Part shown: piece by piece, positions 1 through 64,000 of the stretch
Layout of the letters: each line of letters opens with the position of its first letter
Numbering within the stretch: the first letter of the stretch is position 1
Source of the DNA: an uncultured Acidobacteriota bacterium
GTDB taxonomy: Bacteria; Acidobacteriota; Vicinamibacteria; Vicinamibacterales; UBA2999
Assembly: GCA_963786365.1 (NCBI GenBank)
Contig: CAWAYR010000024.1
Location: 145,960-209,959 of the forward strand
Direction of reading: 5' to 3'
DNA: 64,000 nt
Made by a program: the position numbers and the translations under genes
The notes under the pieces: generated by a model
The model's database searches: none
What the model saw: the letters and a program-made list of their open reading frames with translations, nothing else
What the model was told of the DNA's origin: nothing

Positions 1-961
1 ACGACTGGCTGCTCAGCCGCGAAGACCTCCGCGTGTTTTACGGTCGTGAAGCGGCACCCAAGAAGGCGGCGATCGCCGCCAAGGCGGCGATGCGGCGCGT
101 CAAGGGCGTGCTCCACGCCCGCGACGTCGACGTGTTCCTTGTGCAGCGCGAAGCGTTCTTCCTGGGCAATGCCTGGAGCGAATGGCTGGCCAGCCTGCGG
201 GCGCCGGTCGTGCTCGACTTCGACGACGCGATCTGGTTGCCCAACGTCTCCGAGGCCAATCGCGGCTACGCGTGGCTCAAGAACGTGCGGAAGATGCCGG
301 GTATCGCCGAGCTGGCGCGGACGGTGATCGCCGGCAACGAGTACCTCGCGACCTGGGCGCGCCAGGTACTCCCACGCCGTGCACGTCGTGCCGACGTGCA
401 TCGACACCGACTGGTTCGCACCGCCGCCCGAGCGCGACGACGACGGGCCCGTGACCATCGGGTGGAGCGGCAGTCCGTCGACCGTGGCGCACCTGCGCAC
501 GCTGCTGCCTGTGCTCGAGGGGGTCGTGGCGAAGGTACGGCGACCGCATTCGCCTTCGGGTCATGGGCGATCCGTCGTTCATTCACCTGCCACTCGGCAT
601 CCGCGGCGAGCCGTGGTCGCCGGACGCCGAGCTGGCGATGCTGCGCGAGATGCAGATCGGGTTGATGCCGCTGCCCGACGACGAGTGGACGCGTGGCAAG
701 TGCGGCTTGAAGGGCCTGCTCTCGATGTCGATGGGCGCCGCCAGCGTGATGAGCCCGGTCGGGGTCAACACCGAGATCATCCGGCACGGCGAGGACGGAT
801 TCCTGCCCTCCACCGACGCCGAATGGGTGGAGACGCTATCGCGATTGATCGAGGATGCGGCGTTGCGCCGGCGTATCGGACGGGCCGGCCGGCAGAGCGT
901 GATCGAGCGCTACTCGGTGACGCGGTGGGAGCGTCGGCTCGCTGAACTCCTGGCCGGCTGA
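1..961 (+). CDS. Glycosyltransferase family 1 (GT-B), 5'-truncated by the window edge; frame changes at about 360 and about 538
   Basis: Reads in frame 3 from nt 3 (DWLLSREDLRVFYGRE...VVLDFDDAIWLPN), then frame 1 (HVVPTCIDTDWF...IGWSGSPST), then ORF 563..961. That ORF carries GLKGLLSMSMGAASVMSPVGVNTEIIRHGEDGFL, the GT1 C-terminal nucleotide-sugar region. Confidence 0.75.
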
Positions 962-1019
962 CCGCGGCATCAGGTACGCTGCACGAAGATCGGCCAGTGA
1001 CCCAGAGGAGACCTCGCCC

Positions 1020-2964
1020 ATGTGCGGCATCGCCGGCCGCCTGAACTTCGTGACCGGCGCGCCGGTCGAGGCCGCGGTCGTGGCCCGGATGTGCGACCTC
1101 ATCGCCCACCGCGGACCCGACGGCGACGGCGTGTACTGCGACGGCCCGGTCGGATTCGGCCACCGGCGGCTGGCCATCATCGACCTCAGCCCGGGCGGCG
1201 CCCAGCCGATGCGGACCGCCGACGGCGCGCTGGCCATCACCTTCAACGGCGAGATCTACAACTATCTCGAGCTTGAAGGCGGAGCTCGACCGGCCGCGGG
1301 CACGTCTTCCGCACGACCAGCGACACCGAGGTCATCCTGGCGGCCTACCGGGAGTGGGGCGACGGCTGCGTCGACCGCCTCGACGGGATGTTCGCGTTCG
1401 CGCTGTGGGACGGCCGCGTCGGCGGCTGTTCGTGGCCCGCGATCGCGTCGGCAAGAAGCCCTTCTGGTACCGCCTCGACGGCGACGGGATCGCCTTTGCG
1501 TCCGAGCCCAAGGCGTTTCTGGCCGAGCCCGGCGTTCGAGGCGCGGCCCGACCTGCAGGCGCATCTCCGACTACCTGAGCTGCAGTACGTGCCGTCGCCG
1601 CGGTCCGGGTTCGCGGGCGTGCAGCAAACTGCCGCCCGGCCCACACGCTGATCGTCGAGGACGGCCGGGTCTCGCCGTGCAGCGCTACTGGAAGCCTCGT
1701 ACGGCCGACAGCGTACGGTCTCGGATGACGAGGCCCTCGATGGCCTCACCGCCCATCTGCGCGACGCGGTGCGCAAGCGCCTGATCAGCGACGTGCCGCT
1801 GGGGGCGTTCCTGAGCGGTGGCCTCGACTCCGGGCTGGTGGTGTCGTTCATGGCCGAGCTGTCGCCGCGGGTGCGGACGTTTTCCATCGGCTTCACCGAG
1901 CAGGAGTACAACGAACTGCCGGCGGCGCGGCTGGTGGCCGACCGCTACGAGACAGAGCACACCGAGTTCGTCGTCCGCCCGCACGCGTTGGAACTGCTGC
2001 CGCAGCTGGTCTGGCACTACGGCGAGCCGTACGCCGACTCGTCAGCGCTGCCGACCTACATCCTGTCAGCGCTCACGCGAGGCCATGTGACCGTGGCCCT
2101 CAACGGCGACGCCGGCGACGAGAACTTCGCCGGCTACGACCGCTACGTCGCCGGCGAGCTGGCCCGACGACTGGACGCCGTGCCCTGGCCCTTGCGGCGC
2201 GCGGCGGCCGCGGCCGCCAGCCTTGCAGGCGGCGCCGGACCTCGCGTCGTGCGCCGGGCGCGCCGGTTCCTGCGCCAGATCGCCGAACCGCCTAACCGTC
2301 GCTACGCCGGCTGGATGCTCCACTTCGACCCGAGCAGCGAAGGCGCAGCTCGTCACGCCGGCGTTCCTGGCCGCGGCCACCGAGGATTCGGTGGCCTACC
2401 TCGAGCGGGCGTTCGACGCGTCCGATGCCCCGACCCGGCTCGAACGGACCATGGACGTGGACGTCCGGACCTACCTGCCCGAGGACCTCCTGGTCAAGGT
2501 GGACATCGCCACGATGGCGCACGGGCTCGAGGGCCGATCGCCGTTCCTCGATCACCACCTGATGGAGTATGCGGCCAGCCTGCCGGCCCGCTTCAAGCTC
2601 CGCGGCGGCGAGAAGAAGCACCTGCTGCGCGTGCTGGCCCGGCGCCGCCTGCCGGCGCCGCTGCTGACCTTGCCCAAGAAGGGGTTCGGCGTGCCGATCG
2701 ATCACTGGTTCGCCCACGAGCTGCTACGAGTTCGCCCATGACGTGCTGCTTGGGGCCACCGCCCGCCAGCGCGGCTACTTCCAGATGCCGTTCATCGAGC
2801 GGATGCTCGCGAGCACCGCGCCGGTTGCCCGGTGGCACCCTCAGCTCTGGAACCTGTTGATGTTGGAGCTGTGGTTCCAGATGTTCATCGACACGCGCCC
2901 GACAGCGCCGCCGCAACCGCCGGCACCGGTCATGGACGAGAGCCTGGTCGACGTCATCGGGTGA
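1020..2964 (+). pseudogene. asnB: Asparagine synthase (glutamine-hydrolysing)-type amidotransferase, heavily frame-disrupted
   Basis: Has the Ntn start MCGIAGR, GHVFRTTSDTEVILAAYREWG...MFAFALWD, the PP-loop LSGGLDSG (ORF 1769..2860) and a C-terminal ORF 2743..2964. Homologous segments alternate among ORFs 1020, 1273, 1388, 1769, 2223 and 2743. I trace at least 8 frame changes in 1.9 kb. Confidence 0.8.
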
Positions 2965-3011
2965 GCCGCGCCGGACGACCGCCGCCTTGCCTGCGTCACC
3001 GAACGGGGACG

Positions 3012-4404
3012 CTACTCAGTTACCGAATTCGGTCGGACCTTGGTCAGCAGGAAAGGGACGCAACACCACGCGTAGATGTACCAGCTGGCCGTGTTGTTGA
3101 ACTTGTTGATGAACACCGTGAGCACCAGGGCCGCGCAGATGTGCCCCATGGTCATCAGCCAGAACGCCGATCGACGATTTCTCGAGAAGACACCGTAGAT
3201 GATGCCGGTCATCAGACCGATAGCTGCGGCGTAGACCAACGCGCCGGCCGGCCCGAAGTCACTGACCGGATAGTAGAGAAACGTGTAGGCGTTGAACGAG
3301 ACATCCTGGCCGCTCGTGAGTCCAAGCGGGACGAACGGCGGAATCCCGGGCGGCATACCCGACACGATGCCGAGGCGCTCCAGGAGCCGGCCGAGCGGAT
3401 AGATGGCTTGGCGGCCGAAGGTTCTCGGTTGAGGATTGGCCAACAGGACATCCAGGGCGGCGTACGAGGCCGTCGCGTAGAGATAGATGGTCGAGGTCCC
3501 GCGCAGGCTGTCCTGGAGTTGCGTAACCCAGGCCGGCGTCGCTTCGACCTCGATGGGCGCGGCGGGCGCACCGGGCGATTGCGGCTGGCCGGTGGCCGTT
3601 CTGGCGGTTTTGGCCGCTCGCGACTCGACTTCCAGCGTCGGGATCCGCACTTCGACGTTCAAATTGGTTGGCGTCTTGCCCTGCCACACACCGACCAGCA
3701 GAAAGTACGACCCGAGGCTCAAGAGCACCGCGGCCGTCAAGATCGTCAGCTTTGCGAGCGTCAGTCGGGCACCGGCGCTCAGCACGTAGGTGAAATACGT
3801 GGTCAGCAGCACGACGAAGAACTGTGTGCGATCAGTGGAGACCCAGTACCAGGGTGCAGACGGCAACCAGCACCCACACCCAGCGCCGGATGGCATGGCC
3901 GGTGAGCGCCAATGCCACGGCCAGAATCGGTGTCGCCAGGCACAGGAACTCGAGGGCCAGATAGTTGGATGGCACCGAGCGGTCGGAGAGCGCGATACGA
4001 ATCCGCCACGGCCGATCGACGAATGCCTCCAAGCCGAGCACCTGCGCGACTGCCGATGCGTACCAGATCAGGCCCAGGCACCCGAGCAGCCCCATGACGA
4101 TCAGGCACCGCTCGGGAGCGACCGGCGGCATCGGTCGCGGGCCCAGCCGCTGTCCCCAGCGCTGGCCGAGCCCGCTGCAGACGACGAACGCGCCAACGGA
4201 AGCGACGATGAGCCCGAAGGTCGAGCCGGCCATGGCCGCGTACGGAATCACATGGAGAAAGAAGAGGCCGAGCGTCGCCGCCCACGTTCCGAGCACGAGG
4301 ACGGCGGGGTGGAAGTAGTCGCCGGTCAGACGCCGACCCAGCGGCACGGCGGCCATCGCCAGCAGCAACAGAGACAGTGACAGGTAAGCGTTGGCACCAA
4401 TCAC
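3012..4404 (-). CDS. Polytopic membrane protein, Wzy-like oligosaccharide repeat-unit polymerase (tentative); one frame change near 3832-3896
   Basis: ORFs 3832..4404 and 3012..3896 are both strongly hydrophobic multi-TM and join end to end. There is one large hydrophilic loop. Position directly downstream of the Wzx gene supports the call. Confidence 0.5.
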
Positions 4405-4459
4405 GATGGGTCCATCTCCAGGATGACCAGCCTATACGGTGGCCCCGCCGGCAGCGCAG

Positions 4460-5971
4460 TCATTCTGTGACGTCCCCGCGCAGGGCGGCAAACTTCGCCC
4501 GGATGCCGTGTGGCACCAATCCGAGGCGCCACACCAGGCCCGCCCAGGTGACCGAGCCTGCGGCCACAGAGGCCATCGAGGCCAGCAGTGGCGGCCCGGC
4601 GGCCCGGCCAGCGAATTGGACGACGAAGGCCACGACCAGGGCGAGCGCAGTGACCGTGGCGAGACCGCGCGAGTTCTCATTCAGCGTCGGCCCGAGAACC
4701 AGCACGCGCGAGACCCGCCCGGCGGCGAGTCCGAGAGCGACCGCGTGAGCGGCCCACAGCGCCGCGGCGGCCGCTGGCATCGTCGGCATGATCGGCAGCA
4801 GCGCCAGTCCGACGACGCCGGCGACCGCGAATCCGATCGCCTCCGGCCACGGTTGCCGTGCGGCCCGCGCAATCATCAGGGCAGGAACGAACATCGTCGC
4901 CACGCCGTGGGCCAGCAGCAACGCCGCGGTGGCAGTGCCGAGGGTGCCGGCAGCCTCCCCGGCACTGCCGCCGACGATGGCACGGGCGAGATCTCCGGCG
5001 ACGAGCAGCCCCAGCGCCGTCGCCGGGCACATCAACAGCAGCGTCGCGTCGGTGGCTTGCCGGTGCAACGTCTGCACCCTGGCTGCGTCCCCCTTCGCAT
5101 ACAGCTGCGCGGCGTGCGGCACCAGGGCCGAGAGCAAGGCGCTGACCAGGCTGCGAAAGCCGATGGCGATTCGGGCAGCCAGATCATAGGTTCCGGCGCT
5201 GGCCACGCCGAATCGGCTCGCCGCGAGAATCCGGAACGCGTAGTCGGCGGCGAAGGGCGCGAAGGCCGCCGCCTGCAGCGCGGAACCGAACTGGAGCATT
5301 TCGGTCACGCCGTCCCGGCGCGGCCACGACAGGAGGCGAACTGACGGCCAGTGTCGTTTGAGCTGGACGGCGCATCCGGCGATCGTCACCAGGAACCCGG
5401 AGACATATGCGCCCATCAGCACGTCGAGCTGTCGTTCCCCGGTGCTGGCCAGCCACAGCGCCAGAGCCGTGCCCAGCACCGTTCCAGCCGCCCGCCACGC
5501 GTAGCTCGAGACGAATTGTCGCAGGCCGGTCAACGCGCCGCTGACGATCAGCGAGACGAGGACAATCGTGAACGCGACCGGGAGCAGCCGGGCACCGGCC
5601 CGCAGCTCGCTCCCGACGGCCGCCTCGACGAACGGGGAACTCCACACGACGAGCTGGCCGAGCGTACCCACGCCGACGACGAACCACATCGCCGCCGCCA
5701 GGGTCGCGGTCGCGGCGGCGTGATCACCGCCGACGCGGCTGACGGCGAACCCGCGCTCCACGGCGCCAGGAACGCCAAAATCCACGACCGTCGCGGCAGT
5801 GAGCAGGGCGGCCAACAGCGACCAGGAACCGTAGAGCGACGGCCCGAGCGTCCGAAACAAGCCGAACGACAGGGCCAGGGCCGCGACGACGCTGATGACG
5901 CGGCCACCGAGCGCGGCCATGGAGTCGCCGGTGACACCGCGTGCCACGGCCTCTCGTCCCGGGCCCGTCAT
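4460..5971 (-). CDS. wzx: MOP-superfamily polysaccharide flippase (Wzx-like)
   Basis: Intact 503-aa ORF with many hydrophobic segments throughout, typical of polysaccharide biosynthesis/export flippases. Its ATG overlaps the stop of the upstream methyltransferase (ATGA at 5968-5971). Confidence 0.7.
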   Translation of the reverse strand: MTGPGREAVARGVTGDSMAALGGRVISVVAALALSFGLFRTLGPSLYGSWSLLAALLTAATVVDFGVPGAVERGFAVSRVGGDHAAATATLAAAMWFVVGVGTLGQLVVWSSPFVEAAVGSELRAGARLLPVAFTIVLVSLIVSGALTGLRQFVSSYAWRAAGTVLGTALALWLASTGERQLDVLMGAYVSGFLVTIAGCAVQLKRHWPSVRLLSWPRRDGVTEMLQFGSALQAAAFAPFAADYAFRILAASRFGVASAGTYDLAARIAIGFRSLVSALLSALVPHAAQLYAKGDAARVQTLHRQATDATLLLMCPATALGLLVAGDLARAIVGGSAGEAAGTLGTATAALLLAHGVATMFVPALMIARAARQPWPEAIGFAVAGVVGLALLPIMPTMPAAAAALWAAHAVALGLAAGRVSRVLVLGPTLNENSRGLATVTALALVVAFVVQFAGRAAGPPLLASMASVAAGSVTWAGLVWRLGLVPHGIRAKFAALRGDVTE

Positions 5972-6990
5972 CGCGAGGGCGTCAGCTCAGCGACCAGACC
6001 GACTCCGCCGCCGAGGTGACGGAATCCCGCGTTCACGACCCGCTCCGCGGCGACGACCAGGGGATTGACGTCCCACCGCGATGCCGCCGTCGCCGGGACG
6101 TTCCCGGGCGCCGGTACCGTCCTCCAATCGAGCCGGGTCACGAAGTCGCGACCGAGACCGAACGTGTGGCACGACGTCGCCTCGAATCCCTCGAGCTGCG
6201 CCAGCGTCCGCAGCAATCGTCGATTCCAGTAGGTGAAGTGATCCTCGCAGATCATGCTCCACTCGAGCCCGAAGACGGCGTAGACCAGCGAGGCCACGTT
6301 GAGCGTCGTCACCACGACCAGGCCGTCGGGTTTCACCAGTCGGCGCAACCGGCGGACGAACTCTCGAGGCGTCGGGGTGTGTTCGAGCACGTCCCAGCTG
6401 GTCACGAGATCAAATGAGGCCCAGGGGAGGCCGTCGAGGGCCTCGAGCGTGCCCTCTGCGACCTCGATCCCGTGCTCCCGGGAACGCGCCGCCGCCGGTG
6501 GATTGAGCTCCACGCCGAAGACCTGCCACCCTTGCTCCCGTGCCGCCATCAGGAACTGACCATCGGCGCATCCCACGTCACACAGCCGGTTTCGACCTGC
6601 GGTCGGCGCCGGCAGGCTCCGCAGCCGTGATTCGTAGAGCACGCGCTTTCGCGGCAGCCACTCGGCGAAGTGTTCGGCCAGATCGTAGGCGTGCACGTAC
6701 TTGTGCGCGACGGCCTCCACCGGCGGCGGGAACGTGAAGATCAGCGTGCAGGCCCGGCAGCGCACCAATTGCAGGGACTCCCGCCGGCCGACCAGTGACG
6801 CACCGACCTGCAAGCACACCGGGCACGCGGCGTAGTCTGGAGACGCCGGTGGGGCGGTGGCTGGGACGCTGGCTTCGGGAATTGGCATGGCGTGGGGCAC
6901 GCCCGTCTCCTGTGTAGCCGGTCCCGGCTCGCGTGGCAACATCAGAGAGTGCCCGGTGCCGGTCAATCGACCTGCAGTCCTAGGGTACAC
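5968..6990 (-). CDS. Class I SAM-dependent methyltransferase with an N-terminal Cys4 zinc ribbon
   Basis: CPVC...CRAC pair, then motif I LCDVGCADGQF and VTSWDVLEHTP...LVKPDGLVVVTT. The likely true start is the ATG at 6888 (MPIPEAS...). Confidence 0.8.
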   Translation of the reverse strand: MYPRTAGRLTGTGHSLMLPREPGPATQETGVPHAMPIPEASVPATAPPASPDYAACPVCLQVGASLVGRRESLQLVRCRACTLIFTFPPPVEAVAHKYVHAYDLAEHFAEWLPRKRVLYESRLRSLPAPTAGRNRLCDVGCADGQFLMAAREQGWQVFGVELNPPAAARSREHGIEVAEGTLEALDGLPWASFDLVTSWDVLEHTPTPREFVRRLRRLVKPDGLVVVTTLNVASLVYAVFGLEWSMICEDHFTYWNRRLLRTLAQLEGFEATSCHTFGLGRDFVTRLDWRTVPAPGNVPATAASRWDVNPLVVAAERVVNAGFRHLGGGVGLVAELTPSR

Positions 6991-7041
6991 TCAGCCGAGC
7001 GGCTGGCCGCGTTCGACGCTTCGAGCCCAGCCGCCCGCCGC

Positions 7042-7896
7042 ATGAAAAACGAAGACCGCAAGACGGTCGAGGGTTTCGGCGACGAGTGGGCGCGTTTCGA
7101 CAACGCGACGTTGTCCTCGGCCGAACGCGCCAGTATTTTCGACCAGTATTTCGCTCACTTCCCGTGGGCCACGCTGTCAACGGCCGCCGAAGGGTTCGAT
7201 GCAGGATGCGGCTCAGGCCGGTGGGCCGCGGTCGTCGCCGATCGTGTCGGGCGCCTGCACTGTGTGGATGCCAGCAGCACCGCCCTCGACGTGGCCCGGC
7301 GCCAGCTGACCGGGAAGCCGAACTGCGAGTTCCACCACGCGTCGGTGTCCAGCCTGCCGTTCGTCCCGGGGTCGATGGACTTCGGCTACAGCCTCGGCGT
7401 GCTCCATCACACCCCGGACCCGAGAGGAGCGTTGCAGGCCTGCGTCTCGCCCTCAAGCCCGGAGCGCCGTTCCTCGCTGTATCTCTACTACCGGTTCGAC
7501 AACCGGCCATTCTGGTTCCGCGCGCTGTGGGCGGCGTCGAACTTGGTGCGGCTCGGCGTGTCGAGGCTCCCATCACGTCTCCGCTTCGTCGTCAGCGACA
7601 TCGTTGCCACCACGGTCTACTGGCCGCTCGCCCGAATCGCGGCGCTCGGCGAGCGGGTCGGAGCCAGCGTCGACGGCTGGCCGCTTGCCTACTATCGGGC
7701 TCGCAGCTTCTATGTGATGCGCAACGACGCCCTCGACCGTCTCGGAACCCGTCTCGAGTGGCGATTCACCCGCGCGGAAATCCGCATCATGATGGAGTCG
7801 GCCGGACTCGAACGCATCGTGTTCAACGAGCACGCCCCCTATTGGTGTGCCGTCGGGCACCGGGCCGCGGGCCGCCGCGCCGCCGTGACGGCATGA
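7042..7896 (+). CDS. Class I SAM-dependent methyltransferase
   Basis: Starts MKNEDRKTVEGFGDEW. Motif I is FDAGCGSGRW, followed by GYSLGVLHHTPDP. The stop overlaps the next ATG (ATGA at 7893-7896). Confidence 0.8.
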   Translation: MKNEDRKTVEGFGDEWARFDNATLSSAERASIFDQYFAHFPWATLSTAAEGFDAGCGSGRWAAVVADRVGRLHCVDASSTALDVARRQLTGKPNCEFHHASVSSLPFVPGSMDFGYSLGVLHHTPDPRGALQACVSPSSPERRSSLYLYYRFDNRPFWFRALWAASNLVRLGVSRLPSRLRFVVSDIVATTVYWPLARIAALGERVGASVDGWPLAYYRARSFYVMRNDALDRLGTRLEWRFTRAEIRIMMESAGLERIVFNEHAPYWCAVGHRAAGRRAAVTA

Positions 7897-9065
7897 GCGG
7901 CTCCAACCCACACGATGTGATTCGCGTCGTCCGGGTGATCGCCCGCCTCAACATCGGCGGCCCGGCGATCCACGCCACGCTCCTCGCGCGCGGCTCGATC
8001 CGGCGCGGTTCTCGACCACGCTGGTGACCGGCACGGAGGACGCCGCCGAGGGCAACTACCTGGCGTTGCACGGCCGCGACGCAGCGGTCGGAGTCATCCC
8101 CGACCTCGGTCGCGAGATCCGGCCGCTCCGCGACCTGCGGACCTTGTGGACGCTGATGCGGTTGATTCGCCGCGTGCGGCCCGACATCGTCCACACGCAC
8201 ACCGCCAAGGCCGGCGCCGTCGGCCGCCTGGCCGCGATCCTGTGCGGCGTGCCGGTGATCGTGCACACCTTCCACGGCCACGTGCTGCGCGGGTATTTCT
8301 CGCCGGCCAAGACCGCCGTCTACCGCGCCATCGAGCGCCGCCTCGCCACCCGGACCGATCGCCTGCTGACCGTGACCGACCGCGTCCGAGACGAGCTGCT
8401 CGAGCTCGGCGTCGGTCGCCCGGAGCAGTACGCCACCGTGCCGCTCGGCTTCGACCTGGGCCCGCTGCTGCAGGCCGAACGGCGGCGCGGCGAGCTGCGG
8501 CAGGAGCTGCAGGCGGGTGACGCGCCGCTCATCGGCATCGTCGCCCGACTGGTGCCGATCAAGGCCCATGAAGTGTTCCTGGCGGCGGCCGCGCGGGTCC
8601 ATGCGGCCGATGCCGCGTGCCCGGTTCCTCATCGTCGGCGACGGGGAGCGGCGGCAGGCGCTCGAGCAGCTGGTCGACGCCCTCGGGCTGCGCACGGCGA
8701 CGCATTTCCTGGGCTGGCGCGCCGACCTCGACCGGCTCTACGCCGATCTGGACGTCGTCGTCCTGACCTCCCGCAACGAGGGATCGCCGGTCGCGCTGAT
8801 CGAGGCGATGGCGGCCGGCGTGCCGGTGGTGTCGACCGCCGTCGGCGGCGTGCCCGACGTGGTCGAAGACGGGGCGAGCGGCATTCTCGCGGCGATGGAC
8901 GACGATGCGGCGCTGGCCGCCGGGGTGCTCGCGGTGCTCGCCGATCGCGATCGGGCGGCGGCCATGGGGCGTCACGGCCGCGCCCGTGTGGTCGCGACCT
9001 ACTCGGCCGAGCGGCTCGTCGCCGACATCGAGGCGCTGTACACGACGCTGGTGGGATTGTCCTGA
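7893..9065 (+). CDS. Glycosyltransferase family 4 (GT-B); frame changes near 8000 and 8610
   Basis: MSGSNPHDVIRVVRVIARLNIGGPAIHA, then ORF 8024 (VHTHTAKAGAVGRLAA...VHTFHGH), then ORF 8517 (FLIVGDGERR...LTSRNEGSPVALIEAMAAGVPVVSTAVGGVPDVV). The frame change near 8000 reads as a 1-nt deletion. Confidence 0.8.
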
Positions 9066-9095
9066 AGGGACCGCGCCCCTGCTAGACTCGACGCG

Positions 9096-11361
9096 ATGCG
9101 CACCGGCAGCCTGCTGCTGAGCGTCGCCGCCTGCGTGCTCGTCGCCACCACGTGGGTCACGGCCAGCCACGACGTCCAGGTCCCCGCGGGGGACGCGGCG
9201 CGCCCGGTGGCGGCTGGCGCACCGGCGGGCGACGGCTACGTCGGCTCGGCGGCGTGCGAGTCGTGCCATCGGGAGGCCTACGCGAAATGGAAGGCCTCGC
9301 TCCACGTCCAGATGACGCGGCCGGTGGCCGAGGCGACGCTGCTCGGCGACTTCTCGGGCCGGGCGACGCTCAGCGCCCACGGCCGTGCCTACACCTTCGC
9401 GCAGAAGGACGGCCGCCCGATGGTGACGGTGCGTGCCGGCGATCGTCCGGCCGAGTCGTATCGCGTCGACTACACCTTGGGGTCGAAACGCTTCCAGGGC
9501 TATCTCTCGACGCTGCCCGACGGCAAGATGTACGTGCTGCCGGTGTTCTGGCACGTGGAGAGCGGCCGCTGGCTCGACTGGAAGGAGACGACGCCCGTCC
9601 CCGACGGCGCGCACGACCTGAAGCAGATCTGGAACGTGAACTGCTTCAACTGCCACGCCACCAACCTCGACCGCGGCTACGACCCGGCCGCCAAGGCCTA
9701 CCGCACCCACTGGACCGAGATGGGCATCGGCTGCGAGGCCTGCCACGGCCCTGGCCGTGAGCACATCGCCCTGACCGAGGCCTGGGCCAAGGATCCGTCG
9801 ACGATGCCGCGCTACAGCTCGCGCGCCTCCAATCGGCAGCTCTCCGACACGCTCAAGATCTTCTCGCCGCGCTCGGCCGACCCGCGGCGCACGTTCGACA
9901 GCTGCGCCTACTGTCACGGCAACAAGCGCAACCTGTTCACCTCGTTCGCGGCCGGCGATCGCTACGAGGACCACGCGCTGCCGTACCTGGTCAGCGAGCC
10001 GTTGCCCGAGTTCGACGCGCAGGGCGAGTTCTGGCCGGATGGCCGGCCCAATCGCTTCAATCGTCCGCAGGCGCTGACGCTTTCGGGCTGCTTCAAGGCG
10101 GGGGCGGTGACGTGCACCAACTGCCACGTGGCGCACGGCTCGGCCTTCGACTTCTCGCTCAAGCTGAACGTGCACGACGGGCGCGCCGGCGACCAGCTGT
10201 GCACGCAGTGCCACCAGTCGCCGCCGGCCACGCCGGTCGAGGGGGCCACGGTGCTCGCCGGCTCGGTTCGGCCGCGCATCACGAGCCGGCCGGCCGATGG
10301 TCCCGACAGCCGGATTCCGTGGACCGACGAGCAGATTGCCGCCCACTCGTTCCACCGCGCCGACTCGGACGGCAGCCGGTGCGTGAGCTGTCACATGAGC
10401 GACGTCAACTGGCGCCTGCTGATGCGTCGCCGCGATCACACCTTTCAGCCGCCGGTGCCCGAGACCACCGCGGCCTTCGGCGTGCCCAACGCCTGCACCA
10501 CGTGCCACGACGACAAGCCGCCGGAGTGGGCGGCGCGCCAGATGGACGCGTGGTGGGGCGACGGCGAGCGCCGCGCCAAGAGCGCGCGCGTGGCGACGAC
10601 GATGTACCAGGCGGGCACCGGCGACGCGACGGCTGTCGCCGGCGCTGGCCGTCATCGCCGTGGATCGCACCCAGGGCGCGGTGCTGCGCGCCAGCGCGTT
10701 GGAGTTCATCGGCGGCCTGGCCGGTTCGCGTGCGCTCGACGGCCCGCCGGTCCAGAGCCAGACCTCGACCTCGCGGCTCGGCCCCGGCGCCGGTCCGGTC
10801 GGCCCGCGCGCGCCGCTCGACCCGCGGGCGCTCGGTGCGTTGCTCGGTGCGGCGTCCGATCCGGAAGCGATGGTACGGGCGTCGGCGGTCCGCGCCCTCG
10901 GGGCCCTCGATTCGCGCGACGAGCGCGTCCTGGCGGTCCTCACCGCGCGACTGGTCGACGACGCGCGTGTCGTCAGGGCGCGCGCCGCCGAGGCGCTGCT
11001 CGCCCTGGAGGTCGTGACGGCGCCGGGCCGCGTCGGCGAGGTGCTGACCCGGGCCCAGGACGACCTGGCCGAGAGCCTGCGGTCCTTCCCCGACTCGGCG
11101 GCGCAGCAGTCGTCGCTCGCCTGGCTCTACGCACAGCGCGGCCAAGTCGGCGAGGCCGAGGCGGCGGTCGCCGCCGCGATCGCCGTCGACCCGGCGCTGG
11201 CCCGCCCGTACGTCATCCGCGGCGTGCTGGCGGCACGGGCCGGGCGCTTCGACGACGCGCTGGTTGCCTGGCGCGCTGCCCGCGAGCGCGATCCGAAGAC
11301 GCCGAACATCGACCGGATGATCGACGAGGCCCAGCGCCGTGTCGCGCGGCCGGGTCGCTGA
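9096..11361 (+). CDS. Secreted octaheme c-type cytochrome fused to HEAT-like and TPR repeats; one frame change near 10640
   Basis: Signal peptide, then eight CXXCH motifs (CESCH, CFNCH, CEACH, CAYCH, CTNCH, CTQCH, CVSCH, CTTCH) in ORF 9096. The C-terminus continues in ORF 10660..11361 with HEAT-like (VRASAVRALGAL...VVRARAAEALLAL) and TPR-like repeats. Confidence 0.8.
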
Positions 11362-11368
11362 CCAGGCC

Positions 11369-12082
11369 TCAACGTCTGGTCCACACCGCCACGACCGTCT
11401 TGCCGAGACGCCGAGCCAATAGCGGGTCGATCACCCGCGATGCCGGCACCATGAGGCGATCCCAGGTGCGGATCTGCTGGAGCGTCGGCATCGACTGGCC
11501 GAGTAGGTAGCGATTGGCGGCCGAGGCGGAGAGCCCGACGGCGTCCAGATACCACGCCCGGGTGAGCGAAGCTGTCCCTGGGGTGAGCGCAGCGAGTGAC
11601 CGCGTCGTATACCGCCGGTGATGGCCGATCCGGCGATCGAACGGCGAGTACAACCACTGGTGTGCTGGCGCCAGCACCACCAGTGAGCCGCCAGGCGTGA
11701 GCCGGTCGGCCGCGGCGGCTACTTCGGCACGATCGTCGGCGATGTGCTCGAGGACGTCGATGTATATCACCGCGTCGAACCGCGCTGCGGCCGGCAGATC
11801 GGCGAGGGTGCCGGTGACGACCGACACCCGTACGCCATGGAGCTGCGACGGCACGTGATCGCGAAGCGTCTGCGCCATTGCCGCGTCGGGCTCGATACTG
11901 GTCCACGAGTTCTGGCGCCCGTCAACGAGGTGCAGCGTCGTGGCCCCGAAGCCGGCGCCGACCTCGGCCACGTCACCGCGCAGGTACGGCGCGATCTGCT
12001 GCTTGAAGTAGGCCTTCCAGTGGACGGCGTGCTGGAAGAGCGCCAGCTCGTCGCCCTCGTACTGGTACCCGGCCCGGCTCAT
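11369..12082 (-). CDS. Class I SAM-dependent methyltransferase
   Basis: Intact 237-aa ORF with motif I VAEVGAGFGATT, then IYIDVLEHIADD...LTPGGSLVVLAP. ATGA overlap with the upstream GT2 at 12079-12082. Confidence 0.8.
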   Translation of the reverse strand: MSRAGYQYEGDELALFQHAVHWKAYFKQQIAPYLRGDVAEVGAGFGATTLHLVDGRQNSWTSIEPDAAMAQTLRDHVPSQLHGVRVSVVTGTLADLPAAARFDAVIYIDVLEHIADDRAEVAAAADRLTPGGSLVVLAPAHQWLYSPFDRRIGHHRRYTTRSLAALTPGTASLTRAWYLDAVGLSASAANRYLLGQSMPTLQQIRTWDRLMVPASRVIDPLLARRLGKTVVAVWTRR

Positions 12083-13116
12083 GCCCGACGAGCTCCTGCG
12101 GCCCCGGCTGCCGCTCGTCCCCGGACCACGATCGGCTCCTCGATGTAGTAGCGGAAGTCACGGACCGGCAAAAACGCCTGCGCCGCGCGGCCTTGGAGTG
12201 TCCGGAACGCCAGCATCGCCGTCAGGAAGATCAGCTCTCCCAGCAGCACCAAGGCGACGATGACGCCGGCGACGACCGATGTCGCCACGGCCGTGCCGCT
12301 CGTGGCCGTGTACCACGCCGCTAAAAGCACTCCGCCCACGAAGAGCGCGGCGCCGACCATGCTGCCGACCAGCAGCCGCACGGCCAGCGCTTCGCTGTGC
12401 ACCGACATTGCGGATAAACCATGAGCCACCAGCGAGACGAATCGCATCTTGGCTTCGCCGTGAACACGTCGCGCACGCACGGTTTCGATCGACGCCCGGG
12501 GCAGCTTGGCGGCGAACACGGCAGCGGCGTAGTGGTTCCACAATTCGGAGACCACGACCAGACGCCGCAGCAGCGGCGCTGGAACGGCGCTGAAGTTGCC
12601 GACGCGGACGCGCACACCGGTCAGCAGCCAGTGGACGAAGCGATAACAGGTATAGAGAAGGCGGAAAACTAAACGGTCGACCCGACGTGTCCGCTCCGCG
12701 AACACGATCTGCTGGTCGCCGAGGGCGCGGCAGCGATCGAGCAGGCGAGGCACGTCGTGTGGGCTATCCTCACCATCGCCGTCCATCACGACCACCTCGC
12801 GGCACGGCACGGCATCGGCGACATACGCCAGTCCGAGGGCGATCGCGCGCTGGTGGCCGAGGTTCCGGCGCAGGGGCAACACCGTCACCGTGTCAATGGT
12901 CGTCGGCGTGAAGGAGTCGAACGCGCCGTCGATCGGCTCTGAGGAGCCGTCGTCCACGAGCAGCACAGAGACGACGCCGGCGCGTCCCGCCATCACCGAA
13001 TCGAGAGTGGTGAGGACCTGCGACACGGCGGTCCAGTCGTTGTAGACCGGGATCAGGATGACGACGTGGTCAGCGCTCACACCAGGGCCATCACGTTGCA
13101 GGTGCCTCGACGACAC
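12079..13116 (-). CDS. Glycosyltransferase family 2 with C-terminal transmembrane helices
   Basis: VVILIPVYNDW...VLLVDDGSSEP and the DxD motif VVMDGDGED. The C-terminus is hydrophobic. The start may instead be the GTG at 13080. Confidence 0.75.
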   Translation of the reverse strand: MSSRHLQRDGPGVSADHVVILIPVYNDWTAVSQVLTTLDSVMAGRAGVVSVLLVDDGSSEPIDGAFDSFTPTTIDTVTVLPLRRNLGHQRAIALGLAYVADAVPCREVVVMDGDGEDSPHDVPRLLDRCRALGDQQIVFAERTRRVDRLVFRLLYTCYRFVHWLLTGVRVRVGNFSAVPAPLLRRLVVVSELWNHYAAAVFAAKLPRASIETVRARRVHGEAKMRFVSLVAHGLSAMSVHSEALAVRLLVGSMVGAALFVGGVLLAAWYTATSGTAVATSVVAGVIVALVLLGELIFLTAMLAFRTLQGRAAQAFLPVRDFRYYIEEPIVVRGRAAAGAAGARRA

Positions 13117-13135
13117 CTACTATAGTGTGTTCGTC

Positions 13136-14370
13136 ATGCGGTCGACGCGCGATCCGCGCTCGTGGCTCGTGGTGGTGCTGGTCCTGGCACCACTGCTGAT
13201 CTCGGTGGCGCTGGTCGGTCGCTATGGCGTGGACGTGCCAGTCGGCGATCAATGGTCGATCGCGACGATGTTCAGCCGCGGTTGGCAGCTCCCGCCGGTG
13301 CGCGAGCTGCTCGCGCAGGCGAACGAGAGCCGTCCCTTCTTCCCCAAGCTATTGTTTGTCACGGTGGCCCAGCTCGGCGAATGGGACGTCCGCCGAGAGA
13401 TGCTGTTGACGCAGATACTCCTGGCGGGCGTTGCCGCCGGCCTCGTGTATCTGTGGAGCCGTACGATTGGACTGCGCCCCCTGGCGCGGGCTCTGCCGCT
13501 CGGCCTAGTGAGCCTGTGGCTGTTCTCACCGACGCAATACGACAATTTCTTTTGGGGCATCCAGCTGATCGTCGACGTGCCCTTCCTCTGCCTCGTCGTC
13601 ATCCTGGTCGTCGTCGCGGCGGGTACGTCGCTGCCGACCCTGCTGGCGTCGTCCGCGGTGCTGAGCGGAATCGCGATGTTCTGGTACGCCAACGGCATCC
13701 TCGTCTGGTTACTGTCGGTGCCCGCCATCGTCTGGACGCATTGGGGGTCGCATCGCCGGCATTGGCGGATGTGGGCGTCGTGGCTCTCAATGTGGGTTGC
13801 CTGTGCGTGGATTCGACTTCCACGACCTGGCCGTCGGATCGGTGCCGAGCTCAAGCCGGGTCCTTGCCGCCCCTCGCGACGCGCTCCTAGGGCTGTTAGC
13901 CTACGTCGGCGCGGGGCTCAGCGCGAGGACCGACCGGCTGCCGTTGGCGAAGACGAAGTTCGAGATCGCCCTGGTGGCCGGGTGCGCCGTGCTCGTCGGC
14001 CTGGCGATTGGTACTTTCGTATCTCATGGGCGGCGCTCGTCGGGCCAGGGTCGGACGGAGCGTGGTTCTGTGGGGCACGGTCGTGGCCTACGGGCTCGTG
14101 TCCGGCGTGCTCACCGTGGCCGGCCGGCTCACCTACGGTCCCGACTACATGCTCGCCTCACGATACGTTGCGTTCTCAGCTACCGTATTGATTGGTGCCG
14201 TCGCGCTGACGACTCTCGCCGGAAACGAACTTTACTTGGCGTCCGGGCGTCGCGCCCGCGGCGCTGTGATTTTTGTCGCAATCGCCACCGCTGCCGCACT
14301 CGCGGGCCTGACCGGGCTGGCTATGGCGCAACGCCGTCGCGGACAGCGTCACCCCGCTGCGTTGCTCTGA
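13136..14370 (+). CDS. Polytopic membrane protein of unknown function (possibly a GT-C-like glycosyltransferase); about 2 frame changes
   Basis: Starts MRSTRDPRSWLVVVLVLAPLL. Hydrophobic segments continue through ORFs 13058, 13797 (short stretch) and 14008..14370. No catalytic motif was recognised. Confidence 0.4.
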
Positions 14371-14394
14371 ATCGGGCGACGCGCTGGCCGGCCA

Positions 14395-16538
14395 CTAGCG
14401 TCCGGCAGCAGCTCGCAGTGCGCGGCTCGCCGGCGAACCGCTGTCGGGCCTCGGCGCGCAGCTGCACGGCCCGTTCACGGTCGCCGAGCACCGTCGACAG
14501 CCGTACCGCCGTCGCGTATCCCGCCGGCGTCGGCACGGCCCGCACCAGGCGCTCCACCGTGGCCACGGCGTCGTCGCGGCGGTTGGAGGCTCGCTGCAAC
14601 GTGGCCAGGCTGGTGTACGCACGCAGATCGAAAGGCGCTTCGGCGATGGCGCGCTCGAAGGCCGCGACGGCCTCGGGATGGCGGTCGAGTCTGGCCAGGC
14701 AGTCGCCCCGGTACCATTGCAGCCCGTCGAACGGCACCGGGCGGCCGGCGAGTGTCTCGATCACCGCATCGAAGCCGGCGAGCGCCGGCTCGCTCTGGTT
14801 CTGGTCGTGCGCCAAGCGCGCGTCCATGAACGCCGCAAACGGCAGATCGGGCCGCGCTTTCTCGGCGAGCGCCGCCTCGGCCCGCGCCTCGTCGGGGTGC
14901 TTGCGCGTGGCGGCGATGGCGGCCAGCAGATCGTGTGCGGCCGCCCGGGCGGCGGCAGGCGCGGTTGCCGGCCAGGGTCTCGAGCGCCGCCGTCAGGCGG
15001 GCGCTGGCTTTGTCGAATTGTCCGGCCTCGATTTCCACCCGGGCGGCTTCGATGGCCGCCTCCGCATGGCCGGGGCGCAGGACGCTCACCTGGTCGAAGG
15101 CGGCGAGCGCTTCGTCGACGCGGCCGAGCCGCGCCGCCGCCAGCCCGATCCGGTACCAGGCGTTGGCGTCGCCAGGGGACGCGGTGACGACCCGGTGATA
15201 CGCGGTAATTGCCAGAGCGAAGGCCCGAGTCGCGTCGTGGCGCGCGGCGGCGCTGTAGGCGAGCAGCACGACGCTCATGGTCCGCGGATCGGGCCGGTCA
15301 ACGGTGCCGTCGCTCATCGGCAGGAGCGTGGGCGCCACTTCGCCGAGTGTCGCCAGCGCATCGCGGTCGGCCTCCGAGGCCACGGCCGGCACAGTGTTCG
15401 TGACCGACGAGCGGAACGTCCCGTCGGCCGGCTCGACCAGCTCGGCCCATCCGAAGCGCAACGCGCCTGACATCGCCTCGGCGTAGTGGGGGACGTCGGC
15501 CGGGCCGTCGCCGTCGCCTTCGAGGAGACCGCGGAAGGAGCGCCCGCGCAGGCTCGACGATCCCGGCGCGCGGACCAGGTCCAGCACCGTCGGCGTGAGG
15601 TCGATGTGCTGCAGCGGCGTGTCGACGCGCACGGGCTCGGCGGCCCCGGGCATCTTCACCACGAGCGGCACCTGCATCGCCGCCGCGTCGAGCGAGTAGT
15701 CGCGCACGGCATCGCCGGTCGCGTCGGCCGGGCCGCCATTGGTCGACGTCACCACGACCAGGGCCTCGTCGTACCAGCCCTTGCGGCGCAACATGTCGAG
15801 CACGGCGCCCACGGCGGCGTCAGCGGCGCCGATGGCCACCGCATCGGCGTCCTCGGTCACCGGGCGGGAGTCGCCGGTGTCGGATGGACCGGGCGTGCCG
15901 TTCAGTTGCAGCGCGTAGAAGAACCGGGCCGAGTCCTGGGCGTCGAGCCACTCCGTGGCCGCGCGGGCCGTGGCGGCGCTGTCACGCTCCACCGGCGGCA
16001 CCAGGGATTCCGTGGGCGGCGCGGGACGCTCGGCGTCGTAGTGGCCGAACCCGGCGCCGAGGCCGGTCTCCGCGCGGAGCAGGAACGTCGAGACGGCGGC
16101 CGCCGTGTCGAACCCGCGATCGCCGAGCCGCGAGGCCAGCGTCTGGGCGTCGTCGGCGAGCCGGAAGCCGACGTCGTCGCGCACGCCGTAATCGAAGGGC
16201 AGCTGGCCGGTCAGCAACGACGTGTGGGCCGGCAGGCTCGCCGCCGCATGGGCGTAAGCGCGGGTGAAGACCATGCCGCCGGCCGCCAGGCAATCCAGAT
16301 TGGGCGTCGGCGTGTGGCCGCCGTAGAAGCTCAGGCGGTTGGCGCGGAGCGGGTCGATCGAGATGAGGAGGATGGGCCCGGTGACCGGCGTGGACTCGCG
16401 CGCGAAGCGCCAGCCAATGAGCGCCGAGGCGACCACGGCCACGGCGAAAACGCCGACGATGACCAGGACACGGGTACGCCGGGCCCCGGAGGCCGAAACC
16501 GGCGGCCCATCGGGCCGCCGGATGGCACTGGGAGACAT
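14395..16538 (-). CDS. Alkaline-phosphatase-superfamily (sulfatase-like) domain + C-terminal TPR, paralog 1; at least 1 frame change, 3' end uncertain (14321 or 14395)
   Basis: N-terminal TM anchor, LLISIDPLRANRL, AASLPAHTSLLTG. TPR-like repeats lie in the C-terminal part (ORF 14475..16538, then ORF 14321..14827). Aligns by eye along its length to the two paralogs at 50881 and 53022. Confidence 0.7.
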
Positions 16539-16548
16539 CGAGAGGGCG

Positions 16549-17493
16549 TTAGCCCTTCTTGAGCTGTTCGATCAGCGCCTTGGCCTGGGCGGCCTCGGCG
16601 GAGTTGGGCTCGACGGCGATCACCTTCTCCATCATTTCGAGCGCGCCGGGCATGTCGGCCTTCTGCAGCTTGCCCAGGCCCATCTTGAAGTACGGCTTGG
16701 CCCAGTTGGGGTCGATGTCGATGGCGCGCTGGTACGCCTTCATCGCCTCGTCGGTCTCGCCCTTGGCGAACTTCACCTCGCCGAGGTTGTAGAACACCTC
16801 GCGGCTGGCGCTGGTGCTCTGCGCCGCTTCCGACAGCGCCGTCTCGGCCGCCGCGAAGTCGCCCTTCTCGAGGTTGGTCATGCCGATCTCGATCTTGGCG
16901 CGTTCGTTGGTGGGATCGGCGGCGAGCAGCTTCTTGTACGAGTCGAGCGCGCCGTCGTAGTCCTTCTTCATGCGCTGCGCCCGGCCGATCTGCATGTGCA
17001 GCATCGTGAGGGCCGGCACCTTGACGAGCATGGCCTGGTAGGCCGCGATCGCGCCGTCGTAGTCGTTGGCGGTGAACTTGGCTTCGGCGGCGGCGAGCTC
17101 GCCCTGCAACTCCTTGGTGTTCACGCCGGCCAACGCCCCGGCGGGGCCGGTCGCGCCGGCGGCGAGCGTGAACTCCACCGGTGGGTTCGGGGTACCGATC
17201 GTGCGGATCGGTACCTGGCCGACCGAGGGCTGGAAGCCCGGCGCCGACGCCGTCAGCTTCCAATTGCCGGCGCGCAGGCCGATGATCGAGAAGCGGCCCT
17301 TGTCGTCGGTCGTCGCCGTGAACGACGGCGGCGACGCCGCGGGGTTCTCGGCGACCACGGTGGCGCCCTTCAGTGGCTGGCCCTTGTCGTCTTTCACCAG
17401 CCCGCCGATGCGACCCGTCTGGGCCGCCACGGGAAGTGCGCCGAGCAACACGACCACCAGGGCCGCGAGCGACAGCTTCAGACTTTCACGCAT
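16549..17493 (-). CDS. Secreted CarboxypepD_reg-like domain + TPR repeat protein
   Basis: True start is MRESLKLSLAALVVVLLGALPVAAQ at 17493, with GGGAGAG upstream. GRIGGLVKDDKGQPLKGATVVA is the carboxypeptidase-regulatory-like fold, followed by TPR repeats. The upstream 200 codons of ORF 16549..18096 are antisense to the next gene. Confidence 0.75.
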   Translation of the reverse strand: MRESLKLSLAALVVVLLGALPVAAQTGRIGGLVKDDKGQPLKGATVVAENPAASPPSFTATTDDKGRFSIIGLRAGNWKLTASAPGFQPSVGQVPIRTIGTPNPPVEFTLAAGATGPAGALAGVNTKELQGELAAAEAKFTANDYDGAIAAYQAMLVKVPALTMLHMQIGRAQRMKKDYDGALDSYKKLLAADPTNERAKIEIGMTNLEKGDFAAAETALSEAAQSTSASREVFYNLGEVKFAKGETDEAMKAYQRAIDIDPNWAKPYFKMGLGKLQKADMPGALEMMEKVIAVEPNSAEAAQAKALIEQLKKG

Positions 17494-17553
17494 CGTAGTG
17501 TCTCTCCCTGGAAATCCGGAAAACCTTCCAAGTGTATATGCTAGCAGGCCGTC

Positions 17554-20006
17554 ATGGCCATGCCCACCCGCGCCCGGCTGACTGGGGCCGTCATGGCCCT
17601 CCTGTGTATTTGGACGCCGGTGACGGCCGCCTGGGCGCAGCCGGCCCCGCGGCCCGCGGCGGCGGCCCGGCCGCCCGCCGGCATGGACCTGGCCCGGCTG
17701 GCCGGAATCGATGAGGTGGTGGAGCGCGCCATCGTCGCCCGGCAGCTGCCCGGGGCCGTGGTCGTGGTCGGGCGCGGCGACACGGTCGTCTACGAGAAGG
17801 CGTACGGCCAGCGCGCCGTGGCCCCGGTGGCCGAGGCGATGTCGCTCGACACCATCTTCGACCTCGCGTCGCTGACCAAGGTGGTGGCCACCACGACGGC
17901 GGTGATGCAGCTGGTGGAGCAGGGCACCGTGCGCCTCGCCGATCCGGTGGCGTCGTGGGTGCCCGGCTTCGAGCGCTTCGGGAAGGGCGCCATCACCGTC
18001 CGCCATCTCCTCACGCACGTCTCGGGCTTGCGCCCCGACGTCGATCTCGGCGAGCCGTGGAAGGGCTACGAGGCGGCCATCGAGTCTGGCGGTCAACGAA
18101 GTGCCGACCGCGCCGCCCGGTGAGCGCTTCGTCTACAGCGACATCAACTTCTTCCTCCTCGGCCACATCGTGGCGCGGGCGTCGAGCGAGCCGCTCGAGC
18201 AGTACGTCAGCCGGCACGTGTTCGAGCCGCTCGGCATGACCGACACCGGCTTCCAGCCGCCGCTCGAACGCGTCGGCCGGATCGCGCCGACCGAGCGCTG
18301 CCGTTTCCTCGACGCGTGGCCGTGCAAGGCGCCCGAGGCCGAGCCGCTGCGCGGCGTCGTGCACGATCCGACGGCGCGACGGATGGGCGGGGTGGCCGGC
18401 CACGCCGGTCTCTTCAGCACGGCCCGCGACCTCACGCGCTTCGTGCGGATGCTGCTCGGCGGCGGCGCTCTTGGTCCGCGGCGCGTGCTGTCGCCGCTGA
18501 CCGTGGCCAAGATGATCACCCCGGCCACCCCCGCCAGCCTGAGCGCGCAGCGCGGCCTCGGGTGGGACGTGGACACGGGCTTCTCGGCCAACCGCGGCGA
18601 GCTGATGCCGCTCGGCTCGTTCGGCCACACCGGCTTCACCGGCACGTCGATCTGGGTCGATCCGCGGACGAAGCTGTTCGTGATCTTCCTCTCGAGCCGC
18701 CTGCATCCCGACGGCAGCGGCGACGTCACGCCGCTGCGGGCGCGCGTCGCCACCATCGCCGCCGCCGCGCTCAGCGGCGGGCCGGGGCTCGACGACCCGA
18801 CCAGCCTGCGCACGACCGGCACCGACTTCGGCGCTTCGCCCGACCCGGCCCGGCCCGTGCCCGGTACGCCGACCACGCGCGTGCTCACCGGCATCGACGT
18901 GCTCGCCCGCGACGGCTTCGCGCTGCTGCAGGGGCGCAAAGTCGGGCTCATCACCAACCACACCGGGCGCGCCGCCAACGGCACGCCGACCATCGACCTG
19001 CTGCACAAGGCGCCGGGGGTGTCGCTGGTCGCGCTCTTCAGCCCCGAGCACGGCATCCGCGGCGTGCTCGACGGAGGACGTGGCGTCGTCGAAGGACGAG
19101 GCCACCGGGCTGCCGATTCACTCGCTCTACGGCGAGACGCGACGGCCCACCGACGCGATGCTGCAGGGCATCGACACGCTGGTCCTCGATCTGCAGGACG
19201 TCGGCGCGCGTTTCTACACCTACGCGGCGACGATGGGCTACGCGATGGAGGAAGCGGCGAAGCGGAAGATCCGCGTCGTCGTCCTCGATCGGCCCAACCC
19301 GATCGGCGGCTGGCAGATCGAGGGGCCGCTGCCCGACGCCGACCTGCTCAGCTTCATCGCCTACATGCCGATGCCGATTCGCCACGGGCTGACGCTGGGC
19401 GAGCTGGCGATGCTGTTCAACGCCGAGCGGTCGATCGGCGCCGACCTGACCGTGGTCCGGCTCGAAGGCTGGCGGCGTGACCAGTGGTTCGATCACACCG
19501 GGCTGTCGTGGGTCAACCCGTCGCCCAACATCCGCAACCTGACCCAGGCCGCGCTCTATCCCGGGATCGGCGCCATCGAGTACGCCAACGTCTCGGTCGG
19601 CCGCGGCACCGATCAGCCGTTCGAGCAGATCGGCGCGCCGTGGATCGACGGTCCACGACTGGCGCAGGCGCTCAACGCCCGGGGCTTGCCCGGCATCCGC
19701 TTCTATCCCGTGCAGTTCACCCCGATGTCGAGCGTGCACGCCAATGTGCCCTGCCAGGGCGTGTTCATGGTGGTGACCAACCGGGAGGCGCTGCAGCCGG
19801 CGCGCGTCGGCCTCGAGATCGCCGCGGCGCTGTGGCGCCAGCACGGCGACCAGTTCGACAAGAAGACGTCGGAGCGGCTGCTCGGCTCGCGCGCGGATTT
19901 CGCCCGCGCCAAAGCCGGTGAGGACCCGGCCGCGATCGCCGCCGGCTGGGCCGGCGCCGAGGCCGGGTGGCGGCGCCTGCGAGCCAAGTACCTGCTCTAT
20001 CCGTAA
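17554..20006 (+). CDS. Fusion: beta-lactamase-fold serine hydrolase (AmiE-like) + DUF1343/NamZ-like domain; frame changes near 18100 and 19080
   Basis: Signal peptide, the SxxK motif (DLASLTKVV) and GHTGFTGTS in ORFs 17554/18101. Then LTGIDVL...GLITNHTG...LFSPEHG and RFYTYAATMGYAMEEA...VLDRPNP...WVNPSPN in ORFs 18101/19080, which is the DUF1343 pattern. Confidence 0.75.
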
Positions 20007-20136
20007 TCGTCACGGCCGCAGGCTTCCGCGGCCCAGCATCGCGGATTTCCGCGCTGCATGGCGTGAACGTGCCCCGGCGTGGGCGACCACCACCGCGCTC
20101 AGCTGGCAGCGCCAAGCTCTAAGCCCTGCCGCCGCG

Positions 20137-21269
20137 TCAGGGCAGCCGATGCGCGGCGAGGGTCTCGGCGATCGCCGCCGTGGCGACGTCCACGCCGTAC
20201 GGGCTCCAGTGCGTGTCATCGGGCCAGTAGACCAGCTCGCCCGACGTCAGTCCGCGCTCCGCGGCCGCATGGAACGGGGCACTCAAATCGACCACGACGA
20301 GGCCGTCGCGACGGATCTCGCCGGCCAGCATCGGCAAGTACGGGTCGATCGCCCGTCGTAACGCTGGCGTCGATCGGAGGAACGGCTGATAGGCGGTGAA
20401 CTTGTGCGGCACCAGCAGCACCACGAGGGTGAGCCCGGCCGGCCGGATCTGCTCCTGGACCCAGCGGTAGTAGGCGACGTTGTCGCGCATTCGGGGCGCG
20501 GCCCAGACCTCGAAGGGCGGCCGGGCGCCTTCCCAGACCAGCATGTCGGAGGTGCGGAAGAGCATGGGCTGGCCGTTGGCCAGCTCCTCGACGGTGGCGA
20601 AGTCGGCGAATGGGTTGCTCAGTAGTCCGCCAGTCTGTACCGTCTTGACCAGCTGGTTGGCGAGGATCCGCGCCGGAAACACGTCGCGCGAGAAGCTGCC
20701 CCAGAACCGCGAGTACGCGGTGACGGCGGGCATCGGTGCCGGCGCATCGGCGTCGAGTACCCACCGGCGGCGTCGCGGCCCAGCCGAGGTGCTGGATGAC
20801 GACGACGCCTGAGGCCGCTCCGAAACCTCGGGCCAGCGTCTTGTATCCGGTGGGCCCGAAGACCATCGGCGCCGTGTTGTAGACGCCGACGCCGAGCCTG
20901 GCGGTGAGCTTGGCGCCGAGTGTATCCGTGTCGGTGAGGCCCGCGCCGGCCGCGAACGAGTCGCCCACCAGCAGCACGCGGATGGGCCCGATCCGAGCAG
21001 ATCGGCGCGGTTGCGGTAGCCCCGTGCATCCGTTGTGAACGCTCGTGACGGTAGACGCGGTAGCGCGGCAGGTTGGCGAGGTTGGCGAGGTCGCCGTAGC
21101 AGCGGGGGCAGTCGATCTCGCGATGGGGCTCGAAGACGGCGCCCGGCGGCACCTGTTGACTCGCCGCCTCCCACGGCCGGAAGGTGAGCCAGTCGATCGG
21201 CAGCGCCCGCGTGACGCCGTCGGCGGCCAGCGTGGCAACGAGGAGAACGGGCAGGAGGCGAGCGAGCAC
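20137..21269 (-). pseudogene. AlgJ/AlgX-type (DHHW) O-acetyltransferase-like periplasmic protein, frame-disrupted (at least 3 changes)
   Basis: Fragments are spread over three minus frames: VLARLLPVLLVATLAADG (GTG at 21269), IRVLLVGDSFAAG, and the C-terminus LVVLLVPHKF...YWPDDTHWSPYG (DxHW motif). Lies immediately downstream of the MBOAT gene. Confidence 0.65.
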
Positions 21270-21285
21270 GATGGGGCGGCGCCGA

Positions 21286-22534
21286 TCAGAACTGGAAGTA
21301 GAGGAACGGCGTGGCGTGCCCAGTGTAGAGGACGACGAGACACGCGACGAACAGGCCGGCCATCGCCACCGTGGCCGCCGTTCGCGGATGGTGATCGAAG
21401 CTCGAAGGTGTTGGGCGCGAGGTGTGCGATGCCGCCCGCCACCACCAGCAGCCCGAGCAGCGCCGGGCCGTCGAGGAGCGGCTCGCCGCTGGTTGGCGTG
21501 AACATCGCGGTGAGCAGTCGTCCCGCCGTGGCCAGGTCCGGCGACCGGAAAAACACCCAGCCGACGACCACCAGCGTGAAGGTGCCGAGGCGCCGCACCG
21601 GCAGCGCCGCCGCGTCGAGCCGCGGGCCGGCCATCCGGGTGAGGCAGAGCAGCAGGCCGTGGTAGGCGCCCCAGATGCACGAAGGTCCAGGCGGCGCCGT
21701 GCCACAGCCCGCCGAGCAGCATGGTGATCATGCAGGTTCAGGTAGGTGCGCACCGTCCCGCCGCGGCTGCCGCCGAGCGGCACGTAGAGGTAGTCGCGCA
21801 GCACCGTCGACAGCGAGATGTGCCAGCGCCGCCAGAAGTCCGACGGGTCCGACCGCCTTGTAGGGCGAGTTGAAATTCTGCGGCAGGCGGAGCCCGAACA
21901 TCAGCCCGAGGCCGACGGCCATGTCGCTGTAGCCGGAAAAGTCGAAGTAGAGCTGGTAGGTGTAGCCGAGCATCACACAGCCAGGCGTCCGAGCGTGGCC
22001 AGCGACAGCGTGCCCGGCAAACACCGGGTCGATGATCGCGCGCGATCGAGTCTGCGATCAGCACCTTTTTGAAGAGGCCGATGGCGAAGAACGACCACGC
22101 GGCGGTGAGGTCGACCGCGGCCGCTCGGCCTGGTCGATGTGTTCGAGGTCCTGCTCGATCTGTCGGAAGCGGACGATCGGCCCGGCAACCAGCTGCGCGA
22201 ACAGCGAGACGTAGGAGGAGAACTCGAACAGGTTGCGGGTGGGCGTGATCACACCGCGGTAGCTGTCAACGATGTAGGTGATGGTGTGGAAGGTGTAGAA
22301 GGAGATGCCCACGGGCAGCACGATGTGCAACGGTCGAAAGCGATCGGATGGCCCAGCCAGATCGGACAGCCGCGGTGGCGTTCTGGAGGCCGAAGTCGGC
22401 GTACTTGAAGAAGCCGAGCAGCAGCAGGTCGATCGGCGATCGGGACGATCAGGCAGACGCGGCGCGCCGGCCCCGTCCCGCCAGCGGAGCAGACCCAGGC
22501 CGGCCAGGTAACTGACCAGCGTGGAGAAGGCCAT
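21286..22534 (-). pseudogene. MBOAT family O-acyltransferase (AlgI/DltB-like), at least 5 frame changes and an apparently missing N-terminus
   Basis: VLPVGISFYTFHTITYIVDSYRG...LFAQLVAGPIVRF (ORF 22058), [21 protein letters not shown] (ORF 21728), [15 protein letters not shown] (ORF 21286), [12 protein letters not shown] (ORF 20619). About 45 N-terminal residues expected for AlgI-like proteins have no room before the hairpin at 22572. Confidence 0.7.
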
Positions 22535-22571
22535 GGATTGCGCAGAACTTGTAGATCCAGAATCCGTGTAG

Positions 22572-22591
22572 GGCGGCTCTTCAGAGCCGCC
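22572..22591 (-). terminator. GC-rich hairpin between ctaB and the MBOAT gene
   Basis: GGCGGCTC-TTCA-GAGCCGCC, an 8-bp perfect stem with a 4-nt loop. It is nested in an outer 8-bp inverted repeat, TGTAGGGC (22567-22574) / GCCCTACA (22621-22628). No U-tract. Confidence 0.35.
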
Positions 22592-22645
22592 TCAAGGCGA
22601 GGCGCGTAAACCTCTGCCCTGCCCTACATACAGTTCGACAGCGCT

Positions 22646-23575
22646 CTAACGGCTCGCGTGGTCGAGGACCAGCACGATCCACAACAGCGGCAGGTAGATG
22701 ATCGTCGCGAAGAACAGCCGCCGCGCCGAGGCGTGCGAGCGCGTGGCGGCGAACCCGAACGCCAGCCACAGCACCATCGCGCCGAGCAGCAGTGCCGCGG
22801 CGAGGTAGCGTGGACCGGCCAGGCCCAGGGCCGTCGGCAGCAGGCTGACCGGAATCATCGCCGCGGCGTAGAGCGCCGCCTGACGGCCGGTGCTGCGGCC
22901 GTCGGGCTCGATCACCGGCAGCAGCGGCATCCCGGCCCGCGCGTAGTCATCGCGATACATCCAGGCGATGGCCAGGAAGTGCGGCATCTGCCACATGAAG
23001 ACGATGGCGAAGAGCCCCCACCCCGGCAGCGACAGCGTGTTGGTGGCCGCGGCCCAGCCGATCAGCGCCGGCAGCGCTCCGGGGATCGCGCCGACGACGG
23101 TCGAGAGCGACGAGCGCAGCTTGAGCGGCGTGTACCAGATCAGGTAGGTGAGCATGGTGACGAGCGCCACCATCGCGGCCAGCGGATTGGTGAAGAGCCA
23201 CAACTCGACCAGGCCGGCGAGGGTGAGGGCGACGCCGAACCACAGCGCCGGGGCTACGGCGAGGCGGGCATCGGGCAGGGGCCGCCGCCGGGTGCGCCGC
23301 ATCAGCTTGTCGGTGTCCTTCTCCCAGACCTGATTCAACGCCGAGGCACCGGCCGCGACCAGCGTCGTGCCGACCACCGTGTGGACGAGCTCGGCAAGCG
23401 GCGCGCCGGCCCGCCGGCCCACGTAGTAGGCCACCAGCGTGGTCACGACCACGAGCAGATTCAAACGCGGCTTGGTGAGCGCGACGTAGTCCGCGGCCGC
23501 TGATGGCGACCGCACGGCCGCGAGGACCTGGCCCGACGTCGTCGCCGAGTGCGTGGGCGCGGGCATCTCGCTCAT
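22646..23575 (-). CDS. ctaB: Protoheme IX farnesyltransferase (heme O synthase)
   Basis: Starts MSEMPAP at 23575. Has the UbiA-type motifs ALNQVWEKDTDKLMRRTRRRPLP and MPHFLAIAWMYRDDY, with about 9 TM segments. ATGA overlap with the upstream gene (23572-23575). Confidence 0.9.
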   Translation of the reverse strand: MSEMPAPTHSATTSGQVLAAVRSPSAAADYVALTKPRLNLLVVVTTLVAYYVGRRAGAPLAELVHTVVGTTLVAAGASALNQVWEKDTDKLMRRTRRRPLPDARLAVAPALWFGVALTLAGLVELWLFTNPLAAMVALVTMLTYLIWYTPLKLRSSLSTVVGAIPGALPALIGWAAATNTLSLPGWGLFAIVFMWQMPHFLAIAWMYRDDYARAGMPLLPVIEPDGRSTGRQAALYAAAMIPVSLLPTALGLAGPRYLAAALLLGAMVLWLAFGFAATRSHASARRLFFATIIYLPLLWIVLVLDHASR

Positions 23576-24354
23576 GTCGTGGGCGCCGTGAAGGTGAGCG
23601 ACAACGACGCCGTGCCGTGCGCGGTGACGGTCACGGTGCCGGACTGCGTGCCGGCGGCCTCGTGCCACGCTTCCACGGTGTAGCTGCCCGGTGGCAGGTT
23701 GGCCAGGGTGAAGGCGCCGTCGGCACCGGTGACCGCGAAATAGGGATGGTTGACGACGCCGATATAGGCGTTCATCCAGGCGTGCACGTCGCACTTCATC
23801 GGGACCATCACTTCGGCGGTGGAAAAGGTGTGCGCGTAGTGCATGCCCTGCACCGGCTGGCCCTGGTTGAAGGGCTCGTTCACCGCCGAGTTGGCCCGCA
23901 CATTGTGCAGGAGCGGGTCCGAATTCCGCACCTCGAGCGGTTGGCCGACACGCACGCCGACGACCCGAGGAACGTACCAGCACCGCTGCTGGTCGAGCAC
24001 GACCGGCTCCTGGGGCACCGGAAAACTGCGGCCGTCGAGTCCAGCGGTCACGTGGACGAAGACGTTCGCCAACCCGCCCTCAGCGCCGACGACGTAGGTT
24101 TCGGTGGCGCGCCGGGCTCCGGGAGCGAACGTCGCGCAGGTCTTGTCGCCGTCCAGACGCACGGTGGCCGCCGGCGGCGGTGTGCCGTCCAGGATCACGC
24201 GGCCCCGCACCGTCCCGCTGGTCGCGGGGTCGACGCTGGTGGCCGTGTTCGGCGGCGTCGACGCCGGGCCGCTGCTGCACGCTGCGGCAGCGGCGACGAT
24301 CCCGATCGTCGCCACGAGTCGGCTCGCGACGCACCGCGCCTGCAGGCTGGCCAC
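23572..24354 (-). CDS. Lipoprotein with a cupredoxin (type-1 copper) domain and a CarboxypepD_reg-like C-terminal domain
   Basis: Lipobox AAAAACSS. Candidate T1Cu ligands are H in DPLLHNV and the C-x2-H-x2-M loop KCDVHAWM (amicyanin-like spacing). C-terminus is FTLANLPPGSYTVEAWHE. Confidence 0.65.
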   Translation of the reverse strand: MASLQARCVASRLVATIGIVAAAAACSSGPASTPPNTATSVDPATSGTVRGRVILDGTPPPAATVRLDGDKTCATFAPGARRATETYVVGAEGGLANVFVHVTAGLDGRSFPVPQEPVVLDQQRCWYVPRVVGVRVGQPLEVRNSDPLLHNVRANSAVNEPFNQGQPVQGMHYAHTFSTAEVMVPMKCDVHAWMNAYIGVVNHPYFAVTGADGAFTLANLPPGSYTVEAWHEAAGTQSGTVTVTAHGTASLSLTFTAPTT

Positions 24355-24361
24355 GCCGCGA

Positions 24362-25789
24362 TTATCTCCCTGCCGGGGCGGATGTGGGCGCAGTGCCGCC
24401 GGCCTCGCGGATCTTGCGGAAGACGCGGTCTTCCATCCAGTGCGGATCCCACCACTCCACCGGATTCACCTGCACGCCGCCGACCAGCATCGTGAAGTGC
24501 AGGTGATCGCCGCCGGCCAGGCCGGTGGTGCCGGAGCGGCCGAGGGTCTGGCCCTTGTCGACGGTATCGCCCTCCTTCACCTCCATCGACGACAGGTGCC
24601 CGTAGAGCGACTGCACGCCCAGCCCGTGGTCGACGACGATGCAGTTGCCGTAGATGCCGAGGTAGGCGGCGTGCACGACGACGCCGCGATTGGCGGCGGT
24701 GACCGGCGCCTGCTGCGTCGAGGCCAGGTCGAAACCGAGATGGGTCTGCTGGTCGACTTCCTTACCCTCGAAGACGTAGGTGCGATGGTCGGCGAACCGC
24801 GACTCCACCTGGGTGTTGCCCAGCTGGGTGAACGCCTCCTGCCAGCGCATCTCGGGCGCGGTCTTGGCGGCGAGCGCGGCGATCGCCTGGTTGTTCTGCT
24901 GGCGCAAGTCGCGATTGATGACCAGGAATCCGTCGAGCCGGTCGGTCCCGGAACCGGCGGCCAGGCCCAGCGACGGCGTGTTGGCGGCGATGTCCGGCAC
25001 GACACGGTCGAGGAAGGCGCGGTCGAGGGCGATGCGCGACCGCTGGAACCGCTTCGGGAAGGTCTGGCAATCCATGCGCGCGGTGGCTTCGTTGCCGGCT
25101 TCGTCGCGGGCGAACACCACGACCGGCGTGGCCGCGTCCTGATCGAAGGGCAGGGCGAAGAACGCCACCTGCAGCGCCGGGTCGGAGAGGCCGACGGCCT
25201 TTCCCGGGAACGCCGTGAACGACTGGTCGCCGACCCGGACGCCGGTCTGGACATCGGACGGCGTGGCCCGCAGCACGACGAACTCCGACCCGCCCAGGTT
25301 GAGGAAGTGGTGCGTCGACACGATCGCGACCCGTGGCGGATCGAGGCGCACCTCGAGGTCACGGGTGACGGTGCTGACCGCCTCGCGGTAGCCGAAGAGC
25401 ACCGGCCGGCCGGCGGTCACGGTGAGCGTGGCCTTGCCGGGCACCAGCGCCGGCTGTGCCGTCTTGCCGATCGGCCGGATGACCCAGAGCCGATCCGACG
25501 ACGCTTGTTTGACCTCGGCGGCCGGGTCCGCCGCGGCGGTGCCGTCGGGGTCGAGGGCGAAAACCGGGATCGTCTGGTCGCCTTGCGCCAGCGTGGCAGT
25601 GAGCCGCGTGAGGCGCCCGGCCGGGGCGTCCACGAACAGCTCGAGCGAACCGGTCTGGCCGACGAACCGGGCCGGGCTCTTGACCTCGATGACCGGGCCG
25701 GCCTCGCGCCCGGCCAGGAACCAGGCGACACCGGCGCTGCCGGCGGCAATCACTATCAGCGTCACGAAGGCGCGTCGCAACATCCGCAT
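24362..25789 (-). CDS. M23 family metallopeptidase with an N-terminal membrane anchor
   Basis: Intact 475-aa ORF. HLGFDLA (HxxxD) and GLAGGDHLHF (HxH) are the LytM/M23 catalytic motifs. Confidence 0.85.
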   Translation of the reverse strand: MRMLRRAFVTLIVIAAGSAGVAWFLAGREAGPVIEVKSPARFVGQTGSLELFVDAPAGRLTRLTATLAQGDQTIPVFALDPDGTAAADPAAEVKQASSDRLWVIRPIGKTAQPALVPGKATLTVTAGRPVLFGYREAVSTVTRDLEVRLDPPRVAIVSTHHFLNLGGSEFVVLRATPSDVQTGVRVGDQSFTAFPGKAVGLSDPALQVAFFALPFDQDAATPVVVFARDEAGNEATARMDCQTFPKRFQRSRIALDRAFLDRVVPDIAANTPSLGLAAGSGTDRLDGFLVINRDLRQQNNQAIAALAAKTAPEMRWQEAFTQLGNTQVESRFADHRTYVFEGKEVDQQTHLGFDLASTQQAPVTAANRGVVVHAAYLGIYGNCIVVDHGLGVQSLYGHLSSMEVKEGDTVDKGQTLGRSGTTGLAGGDHLHFTMLVGGVQVNPVEWWDPHWMEDRVFRKIREAGGTAPTSAPAGR

Positions 25790-25869
25790 CGACTGATGAT
25801 ATCCGCGCGTGTGGTGAGGTTGACAGTCCGCGGCGTCGCCGAGTACCGTTGAACGTTCCAGCGACCCGT

Positions 25870-25944
25870 GCCGGTATCGTCTAGGGGTCAGGACACGTGG
25901 TTCTCAGCCACGGGACCGGGGTTCGAATCCCCGTACCGGTACCA
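25870..25944 (+). tRNA. tRNA-Glu (anticodon CUC), CCA encoded
   Basis: Hand-folded cloverleaf. Acceptor stem GCCGGTA/TACCGGT, anticodon stem CGTGG/CCACG with loop TTCTCAG, T-arm CGGGG-TTCGAAT-CCCCG, discriminator A followed by CCA. Confidence 0.9.
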
Positions 25945-26148
25945 GCCTTCGCTGATCCCCATCCGCTCCTGAGCCAGCCCGCAGGCTCGCCGTCACTCCG
26001 ACCAGATTTTCGGGCGTTCCATCGTCCTCCCCTGATCTCAGTGGCCATCGCCAGATCGGCAAAACAGGCCTGAATTCGCCGTTCTCGCGGGCACGCTCAT
26101 TGCACTCCTACCGTTAGGTCCCACCGGACCGCGGAGGGAAGGTCAGCT

Positions 26149-26616
26149 GTGACGAAATTCAAATCGGCTGTGATCGCCGCGCTCATCGCCAGCACGGTCA
26201 GTCTCCAACCGGTGCCGGCGCTGGCTCAGGGTCGCGGTCGGGGCCACGACAAACACCACGATCGTCGTGATCGGGACGACGACCGCTACTCCGACTACCG
26301 CTACAACGACGGCCGGCGCTACGACGATCGCCGCTACGACGCCGGGCGCTACGATGCGGCGCGCTACTACCGGAACGATCGCAAGTACCAGGCTCGCTAT
26401 CTCGGCCGCAACGACCGCATCTACCGCGGATCGGACAATCGCTACTACTGCAAACGCGACGACGGCACCACCGGCCTCATCGTCGGCGGCATTTCCGGCG
26501 GCGTCCTCGGCGGCGTGATTGCCCCCGGCGGCTCGAAGCCCCTGGGCGCCATCCTCGGTGCCGGCGTCGGCGCGCTCATCGGCCGCGAGATCGACAAGGG
26601 CGTCGAGTGCCGCTGA
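26149..26616 (+). CDS. Secreted R/D/Y-rich protein with a C-terminal glycine-zipper (17-kDa-antigen-like) domain
   Basis: GTG start with GGAGGGA upstream, then a signal peptide. An RYD-type low-complexity region precedes GLIVGGISGGVLGGVIAPGG...GAILGAGVGALIG. Confidence 0.7.
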   Translation: MTKFKSAVIAALIASTVSLQPVPALAQGRGRGHDKHHDRRDRDDDRYSDYRYNDGRRYDDRRYDAGRYDAARYYRNDRKYQARYLGRNDRIYRGSDNRYYCKRDDGTTGLIVGGISGGVLGGVIAPGGSKPLGAILGAGVGALIGREIDKGVECR

Positions 26617-26642
26617 CCACGGTCGACACCTCAACATCCATC

Positions 26643-26677
26643 ACACCGGCGCTGGCCCTGACCTAGGCAGCGCCGGT
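26643..26677 (+). terminator. Hairpin downstream of the glycine-zipper gene
   Basis: CACCGGCGCTG / CAGCGCCGGTG, an 11-bp perfect stem with a 13-nt loop, 27 nt after the stop at 26616. No U-tract. Confidence 0.4.
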
Positions 26678-26821
26678 GGGATCCTCGGCACTCCGCTACC
26701 CACTCCACCGCTCGATTCCCCGCCTCACCACGTCTGCGCGCTGGCACGCGCTGTGCTCTCCCAATCACGGTCGGACGACGGGGCACCTTCGCTCCTGACC
26801 CGGCAGTCAGGGAGACGGACC

Positions 26822-27304
26822 ATGGAAACACTGAACGACGTGTTCGAGCACACGCTGCAGGACATCTACTACGCCGAGCAGGCGCTCACCAAGGCCATCC
26901 CCAAGGCCCAGCGTGCCGCCTGTCACCCCGAGCTGAAGGACGCCCTCGCCGCACACCTGGGCGAGACCAAGGACCACGTCAAGACCTTGCAGCGGGTCTT
27001 CAAGACCCTGGGCCAGGAGGCCTCCGGCGAGAAGTGCCCGGCCATCGACGGCTTGATCGCCGAGACCGAGAGCGTGATCGAGGACGCCTCGGACGACGCG
27101 CTCGACGTCGCGCTCATCGGCTGCTGCCAGGCCATCGAGCACTACGAGATCTCGCGCTACGGTTCGCTGCGCGAGTGGGCCAAGGTGCTCGGCAACACCG
27201 AGGCGCACGATCTGCTGAGCAACATCCTCGACCAGGAGAAGGCGGCCAACAACAAGCTGACCCACCTGGCGGTCTCGACGGTCAATCAGACGGCCGAAGC
27301 CTAG
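26822..27304 (+). CDS. DUF892 / YciE-YciF-like ferritin-like stress protein
   Basis: METLNDVFEHTLQDIYYAEQALTKAIPK...QAIEHYEISRYGSLREWA...LDQEKAANNKLT, 160 aa with GGGAGA upstream. The 5' part of ORF 26519 is not coding. Confidence 0.75.
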   Translation: METLNDVFEHTLQDIYYAEQALTKAIPKAQRAACHPELKDALAAHLGETKDHVKTLQRVFKTLGQEASGEKCPAIDGLIAETESVIEDASDDALDVALIGCCQAIEHYEISRYGSLREWAKVLGNTEAHDLLSNILDQEKAANNKLTHLAVSTVNQTAEA

Positions 27305-27316
27305 CCGAACCGGGGG

Positions 27317-30015
27317 TCACTGCTCCCGCAGCACCCTCACCGGATCCACCCGCGTGGCGCGACGCGCCGGCACGTAGGCGGCAGTGGCCGCGGTGGCCAC
27401 GAGCACCAACGTGACCGCGCCGAGCGTCACCGGGTCGGTCGGCGTCACGCCGAACAGCAGCCCGCGGACGAAGCGCGACAACGCCAGGGCCCCACCCACA
27501 CCGAGAGCCACCCCGATCGCCACCGGCACCATGCCGCGGCCCATGACCAGCCACAGCACGCGCTGCGCGCTGGCGCCGAGCGCCATCCGGATCCCGAACT
27601 CGGGCGTCTGCTGGGTCACCGTGTAGGACAACACCCCGAAGACGCCGACGATCGCCAGCGCCAGCGCGACGCCGGCGAAGGCGCCGACCAGGACCATCGA
27701 CGACCGGGTCGGCGCCGTGGCCTGGCCCACGATGTCGTCCATGGTCCGAATCCGGACCAGCGGCACCCCGGGATCGAGCCGGCGCATCAGGTCGCGGACG
27801 GCCGGGGCGAGGCCGGCCGGGTCGGTCGAGGTGCGGACGGCGAACGTCAGGTTGGTGATGAGCGGCACCGCCGCATGCGGGGCGTACACGGTTTCGGGGC
27901 GCTCCTCGTCGAGCCCGACCTGCTTGACGTCGGCGACTACGCCGACGATCTCGGAGTCGGGGATGACGCGATTGTCGGGCGCGCCCATGTAGATCCGCTT
28001 GCCGATCGGATCTTCACCGGGGAAGAAGCGCCGCGCGATCGACTCGCTGACGACGACCACTCGACGCCCCTCGCCGCCGTCGTCAGCCGTGAATGTGCGG
28101 CCGCGCCGCACGGGCACACCCATCGCCTCGAAGTAGTTGGCGCGGACGACGCGGTTGGGCACGCCGGGCGGCGTCTGATCGGCCGGCCACGGCCGATCGA
28201 TGCGATTGAACCACGCGCCGTTGCCGCGTCCGGCCACTGGCAACGTGGTGGTCAGCGTGACGGCCCGTACGCCGGGCAACCGCTCGATCTCGACGGCGGC
28301 GCGCTCGAAGAACCCGGCCCGGTCGGCGGCGGTGCGATACGTGGCCGGCGGCAGCGACGTGGCGAAGGTGAGCAGCCGCTCCGGGTCGAACCCCGGCGGG
28401 ACCTCGAGCAGCGCCGCGAAGCTCCGGGCGAACAGTCCGGCGCCGACCAGCAGCATCACCGCCAGGGCCAGCTGCGAGCTGACCAGCCCGGCTCGCAGTG
28501 GCCCGGTGCGTCCGATCACCCGGGTGCCGTCGCGCAACGCCGTGATTGGCGTCCCACCGGCGAGCTGCAACGCCGGGAAGACGCCGATGAGCAGCCCGGC
28601 CGCCGCCGACACGAGCGCCGTGAACAGCAGCACCGCGGGGTCGAGGCCGATGCCGCCCAGACGCGGCAGGTCCTGGGGCAGATGCGTCGTGAGCAACCGG
28701 AGCAGCCCGGCACCGAGGCCCAGGCCGGCCAGGCCACCGGCGGCAGCGAGCCAGACGCTTTCGGCCAGTACCTGGCGGACGAGCCGGGCGTGCCCGGCCC
28801 CGAGGGCCTGGCGCACGGCCATTTCGCGTCGGCGGTTGGCGGCCCGGGCCAGCAGGAGGTTGCCGAGGTTGGCGCAGGCGATGAGCAGCACGAAGCCGGC
28901 AGCGCCCATCAGCAGCACCAGACGACCCTCCACGCCGTCGAGGAGGACTTCTTTCAACGGCACGACCGCGGCCACCGCGTTCTGCGTGTATTGCGGGTAG
29001 TCGCGACGGATGGCGTCCATCACCGTGTCGAGCTGGGTCTTGGCCTGATCCACGTCCAGGCCGGGCTTCAGCCGGGCGAGGCCAGCCAGGAAGTACTGAT
29101 CGCGGTTGCCGCGGAACGCCGCATCGAACCGGGCTGGTACCCAGGTACTCGTAGTCGTAGTCGAAGAACGCGAAGTCCGCGGGCATGACGCCGACCACGG
29201 TGTGCGGGTCCCCGGTGATGGTCAGCGATTGCCCGACTCCGCTGGTCGGGCCACCGAAGAGCCGCCGCGCCAGGCGCGCGCTGAGCACGACCACGCGCTG
29301 CGCCCCCGGGTCGTCGTCGGCAGCGGTGAGGGCCCGGCCCTCCGCCGCCTGGCGGCCCAACACCTCGAACAGCGGGCCGACGCAGATGCCGCCGCGCAGG
29401 CGTTCGGCGCCGTCGCCAACGGTGACGATGCGCTCGGTGGGCGAAAATCCGGCGACCGATTCGAACGCCGTCGCCGCCCGCATCCAGTCGTACAGGTTGC
29501 CTGGGGTGGTGCTGTCGAGGCTCGTGCCGCCGTCGGTGTAGTGGCCGAGCACCACCAGCCGGTCGGGATCCTCGAACGGCAGCGCCTTCACCATTACGCC
29601 GTGCACCACGCTGAAGATCGCGGTGTTGGCGCCGACCGCCAGCGCCACCGTGGCGATGCAGACGGCGGCGAAGCCGGGGCTGCGCCACAGGAGCCGGGTC
29701 GCATAGCGGAGATCCTGGGTCAGCGCGGCGAACATGGACGTCCTCCCGGGAGCGGTTGACGTGGCGAGCAGACGGTCGTCGACGGGCCGCCGCGGCGGCG
29801 CGCAGCGATGTTCGAGCCAGGCGAAGCGGCCGAGCGAGACGAGCTCACGCGCGGTGACGCGCGACGACGCCCGGCGCACCCTGGCGGCGCTGCGCCTCCT
29901 GCACCTGCTCGTCGAAGACCGCCGCCAACTGGGCGCCGAGCCGCGTACGGGTGGGCGACGGCAGCAGGCCGAGCGCGGCGCGGTGAAGGCGGACGGCCAG
30001 GTGGCGCACGGTCAT
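27317..30015 (-). CDS. ADOP-family duplicated orphan FtsX permease (MacB-like) with an N-terminal prefix segment; about 2 frame changes (about 29100, about 29860)
   Basis: ATG at 30015 overlaps the padR stop (MTVRHLAVRLHRAALGLLP...). Then MFAALTQDLRYATRLLWRSPGFAAV (ORF 28083), then ORF 27317..29053, which has two FtsX-type 4-TM modules and ends AAYVPARRATRVDPVRVLREQ. No ABC ATPase gene is adjacent. Confidence 0.8.
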
Positions 30016-30380
30016 GCTTTCCGCGGGGTCAGGCGCTTCTGCCGCGCCATCTTCACCGCCCGCTCGAGGCGGGCGGCTTCGAGCCGGGCAACGTCGAGGC
30101 CGGCCGGCCGGATGCCGTAGTAGCGCCGGCGCGGGTCGTCGTCGCCGGGGCGCGACCGTCCGTCGCGCTCTTCGATGAGCCCGGCATCGAGCAGCCGCTT
30201 GATCGCGGCGTAGAGCGTGCTCGCCGTCAGGCTGACTTCCTCCGCCGTGCGGCGGCGGATGTCCTGGATGATCGCGTAGCCGTGCAGGTCCTGGTCGCAC
30301 AGCGACAGCAGAATCTGGAAGACCGGCACGGTGAGAGGCAGGTGGTCCTGCGGCAGACGGCGGCGTGGGTAGTCGGGCAT
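30012..30380 (-). CDS. PadR family transcriptional regulator
   Basis: Intact 122-aa ORF with the winged-helix signature LSLCDQDLHGYAIIQDIRRRT...STLYAAIKRLLDAGLIE. Confidence 0.85.
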   Translation of the reverse strand: MPDYPRRRLPQDHLPLTVPVFQILLSLCDQDLHGYAIIQDIRRRTAEEVSLTASTLYAAIKRLLDAGLIEERDGRSRPGDDDPRRRYYGIRPAGLDVARLEAARLERAVKMARQKRLTPRKA

Positions 30381-30393
30381 GGTCGGACGCGTT

Positions 30394-30416
30394 ACGGTAT
30401 ACCGTCAAACGGTATA
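30394..30416 (-). promoter_or_regulatory. Candidate PadR operator: a perfect 12-bp palindrome plus an adjacent half-site repeat
   Basis: ACGGTATACCGT (30394-30405) lies 14 nt upstream of the padR ATG. ACGGTATA (30409-30416) follows after a 3-nt spacer. It is an AT-rich island in GC-rich DNA. Confidence 0.4.
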
Positions 30417-30463
30417 GACGCAACGCGCCACCGAATGGTTGACGCCGCCGGCGCGACGAGCGC

Positions 30464-31099
30464 CTAGGCCGCGAACCGCAGCGGCACGAAGCGTTCTGGG
30501 ACGTGGAAGTCGGCGGCCGGCGTGCCGGTCGGCGCGAAGGCGAGGTAGTGCCGCGTCCCGTGCAGCCGGCTGACACGGAAGAGGTTGGCGCGCCAGCAGT
30601 CGCCGGGCCGCGGCGTTATCCCAAAGGCGGAAAACGGCACCATCATCACGGCGCGCCACGTCTCCGCCGCGGCGTCGATCGTGGCCGCGGTGCGCATCCC
30701 GCTCTGCCAGCGCCAGTCGACGTCGACCCGTGGGCGACGAATGGCCAGGTCGCACCATTGGCCGGTGGGCGCGACCTCGAATTCCTTGTAGCTGTCGGCG
30801 TCCGGCTCGCGTGGCGACTGCACGAACGCCTCGCAGACGTCGCGTTCCCAGAGCCCGTGACGTTCGCTGGCCGGGTCGGACGGGCTGTCGACGTCGAGTT
30901 CGGTGAACCGGCACTCGAAGCCGACCCAGAGCTGCGTCGGTGTCCACAGGACGCGGGCCGTCGTGTCGAGCTCTGGTGGGGCCGGCGTGCCCTGCCACGA
31001 CCGATCGAGCGCCACGGCGGGCGTCCGGCGCCACGAGTCGTGGGTGAAGTCGGCGGCCAGCGGCAGCGGATCCGGTGAGAACGACGCGATCAGGTCCAT
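30464..31099 (-). CDS. Carbohydrate-binding family 9-like (DOMON-like) protein, no signal peptide seen
   Basis: Intact 211-aa ORF: LWTPTQLWVGFECRF...EVAPTGQWCDLAI...WRANLFRVS resembles the CBM9-like fold. Lies 8 nt downstream of the GT-C gene. Confidence 0.45.
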   Translation of the reverse strand: MDLIASFSPDPLPLAADFTHDSWRRTPAVALDRSWQGTPAPPELDTTARVLWTPTQLWVGFECRFTELDVDSPSDPASERHGLWERDVCEAFVQSPREPDADSYKEFEVAPTGQWCDLAIRRPRVDVDWRWQSGMRTAATIDAAAETWRAVMMVPFSAFGITPRPGDCWRANLFRVSRLHGTRHYLAFAPTGTPAADFHVPERFVPLRFAA

Positions 31100-31106
31100 G
31101 GATGGC

Positions 31107-32718
31107 TCACCGACGGGCCGTGGTCGGCCCCCGGCCCTCGGCCAGCTTGCTGACGACGGCGAGCAGCATCGCGTCGAGCGAGGCGACGTCGCGCGTCTCC
31201 CGCAGCAGCGGCGGCAGCGAGCGCATGAACGGCTCGGCCGTGTCGTCGACGCGAGAGGCGGCGCCGGTCGTCGGATCCCAGTGGAACACCACGACCGGCG
31301 GCTGCGCCGGATCGTCCATCCACGCCTGCAGCAATCCGCGGGTGTGCGGCTCCCACAGATGGGCCGGGCAGCAGTGGATCGACGAGTGCGTGACCACCCG
31401 GAGCCGGGCGGTCAGGTCGGTGGCCGTGAAGGGCGGACGCAGCGCGTGTGGCACGGCGAAGTCGAAGCTGCGGCGCGGGGCCCCGGCGAGCACGAGTGTG
31501 CCGGCGGGCATCCGCTGCGCCTCCTCCTCGAGGTCGAGCACGATGCGGTGCGAGACCATCGCCCGCACGTCCCACAGCGCCACCTCGCGGCGGAGCTGCG
31601 CGGCGTAGACGACCAGCACCGCCGTCGCGAGTGCTACCGCGACCCAGCGCGCGGCGACCGCCTCGCGCCGCCACAGCAACTCCGCCGGCACCGCCAGCAG
31701 GATCGCCCAACCGACCGACGCGAGGTACATGTGACGCGGCGACGCATATCCGGCCACCAACGTCGGCGCCATCGACAAGCCGATCCAGACGAGGCCGAAG
31801 AAGACCGCGACGCCGATGAGCGAGGCGGCGCGTCGTCCAACCGCCCATGCGCCGTAAAGCATGGCGGCCGCGGCCGCGGCGCGCGACCCAGGTCGCCAGC
31901 CGCGCGCCGGCCATCGCCACGCCCGGCTCGCCGTAGACCATCCGCTTGAGGTGCACGGCCACGTCCATCACGAACACGCGCAGCTGCTGGGCGTTGAGCA
32001 TGCTCTCCCGCGCGACCTCGCCGAATAGCACGTAGCGCAGCGCCAGGTAGGCGACGGTCAGCACGGCGAACGGCAGGTAGGGCCGCAGCCACGCCCAGGT
32101 CGGTCGCGGCGGCTGGCGGCGGACGACCAGGTCGTAGGCCACCAGGCACGGGCCGAGGATCACGGTGTTCTGCTTCGAGAGGAGCGCCACCGCGCACCAC
32201 ACCACCGACCAGACGTAGTCGCGGCGCCGGCCGTCGGCGCGCCAGCGCACGAATTGCAGGAACGCCGCCAGGAAGAAGCACGCCGGCATCGAGTCGACGC
32301 GTCCGGTGATCCAGGCCACCGATTCGGTCTGCATCGGCAGGAGCGCGAAGAGGAGCGCGGCGAACATGGCCGCCGCCACCTGGAAACCGGCCGCCCGCCT
32401 GGCGACGGCGAGGACGAGCAGCGCGTTGCCGGCGTGGAACAGGATGTTGACGACGTGATTCGCCGTCGGCGAGGCGGCGCCGAACCCGGCGGCGATCTGA
32501 TAGGACAGCGCCGGGAAGGGCCGGATCTCGTCGGGCGTGTAGCCCCAGATGTCCTCCATCCACGTCGTGACGAACCAGCGCGGGAAGTAGGTGGCCGGCT
32601 TGCTCGCCAGCAGCGCCACCACGCCGAAGTCGTCCTGCACGAAGTAGTTGTCGAGCGTCGGCAGGTAGGGCACGGCCGCCGCCAGCCCGACCGCCAGCGC
32701 CGCCGCCCGCCATGTCAT
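31107..32718 (-). CDS. GT-C fold membrane glycosyltransferase (PMT/ArnT-like); one frame change near 31870
   Basis: Starts MTWRAAALAVGLAAAVPYLPTLDNYFVQDDFGVV, with the acidic DD motif in the first loop. About 10 TM segments run across ORF 31090..33093 (central part) and ORF 31107..31862. ATGA overlap with the upstream GT2 (32715-32718). Confidence 0.6.
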
Positions 32719-33470
32719 CGCCTGACCCGGTAGCGGAGGATCAGCGCGATCATCGCCACGCCGGTACGCAGCGTGCCTTTCAGGGTGCCGGTGATCTTCG
32801 ACTCGCCGATGCGCCCGCGGTAGTTGACCGGCACCTCGATCACCCGCAGCCCGCGCCGCAGCGCCAGGATCACCATCTCGGGCAGGAAGTGTGAGCCGCC
32901 GACGGTCAGATCGTCGACGATGCGCGCCACCGCGGCCTTGTGGGTGAGGCGCAGCGTGCAGCCGCAGTCGGTCAGCGACGGGCCGCCGTGCAGCACCTGC
33001 AGGAACTTGGCGACCGCGAGGTTGCCGACCCGCAGGAACCAGCCCATGTTCGCCTGCGCCCAGATCAGCTCCCGGGTCGTGCGGGTGCCGCACACCATGT
33101 CGAAGTCGTCGGCGTAGGCCAGCAGCTTGAGCACGTCGCGGCCGACGAAGGTGCCGTCGGGCTCGGCCAGGATCACCAGATCGCCGGTGGCCTCACGCAG
33201 GCCGCGGGTGAGCGCGTGGCCGTAGCCCTGCGCCCCTTCGTGGACCAGGCGGGCGGGGGTGGCGCGGGCCTCGTCGGCGGTGCGATCACGGGAGTTGTTG
33301 TCGACGACGATGACGTCGTCGACGACGCCCGGGGCCAGGAACTCCTCGACCGCTTGACGGATGTGGGCTTCTTCGTTGAACGCGGGAAACACCACCGTCA
33401 CGGTCCGGCCGCCGTACATCGGGTCCCAGGCCTTTCTCGCCGGGCACGCCTCGCCCGCACCGGGCCGCAC
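32715..33470 (-). CDS. GT2 polyprenyl-phosphate glycosyltransferase (DPM1/ArnC-like)
   Basis: VTVVFPAFNEEAHI...VIVVDNNSRDRT...LVILAEPDGT...C-terminal amphipathic/TM tail. The likely start is MYGGRT, near 33419. Confidence 0.75.
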   Translation of the reverse strand: MRPGAGEACPARKAWDPMYGGRTVTVVFPAFNEEAHIRQAVEEFLAPGVVDDVIVVDNNSRDRTADEARATPARLVHEGAQGYGHALTRGLREATGDLVILAEPDGTFVGRDVLKLLAYADDFDMVCGTRTTRELIWAQANMGWFLRVGNLAVAKFLQVLHGGPSLTDCGCTLRLTHKAAVARIVDDLTVGGSHFLPEMVILALRRGLRVIEVPVNYRGRIGESKITGTLKGTLRTGVAMIALILRYRVRR

Positions 33471-33516
33471 GATAGCACACGGTCTGCGGCGAAATCGGGG
33501 CTATGCTGTCGCGGTC

Positions 33517-33939
33517 ATGCGGACGGCTGTCCTGGCGCCGCCGGTCACCGACACGCTGCTGGATCGCGACGCGTTCGAACGCGCCTGGCACGGGGTGCAT
33601 GGCGGCGACGTCGCCACGCCCACGCCGGCGACCAGCGCGCACCTGACGATCTCCCGCAACAGCCCCGGCGACTTCCAGGATCGGCAGGTCTACGTCTGGG
33701 TCGACGACGAGTCGTGGGGCAAGATCAAATACGGCCATCCGCTGTCGCGTGAGATCGCGCTGGGTCCACATCGCATCCGCGTCAACAACACGCTCTTCAA
33801 CGACACACTGACGTTCACGGCGCGGCCGGGTGAGCACGTTCGCGTGCGCTGCCACAACGGCATGCCGCGCGCCGGCTGGCTGATGTTGCTGTTTCTCCAC
33901 GTCACGTATCTGAGCGTGAAGCTCGAGCGGGAAGCCTGA
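33517..33939 (+). CDS. Hypothetical 140-aa protein (orphan)
   Basis: Starts MRTAVLAPPV at 33517 within ORF 33361..33939. No motif was recognised. Its 5' region and an internal segment are duplicated at 35737-35836. Confidence 0.45.
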   Translation: MRTAVLAPPVTDTLLDRDAFERAWHGVHGGDVATPTPATSAHLTISRNSPGDFQDRQVYVWVDDESWGKIKYGHPLSREIALGPHRIRVNNTLFNDTLTFTARPGEHVRVRCHNGMPRAGWLMLLFLHVTYLSVKLEREA

Positions 33940-34049
33940 AGGGTTCGTCCACGGCGCCGCGCGTCCTCAGCTGCCGGCGCGGCCAGGCGCGGGCCTCCAG
34001 ACCGCACGTTCGCGGCGGAGGCCACGCGCCTGTTCCGTTGCTGACGCGG

Positions 34050-35696
34050 CTAGCGCTGCACGGTGGTCGTGGTGAGCGCCTTCAACGCGGCTTCGAGCGC
34101 AGCGATGCGTTCGGTGAGCAGCTCGATCTCGGCGCTGCGGGTCCGGTCGACCACGAAGTTCTCGAAGAAGACTGAGGCGAGCACCCGCTTGTGCGGGCGC
34201 CCATCGGCGCCCTGCACGGAGGCGGTCACGGTCGTCCAGTCGATCGGCTCCGCGAGACGCGCGATGATGTAGCTCACGTCGAACGTGCCCGGATCGGCCA
34301 TGGCATGGCCGGCAACGTCCGACGACAGCAGGTAGGCTCCCGCGGCGACATTCCGGCCCGTGTCGATGACCCACATCTCACCGTTGCCAACGGCCTCGAC
34401 GAGGTGCGGGTTGACGGATTCGGAGAGGTTGGCGCTGGCGGCGTGCTGACGAGCGAGGTAGGCGCCCATGATTGCGGGGTCGTTCGCCCGCTGGCTCTTC
34501 TTGACGCCGTAGAGAATCTCCGACCCGGGATTGTCTTCAAGGCGGCCGTTGTCCCCGGTCAGTGACACCAGCATCCCGCGCTCGATGACTTCATCCGTGC
34601 GCGCAAAGTGCGAGCCGGTGAACGCGTTGTACGACACAACACCCGCGGCGACATCGATCGTGCCTACCGTAGTGCTGTTGCGCCGGAACCGCACGAGCGT
34701 GCCATCGTCGGGCACTCGGTCGAAGACGGCGACACCTTGAATGCCATTACCGGAGGCTGTGACGGTGAAGTTGCCGCGAAAGCCCGGGGGGTTCAGGGCT
34801 GTCCCGGCTTCGATATCGCCGCTCGTGGCCACCAGGAACTTCGAGTCGCTGCCGATCATGAAATTGATCGAGCCGGTCGGCGAGATGTTGTTGATGCGGT
34901 ACTCGCCGGTGGTGTTGCGGTAGCCCTGGAACTGCCGCAGCGCGCCCGTATGGTCGTAGAACAGCATGCCGGAGTAGGCGGTGGCGCCGCCGCTCAGATT
35001 CTGCACGGCGATGCCGGTCTGCGTGCCCCCGGCGTTGGTGAACCGGAGTGGAACACGTCGAGCGGCGTCGTCGTGTTCACGCCAATCAGCCCGCCGGCGT
35101 CGTAGAGGCTCGAGTTGATCAGGTCGACGTTGTTGAAGAACTTCCCGATGAAGTTCGCGGTCCCGTTGTTCACCAGCGGCACGGGGTTACCATCCCCGGC
35201 GGCTGCGGATCGATCGGCGGTGCTCGGTCGAATCGCTCCGGCGGGCTGCCGGCGTGAGCAGGTAGTCGGCGGCCGGACGCCCGCCGAGGGTGTCGGCGTT
35301 GGCCGCCGAGAGCGCGTAGGGCACGGCCGTGAGCAGGCTACGGGCCGCGGCCGGACCGCCAGCTCTCTGGACGCTCAGCCAGCGGGCCGCGCCCCCGGCG
35401 AAGAGTTCCACCGGCAGCCCGTCGCTCATGGCGCCAAGGAACACCGAATAGCCGCCGCTGCCGTCGATGGAGAGCGCCTGGGTTTCCTGCCAGAGCAGCG
35501 TGCCGCCGGTCTCCTGGTCGTAGATGGAGAATTCCACGAGCTCCGTAGCGCCAACTTGCGTGCCGGTCGTGACCGGCAGCGCGCCGTTCATCCGAATGAG
35601 GCGGTCGGTCGACGGTCCTGAACTCTGCGCGAGGGCCGCGGTGGTGATGAGGGTCAGCACCAGGGCCAGGGAATACCTGAGTGGTGTCGGGCGCAT
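34050..35696 (-). CDS. Secreted tail-fibre-like protein (N-terminal beta-rich module, C-terminal coiled coil); at least 2 frame changes (35010-35260)
   Basis: AGGAG then ATG at 35696, then a signal peptide. ELVEFSIYDQETGGTLLWQETQALSIDGSGGYSVFLG...VPYALSAANADTLGG, then VPLVNNGTANFIGKF...IGVNTTTPLDVFHS, then ORF 34050..35006 ending EIELLTERIAALEAALKAL. The pattern resembles bacterial tail-fibre-domain proteins. Confidence 0.45.
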
Positions 35697-35736
35697 ACGA
35701 GGCTCCTTGGGGGAAGCCGCGCAAACAATACTCAAA

Positions 35737-35836
35737 TCGCCCGCAGCGGACTGCACGACAGCACACGGTTCTGCGGCGAAAATGGGGCGATTCCAGGATC
35801 GGCAGGCCTACATCTGGTTCGGCGACGAGTCGTGGG
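35737..35836 (+). repeat. Relic partial copy of the 5' region and an internal segment of gene 33517..33939
   Basis: 35737-35787 matches 33451-33500 at about 86% by hand alignment. 35786-35836 matches 33668-33719 at about 88%. About 167 bp are missing between the two blocks. It encodes FQDRQAYIWFGDESW versus FQDRQVYVWVDDESW in the parent gene. Confidence 0.75.
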
Positions 35837-36142
35837 CGCCCGCTGTCCCGACGTGCCCGCAATACCGTGCAGGCGGCGCCGACGACCCGCGACCTAGCAA
35901 GACTAATCTCTTGGCCGGCCCGGAAGCGAGACGCCGGTGGCAGTGTCGCGACTCTGAGCAACTCTGAGTCACGACCGCCGAGTTCGCCTCGGATTACGCG
36001 AGTGCGCCTCCAGGCCGCCGCGTCGTCGCGCTTCACGGCACCCCGCTTGCTGTCAGCACACCTCACGGAGTTACCGGCGAGGCGGGTCCTGCGGTCGTGT
36101 GCCGCGGAGGTGCCGCTCGCCGCCCTGCGAGAGGACGACAGC

Positions 36143-39100
36143 ATGCGTGCAGCCTTCGGCGTTCGGTCGATGTTCGTCGCGGGCGTGATGTTGGCAGCCG
36201 TCGCAATGCTGCGCGGTCAGTCACCGCAATCCACCGGCACGTGGGCCGACGCCGGGCTCGGCGGCGCTGTGCCCCGCGGCGGCGCAGCGGTCGCGCTCCC
36301 CGACGGGCGCACGCTGATCCTTGGCGGGGCGGCAGCCGACGATACGCCGTCGAGCGCTGCACTGCTGTACGACCCGAGCACCGGGACACTGACTCAGCGC
36401 CGGCGCGTTGCTGTTCGCACGCACGGGCCACGCGGCAACCGCGTTGAGCGATGGGCGCATCGTGGTGTCAGGTGGCGTCATCGGCGGGCTCGTGACCGGC
36501 GATGTCGAGATCTTCGATGTCGCCGCCGGCACGTCGTCGCTCGCCGCCGTGTTGCCGGAACCGCGCCGCGGACATGCCGCGGCTCGCCTTGCCGGCGACG
36601 CGGTGCTGATGGCCGGCGGAAGCGGCGTCGACGGTACCGTGCTGCGCACGGCCGTCGTGCTCGATCCGGCGACCGGGGCCGCCACCGTTCTGGACAGCCA
36701 GCTGTCGACGGCGCGCACGGACGCGTCGGCGACGCGGCTCATCGACGGCCGGGTGCTGGTGGCTGGCGGCAGCGACGGCGCCGCCGATTGGCCTCCGCGG
36801 AAATCTACGATCCGTTCGCGCAGACTTTCTCGCCGCTCACGACCGCGATGTCGGTGCCGCGTCGCGGTCACGCTGCGATCCTGCTGCCCGACAACGCGTC
36901 GGTCCTCGTCGGCGGCGGCACGTCGAACGGCGTCGCCCAGTCCGCTGTGGATCTCTTCCTGCCGGCCGAGTTCCCCGACCCGTTCTCGTACGGCGTCGGC
37001 CAGTTCGCGCCGACCGGGGCGATGTCGGCGGCTCGCACTGCTGGCGTGACGACGCCGACCGGCATCGAGGGCTATGCCATCGCCGACGGCGGCGGCGCGT
37101 CGAACGCCGAGGTCTACCGTTTTGCGACCATCAGGACCGATAAGGACGACTACGCGCCGGGCGAGCTCGCGCTGATCACCGGCACGGGATGGCAGCCGAA
37201 TGAAACCGTGCGGCTGACGTTCCAGGAAGATCCGGCGGTGCATGACGACTACGTCATCGACGTCGTCGCCGATCCGCAGGGCAACCTGCGCTGGGACCAG
37301 TGGGCGCCGGAATACCACGATCTGGGGGTCCGCTTCTACCTGATGGCGTCGGGCGGCGTGTCAAAGGCACAGACGACGTTCACGGACGCGCTCAAGGTCA
37401 CGGTCAAGCGCAGAAACCCGAATGCGGCGACCTTCAGAGTTGCCAGCGGTTCGACGACTCCCGTGACGTTCGAGCTGATCAACGCCAACACCGGCGGCGA
37501 CAAGAATTCGTCCATCAACATCAGTTACTCGCTCACGGTAACGGGTGCCACGGCCACAGGTATTCCGTTGACGGCCTCTGGCATCACGATACCTAGCAAC
37601 AGCAGCATCTTTCGGACATGGAGTATCGTCGTCCCTACTGGGCCAGCGTCGGCGACCGTCACGTTGTCGGCGACGGTGAACCTCTGCCCGGCGTGTGACG
37701 TTGGGACTGACTCCTATACCATCAACGTCGCCGCGCCACCACCATCCGACTCGACGCCACCCGTGATCACACCGAACATTACGGGCACGCTGGGCAACAA
37801 CGGCTGGTATACGAGCAACGTCGACCTCACCTGGACTGTCACGGACCCCCAGTCGTCAATCTCGTCCTCGACCGGCTGCAGTCCCTCCAGTGTTACGACC
37901 GACACTGCCGGCACGACGTTCACGTGCTCGGCGACGAGCGCCGGTGGCACCAGCAACTCGTCGGTCACCATCAAACGCGACGCGTCCAAGCCGAACGCGC
38001 CGACTGCCTCGGCCACGCCGCCGCCCAATGGCAGCGGCTGGAACAACACCGACGTCACGGTCGCGTTCGCCTCGGCCGGCGACAACGGCCCGAGCGGGGT
38101 CCTGTCGTGCACGCCGTCGAGCACGCTCACCGCCGAGACTGCCGGCACTGCCGTGACCGGCACCTGCACCGACAACGCCGGCAACGTGAGCGACGCCAGT
38201 TCCCTCACCGTGAAGATCGACAAGTCCGCCCCGAATGCGCCGATTGCATCGGCCACACCGGCGCCGAACGCCAGCGGCTGGAACAACACCGACGTCACCG
38301 TCGCGTTCGCCTCGGCCGGCGACAACGGCCCGAGCGGAGTCCTGTCGTGCACGGCGTCGAGCACGCTCACCGCCGAGACCGCAGGCACCGCGGTCTCCGG
38401 CACGTGCACCGACACCGCCGGCAACGTCAGCGGAACCAGCTCGGTCACCGTGAAGATCGACAAGACCGCGCCGAACGCGCCGACTTCCTCGGCGACGCCG
38501 GCGCCCAACGCCAGCGGCTGGAACACCACCGATGTCACCGTCGCGTTCGCCTCGGCCGGCGACAACGGCCCGAGCGGCGTGGCCTCCTGCACGGCCAGCC
38601 AGTCGTTCACGACCGAGACGAGCGGGACTCTGGTCTCGGGCACCTGCATCGACAACGCCGGCAACACCAGCGCGGCGACCGATGTGACGGTAAAGATTGA
38701 CAAGACCGCGCCGAACCCGCCCACGGCCACCCGCACTCCACCGGCCAACGCCGCCGGCTGGAACAACAGCGACGTCACGGTGAGCTTCGTGTCGGCGGGC
38801 GACGTCGGGCCCAGCGGCGTGGCCTCGTGCACGACGCCGACCACCCTGACCGCGGAAACGGCCGGGACGAACGGTCTCGGGCACCTGCACCGACACCGCC
38901 GGCAACGTCAGCGGGACCACCGACGTGACAGTGAAGATCGACAAGACGGCGCCGGACGCGCCGGCGGCGTCGCACTTACCGGCCCCGAACGCGGCGGGCT
39001 GGAACAACGCCGACGTCACGGTCTCGTTCACGCCGTCGACCGACGCGCTGAGCGGCATCGCCTCGTGCACGGCGCCGACGACGTTGACGACCGACACCGC

Positions 39101-40765
39101 GTCGACGGTCGTCTCCGGCACCTGCATTGACAACGCGGGCAACACCAGCGCCAGCACCGACGTCACGGTGAAGCTCGACAAGAGCGCTCCCAACGCGCCC
39201 ACGGGATTCGAGGACGCCGCCGGCCAACGCCGCCGGCTGGAACAACACCGACGTCACGGTGAGCTTCGTGTCGGCGGGCGACGTTGGGCCCAGCGGCGTG
39301 GCTTCGTGCACGGCGCCGACCACCCTGACGGCCGAGACGTTGGTGGGGGGCACGGTGGTCTCCGGGACGTGTACCGACACCGCCGGCAACGTCAGCGGGG
39401 CCACCGACGTGACGGTGAAGATCGACAGGACGGCGCCAGACGCGCCGGCGGCGTCACACGTGCCGGCCCCGAACGCGGCGGGCTGGAACAACGCCAACGT
39501 CACGGTCTCGTTCACACCGTCGACCGACGCGCTGAGCGGCATCGCCTCGTGCACGGCGCCGACGACCCTGACGACCGACACCGCGTCGACGGTCGTCTCC
39601 GGCACCTGCACTGACAACGCCGGCAACACCAGCGCCAGCACCGACGTCACGGTGAAGCTCGACAAGAGCGCTCCGAACGCGCCCACGGGATCGAGGACGC
39701 CGCCGGCCAACGCCGCCGGCTGGAACAACACCGACGTCACGGTGAACTTCGCGTCGGCGGGCGACGTCGGGCCCAGCGGCGTGGCTTCGTGCACGGCGCC
39801 AAGCACCCTCACCGCGGAAACGGCCGGGACGAACGTCTCGGGTACCTGCACCGACACCGCCGGCAACGTCAGCGGGACCACCGACGTGACGGTGAAGATC
39901 GACAAGAGCGGCGCCAAATCCGCCGACGGCATCGCGAACACCGGCGGCGAACGCGGCCGGCTGGAACAACACCGCCGTCACGGTGACGTTCGCCGCGGCC
40001 GGCGACCACGGCCCGAGCGGCGTCGCCTCCTGCACGGTCCTGCCGCCGTTCACCGCCGACACGGGCGGCACCCTGGCGTCGGGGACATGCACCGACGCTG
40101 CCGGTAACAGCAGCGGTGTCACCAGCCTCACGGTGAAAGTCGACACCGTGCTGCCGACCATGGCGGTCACTGGCGTCGCCAATGGGGAGATCTACATCCT
40201 GGGGGCGGTGCCGGCGGCCGCGTGCAGCACGACCGACCCACTGTCGGGCGTCGACGCGGCCGCGACGGTCGCGGTGACCGGCGGCGTGCCTCCGGGCGTC
40301 GGCACCTTCACAGCCACGTGCAGCGGCGCGACCGACAAGGCCGGCAACGCGGCGGCGCCGCCGGTGAGTGTCACCTACCAGGTGCAGTTCGCGCCGGCCG
40401 GCACGACCTGCCTCGGTGCGCCAGCTCATCAGGTGCTGCAGCCGATCAATGTCGATGGCTCGAGCGTCTTCAAGCAGAAGAGCACCGTGCCGGTGAAGTT
40501 CCGTGTCTGCGATGCCAATGGCGTCTCGATCGGCGCCAACGTCGTCGCGGCCTTCAATCTCGTGCAGGTGACCGGCGCCACGGCCACTCCGGTCAACGAG
40601 GAGGTCCAGTCGACGACGCCGGACACGGCGTTCCGCTTCGACCCGACCGCGCAGCAGTGGATCTTCAACACCAACACGAAGCCGCTGTCGGCTCCCCTGG
40701 CATATCGCTACCGCATTTTGCTGACCGACGAAACGACGATCGAGTACGTGTTCACCCTGAAGTAG
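36143..40765 (+). CDS. Giant secreted surface protein: Kelch-like beta-propeller + about 10 Ig-like repeats + C-terminal PxKF-like domain; 5 frame changes
   Basis: Starts MRAAFGVRSMFVAGVMLAAVAML (signal peptide). Kelch-like repeats run through ORFs 35681/36408. Repeats of KIDKxAPNAP...GWNNTDVTVxFxSAGDxGPSGV...GTCTDxAGN continue through ORFs 35681, 38925, 39259 and 39983. The C-terminus is INVDGSSVFKQKSTVPVKFRVCD...FRFDPTAQQWIFNTNT. Confidence 0.8.
37969..40146 (+). repeat. Nine tandem coding repeats of about 240 bp (80 aa) inside the giant surface-protein gene
   Basis: The period is marked by recurring GTGAAGATCGACAAG...GGCTGGAACAAC blocks. Units at 38944-39183 and 39427-39663 are near-identical, as are their neighbours, indicating a two-unit (about 480-bp) super-repeat duplication. 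Confidence 0.85.
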
Positions 40766-40843
40766 CCTGGGCGCACCCGCGGGCCGGCCGGCTTCCTCGC
40801 CGCCGGTCCGCGGCCATCGGCCGGGCGCTGCTAGACTCCTCCG

Positions 40844-42871
40844 GTGCTCGCACGGACGACTCGCTGGGTGCTGGTGGCCGCCTTCACGCTGGCGTCCGCG
40901 CTGCTGGCCGGCGTGCTCGGGCAGGCCAGCCTGCTCCAGCAGCTCGAGCTGAAGACCTACGACGCCCGTCTGCGCGCGGTCGCGACCGGCGAGGGCCCGC
41001 CGCCGGCGATCGCGCAGGTCCTGATCGACGACCACTCGATCCGGCAGCTGGAGCCGATGGTCGGCCGCTGGCCGTGGCCGCGGATGGTCCACGCGGTGCT
41101 GGTCGACTTCCTGGCGCGCGGGCCGGCGACGCTCGTCGTCTACGACGTGCTGTTCAGCGAGGAGGCCAAGGGCACCTCCGAGATCGGCGGCACGACATGG
41201 ACCGGGGCCGAGAGCGACGACGCGCTCGTCCAGTCGGTGGCCAAGGCCGGCAACGTGATCCTCGCTGCCGAGGCGTCGAGCGAGGGCCTGGTCGATGCCA
41301 GCCAGAACGTGCAGCCGGCGCTGGCCGACATCCCGTCACTGCGGGCCCGATGGCCGCTGACCGGCTTCGCCGAGCGGCGGCCGCTCCTGACGCCGCCGTT
41401 TCCGGCGCTGGCGCGGGCCGCCCGCGGCATCGGCCATGCGCGCCTCGCCTACGACCCGGATGGTCCGGCCCGCCGCTACGTGCCGTTCGTCGAGGTCGCC
41501 GGTCACGTCGTGCCCTCGCTGCCGGTGGCCGCGGCGCTGGCGGTGCGCGGCGTCGGCCCCGACCAGGTGTCGGCGACGCGGGCCGCCCTGAGGCTGGGCC
41601 CGGCGCGCGTTCCGTGGGTCGAGCAGGTGGTGCCCGACTACTACGGGCCGGCACAGACGGTGTGGCGCGGGCTGGTGCCGTTCCGCGGGCCGACCATGCG
41701 TGCCGATCGCACGCCGACGTTCCCCTCGTATTCCTTCCAGGACGTGTTCCTCGCCGAACAGCAGCTGCTGGCCGGTGAGACACCCCATCTCGACCCGGCG
41801 GTGTTCAAGGATCGGATCGTCGTGGTCGGGGTCACGGCCGAGGGCCTCAAGGACATCTTCACGACGCCCTTCGGCGAAGGCAACATGCCCGGCGCCGAGT
41901 TCCACGCCAACGTGCTCGACGGCCTGCTCACGAACCGCACCATCGCCCCGGCCGCGCCGTGGCAGCGCGTGTTGACCACCCTGGTGCCGGCGCTGGCGAT
42001 CGGCGTCGTCGGCGCGCTGGCCGCGCCGTGGGCCACGGCGGCCGCGGCGCTGGCCGCGTCGGCGCTGCTCGCGTGGTACACGACACGAGCCCTCGGCCAC
42101 GGCGTGTGGCTGCCGCTGGTGGTACCGGTGCTCGCCGTGGTGCTGACGTTCGTCGCCGACCTGGCGTGGAGCTACTTCGTCGAGGGCCGCGAGAAGCGGA
42201 GGGTCAAACGGCTGTTTTCGCGCTATGTGTCCAAGGATGTGTATCAGCAGCTGCTCGCCAGCCCCGGCGAGGTCGGCCTGGGCGGCGAGCGTCGCGAGAT
42301 GACGGTGCTGTTCTCGGACATGCGCGGCTTCACCACGCTGTCGGAGAGCGGCGAGGCGGAAGATCTCGTCCGCCAGCTGAACCAGTACTTCACGCGCATG
42401 GTGGCGGTGGTGTTCGCGCACCGCGGCACCGTCGACAAGTTCGTCGGCGACATGGTGATGGCGCTGTTCGGGGCGCCGCTCGACGACCCCGACCATGCCG
42501 ATCACGCGGTGCAGACGGCGCTGAAGATGGTCGACGAGCTGCAGGACCTGAACCGGCGCTGGGCGGTGGAGGGCCGGGCCGCCCTCGACATCGGCATCGG
42601 CATCAACACCGGCGAGATGATTGCCGGGAACATTGGGTCCGATACGATCATGAGCTACACCGTGATCGGCGACAACGTGAACCTGGGGGCCCGGCTCGAG
42701 TCGCTCAACAAGGACTACGGCACGCGGATCCTGATCTCCGAGGCGACGCGGCGTCAGTTGAAGGGACACTATGATGTCCGGGCGCTCGGCGAGGTCACGG
42801 TGAAGGGCAAGACCCGGCCGGTGGCGATCTTCGAGGTCCGCACCGACGTGAAGAAAGAGGCATCCGCATGA
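40844..42871 (+). CDS. CHASE2 sensor domain-containing class III adenylate/guanylate cyclase
   Basis: Intact 675-aa ORF with a GTG start. N-terminal TM, a large extracytoplasmic region, three TM helices, then the cyclase motifs TVLFSDMRGFTTLSE, KFVGDMVMALFGAP and GIGINTGEMIAGNIG. Confidence 0.85.
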   Translation: MLARTTRWVLVAAFTLASALLAGVLGQASLLQQLELKTYDARLRAVATGEGPPPAIAQVLIDDHSIRQLEPMVGRWPWPRMVHAVLVDFLARGPATLVVYDVLFSEEAKGTSEIGGTTWTGAESDDALVQSVAKAGNVILAAEASSEGLVDASQNVQPALADIPSLRARWPLTGFAERRPLLTPPFPALARAARGIGHARLAYDPDGPARRYVPFVEVAGHVVPSLPVAAALAVRGVGPDQVSATRAALRLGPARVPWVEQVVPDYYGPAQTVWRGLVPFRGPTMRADRTPTFPSYSFQDVFLAEQQLLAGETPHLDPAVFKDRIVVVGVTAEGLKDIFTTPFGEGNMPGAEFHANVLDGLLTNRTIAPAAPWQRVLTTLVPALAIGVVGALAAPWATAAAALAASALLAWYTTRALGHGVWLPLVVPVLAVVLTFVADLAWSYFVEGREKRRVKRLFSRYVSKDVYQQLLASPGEVGLGGERREMTVLFSDMRGFTTLSESGEAEDLVRQLNQYFTRMVAVVFAHRGTVDKFVGDMVMALFGAPLDDPDHADHAVQTALKMVDELQDLNRRWAVEGRAALDIGIGINTGEMIAGNIGSDTIMSYTVIGDNVNLGARLESLNKDYGTRILISEATRRQLKGHYDVRALGEVTVKGKTRPVAIFEVRTDVKKEASA

Positions 42872-44016
42872 ATCGTCGCATCCTCGTCGCCGCGGCCGGG
42901 GCCCTGGCCCTGGCGCTGCCGGCGTCGGCTCCGGCCGAACAAATCGGCAAGCTGCAGAGCGCGCTGAAGCGCGTGCAGCAGATCAAGGACGTCGAGATGA
43001 CCGAGGCCGACGAGGCTCAGCTCGGCGCCGAGGTCAGCACCCGCATCCGGGCCCGCTACGGCGTGGTCCAGGACCAGGCCGCGCACCGCTATGTGTCGCT
43101 GGTCGGGATGGCGCTGGTGATGGCCAGCTCGAAGCCGGGGCCGAACTGGAAGTTCATCATCCTCGACACCGACGCGGTCAACGCGTTCGCCGCACCGGGC
43201 GGCTTCGTGCACATCACCAAGGGCGCGCTGGCGAATCTGAAGAACGAGTCGGAGCTCGCCGGCGTGCTCGCCCACGAGATCATCCACGTCACCGACAAGC
43301 ACACCATCCGCGCCATCCAGAAGGGCAAGCTGGTGCAGATGGGCGCCGACGAGACCGTGGCCGGCAACAGCGCGCTCATGAGCAAGCTCGCCGACAAGGC
43401 CTACGAGGTGATCGAGAGCGGCTTCGGCCGCGGCGAAGAGCTCGAGAGCGACGAGAAGGGCATCGTGATCGCCAACGCCGTGGGCTACGCGCCGCAGGGC
43501 ATGAACGGCTTCCTGAACATGCTGGTCGAGCGCAACAAGAGCGGGCAGCCGGCCAAGAACGGCCTGTTCGCCTCGCATCCCGAGACCAAGGAGCGCATCG
43601 ACAAGATGACCCAGCAGATCGCGTCGGCCAAGCTCACCTCGACGGCCACCGTCGCCGAGCGCTACACCGCGACGATCACCTTCACACCGGTCGCGGCCGC
43701 CGAGATCGCCACCATCGAAGCGGGGTCGGCCGGCGCCGCCGGGGCCACCGCCAAGCCGGCCGAGGAGCCGAAGAAGAAGGGCCTGGGCGGTCTCACCGGG
43801 GCCTTGAAGCCGAGCGGCGGCGAGCGCAAGTCGGCACAGGTCACCGGCTCGGGCGCGGCCCGCGGCGCCGGCGGCGAAGACCGCCTGGCCAAGGGCGGGT
43901 CGAATCCGGCGCTGGTCGCCGTCACCGTGAGTGCCGCGGACCTCGCCGAGTTCAAGAAGGCGGGGGGACTCGAAATAGCAGGGACCAGGGACCGGGGACC
44001 GGGGACCAGGGACTGA
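42868..44016 (+). CDS. Secreted M48 family zinc metallopeptidase
   Basis: Signal peptide, HEIIH (HExxH) and a downstream EELESDEKG glutamate. ATGA overlap with the cyclase stop. The last 12 codons are encoded by the GGGACCR heptamer array. Confidence 0.8.
   Translation: MNRRILVAAAGALALALPASAPAEQIGKLQSALKRVQQIKDVEMTEADEAQLGAEVSTRIRARYGVVQDQAAHRYVSLVGMALVMASSKPGPNWKFIILDTDAVNAFAAPGGFVHITKGALANLKNESELAGVLAHEIIHVTDKHTIRAIQKGKLVQMGADETVAGNSALMSKLADKAYEVIESGFGRGEELESDEKGIVIANAVGYAPQGMNGFLNMLVERNKSGQPAKNGLFASHPETKERIDKMTQQIASAKLTSTATVAERYTATITFTPVAAAEIATIEAGSAGAAGATAKPAEEPKKKGLGGLTGALKPSGGERKSAQVTGSGAARGAGGEDRLAKGGSNPALVAVTVSAADLAEFKKAGGLEIAGTRDRGPGTRD
43981..44015 (+). repeat. Heptamer tandem array (GGGACCR) x5
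   Basis: GGGACCA GGGACCG GGGACCG GGGACCA GGGACTG. It overlaps the M48 stop codon and ends 6 nt before the MscS GTG. Confidence 0.9.
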
Positions 44017-44021
44017 CAGGC

Positions 44022-45443
44022 GTGCAACTGCCCCTGGTCACGGTCGTCGCGCTGGGCGTGGTGCTGGCGGCGCTCGCCGCCGTGCGCAGCCGGTTCGTGC
44101 GCGCGCGGCTGGCGTTCGCGGCCATGCTGCTCGTCGCCGCCGCCGCGCTGGAAGTCGCGGTCGGCCGCGCCTGGGGCGATCCAGTGCTGCTCGCCGGACT
44201 GGCGAAGCTGTCGATCGTCGCGGCCGGCGTGCTCGCCGCCGTCTCGCTGGCGTTCAATCCGTGGCGCCAGAATCGCCCCTCCGATCGCGTACCGGCGATC
44301 GTGCAGGACGTCATCGTCATCGCGCTCTTCGCGGTGGCGACGACGCTGCTGCTCGACGAGAAGCTGCTCACCACCTCGGCGGTCGGTGCCGTCGTCATCG
44401 GGTTCGCGCTGCAGGACACGCTCGGCAACCTCTTTGCCGGCCTCGCCATCCAGATCGAAAAGCCGTTCAGCGTCGGCCACTGGATCCGCGTCGGCGAGCA
44501 CGAGGGCAAGGTGCAGGAGGTGACGTGGCGCGCCACCAAGCTGCTGACCAAGGCCGGGCAGTTCGTCATCGTGCCCAACAGCGTGATGTCGAAGGACCCG
44601 ATCCTGAATTACTCCGAGCCCACGGTGCCGACCCGGCTCGAGATCGACATCGGGCTCAGCTACGACGCCGCGCCGAACGACGCCAAGCGCGCGCTGCACG
44701 AAGCGCTGGCCAACGCCCCGCTGGTCATGCGTTCGCCCGAACCCGACGTGGTCATCAGCGACTTCGCCGGCTCCTCGGTCAACTACCGCCTCCGCTTCTG
44801 GGTCGACGACTACGGCCGCGATGAAGCCGCGCGCGACCAGGTGCGCAGCAATCTCTGGTACACGCTGCGCCGTTACGGCATCGAGATCCCGTATCCGATC
44901 CAGGTCGAATACAGCCGCGAGGAGCAGGCCGGCCGCCCGCCGTCGCGGATTCGCTACGTCGCCGATCGGCTGGCCGAGATCGATCTCTTCACCGGGCTCG
45001 ACGACGTGGATCGGGCCCGGCTCGCCGAGGCGTGTCCCGAGCACCTCTTCGGCGCCGGCGAGCGCATCGTGCGGCAGGGCGACGCCGGACAGTCGATGTT
45101 CGTCGTGCTCGACGGGCGCGTGCGGGTCACGCTCGAGCCGTCGGGGCAAGAAGTGGCGGTGACCTCACGCGGCGGTTTCTTCGGCGAGATGTCGATGCTG
45201 ACCGGTGATCCCCGCACCGCGACGGTCTCGGCGCTCGACGACGCGCTGCTGCTCGAGATCTCGGCCGAGCGCTTCCGCGAACTGGCGGTGATGCGCCACG
45301 GGCTGGTGGAACACGTGAGCGAGCTGGTGTCGGCGCGGCGGGCCGGGCTGGCGTCGGCACGGGCGGCCGCCGAGGAAGCGCAGGCGGGCGCGCCGAGCAG
45401 GGCGGGGCTGCTCGAGCGGATCAAGAACTACCTCTCGCTCTAG
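44022..45443 (+). CDS. MscS-family mechanosensitive channel with a C-terminal cyclic-nucleotide-binding domain (bCNG-type)
   Basis: Intact 473-aa ORF with N-terminal TM helices. The MscS core is LGNLFAGLAIQIEKPFSVGHWIRV...VIVPNS. The CNB motif is GGFFGEMSMLTGDPRTATVSA. Confidence 0.85.
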   Translation: MQLPLVTVVALGVVLAALAAVRSRFVRARLAFAAMLLVAAAALEVAVGRAWGDPVLLAGLAKLSIVAAGVLAAVSLAFNPWRQNRPSDRVPAIVQDVIVIALFAVATTLLLDEKLLTTSAVGAVVIGFALQDTLGNLFAGLAIQIEKPFSVGHWIRVGEHEGKVQEVTWRATKLLTKAGQFVIVPNSVMSKDPILNYSEPTVPTRLEIDIGLSYDAAPNDAKRALHEALANAPLVMRSPEPDVVISDFAGSSVNYRLRFWVDDYGRDEAARDQVRSNLWYTLRRYGIEIPYPIQVEYSREEQAGRPPSRIRYVADRLAEIDLFTGLDDVDRARLAEACPEHLFGAGERIVRQGDAGQSMFVVLDGRVRVTLEPSGQEVAVTSRGGFFGEMSMLTGDPRTATVSALDDALLLEISAERFRELAVMRHGLVEHVSELVSARRAGLASARAAAEEAQAGAPSRAGLLERIKNYLSL

Positions 45444-45491
45444 GGGGCTCGGGTCCCGGGGCTCGGGACCGGACCGTCACGCTGTCACGCT
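45444..45491. repeat. Heptamer + octamer tandem array between convergent genes; contains a hairpin
   Basis: GGGGCTC GGGTCCC GGGGCTC GGGACCG GACC, then GTCACGCT GTCACGCT. It starts 1 nt after the MscS stop. The last octamer overlaps the stop of the minus-strand gene. Hairpin GGTCCCG-GGGCT-CGGGACC lies at 45452-45470. Confidence 0.85.
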
Positions 45492-46128
45492 ACCAGCGCC
45501 ACGCACCACCACGGCGGCGCTCGCCTTCGTTGTAGCCCTGGTCGTAGCCGCGCTCGAAGCCACGACGGTAGCTGCCCTCGTAGACGCCCTTGGGGCCGTA
45601 CTCGCGGCGGTAGCCCTGGTCGGCATCGCGGTAGCGGCCGTGCCGGCGGGGGTCGTAACGGTCGCGATCGCGGCCGTCGTCCGCGCCGCGCTTGTAGCCC
45701 TCTTCGAATCCGTTGGCGTAGCCGATGTCGTCGGAGACGCCGCCGTAGCCCGAGGGACGCCGCGGTCCCGGCGTTCCGCCGTACCACGGGGTCGGGGCGC
45801 GGCGCGCGCCGGCGCCACGGCCGCCGGCCGAGTAGAAGCCGTCGCGGTAGCCGGCGACGAAGCCGGCCCGGTACTGCTGAGTGTAGGCGTCGCGCCGGTT
45901 GTCGCGGCTGCTGTAGCCGCGGTCGGCGGCGCGGTAGTCGCGGTGGCGCTGGTATTCGAAGCCGCGGCCGCTCCTGGCGTCGTCGCCGCCGGCCCGTGCG
46001 CCGTCGCGGTAACCGCTGTCATAAGCGCCGCCGCCCGAGCCGTCGCGCCGCTGTGCCTCGGCCGGTGCCGCCGCGAGCGCGACCACCGTCAGGGCGGCGA
46101 ACGTGGCAACCAGAAGCTGTGCACGCAT
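45490..46128 (-). CDS. Secreted R/D/Y/G-rich low-complexity protein
   Basis: Intact 212-aa ORF with a signal peptide (AAPAEAQ). Recurrent GYRDG / RDRYD / GYxxGY motifs. No globular domain was recognised. Confidence 0.55.
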   Translation of the reverse strand: MRAQLLVATFAALTVVALAAAPAEAQRRDGSGGGAYDSGYRDGARAGGDDARSGRGFEYQRHRDYRAADRGYSSRDNRRDAYTQQYRAGFVAGYRDGFYSAGGRGAGARRAPTPWYGGTPGPRRPSGYGGVSDDIGYANGFEEGYKRGADDGRDRDRYDPRRHGRYRDADQGYRREYGPKGVYEGSYRRGFERGYDQGYNEGERRRGGAWRW

Positions 46129-46263
46129 GACCGTCTCCCGTCACAGGCAGCTGACGGAAGAACACACTGCACCAGGCGTGCCAATCCGGATAGGGCGGCC
46201 AAGCGGCGACCGGCGAGGCCGATTGGCCCCCGGGACCGCGGCCCTGGGGCCTGGCGAGGGCGG

Positions 46264-46770
46264 CTACTGCGCTGAAAGGAGGACGCGCTCGCCCGAGGCC
46301 GACGTGAAATCGAACAGGACGCCGGGGCCGTAGCGTTCCAGGTCGGCCACCTCCAGGCGCACCCCGTGATCGTCGAGGCCGTTGACGTAGGCGCCGAATT
46401 CAATCGGGCCCGACTTCAGGCGGAGCAGCCACATCGGCAGGGCCACGGTGGCCAGGGCGCGTTCGTCGGGATCCCAGGCCAGCACGTGGACCGTTGTCAC
46501 GGTACCCGGGTTGTTCCGCGTCGCGATGCCCTCGACGTAGCGCGGCTTGCGGTGCTCGTCGAACTCGACGACCGGGCGCACGTCGGCGAAGCGCCGCTTG
46601 GCCTGGTCGAAGGCCGCGGCCGCCTCGGTGCTCGCGACGTCGCGCTGGACCGTCGTGTGCTCGCTGAAGTAGGCCACCGAGATGGCGATGGCGCCGATGC
46701 CCATGAACACGACCAGCACGGCAATCCCCGCCGCGATCGGCAGCCAACGGCGCTTGGTGGAGGTGGCCAT
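46264..46770 (-). CDS. Hypothetical membrane-anchored protein
   Basis: Intact 168-aa ORF with a single N-terminal TM (WLPIAAGIAVLVVFMGIGAIAISVAYF). The sequence is non-repetitive with protein-like composition. Confidence 0.5.
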   Translation of the reverse strand: MATSTKRRWLPIAAGIAVLVVFMGIGAIAISVAYFSEHTTVQRDVASTEAAAAFDQAKRRFADVRPVVEFDEHRKPRYVEGIATRNNPGTVTTVHVLAWDPDERALATVALPMWLLRLKSGPIEFGAYVNGLDDHGVRLEVADLERYGPGVLFDFTSASGERVLLSAQ

Positions 46771-46792
46771 CGTCGATGAATCGCGACGCGGA

Positions 46793-47782
46793 TCAAAGCT
46801 CCAGGGCGGTGCCCGCCCCGGTGTCTTCCGCCCGACGGTACACCAGATCGGCCGCGGCCACGTCCTCGACGGCCATGCCGAGGGACTTGAAGATCGTCAC
46901 CTCGTCGGCCTGACGTCGGCCGGGGACTCGTCCGAGCAGCACCTCGCCCAGCTCGCCGACCACGTGTGACTCGCCGAAGCGGCCTTCGCGGATCCCCTGC
47001 ACGACGTCGCCGGATTCGACCAAGGCCGCCGCCCGCGAGTCGACCACCAGGCGTCCCCGCGCCACCAGCGCCGGCGCCATCTCCCGCTGGTCGGGACGGC
47101 AGGCGCCCACCGAGATGACATGCGCGCCGCTGGACACCCAGGCGTCGTCGACGACCGGCGTCGGCGACGAGGTGACCAGGACGACGATGTCGGCGCCGCG
47201 TACGGCCTCCTCGGCCGACGCACACGCCCGGATCGGCGGTGCCACCTTGCCCGCCATGTCGGCGACGAAGCGCTCGCGGCTGCGCGGCTGTGGACTCCAC
47301 ACCCGCACGTCGGCGAGGGCCCGCACCTCGACCAGCGCTTCCAGGTGGCTGCGCGCCTGCACGCCGGTGCCGAGAATCGCCAGGCGGCTGGCCTCGGGCC
47401 GAGCCATCGCCTTGGCCGACACCGCCGAGACCGCCGCCGTCCGCGCCTCGGTGATGTAGCGCCCGTCCATCACCGCCATGAGCGCGCCGGTCTCGGGGTC
47501 GAAGAGCAGGATCGTCGCCAGGTGCGAGGGCAGCCCCTTGGCCAGGTTCTGTCCGAACACCGTGACCAGCTTCGCCCCCAGTTGCGGCGGCTCCGACACG
47601 TAGGCCGGCATGACCCCGAAGAAGGCCTTCTGCGCGCCGACCGACAGCACCGTACGAACGGGCTGCACCACATCGCCGGCCGAGAAGCGCGCCAGCGCCG
47701 TTTCCATCGCCTGGATGAGATCGCCGGGCGGCAGAAGGGCGGCGACGTGGTGTTCGGTCAGGAGACGGAAGCGCTGTGACAT
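46793..47782 (-). CDS. Ornithine cyclodeaminase / mu-crystallin family protein
   Basis: Intact 329-aa ORF. The Rossmann segment LAILGTGVQARSHLEAL and the overall pattern (GVMPAY...KLVTVF...) are typical of the OCD family. Confidence 0.75.
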   Translation of the reverse strand: MSQRFRLLTEHHVAALLPPGDLIQAMETALARFSAGDVVQPVRTVLSVGAQKAFFGVMPAYVSEPPQLGAKLVTVFGQNLAKGLPSHLATILLFDPETGALMAVMDGRYITEARTAAVSAVSAKAMARPEASRLAILGTGVQARSHLEALVEVRALADVRVWSPQPRSRERFVADMAGKVAPPIRACASAEEAVRGADIVVLVTSSPTPVVDDAWVSSGAHVISVGACRPDQREMAPALVARGRLVVDSRAAALVESGDVVQGIREGRFGESHVVGELGEVLLGRVPGRRQADEVTIFKSLGMAVEDVAAADLVYRRAEDTGAGTALEL

Positions 47783-47979
47783 GGCTAGTGGTCTGTGCGC
47801 GCTGAAACAGTACCGATTGCCGGAGCGCGGCGCCCGGATCGCAAGGCGCGAGGAGCGAGCATATTGGCCGATATGTGAGCGATGAGCAACGCCGCGAGGC
47901 GGGATGCCCCGCCCGGCAGGCGGTATTGATTCAGCGTGGACAGGCCACTAGGTCCGGGACGTCTGGCGATGGTGGCACA

Positions 47980-48903
47980 TCACGCCAGCGTCCGGCGAGG
48001 CCACGCCTCGGCGAGCGCGGCGGCGGCGCGGACCGTGGCCAGGTGGATGGCGACGATGTCGTCCACGTCCGGTGCATATCCGCCGCTCATCACGACCGCG
48101 ACCGGCACGCCGGCGGCGCGGCAGGCGTCGAAGACGACGGCGTCGCGTGCGGCCAGGCCGGCGATCGTGACCCGCAGGCGCCCGAGGCGATCGCCCTCGT
48201 AGGGGTCGGCCCCCGCCAGGTAGAACACGAGGTGCGGGACCTGCGGAGCGAACACCGACGGCAGGTGCTCCGCCAGCGCTGCGAGGTACTCGGTGTCGGT
48301 CGCGCCGTCGGGCAGCTCGACGTCGAGATCGCTCGCCTCCTTGCGGAAGGGGTAGTTCTTCGCGCCGTGCATCGAGAAGGTGAACACCGTCGGATCGTCC
48401 TGGAAGATGGCGGCCGTGCCGTTGCCCTGGTGCACGTCGCAGTCGACCACTGCGAGCCGCGTGCAGCGGCCCTCGCGCTGCAGCACCCGGGCCGCGACCG
48501 CGACGTCGTTGAACACGCAGTAGCCCTCGCCGCGATCGGCGAAGGCGTGATGGGTGCCGCCGGCGAGGTTGACCGACGCCCCATCCTCGAGTGCGGCCCG
48601 GGCCGCGGCGATCGTCGCCCCGGCCGACCGGCGCGAGCGTTCCACCATCGCCGGCGACCACGGGAACCCGATGCGGCGAATCATCCCGGCCGGCAGCGTG
48701 CCGGCGGCCACCGCGGCGACGTAGTCGGGGGTGTGGGCCAGCGTCAGCGCGTCCCACGAGGCGGCCGGCGCCTCGAGGAGATCGGCGGCGGCGACGACGC
48801 CGTCCTCCAGCACGCGCTGCCGCAGCCGCGCGTACTTTTCCATCGGGAACCGGTGCCCCTCGGGCAGCGGCAGCACGAAGTGATCGGAGTAGAACGCGCG
48901 CAT
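47980..48903 (-). CDS. Histone deacetylase-family (arginase-fold) amidohydrolase
   Basis: Starts MRAFYSDHF at 48903. Motifs are NLAGGTHHAF, GYCVFNDVAVA and VVDCDVHQGNGT. Confidence 0.8.
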   Translation of the reverse strand: MRAFYSDHFVLPLPEGHRFPMEKYARLRQRVLEDGVVAAADLLEAPAASWDALTLAHTPDYVAAVAAGTLPAGMIRRIGFPWSPAMVERSRRSAGATIAAARAALEDGASVNLAGGTHHAFADRGEGYCVFNDVAVAARVLQREGRCTRLAVVDCDVHQGNGTAAIFQDDPTVFTFSMHGAKNYPFRKEASDLDVELPDGATDTEYLAALAEHLPSVFAPQVPHLVFYLAGADPYEGDRLGRLRVTIAGLAARDAVVFDACRAAGVPVAVVMSGGYAPDVDDIVAIHLATVRAAAALAEAWPRRTLA

Positions 48904-49004
48904 CGCGATGGCGTTGGACAGCGTAACAGGTGCGACCGTGCTATGACCGCCGCGGTCGGGGCTTGAGCCGCGCGCCTTGGACGGATAAGGTGTCTGCCGT
49001 GGCA

Positions 49005-49835
49005 ATGGCCCGCAGCCCGAGGCGCGACCGGGTAGTGATCGACCCGGCGGAGCGCCGGGCGGCGGTGCTGCGCGTGATCCGCGGCGCCCGCCGCCGGCTC
49101 GCCCTCACCATCTTCCGCTGCAACGACGCCGACGTGCTCGAGGCCGTCGCGGCCGCCGTCGAGCGCGGTGTCGAAGTCGACGTGCTGCTGACGCGGCGCG
49201 CCCGCGGCTGGCGCCGGCGGCTCGATCGCCTGCGGCTGCGGCTGGAGCGGATGGGCGCGCGGGTCACCCGGCACGGCGCGCGGGCGACCAAGCATCATGC
49301 GAAGTACGTCGTCGCCGACCGCGGACCGCTACTCGTCGCCTCCTTCAACCTCACCCGCAAGTGCTTCACGCGCACCTGCGACTTCGGGGTGCTCACCTGG
49401 GATCCGGGGGCGGTGGCCGACGCCTGGCGGCTCTTCGACGCCGATCTGGCCCACCGCCAGCTGCCGGTGGCCGCGGCCCGGGCCTCGCGGCTGGTGATCG
49501 GGCCGGAATCGGCGGCGCCAGCCGTGCGGGCGCTGCTCGCCGACGCCCGCCGCCACATCCGGATCATCGACCACAAGCTCGACGACCCGCGAGTGAAGCG
49601 GCTGCTGAAGCGCAAGGCTCGCGACGGCGTGCGGGTCGACCACCTGGCCGCGCGCGTCGTCGGCCGCCACGATGCGCACGGCAAGGTCGCGATCGTCGAC
49701 GGCCGGGTCGCGCTGGTCGGCAGCCTGGCGCTGTCGGCCACCAGCCTCGGCCTGCGCCGCGAGCTCAGCCTCCTCGTGCACGAACCGTCCGCGGTGCGAC
49801 GGCTCGCGGCCTTCTTCGACGCCGTCACCGGCTGA
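49005..49835 (+). CDS. Phospholipase D-like protein with two HxK motifs
   Basis: Starts MARSPRR at 49005. The first motif is TKHHAKYVVAD and the second is DAHGKVAIVDGRVALVGS. Confidence 0.7.
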   Translation: MARSPRRDRVVIDPAERRAAVLRVIRGARRRLALTIFRCNDADVLEAVAAAVERGVEVDVLLTRRARGWRRRLDRLRLRLERMGARVTRHGARATKHHAKYVVADRGPLLVASFNLTRKCFTRTCDFGVLTWDPGAVADAWRLFDADLAHRQLPVAAARASRLVIGPESAAPAVRALLADARRHIRIIDHKLDDPRVKRLLKRKARDGVRVDHLAARVVGRHDAHGKVAIVDGRVALVGSLALSATSLGLRRELSLLVHEPSAVRRLAAFFDAVTG

Positions 49836-49849
49836 CGGACGAGCCAAGA

Positions 49850-50872
49850 ATGATTCACCACATCCGCACCATCGACGCCCATACCGCCGGGGAACCCCTG
49901 CGGCTGATCGTCGACGGGCTGCCGACGCCCGAGGGCGCGACCATGCTGGCCAAACGCCAGTGGGCGATGAAACACCTCGACCACCTCCGCCGGGCGCTGA
50001 TGCTCGAGCCGCGCGGCCACGCCGACATGTACGGGGCCTTGCTCACCGAGCCGGTGACCCCGGGCGCTCACGCCGGCGTGCTCTTCATGCACAACGAAGG
50101 GTGGAGCACGATGTGCGGCCACGGCGTCATCGCCGTCTCGACCATCGCCGTCGAGCGCGGGCTGATGTGGGACGCCGCCAGCGGCCCCGGGCCGGGCGAC
50201 GTCGAGATCGTCCTCGATGCGCCGGCCGGGCCGGTGCGCGCAGTGGCTTGCCAGTCGATCAACGAGGGCCGCACCCACGTGCCGCACGTGTCGTTCCGCA
50301 ACGTGCCGTCGTTCGTGCTCGCCGCCGGCGTGCCGCTGGCGCTTGCCGGCCGTGCCTGCACCGCCGACGTCGCCTTCGGCGGCGCGTTCTATGCCATCGT
50401 CGACGCCGAGGCGGCGGGCCTGTCGGTGGACCCGGCCAAGCTCGGCGAGCTCAAACGGGTCGGCATGGCCATCGCCCGCGACGTCGAGCGGCTGGTGAAG
50501 GTCGTGCACCCCACCGAGCCGGGGCTGACCGGCATCTACGGGACGATCTTCACCGCTCCGGCGCGGGCCGATGGCGCCCACTTGCGCAACGTGACGGTGT
50601 TTGCCGACGCCGAAGTCGACCGGTCGCCCTGCGGCACCGGCACAGCGGCGGTGATGGCCGTGCTCGACGAGATGGGAGTGCTGGGCGGGGACGCGCCCTT
50701 CGTGCACGAGAGCATCATCGGCACCTGCTTCAGCGGCCGGGTCGCCGCCCGCACCCGGGTCGGCGATCATGCCGCCATCGTCCCTGAAATCACCGGCAGC
50801 GCCTGGATCACCGGCGAACACACGTTCCTGGTCGATGGCGACGACCCGCTGCGAGCCGGATTCAGGATCTGA
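49850..50872 (+). CDS. Proline racemase family enzyme (Cys/Cys type: proline racemase or hydroxyproline 2-epimerase)
   Basis: Starts MIHHIRTIDAHTAGEPLR at 49850. The catalytic pair is STMCGHG and DRSPCGTG. Confidence 0.8.
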   Translation: MIHHIRTIDAHTAGEPLRLIVDGLPTPEGATMLAKRQWAMKHLDHLRRALMLEPRGHADMYGALLTEPVTPGAHAGVLFMHNEGWSTMCGHGVIAVSTIAVERGLMWDAASGPGPGDVEIVLDAPAGPVRAVACQSINEGRTHVPHVSFRNVPSFVLAAGVPLALAGRACTADVAFGGAFYAIVDAEAAGLSVDPAKLGELKRVGMAIARDVERLVKVVHPTEPGLTGIYGTIFTAPARADGAHLRNVTVFADAEVDRSPCGTGTAAVMAVLDEMGVLGGDAPFVHESIIGTCFSGRVAARTRVGDHAAIVPEITGSAWITGEHTFLVDGDDPLRAGFRI

Positions 50873-50880
50873 ACCGCACC

Positions 50881-53025
50881 GTGATCGGGGACTCGATGGC
50901 CGGCCGTGTGACACCGGGACGCTCCAGGGGACGGGCCCCGGTGGTCGCCAGCCTCGCTGTCGCACTCGCGCTGGTCGGGGCCTGTGCGCGCACGGCGCCG
51001 CCGCCGCCGCCGTCAATGCGCCGTGACGGCGCGCGCGGCCAGCACGTGCTGGTCGTCACCATCGACACCCTCCGGCGCGACCGGCTCGGCGCCTATGGCC
51101 ATGCCGGCGGCCTGACGCCGGCCCTCGACGGCCTGGCCGCGCGTGGAGTGCGGGCGACGCACGCCTTCTCGCACGTGCCCCAGACGCTGCCCGCACATGC
51201 GTCGATCCTCACCGGGCGGACTCCAGTGCGCCACGGCCTGCATCTGAACGGCGCGGCCCGGCTGGCCGCCGACGTGCCGACGCTGGCGACGGTGTTTTCG
51301 GCGGCGGGATATCGGACCGGCGCGTTCGTCGGTGCGTTCGTCCTCGACGACCGCTACGGGCTCGGCCGCGGCTTCGACCTCTACGACGATCGACTGCCGC
51401 CTGGGAACGGTCAGACTTTTCTCTACGCCGAGCGGCGGGCCGAGGCCGTCGTCCAGGCCGCTGGCGACTGGATCCTCGGGGCCGGACCGTCGCCGTGGCT
51501 GGCGTGGGTCCACCTGTTCGATCCACACGCGCCCTACGACGCGCCGCCGCCGGTCGTGGCCGGCCGTCAAGCGTACGATGCCGAGGTGGCGTATACCGAC
51601 GCGATGCTGGGGCGGCTGCTCGATCGCTTGCGTCAGGGCGGCGTTCTCGATCACACGCTGGTCGTCGTCACCGCCGATCATGGCGAGGCGCTCGGCGACC
51701 ACGGTGAGCGCACGCACGGGCTGTTCGCCTACGACGCCACCCTCGCCGTCCCGCTGATTTTCAGCGGCCCTGGCGCCGGCGCCGGCGTCATCGACGGCCC
51801 GGTCGGCCACGCCGACCTCCTGCCGACGCTGGTGGCCATGGCCGGCGTGCCGGCGCCCTCCGGTATGGACGGACTGCCGCTGACCGATCCCCTGCCCGCC
51901 GATCGGTCCATCTACTTCGAAGCGCTCGATGCCAACCTGACGCGTGGATGGGCGCCGCTGTCCGGCGTGGTCACCGCGGCCTGGAAGTACATTCACCTGC
52001 CCGAGGCCGAGCTCTACGATCGTGCGCGCGACGGCGCCGAGACCGCCAACCTGGCGGCGCGTGATCCCGAGCGCGTCGCGACCCTCGAACGTGCGCGTGT
52101 CGCCTGGGCCAGCCGCGAGGTCGCGGCGGCGCCCGCCGTCGCCGCCGACGCTGATGCGGAACGCCGGCTGCGCGCCCTCGGGTACGTGGCCAGTGCAACG
52201 CGCCCGGCCATCGCCGCCGCCCATTCGGCCGGCGACGATCCCAAGCGCCTCGTCGCCTTGCACGAGCGCTTCAACGCCGCGCTCGAGGCGTTCACCGCCG
52301 GCCGTGCCGGTGAGGCGTTGACGATGTTGCAGGCGGTGCTGGCCGAGCGGCCGGACTTCACCACGGCGCGCACCAGCGCGGCGACCGTGCTGCTGGCGGG
52401 GGGCCGAGCGCGCGAGGCCGTGGCGATCCTGCGGGCCGCTCCGGCCGATGGCCAGGGCGCGGCCGACATCCAGGCCAAGCTCGGCGCGGCGCTTCGCGAG
52501 GCCGGCGATCTGCGCGCCGCCGCCGCGGCCCTCGAACGGGCACGGATCCTGGGCGACACCAACCCGGAGCTGGCCAACGACCTCGGCGTCGTCTACGCCC
52601 GGCTCGGACGCGCCGAGGACGCCCGTGCCCAGTTCCGGAGCCTGCTCGCGATCGATCCGCAATCGGCCGCGACATGGAACAACCTCGGCGTGCTCGAGCT
52701 CTCGGCCGGCCGGCTCGAGGCCGCGGCCGAGGCGTTCCGGCACGCGGTCGCCGCCGACCCGTCGTACGGGGACGCGTGGCAGGGGCTCGGCGCCGCGCTC
52801 GCCGACCGGGATCGCGCCGCCGCCGTCGAGGCCTGGCGCCGTGCCGAGCGGCTGCTGCCGCGCGACTACGACCTGCTGTTCAATCTGGCCATGGCGCTCG
52901 CCGCCGGCGAGCGTGCGGCCGAGGCCCTGCCGTATGTCGATCGGTTCCTGGCCGAGGCGCCGCCGGCACGCTATGCCGCCGATCTCGCGCGGATGCGCTC
53001 GGTGCGCGCGAGGCTGCGTCCGTGA
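50881..53025 (+). CDS. Lipoprotein: alkaline-phosphatase-superfamily (sulfatase-like) domain + TPR repeats, paralog 2 (intact)
   Basis: 714-aa ORF with lipobox LVGAC. Motifs are VVTIDTLRRDRLG, VPQTLPAHASILTG and VTADHGEALGDHGERTHG, followed by C-terminal TPR repeats. Confidence 0.8.
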   Translation: MIGDSMAGRVTPGRSRGRAPVVASLAVALALVGACARTAPPPPPSMRRDGARGQHVLVVTIDTLRRDRLGAYGHAGGLTPALDGLAARGVRATHAFSHVPQTLPAHASILTGRTPVRHGLHLNGAARLAADVPTLATVFSAAGYRTGAFVGAFVLDDRYGLGRGFDLYDDRLPPGNGQTFLYAERRAEAVVQAAGDWILGAGPSPWLAWVHLFDPHAPYDAPPPVVAGRQAYDAEVAYTDAMLGRLLDRLRQGGVLDHTLVVVTADHGEALGDHGERTHGLFAYDATLAVPLIFSGPGAGAGVIDGPVGHADLLPTLVAMAGVPAPSGMDGLPLTDPLPADRSIYFEALDANLTRGWAPLSGVVTAAWKYIHLPEAELYDRARDGAETANLAARDPERVATLERARVAWASREVAAAPAVAADADAERRLRALGYVASATRPAIAAAHSAGDDPKRLVALHERFNAALEAFTAGRAGEALTMLQAVLAERPDFTTARTSAATVLLAGGRAREAVAILRAAPADGQGAADIQAKLGAALREAGDLRAAAAALERARILGDTNPELANDLGVVYARLGRAEDARAQFRSLLAIDPQSAATWNNLGVLELSAGRLEAAAEAFRHAVAADPSYGDAWQGLGAALADRDRAAAVEAWRRAERLLPRDYDLLFNLAMALAAGERAAEALPYVDRFLAEAPPARYAADLARMRSVRARLRP

Positions 53026-55053
53026 CCGGCCGATTCGTCACCGTGACGCTGGCACTGGCGCTGGGAGCGCTGGCGGGATGCCGGTCAGGCACGACGACGC
53101 CGGGCCCCGCCACCGCTGGCCCGCCAGAGGCGTTGCGTCATGCCAACGTCCTGCTGATCACGATCGACACGCTGCGCGCCGACCGCGTCGGCGCCTACGG
53201 CAGCCGGGCCGGGCTGACCCCGACCCTCGACCGGCTCGCCGCCGAAGGCGTGCGGATCGACCGCGCCTACGCGCACGTGCCGCTGACGCTGCCCTCGCAC
53301 ACCACCCTGATGACCGGCGCGCTGCCGTTCACCAACGGCGTTCGCGACAACGGATCGTTCCGCTTCGACCAACAGCGGCCGACGCTGGCCACGACGCTGA
53401 AGGGCGCCGGCTATCGCACCGGCGCGTTCGTCGCGTCGTTCGTGCTCGATGCCCGCTTCGGCCTCAACGCCGGCTTCGACGACTACGACGATCGCAACGG
53501 CTCGCGCCCGGCCGGCGGCGACCTGGCCGTGCTCGAGCGCCGGGCCGACGCCATGGTCGACGCCGCCCTGGCCTGGATCGGCCCGGCGTCGGCGGCCGCG
53601 TCGCCGTGGTTCGCCTGGCTGCACCTCTACGATCCCCACGATCCCTACGATTCCGCCCGAGCCGTTCAAGTCGCGGCTGGCAGGCGACGCCTACGGCGCC
53701 GAAGTTGCCTTTGCCGACGCGCAGGTGGGACGCGCCCTGCAGGCCCTGCGGGATCGCGGCCAGCTCGATCGCACGCTGGTCGTCGTCGCCGCCGATCATG
53801 GCGAGTCGCTCGGCGAGCACCAGGAACGGACGCACGGCCTGTTCGTCTACGACGCGACGATGCGGGTGCCGCTGCTGCTGTGGGCGCCGGCGGCGCTGCC
53901 GCCGGCCGTGGTGCCCGGCCCGGTCGGCCTGGCCGACGTGATGCCGACGGTGCTCGACCTGGTCGGCGTGACCGCGGTCCCGGGCGACGGGCGCAGCCTG
54001 TGGCCGGCGGCACGTGGCCAGGCCCTCGAGGACCGCGACGTCTACCTCGAAGCGCTCAACGCCAACCTGACCCGGCACTGGGCCCCGCTCACCGCGCTGG
54101 TCGCCGGCGCGACGAAGTTCATCGACCTGCCCGAGGCCGAGCTCTACGATCTGGCGGCCGACCCGGGCGAGACCCGCAACCTGCACGCCGCGCAGCCGGA
54201 GACGGCGGCGCCGGTGGCCCGCCGCTTGTTCGCGCTGCGCGCGCGCGGCCGGCCGGCGGCGCCGTCGGCGGTTGACGCCGAGACGGAGCGCCGGCTGCGT
54301 TCGCTCGGCTACCTCGTCACCCCGGCGCCCGCGACCGGTGACGGGCGCGCGTACGGCGCACAGGACGATCCCAAGGCGCTCGTCGGCCTGCACAACGCCC
54401 TCGACGACGCGCTCGCCGCGGTGAAGGCGGGGCGAGGGCCCGAGGCCGAGCGCCTGCTGAAGGGCGTGATCGCCGCCCGGCCCGACTTCACCGTCGCCCA
54501 CGACCGGCTGGCGCAGCTCTATCGCGACAGCGGCCGGTTGCGCCAGGCGGTGGCGACGCTGGAGGCGTCATCGCGCGCCGGCCACGCCGACGCCGCCTCG
54601 CTCGCGGCGCTCGGCGGCTACCTGCAGGAGGCCGGCAACCTGGCCCGGGCCGCCGAGGTGCTGGAGGCGGCTCGCGCCCTCAACCCCGCCGAGATGGAGG
54701 TCTACGAGAAGCTCGGGATCACCTACACGCGGCTGGGCCGCGCCGAGCAGGCGCACGCGATGTTCGCCCATCTGCTGTCGGTGGCCCCCAATTCGGCGAC
54801 GACGCTCAACAACCTCGGCTCGCTCTATCTGAGCCAGCGACGCTGGGACGAGGCCGTTCGGACGTTGACCAGGGCCCTGGCCATCGACCCGACGCTGGCC
54901 AACGCCCACAACGGCCTCGGCGTGGCCCATGCCCAGCAGGGCGACTTCGACCGGGCGATCGCCGAGTGGCGGGCGGCGCTGGCCCTGCGGCCCGATCTGA
55001 CCGACGCCCGCGACAACATCGCCCGCGCCGAGCAGCTGAAGCGCCAGAAATAG
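53022..55053 (+). CDS. Lipoprotein: alkaline-phosphatase-superfamily (sulfatase-like) domain + TPR repeats, paralog 3; one frame change at about 53651
   Basis: The GTG at 53022 overlaps the previous stop (GTGA). Lipobox LAGC. Motifs are LITIDTLRADRVG, VPLTLPSHTTLMTG and AADHGESLGEHQERTHG, followed by TPR repeats. Removing one T of the TT at 53651-53652 restores YDPPEPFK. Confidence 0.8.
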
Positions 55054-55055
55054 AA

Positions 55056-55087
55056 CGGGGGCGGTCCACCGAAGTGAACCGCCCCCG
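55056..55087. terminator. Bidirectional-type GC hairpin between convergent genes
   Basis: CGGGGGCGGT / ACCGCCCCCG, a 10-bp perfect stem with a 12-nt loop, 2 nt after the TAG at 55051-55053. Confidence 0.5.
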
Positions 55088-55121
55088 CGTGACCGTCTAC
55101 GGGCAGTCGTCGAGGTCTTCC

Positions 55122-55142
55122 CTAGCCCCTAGCCCCTGTTCC
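55122..55142. repeat. Heptamer array CTAGCCC x2 ending in CTGTTCC
   Basis: CTAGCCC CTAGCCC CTGTTCC, 10 nt beyond the stop (55152-55154) of the minus-strand TonB receptor gene. Same family and same CTGTTC ending as 61172-61206. Confidence 0.7.
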
Positions 55143-55151
55143 GGCCGACCT

Positions 55152-58063
55152 CTAGAACTCCAGCCGGGCGCCGACCATGAACACCCGCGGATCGAGCACC
55201 GCGGTCACCCGCTTGTAGCTCGGGCCGAGCGTCAGCGAGAAGTTCGTGACCGCCTCGGAGTTGAGCACGTTGTAGATGTCGAGCATGCCCGACACCTTGA
55301 AGCGGCCGACGTCGAAGGCCTTGTCGAGCCGGAAGTTCAGCAGGCTGACGTTGTCGGAGCGATCGTCGCTCAGGTTGTCGCGGAAGAAGGGCGCCTCGAA
55401 GTTCGAGAGGTTCAGCCCCGGGGAGGTGTCGCCGTCGGCGACGATCGGCGAGAACGGGAAGCCGCTCTGGTAGCGCCAGTTGGCGGCGAAGCCGATCTGC
55501 CACGGGAACGTGTAGCGGCCCAGGAACTGGTAGTGCCACACGGTGGTCTCCTGCCGGTTGGGCACGGACGGGTTCGGCGTGAAGTAGAAGCCGATGCTGG
55601 ATCGGATCCGCGGACAGCGGGCTCGTGCTGACGGCCTGCGCGTTGTTCGACGCCGACCGGAAATCGTTGCGCCACTGGTAGTCGGCGCTGGTCTGCACGA
55701 AGAAGTTGCTGATGCGCTTCTGGTAGGCCACTTCCACCGTGTCGTAGTTGAAGTTGCCGTCCGGGTAGTTGCCGTACAGGCCGTTGGTCTGGTCGGCGAT
55801 GGCATCGGGCACGTCGAGCAGGGTCAGCACCTCGCCGGTGGCCCCGACGGTCTGGCGCGTCGGCACGTTGACGTTGCCGATCCACGCCTCGATCAGGTTG
55901 GTGCCGTAGAACGACGCGAAGTCGTTGTGGTTCTTGCGGACGTAGGTGAAGCGGGCCGACGACTCACCGGGCAGCTGGAACTCGAGCGACCCGCTGATCT
56001 CGTCGGTGTACGGCGTCTTGAAGTCGGGATCGACCGGCGTGCTGTCGGCGCCCGACGCGCAGGCGCAGCGTGCCGAGCTCCGACGGCCCGTCGTAGCGCT
56101 GGTTGCGGTTCTGGTCGAGGAAGTTGTATTCCGCAATCGACTGGCCGCCCGGATTGATCGCCGAGAAGCCGTCCGCAAGGTTGTTGTAGTAGCGCCCGTA
56201 GAACGCCTTCAGCACCACCTGGCCGGTGCCCTTCAGGTCCCAGGTCGCGCCGAGCCGCGGCGCGAAGTTGGTGTTGGAGAGGATCGTCGGCCCCGGTCAC
56301 CTCCGTACTGACCGGGAAGATCCTGGTGCCGTCGGACAAGACATCAGTGAATACAGGTTTGCGCGTCGCGTCGTCGTATCCGACCCGCTGGTAGTCGAAG
56401 CGGAGGCCCACGGTGAAGGTCAGCTTGTTGTTCGGCGCCCAGCGATCCTGGAGGTAGGCGGCGTAGTGCATGTCGGTGTTCGCACCCACCGTCCAGCCGC
56501 TGGCATAGTCGGACGCCACGCCGGTATCGACGAATCGGATCCGATCGGGCGCGCAGGTCGTGTCGGCGCAGGGGTAGGAGTAGCGGATGCCGCCCGACGT
56601 CCCGTTGTGGCCGTAGCGATACGAGTCGAGGATGCTCTCGAACCCGAACTTGAAGTCGTGGCTGCCGGCCTTCTCGGGCAGGTAGTAGGTGAGCTGGGCC
56701 TTGACCTGCGGCTTCTTGCGGTAGGTCGAGAAGGCGTTCCAGCCGGCGCCGGCCACTGCCGTGGTGGCGCGGAACAGCTTCGGGGCGTTGGTCGCCGGGT
56801 CGACCTTGACCGCCATCGGCCAATCGAGCGAGAAGTTGCCGACGTTCACGTTGAAGAAGGTGCGATCGGTGAGCACCTTCTGCCACTCGCCCTTGTACAT
56901 CCGCGAGTAGCTGTCCTGGGCGCGCACGGATTCTTCGGGCAGCAGTGACGAGATGCCGCGCCGCGGCTTCTGCTTCCGGCCCTGCTGGTAGTAGCCGATG
57001 ACGGTGTCGTTCTGCCCGGGCTTCCAGGTGGCCTTGCCGGTGTAGTTGTCGAAGATGCCGAGGTCCGAGAACTCTTCGGGCTGGCCCGACACCAGCTTGT
57101 CGATCTTGAAGTGGTTGTAGGCGCCGTAGAACCACAGCTTGTCGCGCACGATGCGCCCGCCCAGATCGACGTGGCCCTCCCAGAAGAGCAGGTTGGGATT
57201 GGCGCACTGCGGAAGGCCGGCGGCGTTGTTCGGGCACTGGTAGCCCTTCTCGGCCATGTCGCGCGGCTCGGCGTTGCTGCCGACGAAGCTGCCCGGCTCG
57301 TAGCTGACGTGGTACAGGCCCTTGAACTCGTTGCCGCCGCTCTTGACGGTGGTCACGATGGCGGCGCCGCCGGAATTCATCTCGACGTCGGCGCCGAGGG
57401 CGCTGATCGAGACCTCCTCGTTGGCGTAGTAGTCCTCGTAGAACCCGGTGCCGCCGACGCCCTCGGTGTGGTCGATGCCGTCGGAGACGACGCGCGCCTG
57501 GTTCTGGATGCCGAAGCTCTCGTAGCCCGACTGCTGGCTCTTGTGGCTGCCGCCGACGTCGAAGCCCTGCATGCGCACGCCCGGCGCTTCGGCGAGAGCG
57601 GCCCACACGTCGGTGGAGTTCGGCACCGCGATCAGCTCGTCGCCCTTCAGGCTGGTGCCGATCTTGGTCGTCGAGGCGTCGACCAGCGGCGACGCGCCGG
57701 TGACCGTGATGCGCTCGGTCAGGCCGCCGACTTCCAGTTTGGCGTCGAACGAGATCGTCTGTCCGAGGATGACGGCGATGTTGTCGCGGTCGAACGGCTT
57801 GAAGCCCGACAACTCGAAGGTCAGCTTGTAAACGCCCGAGGGCATCCCCGGAAACAGGTAGGTGCCATCAGCCTGCGTGACGGTGGTGCGTTGGCCAATC
57901 AACGACGGCGACGTGGCCGTGACCGTGACGCCGGGCAACACCGCGCCCTGCGCGTCGGTGACGGTGCCGGCCAAGCGGCCCTGGCCAATCTGCGCGTACG
58001 CTGGCGACGCCACGGCGGCGACAGTGCCGCCACGACGACGATCCGTCCAATCCGCGATTTCAT
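55152..58063 (-). CDS. TonB-dependent receptor with an N-terminal CarboxypepD_reg-like domain; at least 4 frame changes
   Basis: GGAGGA then ATG at 58063 (MKSRIGRIVVVAAL). Then GRLAGTVTDAQGAVLPGVTVTATS...ITVTGASPLVD (ORF 55893..58133). Segments follow in ORFs 55964, 55129 and 55152, ending in the classical ...VFMVGARLEF terminus. Confidence 0.8.
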
Positions 58064-58194
58064 ATGGAGTCCTCCCAAAGTCAAGGTCGAACAAACCAGA
58101 ACGTCCGGTAGGTGGAGTCGTCGAGACAAACAATTGGTGACAAGGCAGTGACGCCTGAAGACAGCGCCCTCGTGGCGAATCCTAGCGGGGCTGG

Positions 58195-58239
58195 GGCGGC
58201 CCCTCAAGCCAAAAGTCGAGCTTGAGCCGGGGGGCCGCC
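58195..58239 (-). terminator. Long imperfect hairpin between the lipoprotein gene and the TonB receptor gene
   Basis: Outer arms GGCGGCCCC / GGGGCCGCC enclose inner arms CTCAAGC / GCTTGAG. It lies 84 nt downstream of the lipoprotein stop on the minus strand. Confidence 0.35.
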
Positions 58240-58322
58240 GCGAAGGGAGGGACGAGCAGCGGGTCGAGCGGGAGCGGGAATTGCCTAGGGAATCAGCGGG
58301 CGATTGGCCGAGGGCCGCGGCT

Positions 58323-59031
58323 TTACTTGCCCAGGCCGGCCAGCTTGCCGAAGTCGACCTGCCCCGCAAAGTCGTGCAACTGCTTCATGTCTGTGAGCTT
58401 GTCGCCCTCGAGCGAGACCAGGAAGCGCTTGGCGACCACCAGGTTCAGCTCGCCCGACTTTCGCCGGTCGTTCCATTTCTCGAAGCCGGGATGGCCGGCC
58501 AGCGTCGTCGACTTCTCGTAGCCGTCGTCGGTTTCTTTCTCGTAGCCGGCGGACAGGAACATCGCCCATGGGGCCACCAGCATCTGCTGGAAGGCCGAGT
58601 CGACGATCTTCACTTCGATCTGCGCGTCGCCCATGCGGTAGCGCGTCTCGGTCTGGGAGAAGGCGACCGGGGAGGTCATGCGCTCGCCCTTGGGCTTGTC
58701 CATGGTCCAGCCGTTCACCGACGGGAACGCGGTCTGCAAATCACGGAAGCTGACCGGATCGGCGGCCTTGCCGCCGGCCGATGCGCCAGCCATGGCCGTG
58801 GCCATGCCCTGCATCGCCTTGGCGAACTCGTCCATGCCCTTGGCGGCATCGGTGCCAGCGGCGGCGCCCTGTCTGCGCGGCGGCGGCGCCGGCCTGGGCC
58901 ATCGCCTCGGTGGCCTTCTCGGTGGCGGCCTTCAGCTCCTCGGCCGCCTTCTCCTCGGGCGACTTCCCGCAGCCGACCGACAGCAGGGCAGTGACGCCGA
59001 CGACCACGGCAGACGACAGGACGTGACGCAT
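58323..59031 (-). CDS. Hypothetical lipoprotein; one frame change near 58870
   Basis: Starts MRHVLSSAVVVGVTALLSVGCGKSPEE (lipobox) at 59031 in the frame of ORF 58741. It continues in ORF 58323..58835 (MDEFAKAMQG...). Confidence 0.55.
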
Positions 59032-59509
59032 GCGAGGGACCTCCACGACCGCGGCGCGGCCGAATTCGGTGTTCCCGGATGATAGCGCGAGAGTTCCGGC
59101 CGGTCCCTCATGGGCCGGCGCGGTCGGTGTGCACTCGCGGGAGCGCCGAGGGCTCACGCCCGAGACCGCGTGTCGCCAGCTGCTCGAGGCACGGCGCCAC
59201 GCCGCGCTGCACGTCTCCACGTCGCCGTCGCCCGAGCGCCGCGACGGCCGCGCCGCCACGCCGCGCCGCTCTCGCAGTCAGCGCCGCGCCGAAGGCGCCG
59301 GCCGATGGCGTCGCCGGCCTCGCGCCACGCCCTCACCCTGGCCGGGCCGCAGTGACTTCGGCGGCCTGACACGATTCGCGACACGCGCTGGCCAATTCGG
59401 TCAGCCGCGGCCCGCGATCGGCGGCGCTGCGGCCGCGAAATCCTCAGGAAACGACCGCCGTACGGCCGCGGCGGGCAGCGGCAAGGACTTTGCGATTCCG
59501 CCGGCTGTG

Positions 59510-61059
59510 ATGCGTCCCGCCGCCGCACGATTGCTCGCCTTCGCACTGGTCGTCGCCGCTGGGGCCACCGCCCTCGGCCAATCGTCGCCGCCGACGATCG
59601 GCGGCGCCTTGCCGCCGCTCTTCCCGGCCGACAACTGGTGGAATCAGGACGTGAGCCAGGCGCCGCTGGCGCCGGAGTCGGCCGCCCTGATCGGCTTCAT
59701 CAACAACGGCGGCAATCGCCGGCTGCATCCCGACTTCGGCGGCGTCGCCGGACCGAACGAAATCTACGGCATCCCCTACGTCGTCGTGCCCGGCACCCAA
59801 CCCAAGCGACAGGTGCAGTTCTATTACGACGACGAGAGCGACGGCGTCGGCCAGGCGTTCTACCCGATCCCCGATCAGGCGATCACGCAACCGTACTGGA
59901 TCGAAGGCGGGGCGCCGGGCAATCAGGCCCCGGGCGGCGACCGCCACATGCTGATCGTCGACCGCGACAACAAGCGCCTCTACGAGCTGTTCGATCTGGG
60001 CTGGGACGGCACCAAGTGGACCGCCGGCTCCGGCGCGTATTTCGATCTGCAGGCCAACGGCCGCCGTCCCGACGGCTGGACCTCGGCGGATGCGGCGGGA
60101 CTGGCGATCCTGCCCGGCCTCGTCAAGTACGACGAGGTCTACGGCGCCGGCGAGATCACCCATGCGCTTCCGCGTCACGGTGCGCGCCACCAACAGCTTC
60201 TACGTGTGGCCGGCGTCGCACGTGGCCGGCAGCAACAGCGCGGCGCCGCCCAACGGCACACGGCTGCGGATGAAGGCGTCGAAGGACATCTCCGGTTATC
60301 CGCCGGAGATGCAGAAGATCTTCCGCGCGATGAAGAAGTACGGCCTCATCGTCGCCGACAACGGATCGGACATGTACATCGGCGGCGCCTTCGATCCGCG
60401 CTGGAACAACGACGTGCTCAACCCGGCGTTCCACAGCCTCCACGCCAACGACTTCGAGGTGGTTCAGCTCGGCTGGCGCGGCACGACCGGGCCGCCGCAA
60501 CCGCCGTGCACCCTGCCGGCCGCGCCGGCGAATCTGTGGTCGTCGGTCACCGGCTACGGCGTGTCGCTCGGCTGGACGCCGCCCACCGGCGCCCTCGCCG
60601 GTCACGTACTCGACGTCGGCTCGGGTCCGGGTCAGACCAACATCGGCTCGCTGCCAATTGCGGCACCCGCGGCCAGCTTCGCCGCGACGGCGCCGGCAGG
60701 ACGCTACTACGTGCGGGTGCGCGCCGGCTCGGCCTGCGGCGTGGGCGCGGCGTCGAACGAGATCGTGCTCGACGTGCCGTCAGGGTGCGGCGTGCCCACG
60801 GCGCCGGGCACCCTGGCCTACTCGCGCATCGCGCGCACCGTCGTCGCTGGCCTGGGGACCGGCGTCGAGTGCCACGACCTACGTCGTGGAGGCCGGCTAC
60901 AGCCCTGGGGCCGTCAACGCCGCGATCCTCGATGTCGGCGCGTCTCTCTCGATCGGGGGTCCCGTGCCTCCCGCCACCTATTACGTGCGGGTCCGGGGCC
61001 GGAACGGCTGCGGGCAGCTGGGGCCGGCGGGCAACGAGATCGTGGTCGTCGTACCTTGA
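59510..61059 (+). CDS. Secreted protein of unknown function with two C-terminal Fn3-like modules; 2 frame changes (about 60170, about 60850)
   Basis: Starts MRPAAARLLAFALVVAAGATALGQ. The conserved-looking core is PADNWWNQDVS...RLHPDFG...GDRHMLIVDRDNKRLYELF...WTSADAAGLAILPGL. It is followed by two YYVRVRA/G...CG...NEIVxxVP modules. Confidence 0.6.
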
Positions 61060-61062
61060 TCA

Positions 61063-61093
61063 GCGGTGGCGGCTAGCGGCTAGCGACCACCGC
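61063..61093 (+). terminator. Hairpin whose loop is an inverted heptamer pair (CGGCTAG x2)
   Basis: GCGGTGG (61063-61069) / CCACCGC (61087-61093), a 7-bp stem. The loop CGGCTAGCGGCTAGCGA is the reverse complement of the CTAGCCG heptamers at 61172-61199. It starts 4 nt after the TGA at 61057-61059. Confidence 0.4.
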
Positions 61094-61094
61094 C

Positions 61095-61168
61095 GTCACA
61101 CTGTTCAGGCGGTCACGCTGTCACGCTCTCACGCCGTACACATTGCCACGCTGGCATGCGTCGCCATG
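61095..61168. repeat. Degenerate octamer array (GTCACGCT family), about 9 units
   Basis: GTCACACT GTTCAGGC g GTCACGCT GTCACGCT CTCACGCC GTACACATT GCCACGCT GGCATGCG TCGCCATG. The exact dimer GTCACGCTGTCACGCT also occurs at 45476-45491. Confidence 0.7.
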
Positions 61169-61171
61169 AGT

Positions 61172-61206
61172 CTAGCCGCTAGCCCCTAGCCGCTAGCCGC
61201 TGTTCG
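61172..61206. repeat. Heptamer array CTAGCCS x4 ending in CTGTTCG
   Basis: CTAGCCG CTAGCCC CTAGCCG CTAGCCG CTGTTCG, 118 nt upstream of the ADOP permease start. It is complementary to the loop heptamers at 61070-61083. Confidence 0.85.
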
Positions 61207-61323
61207 AGAATCAACGGCGGCGTCCCACTGGCGCACACCGGCGGCGGGGGCGAGGCGTACGACACGCTGATCTCGGCGGGTTCCAGGTGCGGCGCTGGCA
61301 GGCCGCTTGCTGATTGGCCGGCC

Positions 61324-63765
61324 ATGTCCCACTTCCTGCGTGACGTGGTCCATGCCGTCCGCGTGCTTGCGTCCCGCCCGGTCCTGACCGCCACCACGGT
61401 CGCGACGCTCGCCGTCGGCATCGGCGGGACGAGCACGATGTTCGCCGTCGCCGACAGCCTGCTGTTGCGGCCGTTGCCGGTGCCCGAGGCCGCCCGCCTG
61501 GTCCGCGTCTTCGGTGCCAGCGACATCGCCGAGCTGGGCATCACGTCGTACCCGAACCTGCAGGACGTCGCCGACCGGGCCCGCTCCTTCGCGGCGATGA
61601 CGATTCACCAGCAGACCTTCGCCGCCTACGGCCTCGGCGACGACACGACCAACGCCGCCGTCGAGCTGGTCAGCGGCAGCTACTTCCCGACCTTCCAGGT
61701 CGCGACGACGCTCGGCCGCGCCTTGATGCCCGAGGACGATCGGCCCGACGCGGCGCGCGTCACGGTGGTGAGCGACCGTTGGTGGCGCAGCCACCTGGCC
61801 GCGGATCCCCAAGTCGTCGGCCGCACCGTGCACCTCAACGGGTCGGTGTTCACGGTGATCGGCGTCGCGCCGTCGAGCTTCCGCGGCAGTTACGACGCAC
61901 TCGGCACCGATCTGTGGGTGCCGCTCATGACCTACGACGTCGTGCGGCCGCGCGGCCTCGACATCCGGCGGCGCACCTGGGGATGGCTGCAGGCGACTGC
62001 CCGGCTCGCGCCCGGGGCGTCGCTCGAGGGCGCCAGCAGCGAAGCGGCGACGATTGCCGCGGCGCTGCGCGCCGAGTATCCGCGCGAGAATCGTGGCCTC
62101 GCGTTCACGGTGGTGCCGGCGTCGAGCCTGCCCGAGTCGATGACGCCGGACTTACGCCGTGCTCTCGTCTTCGCCCTGATCGTGGCGGCGCTGGCGCTCC
62201 TGGCGGCCTGCGCCAACGTCGCCAATGCCTCGCTGGCGACGGTCAGCGACCGCGGCGCGGAGATCGCCGTCCGCATGGCGCTCGGCGCGTCGCGAGGCGC
62301 GATCGCCCGGCAGTGGCTGGCCGAGAGCCTGGTCGCGACGGCGGCCGCCACGCTCCTCGGCCTGTTGCTGGCGGTGTGGCTGCGCGATGGACTGTTCGCG
62401 CTCAGGCCGCTGGCCGGCTACGAGAACTTCGCGCCCGCGCTCGACATCGGCTGGCCGGTGTGGGCCTGCGCGGCCGTGCTGATGGCCGTGGCCACCTGCC
62501 TGTCGGGGGTCCTGCCCGCCTTTCGCGCGTCGCGCGTCGCGCCGGCACGTCCGCTGCGTGACGGCGCCGCGGCCAACATCGGCGGCAGCCGCGGTCAATG
62601 GATCCGCACCGCCCTCGTCTCGGCGCAGGCAGCGGTGGCGCTGGCCCTCGTCGTGCTCGCCGGACTTCTCGGGCAGAGCGTCGCCACGGCGCGGCGCTTC
62701 GACGTGGGATTCGACCGCGCCGGGCTGGTGATCGCGAGGGCCAACGTCAGCGCGCTCGGGCACGACGAGGCGCAGAGCTATCAGTACCACGCGGCGACGA
62801 TGGCGCGGGTGCGGGCGCTGCCCGGAGCCACGCAGGTCACGGCCGCGTCGGTCGTCCCGCTCGGCCCCAACGATGAGCGCCGCGGCGTGACGATCGACGG
62901 CTACACCCCGCCCGGCGACGGCGCCCCCCTCTCGATGCCCAACAACGTCGTGTGGCCTGGCTACTTCGAGGTGATGGGCATCCCGCTCGTCGCCGGCCGC
63001 ACCTTCACGGAGGCCGATGGGCGTCCCGGCGGCCCGCTCGTCGCGATCGTGAACCAGACGATGGCGACCCGGTACTGGCCGTCGGGCGATCCGATTGGCC
63101 GCACCATCCGCATGGGCGATCAACGCGCGGAGGTCGTCGGCATCGTCAAGGACATCGTCTACTACACGCTGGGCGAGGCGCCGCTGCCGTATCTCTACCT
63201 GGCCTACGGCCCCGGCCAGCCGTATCAGGACGGCCTCACGTTCCACGTCCGCACCAGCCTCGCCCCGGCGGTGATGGCGCGCCAGCTGTCGCGGGAGCTG
63301 CGGGCGCAGGATCCGCGCGTCCGCGTCGTCAACGCCATGGGCTATGACGAGCTGCGTGCGGCGGCGCTGTTTCCGGCGCGGGCGATGGGCTGGCTGAGCA
63401 CCGGCTTCGCGGTCCTCGCCCTGGCGCTGCTGCTCGTCGGCACCTACGGCGTGACGTCGTATGTCGTGGCCGGACGGCGCCGCGAGTTGGCGCTGCGCGT
63501 CGCGCTGGGCGCCGCTCCCGACGCACTCCGCGCCGGCGTGGTGCGGCGCGCGCTGCTGTGGGGGGCACCGGGTGCGCTGGCTGGCGCGCTCGTCGCCCTC
63601 GGGCTCGCCCAGCTGCTGCGCGGGACCCTGGTCGGCGTGTCGGCTCTCGATCCGTGGTCGCTGGCCGGCGGCGCCGTCGCCGTGCTGATCACCTCGGGCC
63701 TGGCCGCCTACGTCCCGGCGCGCCGCGTCGGGCGCCTCGACCTCGCCGCCGAGCTGCGCCAGTGA
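61324..63765 (+). CDS. ADOP-family duplicated orphan FtsX permease (MacB-like), intact
   Basis: 813-aa ORF starting MSHFLRDVVHAVRVLASRPVLTATTV. It has two FtsX 4-TM modules, each preceded by a large periplasmic domain, and ends AAYVPARRVGRLDLAAELRQ. No ATPase or PadR gene is adjacent. Confidence 0.85.
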   Translation: MSHFLRDVVHAVRVLASRPVLTATTVATLAVGIGGTSTMFAVADSLLLRPLPVPEAARLVRVFGASDIAELGITSYPNLQDVADRARSFAAMTIHQQTFAAYGLGDDTTNAAVELVSGSYFPTFQVATTLGRALMPEDDRPDAARVTVVSDRWWRSHLAADPQVVGRTVHLNGSVFTVIGVAPSSFRGSYDALGTDLWVPLMTYDVVRPRGLDIRRRTWGWLQATARLAPGASLEGASSEAATIAAALRAEYPRENRGLAFTVVPASSLPESMTPDLRRALVFALIVAALALLAACANVANASLATVSDRGAEIAVRMALGASRGAIARQWLAESLVATAAATLLGLLLAVWLRDGLFALRPLAGYENFAPALDIGWPVWACAAVLMAVATCLSGVLPAFRASRVAPARPLRDGAAANIGGSRGQWIRTALVSAQAAVALALVVLAGLLGQSVATARRFDVGFDRAGLVIARANVSALGHDEAQSYQYHAATMARVRALPGATQVTAASVVPLGPNDERRGVTIDGYTPPGDGAPLSMPNNVVWPGYFEVMGIPLVAGRTFTEADGRPGGPLVAIVNQTMATRYWPSGDPIGRTIRMGDQRAEVVGIVKDIVYYTLGEAPLPYLYLAYGPGQPYQDGLTFHVRTSLAPAVMARQLSRELRAQDPRVRVVNAMGYDELRAAALFPARAMGWLSTGFAVLALALLLVGTYGVTSYVVAGRRRELALRVALGAAPDALRAGVVRRALLWGAPGALAGALVALGLAQLLRGTLVGVSALDPWSLAGGAVAVLITSGLAAYVPARRVGRLDLAAELRQ

Positions 63766-63798
63766 CGCCAGGTCATCGACCGGCGTGGTGACGCCCGA

Positions 63799-64000
63799 TC
63801 ACCAGCCGATCGCCAGTCCGTCCTTGCGCGGATCCGACCCGCCCAGCAGCGCACCGGTCCGCGGATCGATCAGCACCGCCTGAAAGCCGCCCATGGCGCC
63901 GCGGCCGTCGCTGGTCACATGCCCGCGGCGTTCGAGTTCGGCGCGTACGTCGGCGCCGATAGCGCTCTCGAGCGCCAGACCCTCGCTCGTGTGGCGCATC
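63799..64000 (-). CDS. ggt: Gamma-glutamyltransferase, C-terminal end only (gene continues beyond the window)
   Basis: ...GGFQAVLIDPRTGALLGGSDPRKDGLAIGW* matches the conserved GGT C-terminus. The reading frame is open to the window edge. Confidence 0.7.
   Translation of the reverse strand, partial: MRHTSEGLALESAIGADVRAELERRGHVTSDGRGAMGGFQAVLIDPRTGALLGGSDPRKDGLAIGW

Follow-up and report, generated by a model that had tools for sequence, protein, structure and literature searches.

A compact locus in a soil acidobacterium (Vicinamibacterales) encodes a CHASE2 receptor with a class IIIb adenylate cyclase domain, a secreted M48 zinc protease bearing a conserved C-terminal tail, and an MscS-type channel with a cyclic-nucleotide-binding (CNB) domain. 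With moderate confidence, judging from the sequences, we interpret the locus as a conserved acidobacterial signalling operon whose three products work as one relay. ORF calling within the window, the whole 64,000-nucleotide stretch of DNA that was analysed, places the three genes on one strand with the following features:

40844..42871, + strand: gene 1, predicted CHASE2 receptor with class IIIb adenylate cyclase, 675 aa (ORF, Pfam, hydropathy)
42868..42871, + strand: ATGA, overlap of the cyclase stop and the M48 start (sequence)
42868..44016, + strand: gene 2, predicted secreted BepA-like M48 zinc protease, 382 aa (Pfam, PDB profiles, Foldseek, AF2)
43789..43974, + strand: M48 tail module, aa 308-369 (orthologue conservation, AF2, hhalign)
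43975..44016, + strand: C-terminal extension of the M48, 13 codons, in this sequence only (alignments, Tandem Repeats Finder)
44022..45443, + strand: gene 3, predicted MscS-type channel with C-terminal CNB domain (Pfam, PDB matches, hydropathy)
45513..45525, + strand: weak terminator-like hairpin, 70 nt past the MscS-CNB stop (terminator scan)

ORFs and Pfam agree on the head-to-tail triad of intact genes described in the original prediction, with all catalytic and ligand-binding residues in place, and the sequence bears out the ATGA overlap of the cyclase stop and the M48 ATG (42868-42871). The 5-nt gap before the MscS GTG at 44022 is likewise present and is peculiar to this sequence, relatives having 3-200 nt. 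Scans of positions 40000-46500 found no promoter, no convincing terminator and no Rfam match; the hairpin at 45513-45525 is the sole terminator-like site there and is not significant alone, as a single site falls short of the 1.7 expected. No paralogue of the cyclase, the M48 or the channel occurs elsewhere in the window, and no phosphodiesterase or MBL gene was found in it. The circuit had been proposed as a candidate self-contained one, a description that we do not adopt; some relatives have the phosphodiesterase gene that is absent here.

Architecture of the CHASE2 adenylate cyclase

Gene 1 matches the Pfam families CHASE2 (E 6e-53; PF05226, 180.5 bits against a cut-off of 26.3) and Guanylate_cyc (E 3e-27). 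Hydropathy places TM1 at aa 8-28 and three further TM helices at aa 376-438. The CHASE2 domain, predicted to be periplasmic (aa 21-387; nt 40904-42004), is set between the N-terminal TM helix and the C-terminal TM bundle, the arrangement of CHASE2 receptors, and the cyclase domain at aa 484-658 (nt 42293-42817) is predicted to be cytoplasmic.

The closest solved structure to the cyclase domain is P. aeruginosa CyaB (3r5g; E 8e-39), with which FSD, DKFVGD and YTVIGDNVNLGARLE align. The metal-binding aspartates D492 (FSD) and D536 (FVGD) align with those of CyaB and are Asp in 74/75 and 73/75 orthologues, respectively. The substrate lysine K532 and the class IIIb threonine T606, which replaces Asp, are each kept in 72/75, and the transition-state residues N613 and R617 in 72-73/75. 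In the same alignment, the guanylate cyclase Cya2 (2w01) carries Glu where gene 1 has the substrate Lys. The K532/T606 pair indicates ATP rather than GTP as the substrate, and the residues together assign gene 1 to subclass IIIb of the class III adenylate cyclases. Pfam, topology and residues agree with the predicted coupling of a CHASE2 sensor to a class III cyclase, and retention of the catalytic residues in 72-74 of 75 orthologues speaks against an inactive enzyme. The messenger made by gene 1 is most likely cAMP, given the Lys/Thr pair and a class-II cAMP phosphodiesterase gene included in one related operon.

Architecture of the MscS-CNB channel

Gene 3 matches MS_channel_2nd, MS_channel_3rd and cNMP_binding (E 2e-22) in Pfam, scoring above threshold for PF00924 and PF21082 and reaching 79.7 bits for PF00027. 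It comprises ~5 predicted TM helices (aa 3-143), a beta domain (aa 132-198), a C-terminal MscS domain (aa 207-289) and a CNB domain (aa 343-421; nt 45048-45284); its predicted periplasmic loops are only ~7 aa long. The protein aligns to MscS/YnaI structures and to the CNB domains of PKA and PKG. The phosphate-binding cassette FGEMSMLTGDPRTATV (aa 385-404; nt 45174-45233) is intact and aligns with the PKG and PKA cassettes, and the pore motif is conserved across 72 orthologues. Pfam and structure alignments concur with the bCNG architecture assigned earlier, an MscS protein with a C-terminal cNMP-binding domain, and the cassette stands up in a proper alignment, with G388, E389, R398 and A400 retained in 70-72/72 orthologues. 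The ligand of the channel is presumably cAMP. The prokaryotic cyclic-nucleotide-gated K+ channels MloK1 and SthK are alike in principle, carrying a cAMP-binding domain on a bacterial channel; their pore belongs to the tetrameric K+ channel family, whereas MscS is heptameric and of a different family.

The secreted M48 protease and its tail module

Gene 2 matches Peptidase_M48 (E 1e-23; PF01435, 84.3 bits against a cut-off of 20.3) and consists of a signal peptide (aa 1-23), a protease core (~aa 44-253), a disordered linker (aa 281-340) and the C-terminal tail. The HEIIH motif occupies aa 136-140 (nt 43273-43287), E191 provides the third zinc ligand, and H237 is the equivalent of BepA H246; across 82 M48 orthologues, H136, E137, H140, E191, D195 and H237 do not vary. 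Signal peptide, HEIIH and Pfam agree on the secreted HExxH protease that had been predicted between the cyclase and the channel. Profile searches of the PDB returned 3c37 (E 3e-31) and BepA. Judging from these and from Foldseek, gene 2 shares the fold and the zinc site (HExxH, the downstream Glu and the His equivalent to BepA H246) with BepA, LoiP and Geobacter 3c37. Unlike BepA and LoiP, it is without TPR or lipoprotein signal and has its own C-terminal tail and gene context. Assignment as BepA was rejected (NF052400, 105.8 bits against a cut-off of 570, the alignment covering the protease half only), as was assignment as LoiP (NF052399, 53.4 bits against 365; the signal peptide is without Cys). 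Because the score is under the cut-off and no Pfam match to a TPR domain was found in gene 2, we regard the protein as BepA-like in fold and not as BepA.

The tail, ~60 aa in length, is conserved, with the motifs VTGSGAARG and VTVSAADLAEFKKAGGL; it is kept down to 34% identity, R332 and F362 being invariant, and no Pfam model covers aa 308-369. The AF2 model of gene 2 has pLDDT values of 77-91 over aa 341-370 and suggests that the tail docks on the protease. Comparison by hhalign matched the tail to the C-terminus of an SH3b protein with a probability of 92.8% (E 3.9e-7), scoring 40.4; the reversed control scored 13.8, and none of 20 shuffles exceeded 12.1. By this profile evidence, the tail is homologous to the C-terminus of secreted SH3b proteins. 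For the SH3b-tail protein itself, AF2 gave a model too poor for comparison, with a mean pLDDT of 51 and low values in the SH3 control domain too.

In relatives, the M48 ends at GGLK, ~13 codons before its end in this sequence. Alignments reveal a 1-nt change near 43975 that abolishes the usual stop, and the extended ORF crosses a five-copy CAGGGAC repeat (43979-44013; Tandem Repeats Finder). The 13-codon extension arises because the family's usual stop is lost and the ORF reads on through the repeat; this local stop-codon loss explains both the extension and the 5-nt M48-MscS spacer, to which we attach no meaning.

Conservation of the triad

A comparison of gene neighbourhoods found the triad colinear in 63 of 71 species-level relatives, the denominator being related loci with sequence on both sides; identity in these relatives extends down to 52% for the M48 and ~40% for CHASE2. 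Ten more metagenome contigs carry cyclase and M48; in six, MscS-CNB follows downstream on the same strand. The 4-nt overlap of cyclase stop and M48 start occurs in ~51/74 related loci (M48 identity 52-91%), which suggests translational coupling, and one contig (3.5x coverage) has an in-frame cyclase::M48 fusion in which the signal-peptide core is kept. Adjacency and residues both recur in dozens of relatives and are therefore not due to chance. The triad is not obligatory, since the channel gene is lost in 5 relatives and the adjacent cyclase in 2 or 3.

The genes downstream of the triad on the opposite strand (a 168-aa TM protein, OCD and HDAC) are syntenic in 48-62 of 81 loci, and the upstream context is conserved in 0/64. 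The 63/71 count is weak by itself, because the downstream synteny is also kept in much of the clade; triad conservation within Vicinamibacteria was downgraded accordingly as sufficient evidence, and much of it could be plain inheritance.

Gene pairings in other lineages

Stronger evidence than the clade count is provided by other lineages, in which each pair of genes is adjacent without the third. In L174, the CHASE2 cyclase is followed directly by MscS-CNB, without an M48. Cyclase and M48 occur without the channel in five Vicinamibacteria (L021, L023, L030, L042 and L043) and likewise in Burkholderiales-type loci, and the tail-bearing M48 accompanies the channel without an adjacent cyclase in L088/L089 (42% M48 identity) and L001/L010/L020. 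In L171 and L172 the triad is complete, the cyclase gene being divergent, and 0-10 nt separate M48 and MscS. The producer-effector gene link thus extends beyond the clade of the 63/71 count (L171, L172 and L174). Tail-bearing M48s without a CHASE2 gene nearby are encoded in L088/L089 and, in a Trypsin/TPR-CHAT context, in L083/L087.

In Burkholderiales and other bacteria, a secreted SH3b-tail protein is encoded between the CHASE2 cyclase and a tail-less M48, and such operons in other taxa span GC contents of 0.41 to 0.69. L170 (Burkholderiales) has the same overlaps at both the cyclase/SH3b and the SH3b/M48 junctions. Upstream sequence of 3 kb or more is available for 24 loci; a CHASE2 gene lies directly upstream in 7/8 of those with an SH3b-tail gene versus 0/16 of those without one. 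In a tree without support values, SH3b-linked and tail-bearing M48s cluster together and apart from other M48s; in other phyla, a sister M48 clade is encoded beside CHASE2 genes. No plasmid match to the SH3b-tail protein was found by tblastn. The presence of this M48 lineage beside CHASE2 in unrelated bacteria points to an undescribed signal-input route, and the Burkholderiales CHASE2/SH3b-tail/M48 operon suggests that the partnership is general rather than an acidobacterial oddity.

Proposed relay and alternatives

In the relay that we favour, the three genes would be co-transcribed, and the overlapping stop and start codons would keep M48 synthesis in step with that of the receptor. The CHASE2 domain of gene 1 would look into the periplasm, and its class IIIb cyclase domain would yield cytoplasmic cAMP. 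The signal peptide would export the M48, and the protease and its tail would form part of the receptor's periplasmic input apparatus; the predicted topology is consistent with a periplasmic location of both CHASE2 and the M48. The M48 would most likely control the receptor by proteolysis, with either the tail module or the CHASE2 domain as the putative substrate; in other phyla, the tail is carried by a separate secreted SH3b protein, presumably of peptidoglycan-binding type, encoded between the CHASE2 and sister-clade M48 genes. cAMP would then bind the CNB domains under the MscS-type channel and alter its gating, so that a periplasmic event becomes ion or solute flux; information would flow in this direction, from receptor to channel.

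A role of the M48 on the CHASE2 input side, already suggested in the original prediction, is indirectly supported by the sister clade beside CHASE2 and by the shared tail. Extended across phyla, CHASE2 receptors may be protease-coupled sensors whose input comprises a dedicated M48 clade and the ~60-aa tail (part of the protease itself in Acidobacteriota, part of a separate, presumably wall-binding SH3b protein elsewhere), driving a cAMP-gated MscS channel in Acidobacteriota. We offer this wider generalization tentatively and consider it possible rather than probable.

It is less likely, in our estimate, that the cAMP circuit consists of cyclase and channel only and that the M48 performs general periplasmic quality control of the BepA/LoiP type, co-expressed for envelope or osmotic stress and without a role in signal input. 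Gene 2 is most closely related to BepA and to a Geobacter M48 that is uncharacterised, near relatives bear further domains associated with the envelope (OmpA-C and DUF4412, for example), and the cyclase-channel order of L174 dispenses with the protease, all of which would suit such a function. A dedicated, monophyletic-looking M48 clade is nevertheless linked with CHASE2 genes across several phyla, and its tail is common to the M48 and the CHASE2-linked SH3b proteins. The conserved 4-nt overlaps, the in-frame cyclase::M48 fusion and scores far under the BepA and LoiP family cut-offs argue in the same direction.

Placing the M48 and its tail on the channel side, with the protease or a freed tail peptide regulating or maturing MscS-CNB from the periplasm, strikes us as quite improbable. 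The channel would present only its short predicted periplasmic loops to such a partner; outside Acidobacteriota, the M48/SH3b-tail pair goes with CHASE2 genes and no channel, and the five Vicinamibacteria noted above pair the M48 with the cyclase alone. These observations outweigh, in our reading, the M48-tail/MscS-CNB pairs without an adjacent cyclase, the 0-10 nt spacing in L171 and L172, and called proteins that run on from M48 into MscS (P0256 among them). Inherited synteny without functional coupling, of neighbours kept together in one bacterial class, accommodates the conserved opposite-strand downstream genes and the tolerated losses of cyclase or channel and is very unlikely, given that all three pairings recur across different lineages and genomic contexts, the upstream context is not conserved, the overlapping codons are kept, and the two neighbours, one producing cAMP and the other a cNMP-binding effector, fit each other biochemically and not just by position.

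Relation to known systems

A literature search, primary bCNG papers aside, found no published description of a CHASE2 cyclase-M48-MscS-CNB unit, and nothing relevant turned up on CHASE2 together with M48, a peptidase or SH3, or on MscS-cNMP together with adenylate cyclase. bCNG channels, the MscS homologues of bacteria that are gated by cyclic nucleotides (Caldwell et al. 2010; Malcolm et al. 2012, both cited through PMC13591265), are described in a 2026 review as mostly cyanobacterial, of unknown physiological role and without a structure (PMC13591265). Like them, gene 3 has the MscS pore helix, beta and C-terminal domains followed by a CNB domain with an intact cassette; unlike the bCNG channels of that review, it is acidobacterial, has ~5 predicted TM helices and lies in an operon with a presumed cAMP source and a protease. 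In the operon, a bCNG-type channel and a candidate source of cAMP are set directly side by side, and CHASE2 is joined by a candidate accessory system, the M48 with its previously unrecognised tail. If the protease-coupled reading of CHASE2 is true, proteolysis in the periplasm would be relayed directly, by way of cAMP, to ion flux, and bCNG channels would gain a first physiological context.

The input signals of CHASE2 domains are unknown save for indirect, partner-dependent cases (PMC5192318, PMC13001267). The S. meliloti CHASE2 cyclases CyaD1, CyaD2 and CyaK need the envelope accessory NsrA and respond to a signal of protein nature (PMC13001267). They share with gene 1 the design of a CHASE2 receptor adenylate cyclase, and their envelope partner sets a precedent; the accessory is an outer-membrane beta-barrel, versus a tailed M48 protease here, and cAMP acts there through Clr, a transcription factor, versus a channel here. 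The Burkholderia 'BiofilmReg' operon combines a CHASE2 histidine kinase with a co-encoded periplasmic LysM-FecR protein (PMC5192318). Its output is of the two-component type, it is without protease or tail, and LysM and FecR are unrelated to SH3b and the tail. As a secreted protein of peptidoglycan-binding type encoded beside CHASE2, LysM-FecR nonetheless has a counterpart in the SH3b-tail protein of Burkholderiales-type operons (PMC5192318).

Operon architecture and protein assignments

ORF and Pfam analysis of the window (G+C ~70%) agreed with the original prediction of three intact genes encoding a CHASE2 cyclase, an M48 protease, and a cNMP-binding MscS channel (the triad), all Pfam matches lying well over curated cut-offs:

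40844-42871, + strand: gene 1, CHASE2 and Guanylate_cyc, intact ORF of 675 aa
42868-44016, + strand: gene 2, Peptidase_M48, intact ORF of 382 aa
44022-45443, + strand: gene 3, MS_channel_2nd, MS_channel_3rd, and cNMP_binding, intact ORF of 473 aa

Inspection of the sequence located the ATGA in which the cyclase stop and M48 start overlap, as first described, and the window observation is confirmed. The 5-nt M48-channel gap is present as well but peculiar to the window, spacers in relatives measuring 3 to ~200 nt. In alignment, M48 homologues terminate at ...GGLK*; in the window this stop is lost via a 1-nt difference near 43975, and the ORF continues for 13 codons, across the repeat CAGGGAC x5, until a TGA situated 5 nt ahead of the channel GTG. 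The very tight spacing is therefore local. Across relatives (L001-L018; window 43975-44016), differing 7-8 nt G-rich tandem repeats build up in this spacer.

The cyclase domain of gene 1 most closely matches P. aeruginosa CyaB (3r5g, E 8e-39), with two metal-binding Asp, the substrate Lys, the class IIIb Thr, and the Asn and Arg all aligning. Together with the Pfam matches, this residue-level alignment upholds the proposed CHASE2 sensor-class III cyclase, refined to a predicted class IIIb CHASE2 receptor cyclase. In the same comparison, the guanylate cyclase Cya2 carries Glu at the position of the substrate Lys, making ATP the expected substrate. Hydropathy analysis revealed one N-terminal TM helix, CHASE2, three TM helices, and the cyclase, a pattern that predicts a periplasmic CHASE2 and a cytoplasmic cyclase.

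The pore helix and cytoplasmic domains of gene 3 align to MscS and YnaI structures, and its nucleotide-binding domain aligns to PKA and PKG counterparts, with an intact phosphate-binding cassette (FGEMSMLTGDPRTATV). The bCNG (bacterial cyclic-nucleotide-gated MscS homologue) architecture claimed for it stands, and at the level of sequence gene 3 qualifies as such a channel. Functional residues of cyclase, M48, and channel, including the cassette and cyclase active site, are essentially invariant across 72-82 orthologues.

Gene 2 is, as proposed, a predicted secreted HExxH M48 protease, with a Sec-type signal peptide lacking a lipobox Cys and a zinc site comprising HEIIH, a downstream Glu ligand, and a His matching BepA H246. 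Among solved structures, it comes closest to a Geobacter M48 (3c37) and to one half, the protease part, of periplasmic BepA. Whereas BepA has a TPR domain, none is present in gene 2, which also scores far under the BepA and LoiP family cut-offs; both identities are ruled out, and gene 2 is classified as a BepA-like M48.

The interpretation as a candidate cAMP-to-ion-flux circuit is supported to the limit of sequence analysis. On the input side, CHASE2, M48, and the C-terminal tail of gene 2 would come together in the periplasm; the cyclase would turn this input into cAMP, which the nucleotide-binding domains of the channel would sense. We consider it somewhat more likely than not that the operon forms one such functional relay; direct action of M48 and tail on CHASE2 signaling is more tentative, falling a little short of even odds.

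A shared tail module and a proposed CHASE2-M48 partnership

The tail, ~60 C-terminal residues of the window M48, is conserved down to 34% overall identity, with motifs ...VTGSGAARG... then ...VTVSAADLAEFKKAGGL. In the AlphaFold2 model of gene 2, a disordered linker (aa 281-340) follows the protease core and leads to a confidently placed C-terminal segment (aa 341-370, pLDDT 77-91); high confidence after so long a linker suggests that the tail may dock on the core, where it could act as a regulatory or substrate-like element.

Distant M48 relatives (30-38% identity, G+C 0.36-0.73) show a second recurrent arrangement: a CHASE2 protein that in most cases carries a cyclase domain, then a secreted SH3b protein (bacterial SH3 domain, 155-195 aa), then a tail-less M48 of ~280 aa, with 4-nt overlaps at both junctions in a Burkholderiales MAG (L170). 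The SH3b proteins share the tail pattern at their end, e.g., ...ASAGARGL...ITDQEVEDFLKKGELG. Profile-profile comparison of tail and SH3b C-terminus gave a probability of 92.8% (E 3.9e-7, score 40.4, 62 columns), against 13.8 for the reversed control and a maximum of 12.1 for 20 column-shuffled controls; an earlier, cruder profile run gave 77.6%. No Pfam model covers the segment in the window M48 or the SH3b proteins scanned. This homology points to one module, carried in cis on the protease in Acidobacteriota and on an SH3b carrier elsewhere.

The M48 could also be a housekeeping envelope protease that is merely co-expressed, a reading to be weighed against the association of SH3b and CHASE2. 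Where the sequence extends 3 kb or more upstream of M48 (24 loci), an SH3b gene occurs in 8, and CHASE2 lies directly upstream in 7 of these versus 0/16 without one (Fisher exact ~2e-5, our own calculation from these counts). In a protease-domain neighbor-joining tree (without support values), SH3b-linked and tail-bearing M48s cluster apart from other M48s. Reliance on a partner in the envelope is already known for CHASE2 sensors, the partner being NsrA in S. meliloti (PMC13001267) and, in Burkholderia, a LysM-FecR protein (PMC5192318). A partner protease for CHASE2 is therefore plausible; the candidate here is an M48 protease. Our literature search found nothing linking CHASE2 with M48 or SH3b proteins, nor, primary bCNG papers lying outside its coverage, any bCNG channel and cyclase in one operon. 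The operon is assembled from known parts; its additions are the tail module and a CHASE2-M48 partnership across phyla.

Pairings in other contexts

Each pair among the triad genes occurs adjacent without the third, in differing contexts. In another acidobacteriote (L174), a CHASE2 cyclase is followed directly by MscS-CNB (channel with cyclic-nucleotide-binding domain), with no M48. In L171 and L172 (other Acidobacteriota), tail-bearing M48 is followed after 0-10 nt by MscS-CNB, with a divergent CHASE2 cyclase adjoining; in L172, two more cyclases bring the total in region 528-9055 to three (two of CHASE2 type and one with HAMP), and these, along with a FecR-TPR protein, surround the M48-channel pair. 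In L088 and L089 (M48 42% identical), MscS-CNB comes after the tail-bearing M48, and a MASE3-PAS histidine kinase precedes the pair, with no cyclase. As another alternative, M48 and tail might target the channel.

Ten more metagenome contigs (L090-L099) carry cyclase and M48; MscS-CNB lies downstream on the same strand in six and on the opposite strand in L097, and three contigs end before its position. One contig at 3.5x coverage (L085, 2081-4969) encodes an in-frame cyclase::M48 fusion of 962 aa, followed by MscS-CNB. Its junction removes the cyclase end and first M48 residues and retains the signal-peptide hydrophobic core and AxA site (AWA|Q), which is topologically sensible. The remaining fusion calls (P0163, P0225, P0256) resemble truncated or frameshifted products.

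Tail-bearing M48s of 37-39% identity also occur in a different conserved context (L083 995-11265, L087 1767-10880), ordered as trypsin-like protease, TPR-CHAT protein, 250-aa unknown, M48-tail, and 544-721-aa unknown, with no CHASE2 detected nearby.

Conservation among relatives

A one-genome-per-species scan with an M48 alignment found 483 relatives, of which the best 80 loci, all Vicinamibacteria or Acidobacteriota, were surveyed by tblastn and ORF analysis. Close M48 homologues bear names that assign the source organism to Vicinamibacterales, phylum Acidobacteriota. The predicted adjacency recurs: among 71 loci with enough flanking sequence, the triad is intact and colinear in 60, and three more (L011, L019, L078) have all three genes with an interrupted cyclase ORF. 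The channel gene is missing in five (L021, L023, L030, L042, L043), the adjacent cyclase in two (L010, L020), and a 6-kb insertion separates cyclase from M48 in L017. The 4-nt cyclase-M48 overlap occurs in ~51/74 loci.

Adjacency could reflect synteny only, and conservation in relatives is by itself insufficient because most of these loci also keep the convergent downstream genes (168-aa membrane protein, ornithine cyclodeaminase, deacetylase), the gene upstream of the operon being unconserved; the argument for a relay is carried by evidence from outside this group of relatives.

Neighboring genes

In L173 (7476-8300) and L174 (7550-8374), both from other lineages, a metallo-beta-lactamase (MBL)-fold gene comes after MscS-CNB. 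In L101 (4324-5103), one of the operons of the CHASE2-SH3b-M48 type, a gene for a class-II cAMP phosphodiesterase (PF02112, 59 bits) lies ahead of the cyclase. These are possible messenger degraders; neither type is present in the 64-kb window.

Directly upstream of the operon (35681-40765) lies a large Kelch and Ig-like surface protein gene containing a 240-nt tandem repeat (8.5 copies, array 37990-40062), whose repeat peptide runs on through four ORFs in different frames; either the gene is frameshift-broken or the repeats are mis-assembled. Beyond the operon, a conserved block of convergent genes (46264-50872) encodes the 168-aa membrane protein, ornithine cyclodeaminase, and an enzyme of the histone-deacetylase family, which most Vicinamibacteria loci retain in synteny with the operon, and then a PLD-like protein and a proline racemase. 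Between them and the operon (45490-46128, - strand), a 212-aa protein of low complexity is enriched in R, D, G, and Y, with GYRDG-like repeats and a hydrophobic N-terminal segment; it gives no Pfam match, and a homologue lies downstream of the operon in 22/81 related loci.

Follow-up and report, generated by a model that had tools for sequence, protein, structure and literature searches.

G-rich heptamer arrays flanking a bCNG gene in an uncultured acidobacterium resemble the heptameric repeats of Xanthomonas and Nostoc

Cyanobacterial STRR heptamers are said to have been described by Mazel and colleagues in 1990, with units such as CCCCAGT. An STRR occupies the spacer of the hupS-hupL operon, and the roles proposed for these repeats are transcript stability or translational coupling (PMC2670836). 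Rehm et al. (2015; PMC4692102) reported G-rich heptameric repeats from Xanthomonas, with the unit GGGAATC, and from Nostoc PCC 7120, where the unit is the STRR heptamer GGGGA(C/T)T. In three genomes these repeats have copy numbers of 2 to 26 with a preference for four units, they follow a published polarity rule, and their length and sequence vary between close relatives. MacGregor (2015; PMC4679880) described intergenic TAACTGA heptamers in Beggiatoaceae, Cyanobacteria and Bacteroidetes.

The 64-kb stretch of DNA analysed here (the window) carries five heptamer arrays at four sites, two of which bracket a bCNG gene (Table 1). We consider it probable that both of the bCNG-flanking arrays are non-coding, slippage-prone G-rich heptamer microsatellites of the quadruplex-forming kind known from Xanthomonas and Nostoc, to which the cyanobacterial STRR heptamer also belongs. 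The arrays fill short spacers at gene ends, at or beside a stop codon, and their G-rich strand is the coding strand. This kind of array has been described before; here its host is a soil acidobacterium.

Table 1. Coordinates of the arrays and associated features in the window.
Feature	Position	Strand	Remarks
Extra C (1-nt insertion)	43971..43971	+	Relative to five relatives; shifts the M48 frame just 5' of the ancestral stop
Vestigial TAG	43976..43978	+	Ancestral M48 stop; out of frame in the window
Upstream array	43979..44015	+	(CAGGGAC/CGGGGAC)x5 = (GGGACCR)x4 + GGGACTG
TGA closing the frameshifted M48 ORF	44014..44016	+	5 nt before the bCNG GTG start (44022)
bCNG gene	44022..45443	+	Between both arrays; MscS channel domains and cyclic-nucleotide-binding domain; GTG start
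Downstream array	45444..45471	+	GGGGCTC GGGTCCC GGGGCTC GGGACCG; first base directly after the bCNG TAG stop (45441-45443)
Octamer pair	45476..45491	+	GTCACGCT x2; GACC separates the octamers from the downstream heptamers
(AGGGGCT)x2.6, same family	55120..55137	-	14 nt past the stop of a minus-strand gene ending at 55152
Two-armed composite, same family	61067..61201	+	Starts 8 nt past a TGA stop
Composite, first part	61067..61085	+	(GCGGCTA)x2.7
Composite, second part	61091..61153	+	Degenerate (GTCACGCT)x~7
Composite, third part	61172..61201	+	Inverted (CTAGCCG)x4.3

The period-7 arrays can be read directly from the DNA. A preliminary description had given the upstream array as five GGGACCR units at 43981-44015, which is correct for four of them (GGGACCA, GGGACCG, GGGACCG, GGGACCA), and the fifth is the variant GGGACTG, which contains the TGA. 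Tandem Repeats Finder reports 43979-44013 as a period-7 repeat of 5.0 copies with 92% matches. A period-7 self-match over 21 nt with at most two mismatches occurs at two places in the window (43977-44013 and 61172-61201) and at none in 100 dinucleotide shuffles. The layout of the downstream array and its octamer pair is also as previously described, and the last two octamer bases overlap the CTA (TAG on the opposite strand, 45490-45492) that forms the stop of a convergent gene at 45490-46128. Both arrays consist of 7-nt units with a run of at least three G, placed head to tail; the upstream one has five G3-4 tracts and the downstream one four. Along the plus strand of the 64 kb, they are the only two matches to the canonical quadruplex motif of four G3 tracts with loops of 1-7 nt (G3N1-7 x4). 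The same or analogous arrays appear at orthologous spacers in independent ENA, NCBI and JGI assemblies, and therefore the arrays in the window are neither confined to this contig nor an assembly artefact.

The closest match among described systems is with the repeats of Rehm et al. (PMC4692102). Shared characters include 7-nt units with a G3-4 tract, tandem runs of about four or five units, a strong non-coding bias, a position nearer the 5' neighbour, occasional inverted partners, the lack of a link to any gene class, and extensive variation in length and sequence at the same spacer among close relatives. However, the host belongs to the Vicinamibacterales (Acidobacteriota), as the names of the MAGs with orthologues indicate, the units are GGGACCR and GGGGCTC, a single genome neighbourhood holds many unit types including some that lack G3 tracts, and this lineage adds an array of (GTCACGCT)n octamers downstream of the heptamers. 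Moreover, the published repeats form quadruplexes in vitro and are transcribed, whereas the arrays in the window are known from their sequence. The genes that neighbour the arrays have housekeeping or signalling functions.

With STRR elements the arrays share 7-bp tandem units, some of them hairpin-capable, and a presence in operon spacers as well as after genes. STRR elements are defined in heterocyst-forming cyanobacteria, however, and their units differ from GGGACCR and GGGGCTC, so the arrays in the window resemble STRR elements without being members in the strict sense. The likeness that the preliminary description had drawn is nonetheless apt, since the relative L002, the only one to do so, carries (GGGGACT)n and its complement CCCCAGT, which correspond to the Nostoc unit GGGGA(C/T)T (PMC4692102). 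That description knew such heptamers only from cyanobacteria, whereas G-rich ones that obey the same positional rules are on record from Xanthomonas as well as Nostoc (PMC4692102), and other heptamers from Beggiatoaceae and Bacteroidetes (PMC4679880). The TAACTGA repeats are likewise direct heptamers in spacers near ORF boundaries, patchy across phyla and with no evident transfer mechanism. They differ in being AT-rich, in having mostly 2-6 copies and in their coding-strand position immediately 5' of start codons; neither G-rich nor quadruplex-capable, they have been suggested to bind a translational regulator (PMC4679880). REP/BIME and MITE elements are also intergenic and often past stops, and like them the two-armed forms described below could protect mRNA 3' ends with a hairpin. 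However, the arms are tandem heptamers of varying number and sequence, with no fixed palindromic unit, and no conserved terminal motif, target-site duplication or identical dispersed copies were seen in the 64-kb window and the pieces of relatives sampled.

Comparison with relatives reveals fixed genes and changing arrays. The gene order cyclase, M48 protease, bCNG is conserved in every relative examined. The bCNG protein (Pfam PF00924, PF21082 and PF00027) has 473 amino acids, as do its intact orthologues in L002-L006, L204, L205, L210 and L211; the gene is split in the error-prone L001. The M48/bCNG spacer holds (GGGACCR)5 in the window and in L001, (GCGGCTN)3-4 in L002, L004, L005 and L204, and about nine C-rich (GAGCCCC) units of opposite orientation in L003, where the array lies 7 nt upstream of the bCNG start and the G-rich strand is the non-coding strand. 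L006 has no arrays at all, and its operon is intact. The spacer after bCNG contains four different unit types across the relatives. At these fixed positions, too, a left arm of four copies in L004 stands against eight in L005, whose M48 proteins are identical. Unit sequence, copy number and even orientation thus turn over among relatives whose M48 proteins are 80-91% identical. Copy numbers are 5 and 4 in the window and mostly 3-5 in relatives, with maxima of 8.7 and 9.6. Related MAGs carry 3-6 arrays per 8-kb piece, and short-read contigs break at arrays. Any function that the arrays have must be dispensable, because L003 has a reversed array and L006 has none, yet the operon is intact.

The same positional preferences are evident beyond this locus. 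A metagenome search with a pattern that required at least four GGGACCR units retrieved arrays on more than 120 contigs with the same polarity. In 32 of 41 cases (p = 4e-4) the 5' neighbour is the closer one. Median distances are 14 nt on that side and 122 nt to the 3' neighbour, and the array lies within 50 nt of the 5' neighbour in 27 of 41 cases and of the 3' neighbour in five. An inverted GGTCCC partner follows downstream in 32 of 120 arrays and precedes upstream in two. The most common copy number is four (48 of 120), a figure limited by the search floor of four units. About five of 80 metagenomic (GGGACCR)n arrays appear to be coding in frame. By our own crude GC3-based gene calls, which class 75% of the sequence as coding, 67 of 80 period-7 or period-8 arrays fall outside genes, so that G-rich heptameric arrays are over-represented in non-coding DNA. 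In the sampled acidobacterial DNA, periods 7 and 8 are the most common among those that are not multiples of three. Over all unit types, orientation by the crude gene calls is 20 versus 14, which is not significant. The arrays in the window start 0-2 nt past a stop on the coding strand, counting from the ancestral stop in the case of M48.

Structure predictions separate the one-armed arrays from the two-armed forms. A GGTCCCG/CGGGACC hairpin of 7 bp (45452-45458 with 45464-45470), proposed in the preliminary description, is indeed present in the predicted minimum-energy fold. However, the 60-nt downstream element is no more stable than shuffled sequences (z = -0.37 on the plus strand and -1.1 on the minus strand), and both bCNG-flanking arrays lack excess Watson-Crick stability (z = -0.4 to -1.1). 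By comparison, the composite at 61067-61201 has a predicted RNA fold of -71.9 kcal/mol (z = -4.4), and the two-armed elements of L004 and L005, at sites orthologous to the downstream array, are likewise very stable predicted hairpins (z = -9.1 and -7.0). Although both bCNG-flanking arrays fit the quadruplex motif, neither has a quadruplex in its minimum-energy fold under the ViennaRNA quadruplex model. For the L001 arrays with G3 tracts the predicted gain is only 0.4 and 1.3 kcal/mol, and it becomes decisive solely with the G4-tract array of L002 (-39.3 versus -14.1). Among degenerate units, G positions are better conserved than loop positions (103 versus 158 mismatches). Quadruplex formation cannot account for the whole array family, because the lineage contains many sister arrays without G3 tracts, such as GCGGCTA, GTGGCTA, CAGAAGA and GCAAGAA.

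A model that accommodates these characteristics begins with replication slippage, which would create and alter the arrays; the literature suggests that slippage favors 7-nt units. Arrays would then last only in the least harmful position and orientation, which would make RNA after stops G-rich and RNA ahead of starts C-rich. The likeliest molecular effect, which we propose tentatively, would be to give the transcript or the non-template DNA strand a structured 3' end. A G-quadruplex would form in one-armed arrays, both of those beside bCNG included, and a long hairpin in two-armed versions; with either structure RNA polymerase would pause or 3' exonucleases would be blocked. It is about as likely that the arrays have no positive function.

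The latter idea can be framed as a rival in its own right, wherein the arrays are selectively neutral microsatellites that arise by slippage in any spacer, purifying selection removes those in harmful positions or orientations, and the flanking genes are unaffected. We regard this as a serious possibility, short of being our favored conclusion. It fits the presence, absence, unit replacement and orientation flips seen at the same spacers with the relatives' operons intact, the array-free L006, and the unremarkable fold stability of the arrays in the window. In addition, configuration is unlinked to two-armed status, and a regulatory role was not found in the literature (PMC4692102). Less easily explained by neutrality are the strong 5'-neighbour polarity, the restriction of inverted partners to the downstream side, the greater conservation of G tracts than of loops, the recurrence of the same unit types across phyla, and the mode of four units, which is common to the three genomes of PMC4692102 and to our arrays, where the search pattern itself required at least four. 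However, all of these features could stem from a selection filter without any positive function.

If instead the arrays, or at least the one after bCNG, were putative factor-independent or bidirectional terminators between convergent genes, the array that starts right after the bCNG stop, within a 46-nt gap between such genes, would be well placed. The GC hairpin of the downstream array and the long perfect hairpins of the composite and of the orthologous elements in L004 and L005 would also suit this role. However, neither array yields an intrinsic terminator (a GC hairpin directly followed by a T/U run) in a consensus scan. Past the 45452-45470 hairpin the sequence continues with GGACCGTCACGC and has no T-run, and the stability of the hairpin does not exceed that of shuffled sequence. 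Moreover, convergent genes show no enrichment of two-armed forms between them, a comparison that involves small numbers and crude gene calls. The upstream array is internal to an operon, and the next start codon follows after 5 nt. Similar arrays also occur directly upstream of an ORF in L062 that looks, by eye, like atpG (ATP synthase gamma subunit), a place where a terminator would do damage. We therefore consider terminators an unlikely explanation.

The octamer raises a different possibility, to which we assign a similarly low likelihood. The acidobacterial heptamers might be the arms of a modular, sequence-specific element with an (GTCACGCT)n core, which would serve as a putative binding platform for a protein or RNA or as a one-way transcription insulator. 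The octamer array follows heptamers in Vicinamibacterales and some other Acidobacteriota, and while the heptamers change it is retained at one orthologous site, in the window, in L001 (5.6 copies), in L004 (about 2) and in L005 (about 3 degenerate copies). By a hand count from printed sequences, about 12 of 16 acidobacterial octamer arrays have a purine- or G-rich heptamer array 5' on the same strand, with constant polarity. Acidobacteriota account for 13 of 77 octamer genome matches, and a larger composite is common to L032, L022 and L062. Against this, Bacteroidota (28), Actinomycetota (15) and further phyla also have the octamer array, there with no heptamers, and none of 120 metagenomic (GGGACCR)n arrays has it alongside. 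In viral contigs its count relative to permuted controls is no better than 5 to 1 to 1, and no candidate binding protein was found. It is doubtful that Vicinamibacterales and some other Acidobacteriota possess a polar modular intergenic element beyond plain microsatellites, with a heptamer arm at the ORF boundary, a conserved (GTCACGCT)n core and often an inverted second arm. In this reading the first arm would be purine- or G-rich and fast-changing, and the second would be complementary to it whatever the unit. Were such an element real, a sequence-specific partner such as an octamer-binding protein or RNA would maintain it, or else it would block transcription one way, out of a gene, and heptamer-unit turnover would be a dedicated process beyond simple slippage.

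The M48 protease tail was the most unusual feature of the preliminary description, which suggested that an array had expanded into, or been inserted over, the 3' end of the gene. As stated there, the array encodes the tail and supplies the stop: the M48 ORF (42868-44016) runs through to the TGA and ends in GGLEIAGTRDRGPGTRD, with the array translated as AGTRDRGPGTRD. Alignment points to a different origin. The window reads GGACT[C]GAAATAG where L001, L002, L003, L004 and L006 have GGACT-GAAGTAG or an equivalent, the exact inserted base being ambiguous within CTCG. This insertion, unique to the window, is the only difference and lies 5 nt upstream of the old TAG. The array is read as protein tail because one extra base took the ancestral TAG out of frame, and translation would then add 14 new residues across the array before reaching the TGA. 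In L001, the closest relative, an intact TAG is followed by the same five-unit array at equal length and position (1203-1237, non-coding), then by the TGA and the bCNG start. Among 120 M48 orthologues, 116 end in GGL[K/R/S/T] and none has the GTRD tail.

The alignment indicates that the upstream array was ancestrally the M48-bCNG spacer and that the tail is a stop-loss accident or an assembly indel, with no array invasion of the gene; the extra C could be either a true mutation or an assembly error. A genuine, possibly phase-variable, repeat-encoded C-terminal extension is very unlikely. Such an extension would be consistent with an ORF that does traverse the array, with repeats overlapping stop codons as noted by Rehm et al. 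(PMC4692102), and with a second, independent array-encoded tail in L002, where a proline racemase gene that has lost its stop runs on for 12 amino acids into a (CTAGCCG)n array. However, the non-coding L001 array, the single inserted nucleotide and the 120 orthologues stand against it, and phase-variable repeats are expected in the 5' part of an ORF or between promoter elements, where copy number switches expression, whereas these arrays lie past ancestral stops.

Finally, the two arrays share a GGGACC core around one gene and had been considered recombination sites or cassette boundaries that mobilize bCNG, which is highly improbable given that bCNG follows M48 and precedes the same downstream genes throughout L001-L006 and L204-L211, with or without arrays, that the flanking units are unrelated in L001, L002, L004 and L005, and that the same kinds of array occur at many other gene ends. 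Integron attC-like boundaries were rejected as well, since synteny is invariant and the sites are unpaired, variable and absent in L006.

Where arrays abut stop codons, a single-base indel or a stop loss produces an odd low-complexity protein tail, as in two cases found here, and the arrays break short-read assemblies exactly at gene ends. The M48 tail should not be taken as biology before a check of the reads. The polarity rule published for three genomes (PMC4692102) holds in more than 100 unrelated metagenome contigs, which makes a general mechanism or selection filter more credible. Our preferred reading, that these are G-rich heptamer microsatellites, extends STRR-like heptamers to the Acidobacteriota, an abundant and barely cultured soil phylum.

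Tandem arrays of seven-nucleotide units lie on both sides of the bCNG gene, and on direct reading both have the sequence reported in the preliminary description. Tandem Repeats Finder places the array between bCNG and the upstream M48 protease gene at 43979-44013 (period 7, 5.0 copies, 92% matches), and its last, variant unit holds the M48 TGA (44014-44016). The downstream array is followed by two copies of the octamer GTCACGCT, which share bases with the CTA stop of a convergent gene for a 212-aa protein. The window arrays exceed chance, with two 21-nt period-7 self-matches (at most two mismatches) in the window and none in 100 dinucleotide shuffles. An Rfam search of the whole window at gathering thresholds returned one tRNA only and no match at the arrays, and a consensus scan found neither promoter nor terminator at either array flanking bCNG.

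Arrays and associated features in the window
Feature	Coordinates	Strand	Content
Large tandem repeat	37990-40062		period about 240/484 bp, 8.5/4.3 copies, 74-81% matches
Cyclase/M48/bCNG module	40844-45443		operon-like
M48 ORF	42868-44016	+	Pfam PF01435; ends ...FKKAGGLEIAGTRDRGPGTRD*
Heptamer array 5' of bCNG	43981-44015	+	GGGACCA GGGACCG GGGACCG GGGACCA GGGACTG
bCNG gene	44022-45443	+	MscS domains and cNMP-binding domain; stop TAG
Heptamer array 3' of bCNG	45444-45471	+	GGGGCTC GGGTCCC GGGGCTC GGGACCG, immediately past the bCNG TAG
Octamer pair	45476-45491	+	GTCACGCT x2; GACC between pair and heptamers
212-aa convergent gene	45490-46128	minus	Arg/Gly/Tyr/Asp-rich product, signal-like N-terminus
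GC hairpin, 9 bp	55057-55086		GGGGGCGGT ... ACCGCCCCC; 3 nt past the stop of a gene ending at 55053
(AGGGGCT)2.6	55120-55137	minus	begins 14 nt past a minus-strand stop
Two-armed composite	61067-61201		(GCGGCTA)2.7, ~7 degenerate GTCACGCT units, inverted (CTAGCCG)4.3

The 9-bp hairpin lies 5' of a (CCCTAGC)n array and is terminator-like, without a T-run. The best-supported ORFs across the large tandem repeat are on the minus strand (37714-38844 and 38976-39941), and this region probably codes for a repetitive-domain protein.

The 5' array is translated as the tail of the M48 protein, and it had been proposed that an array expanded into, or was inserted over, the M48 3' end. The C-termini of M48 orthologues speak against this proposal. 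A protein search returned 120 close relatives (366-376 aa versus 382 aa in the window; Vicinamibacterales or Acidobacteriota where named), of which 116 have a ...GGL[K/R/S/T] terminus and none carries a GTRD-type tail. In the closest relative (L001, protein 91% identical), M48 closes with ...GGA CTG AAG TAG, and past this intact TAG come an identical array of five units, then TGA and the start of bCNG. When six loci are aligned at the M48 3' end, one extra base is found in the window alone (GGACT[C]GAAATAG versus GGACT-GAAGTAG). Without this base the window frame would end in Gly-Leu-Lys-stop, like those of the relatives. The insertion takes the TAG at 43976-43978 out of frame, and translation then crosses the spacer and adds 14 residues before it meets another stop. 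Judged from these alignments, translation of the array results from a one-base frameshift, and the extra C at 43971 may be either a genuine mutation or an artefact of assembly. Where the called starts coincide, seven genes near M48 differ from their orthologues by no more than a few residues in length, and therefore the window assembly is not generally error-prone. The L001 contig is error-prone, with bCNG split into 244 and 189 aa and the proline racemase and ornithine-cyclodeaminase-family (OCD) genes also split. Its M48 3' end agrees in frame with four other loci, which makes the window the outlier at this site.

A second, independent case of stop-loss read-through into an array appears in the proline racemase gene of the relative L002 (18060-18100; compare L003:17770-17830 and L004:17820-17880). 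Its TAG stop is lost through a change to TGG and an indel, and 12 extra residues extend into a (CTAGCCG)n array that supplies the TAG ending the frame (352 aa versus 339-341 aa). Within 21 nt, heptamers containing CTAG provide a stop for each of the six reading frames. These cases show that arrays become protein only once the upstream stop is lost.

The genes around the arrays are fixed in order. All relatives fetched keep the series CHASE2-adenylate cyclase, M48, bCNG, convergent gene and OCD-family gene, although the first convergent gene differs in some and the 212-aa gene is absent from the P0031 lineage (L204, L205). The 212-aa gene is present in L001-L006, and its product has no match in Pfam. 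The arrays themselves differ from locus to locus, and related arrays also follow the proline racemase gene and an fn3-like gene (L001-L004).

Arrays at orthologous loci of the window and its relatives
Locus	M48-bCNG spacer	After bCNG
Window	(GGGACCR)5	GGGGCTC GGGTCCC GGGGCTC GGGACCG + (GTCACGCT)2
L001	(GGGACCR)5	(GGGAACW)5 + (GTCACGCT)5.6
L002	(GCGGCTN)3-4	(GGGGCTG/GGGACTG)4, ~100 nt, inverted (CCCCAGN)4 up to the neighbour's stop
L003	~9 C-rich GAGCCCC units (complement of window GGGGCTC)	only TCCCTGGTCCC
L004	(GCGGCTN)3-4	(GGGACCR)4 + GTCACGCTGTCACGCGTGAC + inverted (CTGGTCC)4
L005	(GCGGCTN)3-4	L004 layout, but left arm x8, right arm x3
L006	none	none; two stop codons overlap in CTAG
L204 group	(GCGGCTN)3-4	no array

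L004 and L005 encode an identical M48 protein, so their difference in copy number is strain-level variation. The loci show an array turnover far faster than that of the genes, with the arrays hypervariable. Their presence at the relatives' orthologous spacers makes the observation reproducible across assemblies and not confined to one. The suggestion that the arrays mark cassette or recombination boundaries fails, because gene order is constant and the arrays do not form a matched pair of sites enclosing a mobile bCNG. The module formed by the CHASE2-adenylate/guanylate cyclase, M48 and bCNG genes is conserved across the Vicinamibacterales relatives, and the cyclase stop overlaps the M48 start (ATGA, 42868-42871). 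This organization suggests a self-contained cyclic-nucleotide signalling unit.

Among periods that are not multiples of three, 7 and 8 dominate in a 251-kb sample made up of the window together with loci of Vicinamibacterales and Acidobacteriota. Crude, GC3-based gene calls cover 75% of this sequence, and of the 80 period-7/8 arrays that have 2.8 or more copies, 67 are located outside them (p about 1e-27). Automated orientation over all period-7/8 unit types with crude gene calls gave 20 versus 14, which is not significant, partly owing to errors in the L001 sequence and to (CTAGCCG)n arrays that have a gene directly on either side.

The query (GGGACCR)3GGGACC matched at least 120 metagenome contigs, with G+C of 0.35 to 0.75 among the matches listed. 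Each array was oriented by its G-rich strand, and 41 of those listed were on high-G+C contigs, outside ORF calls and with a called neighbour on both sides. Among these 41 listed arrays, 32 are closer to the 5' neighbour (binomial p 4e-4), and the median distances are 14 nt on the 5' side and 122 nt on the 3' side. In 24 of the 41 the array follows the stop of a 5' gene on the same strand, in 17 it precedes the start of a 5' gene on the opposite strand and lies on that gene's non-coding strand, and divergent spacers are rare (5/41). Also among the matches listed, an inverted GGTCCC partner occurs downstream of 32 of 120 arrays and upstream of two, mismatches in degenerate flanking units number 103 at G positions versus 158 at ACC positions, and two-armed arrays, which carry an inverted second array, are not enriched at convergent genes. 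Only about 5 of the 80 testable arrays listed look coding in frame. Placement inside ORF calls, seen for 32 of 104 listed arrays, proved mostly artefactual in a GC3-phase test, because long spurious ORFs arise in high-GC DNA. These surveys show that the arrays are non-coding and sit at ORF boundaries with a defined polarity.

Among the matches listed (L084-L203), 24 of 104 metagenome arrays are 180 nt or less from a contig end, and several short-read contigs, including some of the P0031 lineage, stop inside or at arrays just past the M48 or bCNG stop (L207, L209-L213). De Bruijn assemblies thus appear to be interrupted by the arrays at gene ends. In two metagenome loci (L111 ~1800-1990 and L122 ~3380-3470), a palindromic element, GTCATCCCGAGCGCAGCGAGGGATCTGC...GCAGATCCCTCGCTGCGCT, comes after (GGGGACC)9 arrays and resembles the dispersed extragenic palindromes of soil bacteria.

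The octamer, at 2.6 copies, was found at 77 loci across 185,579 species genomes (28 Bacteroidota, 15 Actinomycetota, 13 Acidobacteriota and others, by hand tally from record titles). The Acidobacteriota loci have a consistent layout, 5'-(purine- or G-rich heptamer)n-(CTGTCACG)n-(other or inverted array)-3', whose 5' end abuts either a stop codon or, where the adjoining gene is on the opposite strand, that gene's start codon. None of the 120 metagenome (GGGACCR)n arrays listed has the octamer beside it, and thus the pairing of octamer and heptamers is lineage-specific.

Among the 77 loci (L007-L083; e.g. L008, L031, L040, L050, L071, L073, L078, L079), (TGTCACGC)n is found in ~28 Bacteroidota genomes, often beside long AT-rich stretches or facing inverted (GTGACAnn)n arrays ~100 nt away, sometimes with other heptamers alongside. 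About 15 Actinomycetota loci carry it with TGTCACG/CGTGACA palindromes nearby. These settings appear origin- or operator-like. At L032:5400-6480, L022:3900-4000 and L062:5380-5460, (CTGTCACR)n - TCCACGTTSAACG - (CAGAGRCG)n forms a larger composite. It recurs in four or more copies at ~97-nt spacing in one 5.35-Mb Acidobacteriota contig, and in another MAG it is directly upstream of an ORF that we take, by eye, to be atpG (ATP synthase gamma subunit).

The two-armed elements have very stable predicted hairpins (window 61060-61206, z -4.4; L004, z -9.1; L005, z -7.0), whereas the one-armed arrays flanking bCNG and those of L001 have no such very stable fold (z -0.4 to +1.1). The hairpin GGTCCCG/CGGGACC is part of the predicted minimum-energy fold of the element 3' of bCNG, but that element in its entirety does not exceed shuffled sequence in stability (z -0.37 and -1.1).

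Seven-nucleotide units would be favoured by replication slippage, which would make and resize the arrays, as literature cited in PMC4692102 suggests. The polarity could have either of two origins. Arrays may be kept only where their RNA does no harm, G-rich past a stop or C-rich ahead of a start, a placement that would keep quadruplexes away from ribosome-binding regions and leave operons free of C-rich Rho-loading sites. Alternatively, they may be a structure met by transcription as it leaves a gene. If the arrays have a positive effect, our tentative best guess is a 3'-end structure that pauses RNA polymerase or blocks 3' exonucleases, for which one-armed G3 arrays would form a quadruplex and two-armed arrays a long hairpin. 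We consider it about as likely that the arrays are neutral and have no positive effect.

The canonical G3N1-7 x4 motif fits both arrays flanking bCNG and nothing else on the window + strand. Overall, such motifs are not enriched in the window (3 versus 5.7 +/- 1.9 in shuffles). The evidence argues against quadruplexes alone as the explanation of the array family. A thermodynamic model predicts no quadruplex in the window arrays, and for the G3 arrays of L001 the gain is about 1 kcal/mol at most. Moreover, many sister arrays lack G3 tracts (GCGGCTA, GTGGCTA, CAGAAGA), and the operon is intact with its array inverted (L003) or missing (L006). A CsrA-type GGA sponge and a CRISPR-like array were ruled out, since GGA is missing from many units and spacers are absent.

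We found no paper on heptamer repeats in Acidobacteria or on these exact repeat strings, and the string CCCCAGT returned primer matches only. The heptamer of MacGregor 2015, which is patchy across phyla, is a different repeat, AT-rich (PMC4679880) whereas the window arrays are G-rich. The preliminary description likened the arrays to the STRR heptamers of cyanobacteria, hairpin-capable 7-bp repeats found, for example, in the hupS-hupL operon spacer and proposed to act in transcript stability or translational coupling (PMC2670836). The analogy is sound, but such repeats are not known only from cyanobacteria, as they are already documented in Xanthomonas. G-rich heptamers (GGGAATC in two Xanthomonas genomes and GGGGA(C/T)T in Nostoc PCC 7120) are spread genome-wide, over-represented in non-coding DNA and built of 2-26 units with four preferred (Rehm et al. 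2015, PMC4692102). They form quadruplexes in vitro, are mostly transcribed, lie nearer the 5' neighbouring ORF in whichever orientation, are rare between divergent genes and at times occur as inverted repeats (PMC4692102). The same spacer varies extensively in length and sequence among close relatives, and no function was identified (PMC4692102). The arrays examined here agree with these repeats in every feature that could be checked. The window arrays represent a new phylum and new units of an already known kind of repeat, and what sets this lineage apart is the conserved octamer core together with the complementary arms.

Follow-up and report, generated by a model that had tools for sequence, protein, structure and literature searches.

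A polar heptamer-octamer repeat behind stop codons in Acidobacteriota and its relation to four-unit heptamer repeats

Four-unit heptamer repeats have been noted in bacterial genomes for decades (STRR, Xanthomonas, Geobacter), and both their function and their mechanism of spreading are unexplained; the sole mechanistic idea put forward so far is the formation of a G-quadruplex. Among the closest described systems, the repeats of Xanthomonas (GGGAATC) and Nostoc (GGGGAYT) show a clear mode of four units, with Xanthomonas arrays reaching 26 units; they are about 90% intergenic, lie at a mean distance of 28 nt from the stop codon of the 5' neighbour, frequently form convergent inverted pairs and have neighbouring genes from every functional class (Rehm et al. 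2015, PMC4692102). Their sites are common to related species, with turnover of sequence and length; their function is not known, and a G-quadruplex was the structure suggested for these four-unit repeats (GGGNATC; PMC4692102). Geobacter metallireducens has 49 copies of an element with four GGGACCG heptamers (Aklujkar et al. 2009, PMC2700814). A further set is formed by the STRR heptamers of cyanobacteria and by the TAACTGA repeats, which are known from Beggiatoaceae, Cyanobacteria and Bacteroidetes (MacGregor 2015, PMC4679880).

Here, we describe a module at 61063-61206 of a 64,000-nt stretch of DNA from an uncultured Acidobacteriota bacterium (hereafter, the window). We read this module as two inverted copies of a short, polar, dispersed REP/BIME-like repeat located behind stop codons in Vicinamibacterales-like Acidobacteriota, and we consider the chances of this explanation to be about even. 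The acidobacterial unit is a version of the four-heptamer repeats of Xanthomonas, Nostoc and Geobacter.

Anatomy of the module and related arrays in the window

All pieces of the module that were named in the preliminary description are present. The upstream gene ends with a TGA stop codon at 61057-61059 (+ strand); its product is a secreted protein without a Pfam match, and its frame is broken twice in the window and intact in the orthologs L059 and L061. The left unit, complete with octamers, starts 3 nt after this TGA. Its cap, TCAG followed by CGGTGG (61060-61069, + strand), is a degenerate heptamer and has the sequence TGATCAG in common with the ortholog L063. Next come the left arm, i.e., two CGGCTAG heptamers in the G-rich orientation, sense to the upstream gene (61070-61083, + strand), and a linker consisting of CGA and the octamer-like CCACCGCC (61084-61094, + strand), the position of which matches that of junctions of 9-11 nt seen elsewhere in the family (acccgacacc at 5840 in L011 and acccgatgac at 5099 in L039 are examples). 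The octamer array, a part of the left unit, occupies 61095-61152 (+ strand) and is composed of GTCACACT, (GTTCAGGCG), two copies of GTCACGCT, CTCACGCC, GTACACAT and TGCCACGCT; TRF describes the stretch as period 8 with 7.6 copies, 64% matches and a score of 45. The presence of this array is confirmed, but the initial count of about nine units was generous, as five or six are recognisable. It is followed by a non-conserved spacer, GGCATGCGTCGCCATGAGT (61153-61171, + strand), that has no homology in other copies.

The right arm, CTAGCCG CTAGCCC CTAGCCG CTAGCCG (61172-61199, - strand), is the reverse complement of four SGGCTAG units (TRF: period 7, 4.3 copies, 91% matches). Counting the window copy, seven four-unit arrays in three genomes have their units in this order. 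Its cap, CTGTTCG plus AGAATCA (61200-61213, - strand; CTGTTCG at 61200-61206), reads TGATTCT CGAACAG in reverse complement; this box is common to many copies, but those copies were fetched with that motif, which is a selection bias. Running in the opposite orientation, the right arm contains heptamers without octamers and lies 117 nt before the start of an ADOP permease gene that is preceded by a gap of 264 nt. As described earlier, the loop heptamers of the left arm are the exact reverse complement of the distal heptamers; among the arm pairs, the best reach 100% complementarity over 13 nt and 83% over 24 nt. The left arm is also surrounded by a local hairpin (61063-61093, + strand, -21.6 kcal/mol), in which GCGGTGG at 61063-61069 pairs with CCACCGC at 61087-61093 across a 17-nt loop of two CGGCTAG heptamers plus CGA; it is formed by a mutated heptamer paired with the linker.

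The module was initially presented as a single recurring 145-bp element. It does recur, but it is not rigid, because the spacer matches nothing elsewhere apart from octamers; a shorter polar unit is present twice, in inverted orientation, and only the left one carries octamers. The unit opens with a divergent heptamer as its cap, the last letters of which are NAG; as many as four SGGCTAG heptamers follow and then, after a linker of 3 nt, at least one and up to several octamers (NTCMCGCT).

The 16-mer GTCACGCTGTCACGCT has an exact second copy at 45476-45491 beside an array of GGGGCTC/GGGTCCC heptamers, just as was claimed. When up to two mismatches are allowed, GTCACGCTGTCACGCT has 3 matches in the window versus 0.05 expected, and SGGCTAGSGGCTAG with up to one mismatch has 5 versus 0.04; none of 100 shuffles reached either count. 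A single octamer alone is not clearly enriched (8 matches in the window versus 3.6 expected, with 3 of 100 shuffles reaching 8), and the occurrence of CTGGCCGCTCGCCC at 7620 was dismissed as a chance match inside coding sequence.

Three further stop-proximal heptamer arrays were found in the window, at 43979, 45444 and 55120. Five CAGGGAC/CGGGGAC units (43979-44013, + strand) abut the TAG stop codon of an M48 peptidase gene; at the same site, the ortholog L028 has GAACAG, three CGGCTAG/GGGCTAG units and CGGCTCG. The array GGGGCTC GGGTCCC GGGGCTC GGGACCG, followed by GACC and two copies of GTCACGCT (45444-45491, + strand), abuts the TAG stop codon of an MscS/cNMP-binding gene and lies between convergent genes. 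The last one, which reads GAACAG GGGCTAG GGGCTAG in reverse complement (55120-55143, - strand), is located 10 nt after the stop codon (55152-55154, - strand) of an outer-membrane receptor-like gene. All gene-proximal arrays in the window (4/4) are found 0-16 nt past a stop codon.

Recurrence, polarity and array size across genomes

A scan of 185,579 species genomes with the 20-mer CTAGCCSCTAGCCSCTGTTC yielded 58 loci, versus roughly 4-10 expected by chance according to our estimate. These loci are mostly from Acidobacteriota MAGs, with up to 9 per MAG; the carriers are a group of soil Acidobacteria, and CCCTAGC-type arrays were also detected by the scan in Calothrix, Microseira and Leptolyngbya. 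The main idea of the preliminary description, a recurring modular element rather than chance low complexity, is supported by these further copies, i.e., by the three additional arrays in the window and the 58 loci in other genomes. A full-text search of the literature using heptamer strings and acidobacterial repeat elements returned no description of a heptamer-octamer family.

We compiled a census of 91 arrays in 35 sources, namely 34 fetched Acidobacteriota loci (14 MAGs) and the window. An octamer is present within 40 nt on the 3' side of 21 of the 91 arrays and on the 5' side of none, and the reverse-complement octamer motif was seen four and two times, respectively, on these sides. Pairing of heptamers and octamers with this fixed polarity was found in 24 half-elements from at least ten genomes or metagenomes, and five more composite half-elements came from an independent metagenome scan. 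Most arrays (76/91) are intergenic. Using a crude ORF caller, we found that in 26 arrays the first unit is no more than about 23 nt away from the end of a same-strand upstream ORF, with the stop codon inside the array in four of them and abutting it in two; by the same caller, both orientations relative to transcription are seen, in a ratio of about 3:1. The genes neighbouring the copies are functionally unrelated. The anatomy of the unit, its recurrence in many genomes, the heptamer-octamer polarity and the proximity to stop codons are established.

It should be noted that GAACAG/CTGTTC was rejected as a defining cap, being found in 3 of the 57 arrays that fall outside the selection by search pattern; therefore, the box TGA N5 GAACAG, read by eye in about 14 of 30 GAACAG arrays, is a subfamily trait biased by the query. 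A more general feature of the 57 arrays is a cap ending in TAG (21/57) or CAG (20/57).

Two units are found in 31 of the 91 arrays, three units in 14, four units in 45 and seven units in one; for the 57 arrays outside the search-pattern selection, the numbers are 23, 10 and 24 for two, three and four units, respectively, and none is longer. A hard limit of four units is established. The unit order C-C-G-C was seen seven times and C-G-C-C six times across genomes, and a homogeneous four-unit order once. These results bear on the possibility that the module is ordinary slippage-made simple-sequence DNA, with neither family identity nor function. Unit sequences do drift between orthologs, and in many bacteria no long SSR unit is more common than the heptamer (Mrazek 2007, summarised in PMC4679880); however, the size distribution ends at four units, the heterogeneous orders recur across loci and genomes, the octamer partner is fixed, and the arrays of L059 and L060 (one species, two samples) are identical, so that there is very little to recommend slippage. 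The arrays also do not resemble phase-variable contingency SSRs, being identical in this one strain pair and located after the stop codons of unrelated genes.

Arms are often single, and the distance between paired arms ranges from 75 to 505 nt, such that a pair can enclose a terminator or a whole gene. At several convergent loci (L024, L044 and L120), a separate, canonical-looking terminator hairpin is located between the arms, so the arms are not the terminator there. Single arms were found inside apparent operons: at the junctions of an atpG-like with an atpD-like gene and of imuB with dnaE2, and in front of an ABC ATPase gene that may belong to an ABC-transporter operon. In L009, inverted arms bracket a gene for a four-helix-bundle protein (PF05635). 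No other PF05635 genes were found among the fetched loci, and wide arm pairs enclose ordinary genes; a cargo gene or an autonomous element was rejected on these grounds.

Copies inside a coding gene were seen only at the imuB/dnaE2 loci, whereas the copy in the window lies between genes. One dnaE2 gene contains five in-frame modules; it has an open frame of 1198 codons with the in-frame TAGs mutated, and colinear modules are present in L016. The embedded modules stay near the consensus at the DNA level, the dnaE2 identity is 84% both inside and outside the modules, and arm-sized indels of 36-42 nt distinguish two genomes. The in-frame modules together with these indels represent selfish-like behaviour.

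A further explanation is that the module is a classical MITE, i.e., a cut-down transposon moved by a transposase encoded elsewhere. Terminal inverted repeats with capped arms (GAWCAG...CTGTTC), dispersed copies, some of them in frame in a coding gene, and presence/absence differences at orthologous sites are all in line with such an origin. The internal sequence, however, is not conserved between copies, the arms are commonly single, their spacing is as variable as described above and may include a terminator or a whole gene, and no related transposase was noticed in the 35 sources, in which four-helix-bundle homologues and arm positions were checked. Neither a target-site duplication nor an empty site nor an autonomous copy was found among the loci examined; at the module itself, the flanking TTGAT is inverted rather than direct, and the repetitive CTAG would mask a short duplication. 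Overall, we regard the MITE interpretation as improbable. A phage origin was rejected, since the 36 matches to the 16-mer in IMG/VR are near our rough chance estimate and none of them has the heptamer-octamer composite. CCCTAGC-type arrays and GTCACGCT dimers occur in IMG/VR contigs, and clusters of TGTCACG-type iterons are present in phage contigs.

Orthologous loci, folding and possible roles

Pairing of heptamers with octamers at orthologous loci, anticipated in the preliminary description, is preserved in part: the whole composite is kept in one of four syntenic ortholog lineages (L064), and decay or another heptamer array is found elsewhere. The two checks proposed in that description, for further copies and for pairing at orthologous loci, thus did not refute it. 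The L064 locus has four CGGCTAG-type heptamers, two copies of GTCCCGCT and a right arm identical to that of the window over 31/31 nt; the ADOP genes of the two are only 80% identical. At the matching spot just past the stop codon, L063 retains only TGATCAG CGGCTAG CGGGTCG, L060 and L059 have (GGGGCTG) x4 followed by GTCCCGCT, and L061 has a GGGGCTC/GGGTCCC array. Conservation, decay and replacement at orthologous loci are established.

We folded 61050-61220 on both strands, and the alternative local and long-range folds that had been postulated are real in silico. The + strand forms a long-range stem with -79.1 kcal/mol (z = -4.15), the - strand reaches -92.8 kcal/mol (z = -5.85), and 0 of 200 shuffles fold as well. 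When the local hairpin is enforced, the fold is about 13 kcal/mol less favourable than the long-range one; the module alone has -68 kcal/mol, compared with -79 kcal/mol with flanks. A single arm folds only via its GCTAGC palindromes (-16.4 kcal/mol); it is a direct-repeat array rather than a designed palindrome. Folds of two orthologs are not significant (z = -0.6 for L063 and +0.2 for L061); a conserved RNA structure at the orthologous locus was rejected on this basis, and the reading as a structured-RNA gene is not supported because the fold is not kept at all orthologous loci. The loss of fold significance in L063 and L061 also counts against the explanation that we prefer.

A consensus scan of 60800-61500 detected no sites of a canonical intrinsic terminator; no U-tract is present, and the tail after the right arm is CUGUUCGAGAAUC. 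Nothing was found in a promoter consensus scan. Searching Rfam 15 at the gathering threshold returned only a tRNA in the whole window, and an E-value threshold applied to 60900-61400 gave two chance matches to miRNA precursors, with scores of 17 and 14 bits (thresholds, 197 and 268). Together with the orthologs, these scans bear on the idea that the ADOP permease gene downstream has a specific cis-regulatory RNA, be it a leader, a riboswitch or an sRNA. The module is placed in the 264-nt gap before the ADOP start and folds strongly, but it matches no Rfam family, the unit also occurs beside unrelated genes, and L063, L060 and L061 are devoid of the module, yet keep two other boxes nearer the ADOP start codon. 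By the comparison of orthologs, an ADOP-specific RNA is largely refuted, and it is the least probable of the explanations considered, with hardly any chance of being correct. Under the explanation that we prefer, the module is not a regulator dedicated to the ADOP gene at this locus.

Non-B-DNA is another candidate: the arrays could be G-quadruplex elements, in which four G-tracts affect transcription or replication. The preference for four units, the inverted pairs and the stop proximity are as in Rehm et al. 2015 (PMC4692102), and a G4 is predicted for the L060 array, (GGGGCTG) x4, with -33.7 kcal/mol. However, the CGGCTAG/GGGCTAG arrays of the window contain mostly GG tracts, and the quadruplex model of ViennaRNA, which predicts a G4 for the L060 array and the Xanthomonas unit, predicts none for the window arms or the L064 arm; a quadruplex was rejected for the window unit accordingly. 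In addition, the four-unit rule holds regardless, and the Watson-Crick stem wins when an inverted partner is given. We consider this explanation to be very improbable, if marginally better than slippage.

The REP/BIME-like explanation suggests the following scenario. The unit would behave as REP/BIME-type repeat DNA that is copied or homogenised between loci; it would be tolerated mainly just beyond gene ends and may form the 3' UTR in the transcript of the gene before it. At the window locus, the arms are predicted to pair into a stem of about 30 bp, which probably ends or protects the upstream transcript and could insulate the ADOP gene. The right arm provides TAG in all three frames on both strands, and the two-unit left arm provides it in two of three; therefore, stray translation would be stopped in any frame. 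The lack of a U-tract or a match to the terminator consensus at the window locus counts against a termination role, and so do the single arms in apparent operons, because termination there would be harmful, and the separate terminator hairpins between the arms of L024, L044 and L120. Against the explanation as a whole stands the negative search for signs of a mobilising mechanism described above (target-site duplication, empty site, transposase and autonomous copy).

The main competitor, which we consider unlikely, is that the unit serves as a binding platform for a dedicated trans-acting factor: an oligomeric protein would read four heptads and the octads on DNA or RNA and thereby mark gene ends, either as a polar roadblock of the stoperator kind, in regulated termination or antitermination, or at a site of RNA 3'-end processing or stability. 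Precedents exist. The omega repressor binds contiguous 7-bp units, one protein dimer each; HutP is a hexameric RNA-binding protein that recognises three UAG-N4 repeats, with a UAG every 7 nt; and the stoperators of mycobacteriophage L5 are asymmetric short sites at gene ends that are active in one orientation. With respect to the acidobacterial unit, these may be taken as functional analogies only. The trans-factor would explain why arrays are limited to four units, why the heptamer-octamer polarity is fixed, and why the octamer is conserved beside different heptamer families (45444 versus 61070 in the window; L060 versus L064), and the TGTCACG-type iteron clusters of phage contigs point in the same direction. 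It would also be consistent with the right arm being 31/31 identical against a background identity of 80% and with dnaE2-embedded modules staying near the consensus at the DNA level. The arm identity between the window and L064, like the coding-level conservation of the dnaE2 modules, counts against the REP/BIME-like explanation in that it could equally result from selection for such a factor. On the other hand, no candidate protein was identified, both orientations to transcription are used (about 3:1), and the array sequence is freely replaced at the orthologous site; CGGCTAG, GGGGCTC and CAGGGAC coexist in one genome, which argues against one sequence-specific reader.

An extended version of the trans-factor model is still less likely. 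It holds that the unit (heptamer x4 plus octamer x1-5) is the recognition platform of dedicated trans-acting machinery marking gene ends in Acidobacteriota, and that a shared mechanism based on a protein or enzyme, not on DNA structure, is also behind the repeats of Xanthomonas, Nostoc and Geobacter. If such machinery exists, the four-unit rule in a unit without predicted G-quadruplex potential would imply that four-heptamer repeats elsewhere are protein- or enzyme-based.

Comparison with known repeat systems

The acidobacterial variant follows the rules of four units, stop proximity and inverted pairs with a unit that is predicted not to form a quadruplex. Similar to the class of Rehm et al. 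(2015), the arrays are tandem, dispersed and mostly intergenic, have a four-unit preference, are located near stop codons and form inverted pairs. In contrast to that class, the CGGCTAG/GGGCTAG unit is devoid of the G3 tracts needed for a quadruplex, and an NTCMCGCT octamer array is attached to it with fixed polarity; unlike in Xanthomonas, only one array exceeds four units. The octamer partner, conserved with fixed polarity, is what the acidobacterial variant adds to the four-heptamer class. Heptamers and octamers together make a longer and more specific sequence of ~50 nt, for example (CGGCTAG)4-NGG-ATCACGCTGTCACGCT, with which one could fish for a binding factor or probe 3' ends. If the repeat is merely selfish DNA, the results still give a tidy account of a repeat family that is new, from a phylum that has been little studied.

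The Geobacter element resembles the acidobacterial unit in having four tandem heptamers, in being dispersed both between and within genes, and in that its function is not known (PMC2700814); the CAGGGAC/CGGGGAC and GGGACCG units of the window are nearly identical in sequence to its GGGACCG. An octamer partner and a stop-codon rule are not described in the text and legends of that report. The STRR and TAACTGA repeats are likewise dispersed intergenic heptamers in two to six copies, with a patchy phylogenetic spread and no known mechanism (PMC4679880); however, the TAACTGA repeats directly precede start codons and have the forward orientation, whereas the acidobacterial arrays prefer positions just past stop codons.

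Rickettsia palindromic elements (RPE) are comparable in that they are palindromic, about 100-250 nt long, and inserted in frame in functional-looking genes and translated, as the five family members in one dnaE2 would be; invasion of an SOS-type polymerase gene in frame is an RPE-like behaviour rare outside Rickettsia. The window copy, unlike RPE, is intergenic with stops in all frames, and there is no sequence relationship. As for REP/BIME/REPIN sequences, the acidobacterial arm consists of tandem heptamers and does not appear to be an imperfect palindrome (stem-loop) of 20-40 nt, and the GTAG/CGTC tag of REP is absent, the acidobacterial caps ending in CAG or TAG after variable bases. A RAYT (Y1 transposase) gene flanked by the repeats was not noticed at the fetched loci, where the checks covered homologues of the four-helix-bundle protein and the positions of arms. 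The likeness to REP/BIME/REPIN lies in a length of about 35 nt, in extragenic positions at gene 3' ends, in the occurrence as single copies, inverted pairs and clusters, in the mosaic arrangement with other short motifs, and in the roles proposed, termination and mRNA stabilisation.

The module, its predicted fold and its neighbourhood

All the pieces named in the preliminary description (a hairpin with two CGGCTAG heptamers as its loop, octamers, four CTAGCCS units, S being C or G, and CTGTTCG) are present where it placed them. On the forward strand, the TGA stop of the upstream gene (61057-61059) is followed by TCA, then by GCGGTGG, CGGCTAG, CGGCTAG, CGA and CCACCGC (61063-61093), a single C, and an octamer stretch at 61095-61152 that comprises GTCACACT, GTTCAGGCG, GTCACGCT, GTCACGCT, CTCACGCC, GTACACAT and TGCCACGCT. 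A 19-nt spacer leads to the right arm, CTAGCCG, CTAGCCC, CTAGCCG, CTAGCCG (61172-61199), and to CTGTTCG (61200-61206). The octamer array stands, but its count of about nine was generous, with five or six units recognisable. TRF reported three arrays in the module, of period 7 (2.4 copies), period 8 (7.6 copies, 64% matches, score 45) and period 7 (4.3 copies, 91% matches). The right arm supplies TAG in every frame of both strands, and the two-unit left arm does so in two of three.

The best complementary pairs between the arms are 13 nt at 100% and 24 nt at 83%. RNA folding of 61050-61220 gave -79.1 kcal/mol (z = -4.15) for the plus strand and -92.8 kcal/mol (z = -5.85) for the minus strand, with 0 of 200 shuffles as good in either case. 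Both proposed structures were computed: the predicted fold prefers the long-range stem between the arms, and forcing the local hairpin (-21.6 kcal/mol) costs about 13 kcal/mol. Searches of the module region for an Rfam family, a sigma-70-like promoter and an intrinsic-terminator consensus gave no match.

In the window, which has a G+C content of 70.5%, octamer dimers matched three times (0.05 expected) and heptamer dimers five times (0.04 expected), both far above chance by shuffles; the single octamer was not clearly enriched (8 versus 3.6 expected). The 16-mer GTCACGCTGTCACGCT does recur at 45476-45491, adjoining a different heptamer array. Three further intergenic heptamer arrays lie 0-16 nt past a stop codon, all with their G-rich strand sense: five CAGGGAC/CGGGGAC units (43979; directly at the TAG stop of an M48 peptidase gene); GGGGCTC GGGTCCC GGGGCTC GGGACCG with GACC and two GTCACGCT (45444; likewise directly at the TAG stop, here of an MscS/cNMP-binding gene); and two CCCTAGC with CCCTGTTC (55120; on the other strand, behind the stop of an outer-membrane receptor-like gene). 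A large tandem repeat at 37990-40062 (period 240 or 484 nt, 8.5 or 4.3 copies, 74-81% matches) lies within reverse-strand ORFs without a Pfam match, presumably a repetitive surface protein.

The gene downstream of the module (61324-63765) encodes an ADOP/MacB-type duplicated permease (MacB_PCD and FtsX), whose close homologues are annotated as Vicinamibacterales. The upstream gene (59030-61059) has two reading-frame changes, near 60090-60200 and near 60650-60760. Since its orthologues are intact in L059 (539 aa) and L061 (516 aa), two loci with ADOP homologues, the breaks are probably long-read indel errors, which are likely, or mark a pseudogene, which is possible; split genes also occur in several loci of one and the same ENA study.

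A dispersed, polar and size-capped repeat behind stop codons

Scanning 185,579 species (one genome each, the source genome of the window not among them) with CTAGCCSCTAGCCSCTGTTC yielded 58 loci, against 4-10 by our estimate of chance. They are mostly in Acidobacteriota MAGs, with several per MAG (nine in CAVTMO01, six in one Vicinamibacterales MAG, four in CAVZXA01); matches to the CCCTAGC variant also occurred in cyanobacteria, Lysobacterales and others. For 34 Acidobacteriota loci and the window, we then took a census of arrays with two or more SGGCTNG units (n = 91, 57 of them outside selection by the search pattern). There were 31 arrays of two units, 14 of three, 45 of four and one of seven, and none of the 57 unselected arrays exceeded four. 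The order C-C-G-C, counted from the cap (the divergent outer heptamer) as in the right arm of the window, occurred seven times in three genomes, window included, and a homogeneous four-unit array once. Plain slippage is thus unlikely, being contradicted by the size cap and the recurring heterogeneous unit orders.

The octamer motif [AG]TC[AC]C[GA]C[TC] lay within 40 nt of the G-rich array on the 3' side for 21 of the 91 arrays and never on the 5' side; its reverse complement occurred four and two times, respectively. There were 24 composite half-elements, (SGGCTAG)2-4 with a 3-nt linker and octamer-like NTSNCGCT units, typically CGGCTAG-NGG-ATCACGCT-GTCACGCT; a separate metagenome scan added five, all with matching grammar. 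The recurring heptamer-octamer module suspected from the window alone is therefore borne out by copies elsewhere in the window and in other Acidobacteriota genomes. The complete order of stop, G-rich arm, octamers, spacer, C-rich arm and next gene recurs in eight loci (L011 at 3929-4135, L012, L036, L039, L024, L044, L120 and L121). The spacer is not conserved between copies, which makes a classical MITE unlikely, and several convergent gene pairs have a terminator-like hairpin of its own within it; the two inverted blocks are thus distinct units, one for each side.

Iteron-like TGTCACG(C/T) clusters, often inverted sets around a palindrome, were seen in eight IMG/VR phage contigs (L082, L093, L099, L107, L109, L112, L114 and L116, the last with ~19 tandem GTCACGCT units) that differ widely in G+C. 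They resemble origin or partition sites, with no link to the acidobacterial composite established.

Of the 91 arrays, 76 are intergenic, and the 15 coding ones are all in imuB/dnaE2 loci. A crude GC3-based ORF caller placed the end of a same-strand ORF no more than about 23 nt from the first unit in 26 arrays (modal distance 11 nt); the stop lies inside the array in four and abuts it in two, so that the array's own TAG then terminates the gene. Both orientations to genes occur, sense to opposite at roughly 3:1. For example, orthologous ABC-transporter ATPase genes of three genomes each have a C-rich four-unit array (L058 5123-5150, L023 5200-5227, L041 7380-7407) directly against their ATG, with the junctions CTGTTC-ATG, CTGGTC-ATG and CTGCTC-ATG at the site where a Shine-Dalgarno sequence is expected; in L058, GGAGG lies ~40 nt upstream, where the preceding gene ends.

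Turnover at orthologous sites and copies inside dnaE2

Five syntenic loci were reached through homologues of the ADOP protein; since L059 and L060 are assemblies of a single species, they represent four distinct lineages. The expected conservation of heptamer-octamer pairing held at L064; the other loci show decay or a different heptamer array. After the upstream stop, L064 carries the whole composite (TGA CTAG, CGGCTAG GGGCTAG CGGCTAG CGGCTAG, two GTCCCGCT in the spacer, and CTAGCCG CTAGCCC CTAGCCG CTAGCCG CTGATCG); L063 has only TGATCAG CGGCTAG CGGGTCG; L060 and L059 have four GGGGCTG/GGGACTG units, a single base away from GGGCTAG when read in another register, with GTCCCGCT and a decayed right arm; and L061 has GGGACTC GGGGCTC GGGTCCC GGGGCCC. 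Fold significance is not kept across the loci: z is -6.4 at L064, -3.7 at L060 (with G4), -0.6 at L063 and +0.2 at L061. The right arms of L064 and the window are identical at 31 of 31 positions, with ADOP genes 80% identical (0.8^31 ~0.001), and the identity matrix does not group the two as sisters. In a second orthologous pair, (CAGGGAC) x5 at 43979 corresponds to GAACAG, CGGCTAG CGGCTAG GGGCTAG and CGGCTCG in L028. The simplest history would be that some lineages kept or re-homogenised an ancestral array that decayed or drifted elsewhere.

One could also explain the unit as a platform to which a trans-acting factor would bind, a reading consistent with the perfectly kept arm, the exact four-unit cap and the octamer conserved beside different heptamers; however, no such factor is known and a single genome holds several heptamer sequences, and we consider this main rival unlikely.

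Two boxes upstream of the ADOP start and closer to it than the module, GTCCCAC-N4-GCACAC (61222-61238) and GCTGGCAGGCCGCTTGCTGATT (61294-61315), are shared by all six orthologous loci, even by L062 with its different upstream gene, and are probably a promoter or leader. The signals of the ADOP gene itself thus lie outside the module, which, with the lack of the module in L063, L060 and L061, makes an ADOP-specific regulatory RNA unlikely. A 32-residue ORF was called ~1.7-1.9 kb past the ADOP gene end, beyond a gamma-glutamyltranspeptidase gene, at the matching relative position in five of the six loci L059-L064 and on the P0004 contig.

In L009 (1-3596, minus strand), an open dnaE2 frame of 1198 codons (error-prone DNA polymerase III alpha) runs through five in-frame heptamer or heptamer-octamer modules (e.g., DQRLAASGWRLEDTEHD...SRQPLDPSRY), because each in-frame TAG is replaced by TGG, CAG or GAG. 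These modules lie between Pfam domains and are colinear with those of another genome (L016 5711-8000) at 84% identity inside and outside modules; indels of 36-42 nt correspond to whole arms. Between imuB and dnaE2 of L009, a 140-aa four-helix-bundle gene (3596-4135; PF05635, 23S rRNA intervening-sequence protein, bAvd-like) has inverted four-unit heptamer arrays on its two sides, a single case among the fetched loci.

Interpretation and known systems

The feature is real, and its preliminary interpretation holds. The unit turns over rapidly in sequence, persists at given sites and is able to invade a coding gene in frame. Our joint reading, to which we give about an even chance, is that of REP/BIME-like repeat DNA in 3' UTRs: the unit would be spread or homogenised by a copying mechanism and tolerated mainly there, and at the module locus the two arms may pair in a ~30-bp stem, whose probable role is to terminate or protect the upstream transcript and to insulate the ADOP gene. 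Against a general terminator role stand the missing U-tract at the module, separate terminators between the arms at some loci, and single arms within apparent operons.

The family is a bacterial repeat of a known, unexplained kind in a new version. The closest description, by Rehm et al. 2015 (PMC4692102), concerns Xanthomonas and Nostoc with their GGGAATC/GGGGAYT heptamers: ~185 arrays per Xanthomonas genome (mode four units), 89-93% intergenic location, a mean distance to the 5' neighbour of 28 nt, 70-75 convergent inverted pairs, intergenic sites shared by related species under sequence turnover, and unknown function. Those authors explained the four-unit rule, common to both families, by quadruplex formation; however, the acidobacterial heptamer gives no quadruplex in the ViennaRNA model, which makes a G-quadruplex element unlikely, and obeys the rule nonetheless. 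Aklujkar et al. 2009 (PMC2700814) describe a four-heptamer GGGACCG element with 49 copies inside and between genes of Geobacter metallireducens; other heptamer cases, and Mrazek's observation that long SSRs are dominated by heptamers, are reviewed by MacGregor 2015 (PMC4679880). REP/BIME and RPE are analogues in behaviour; of the traits that define them (palindromic unit, GTAG/CGTC tag, RAYT), none is established for the acidobacterial repeat. A non-exhaustive literature search found no earlier description of this family or of the heptamer-octamer composite; compared with the known systems, what is new is a non-G4 unit obeying the four-unit rule, a polar octamer partner of the heptamer array, the adjacency to stop codons, sometimes provided by the array, and the in-frame copies in dnaE2.
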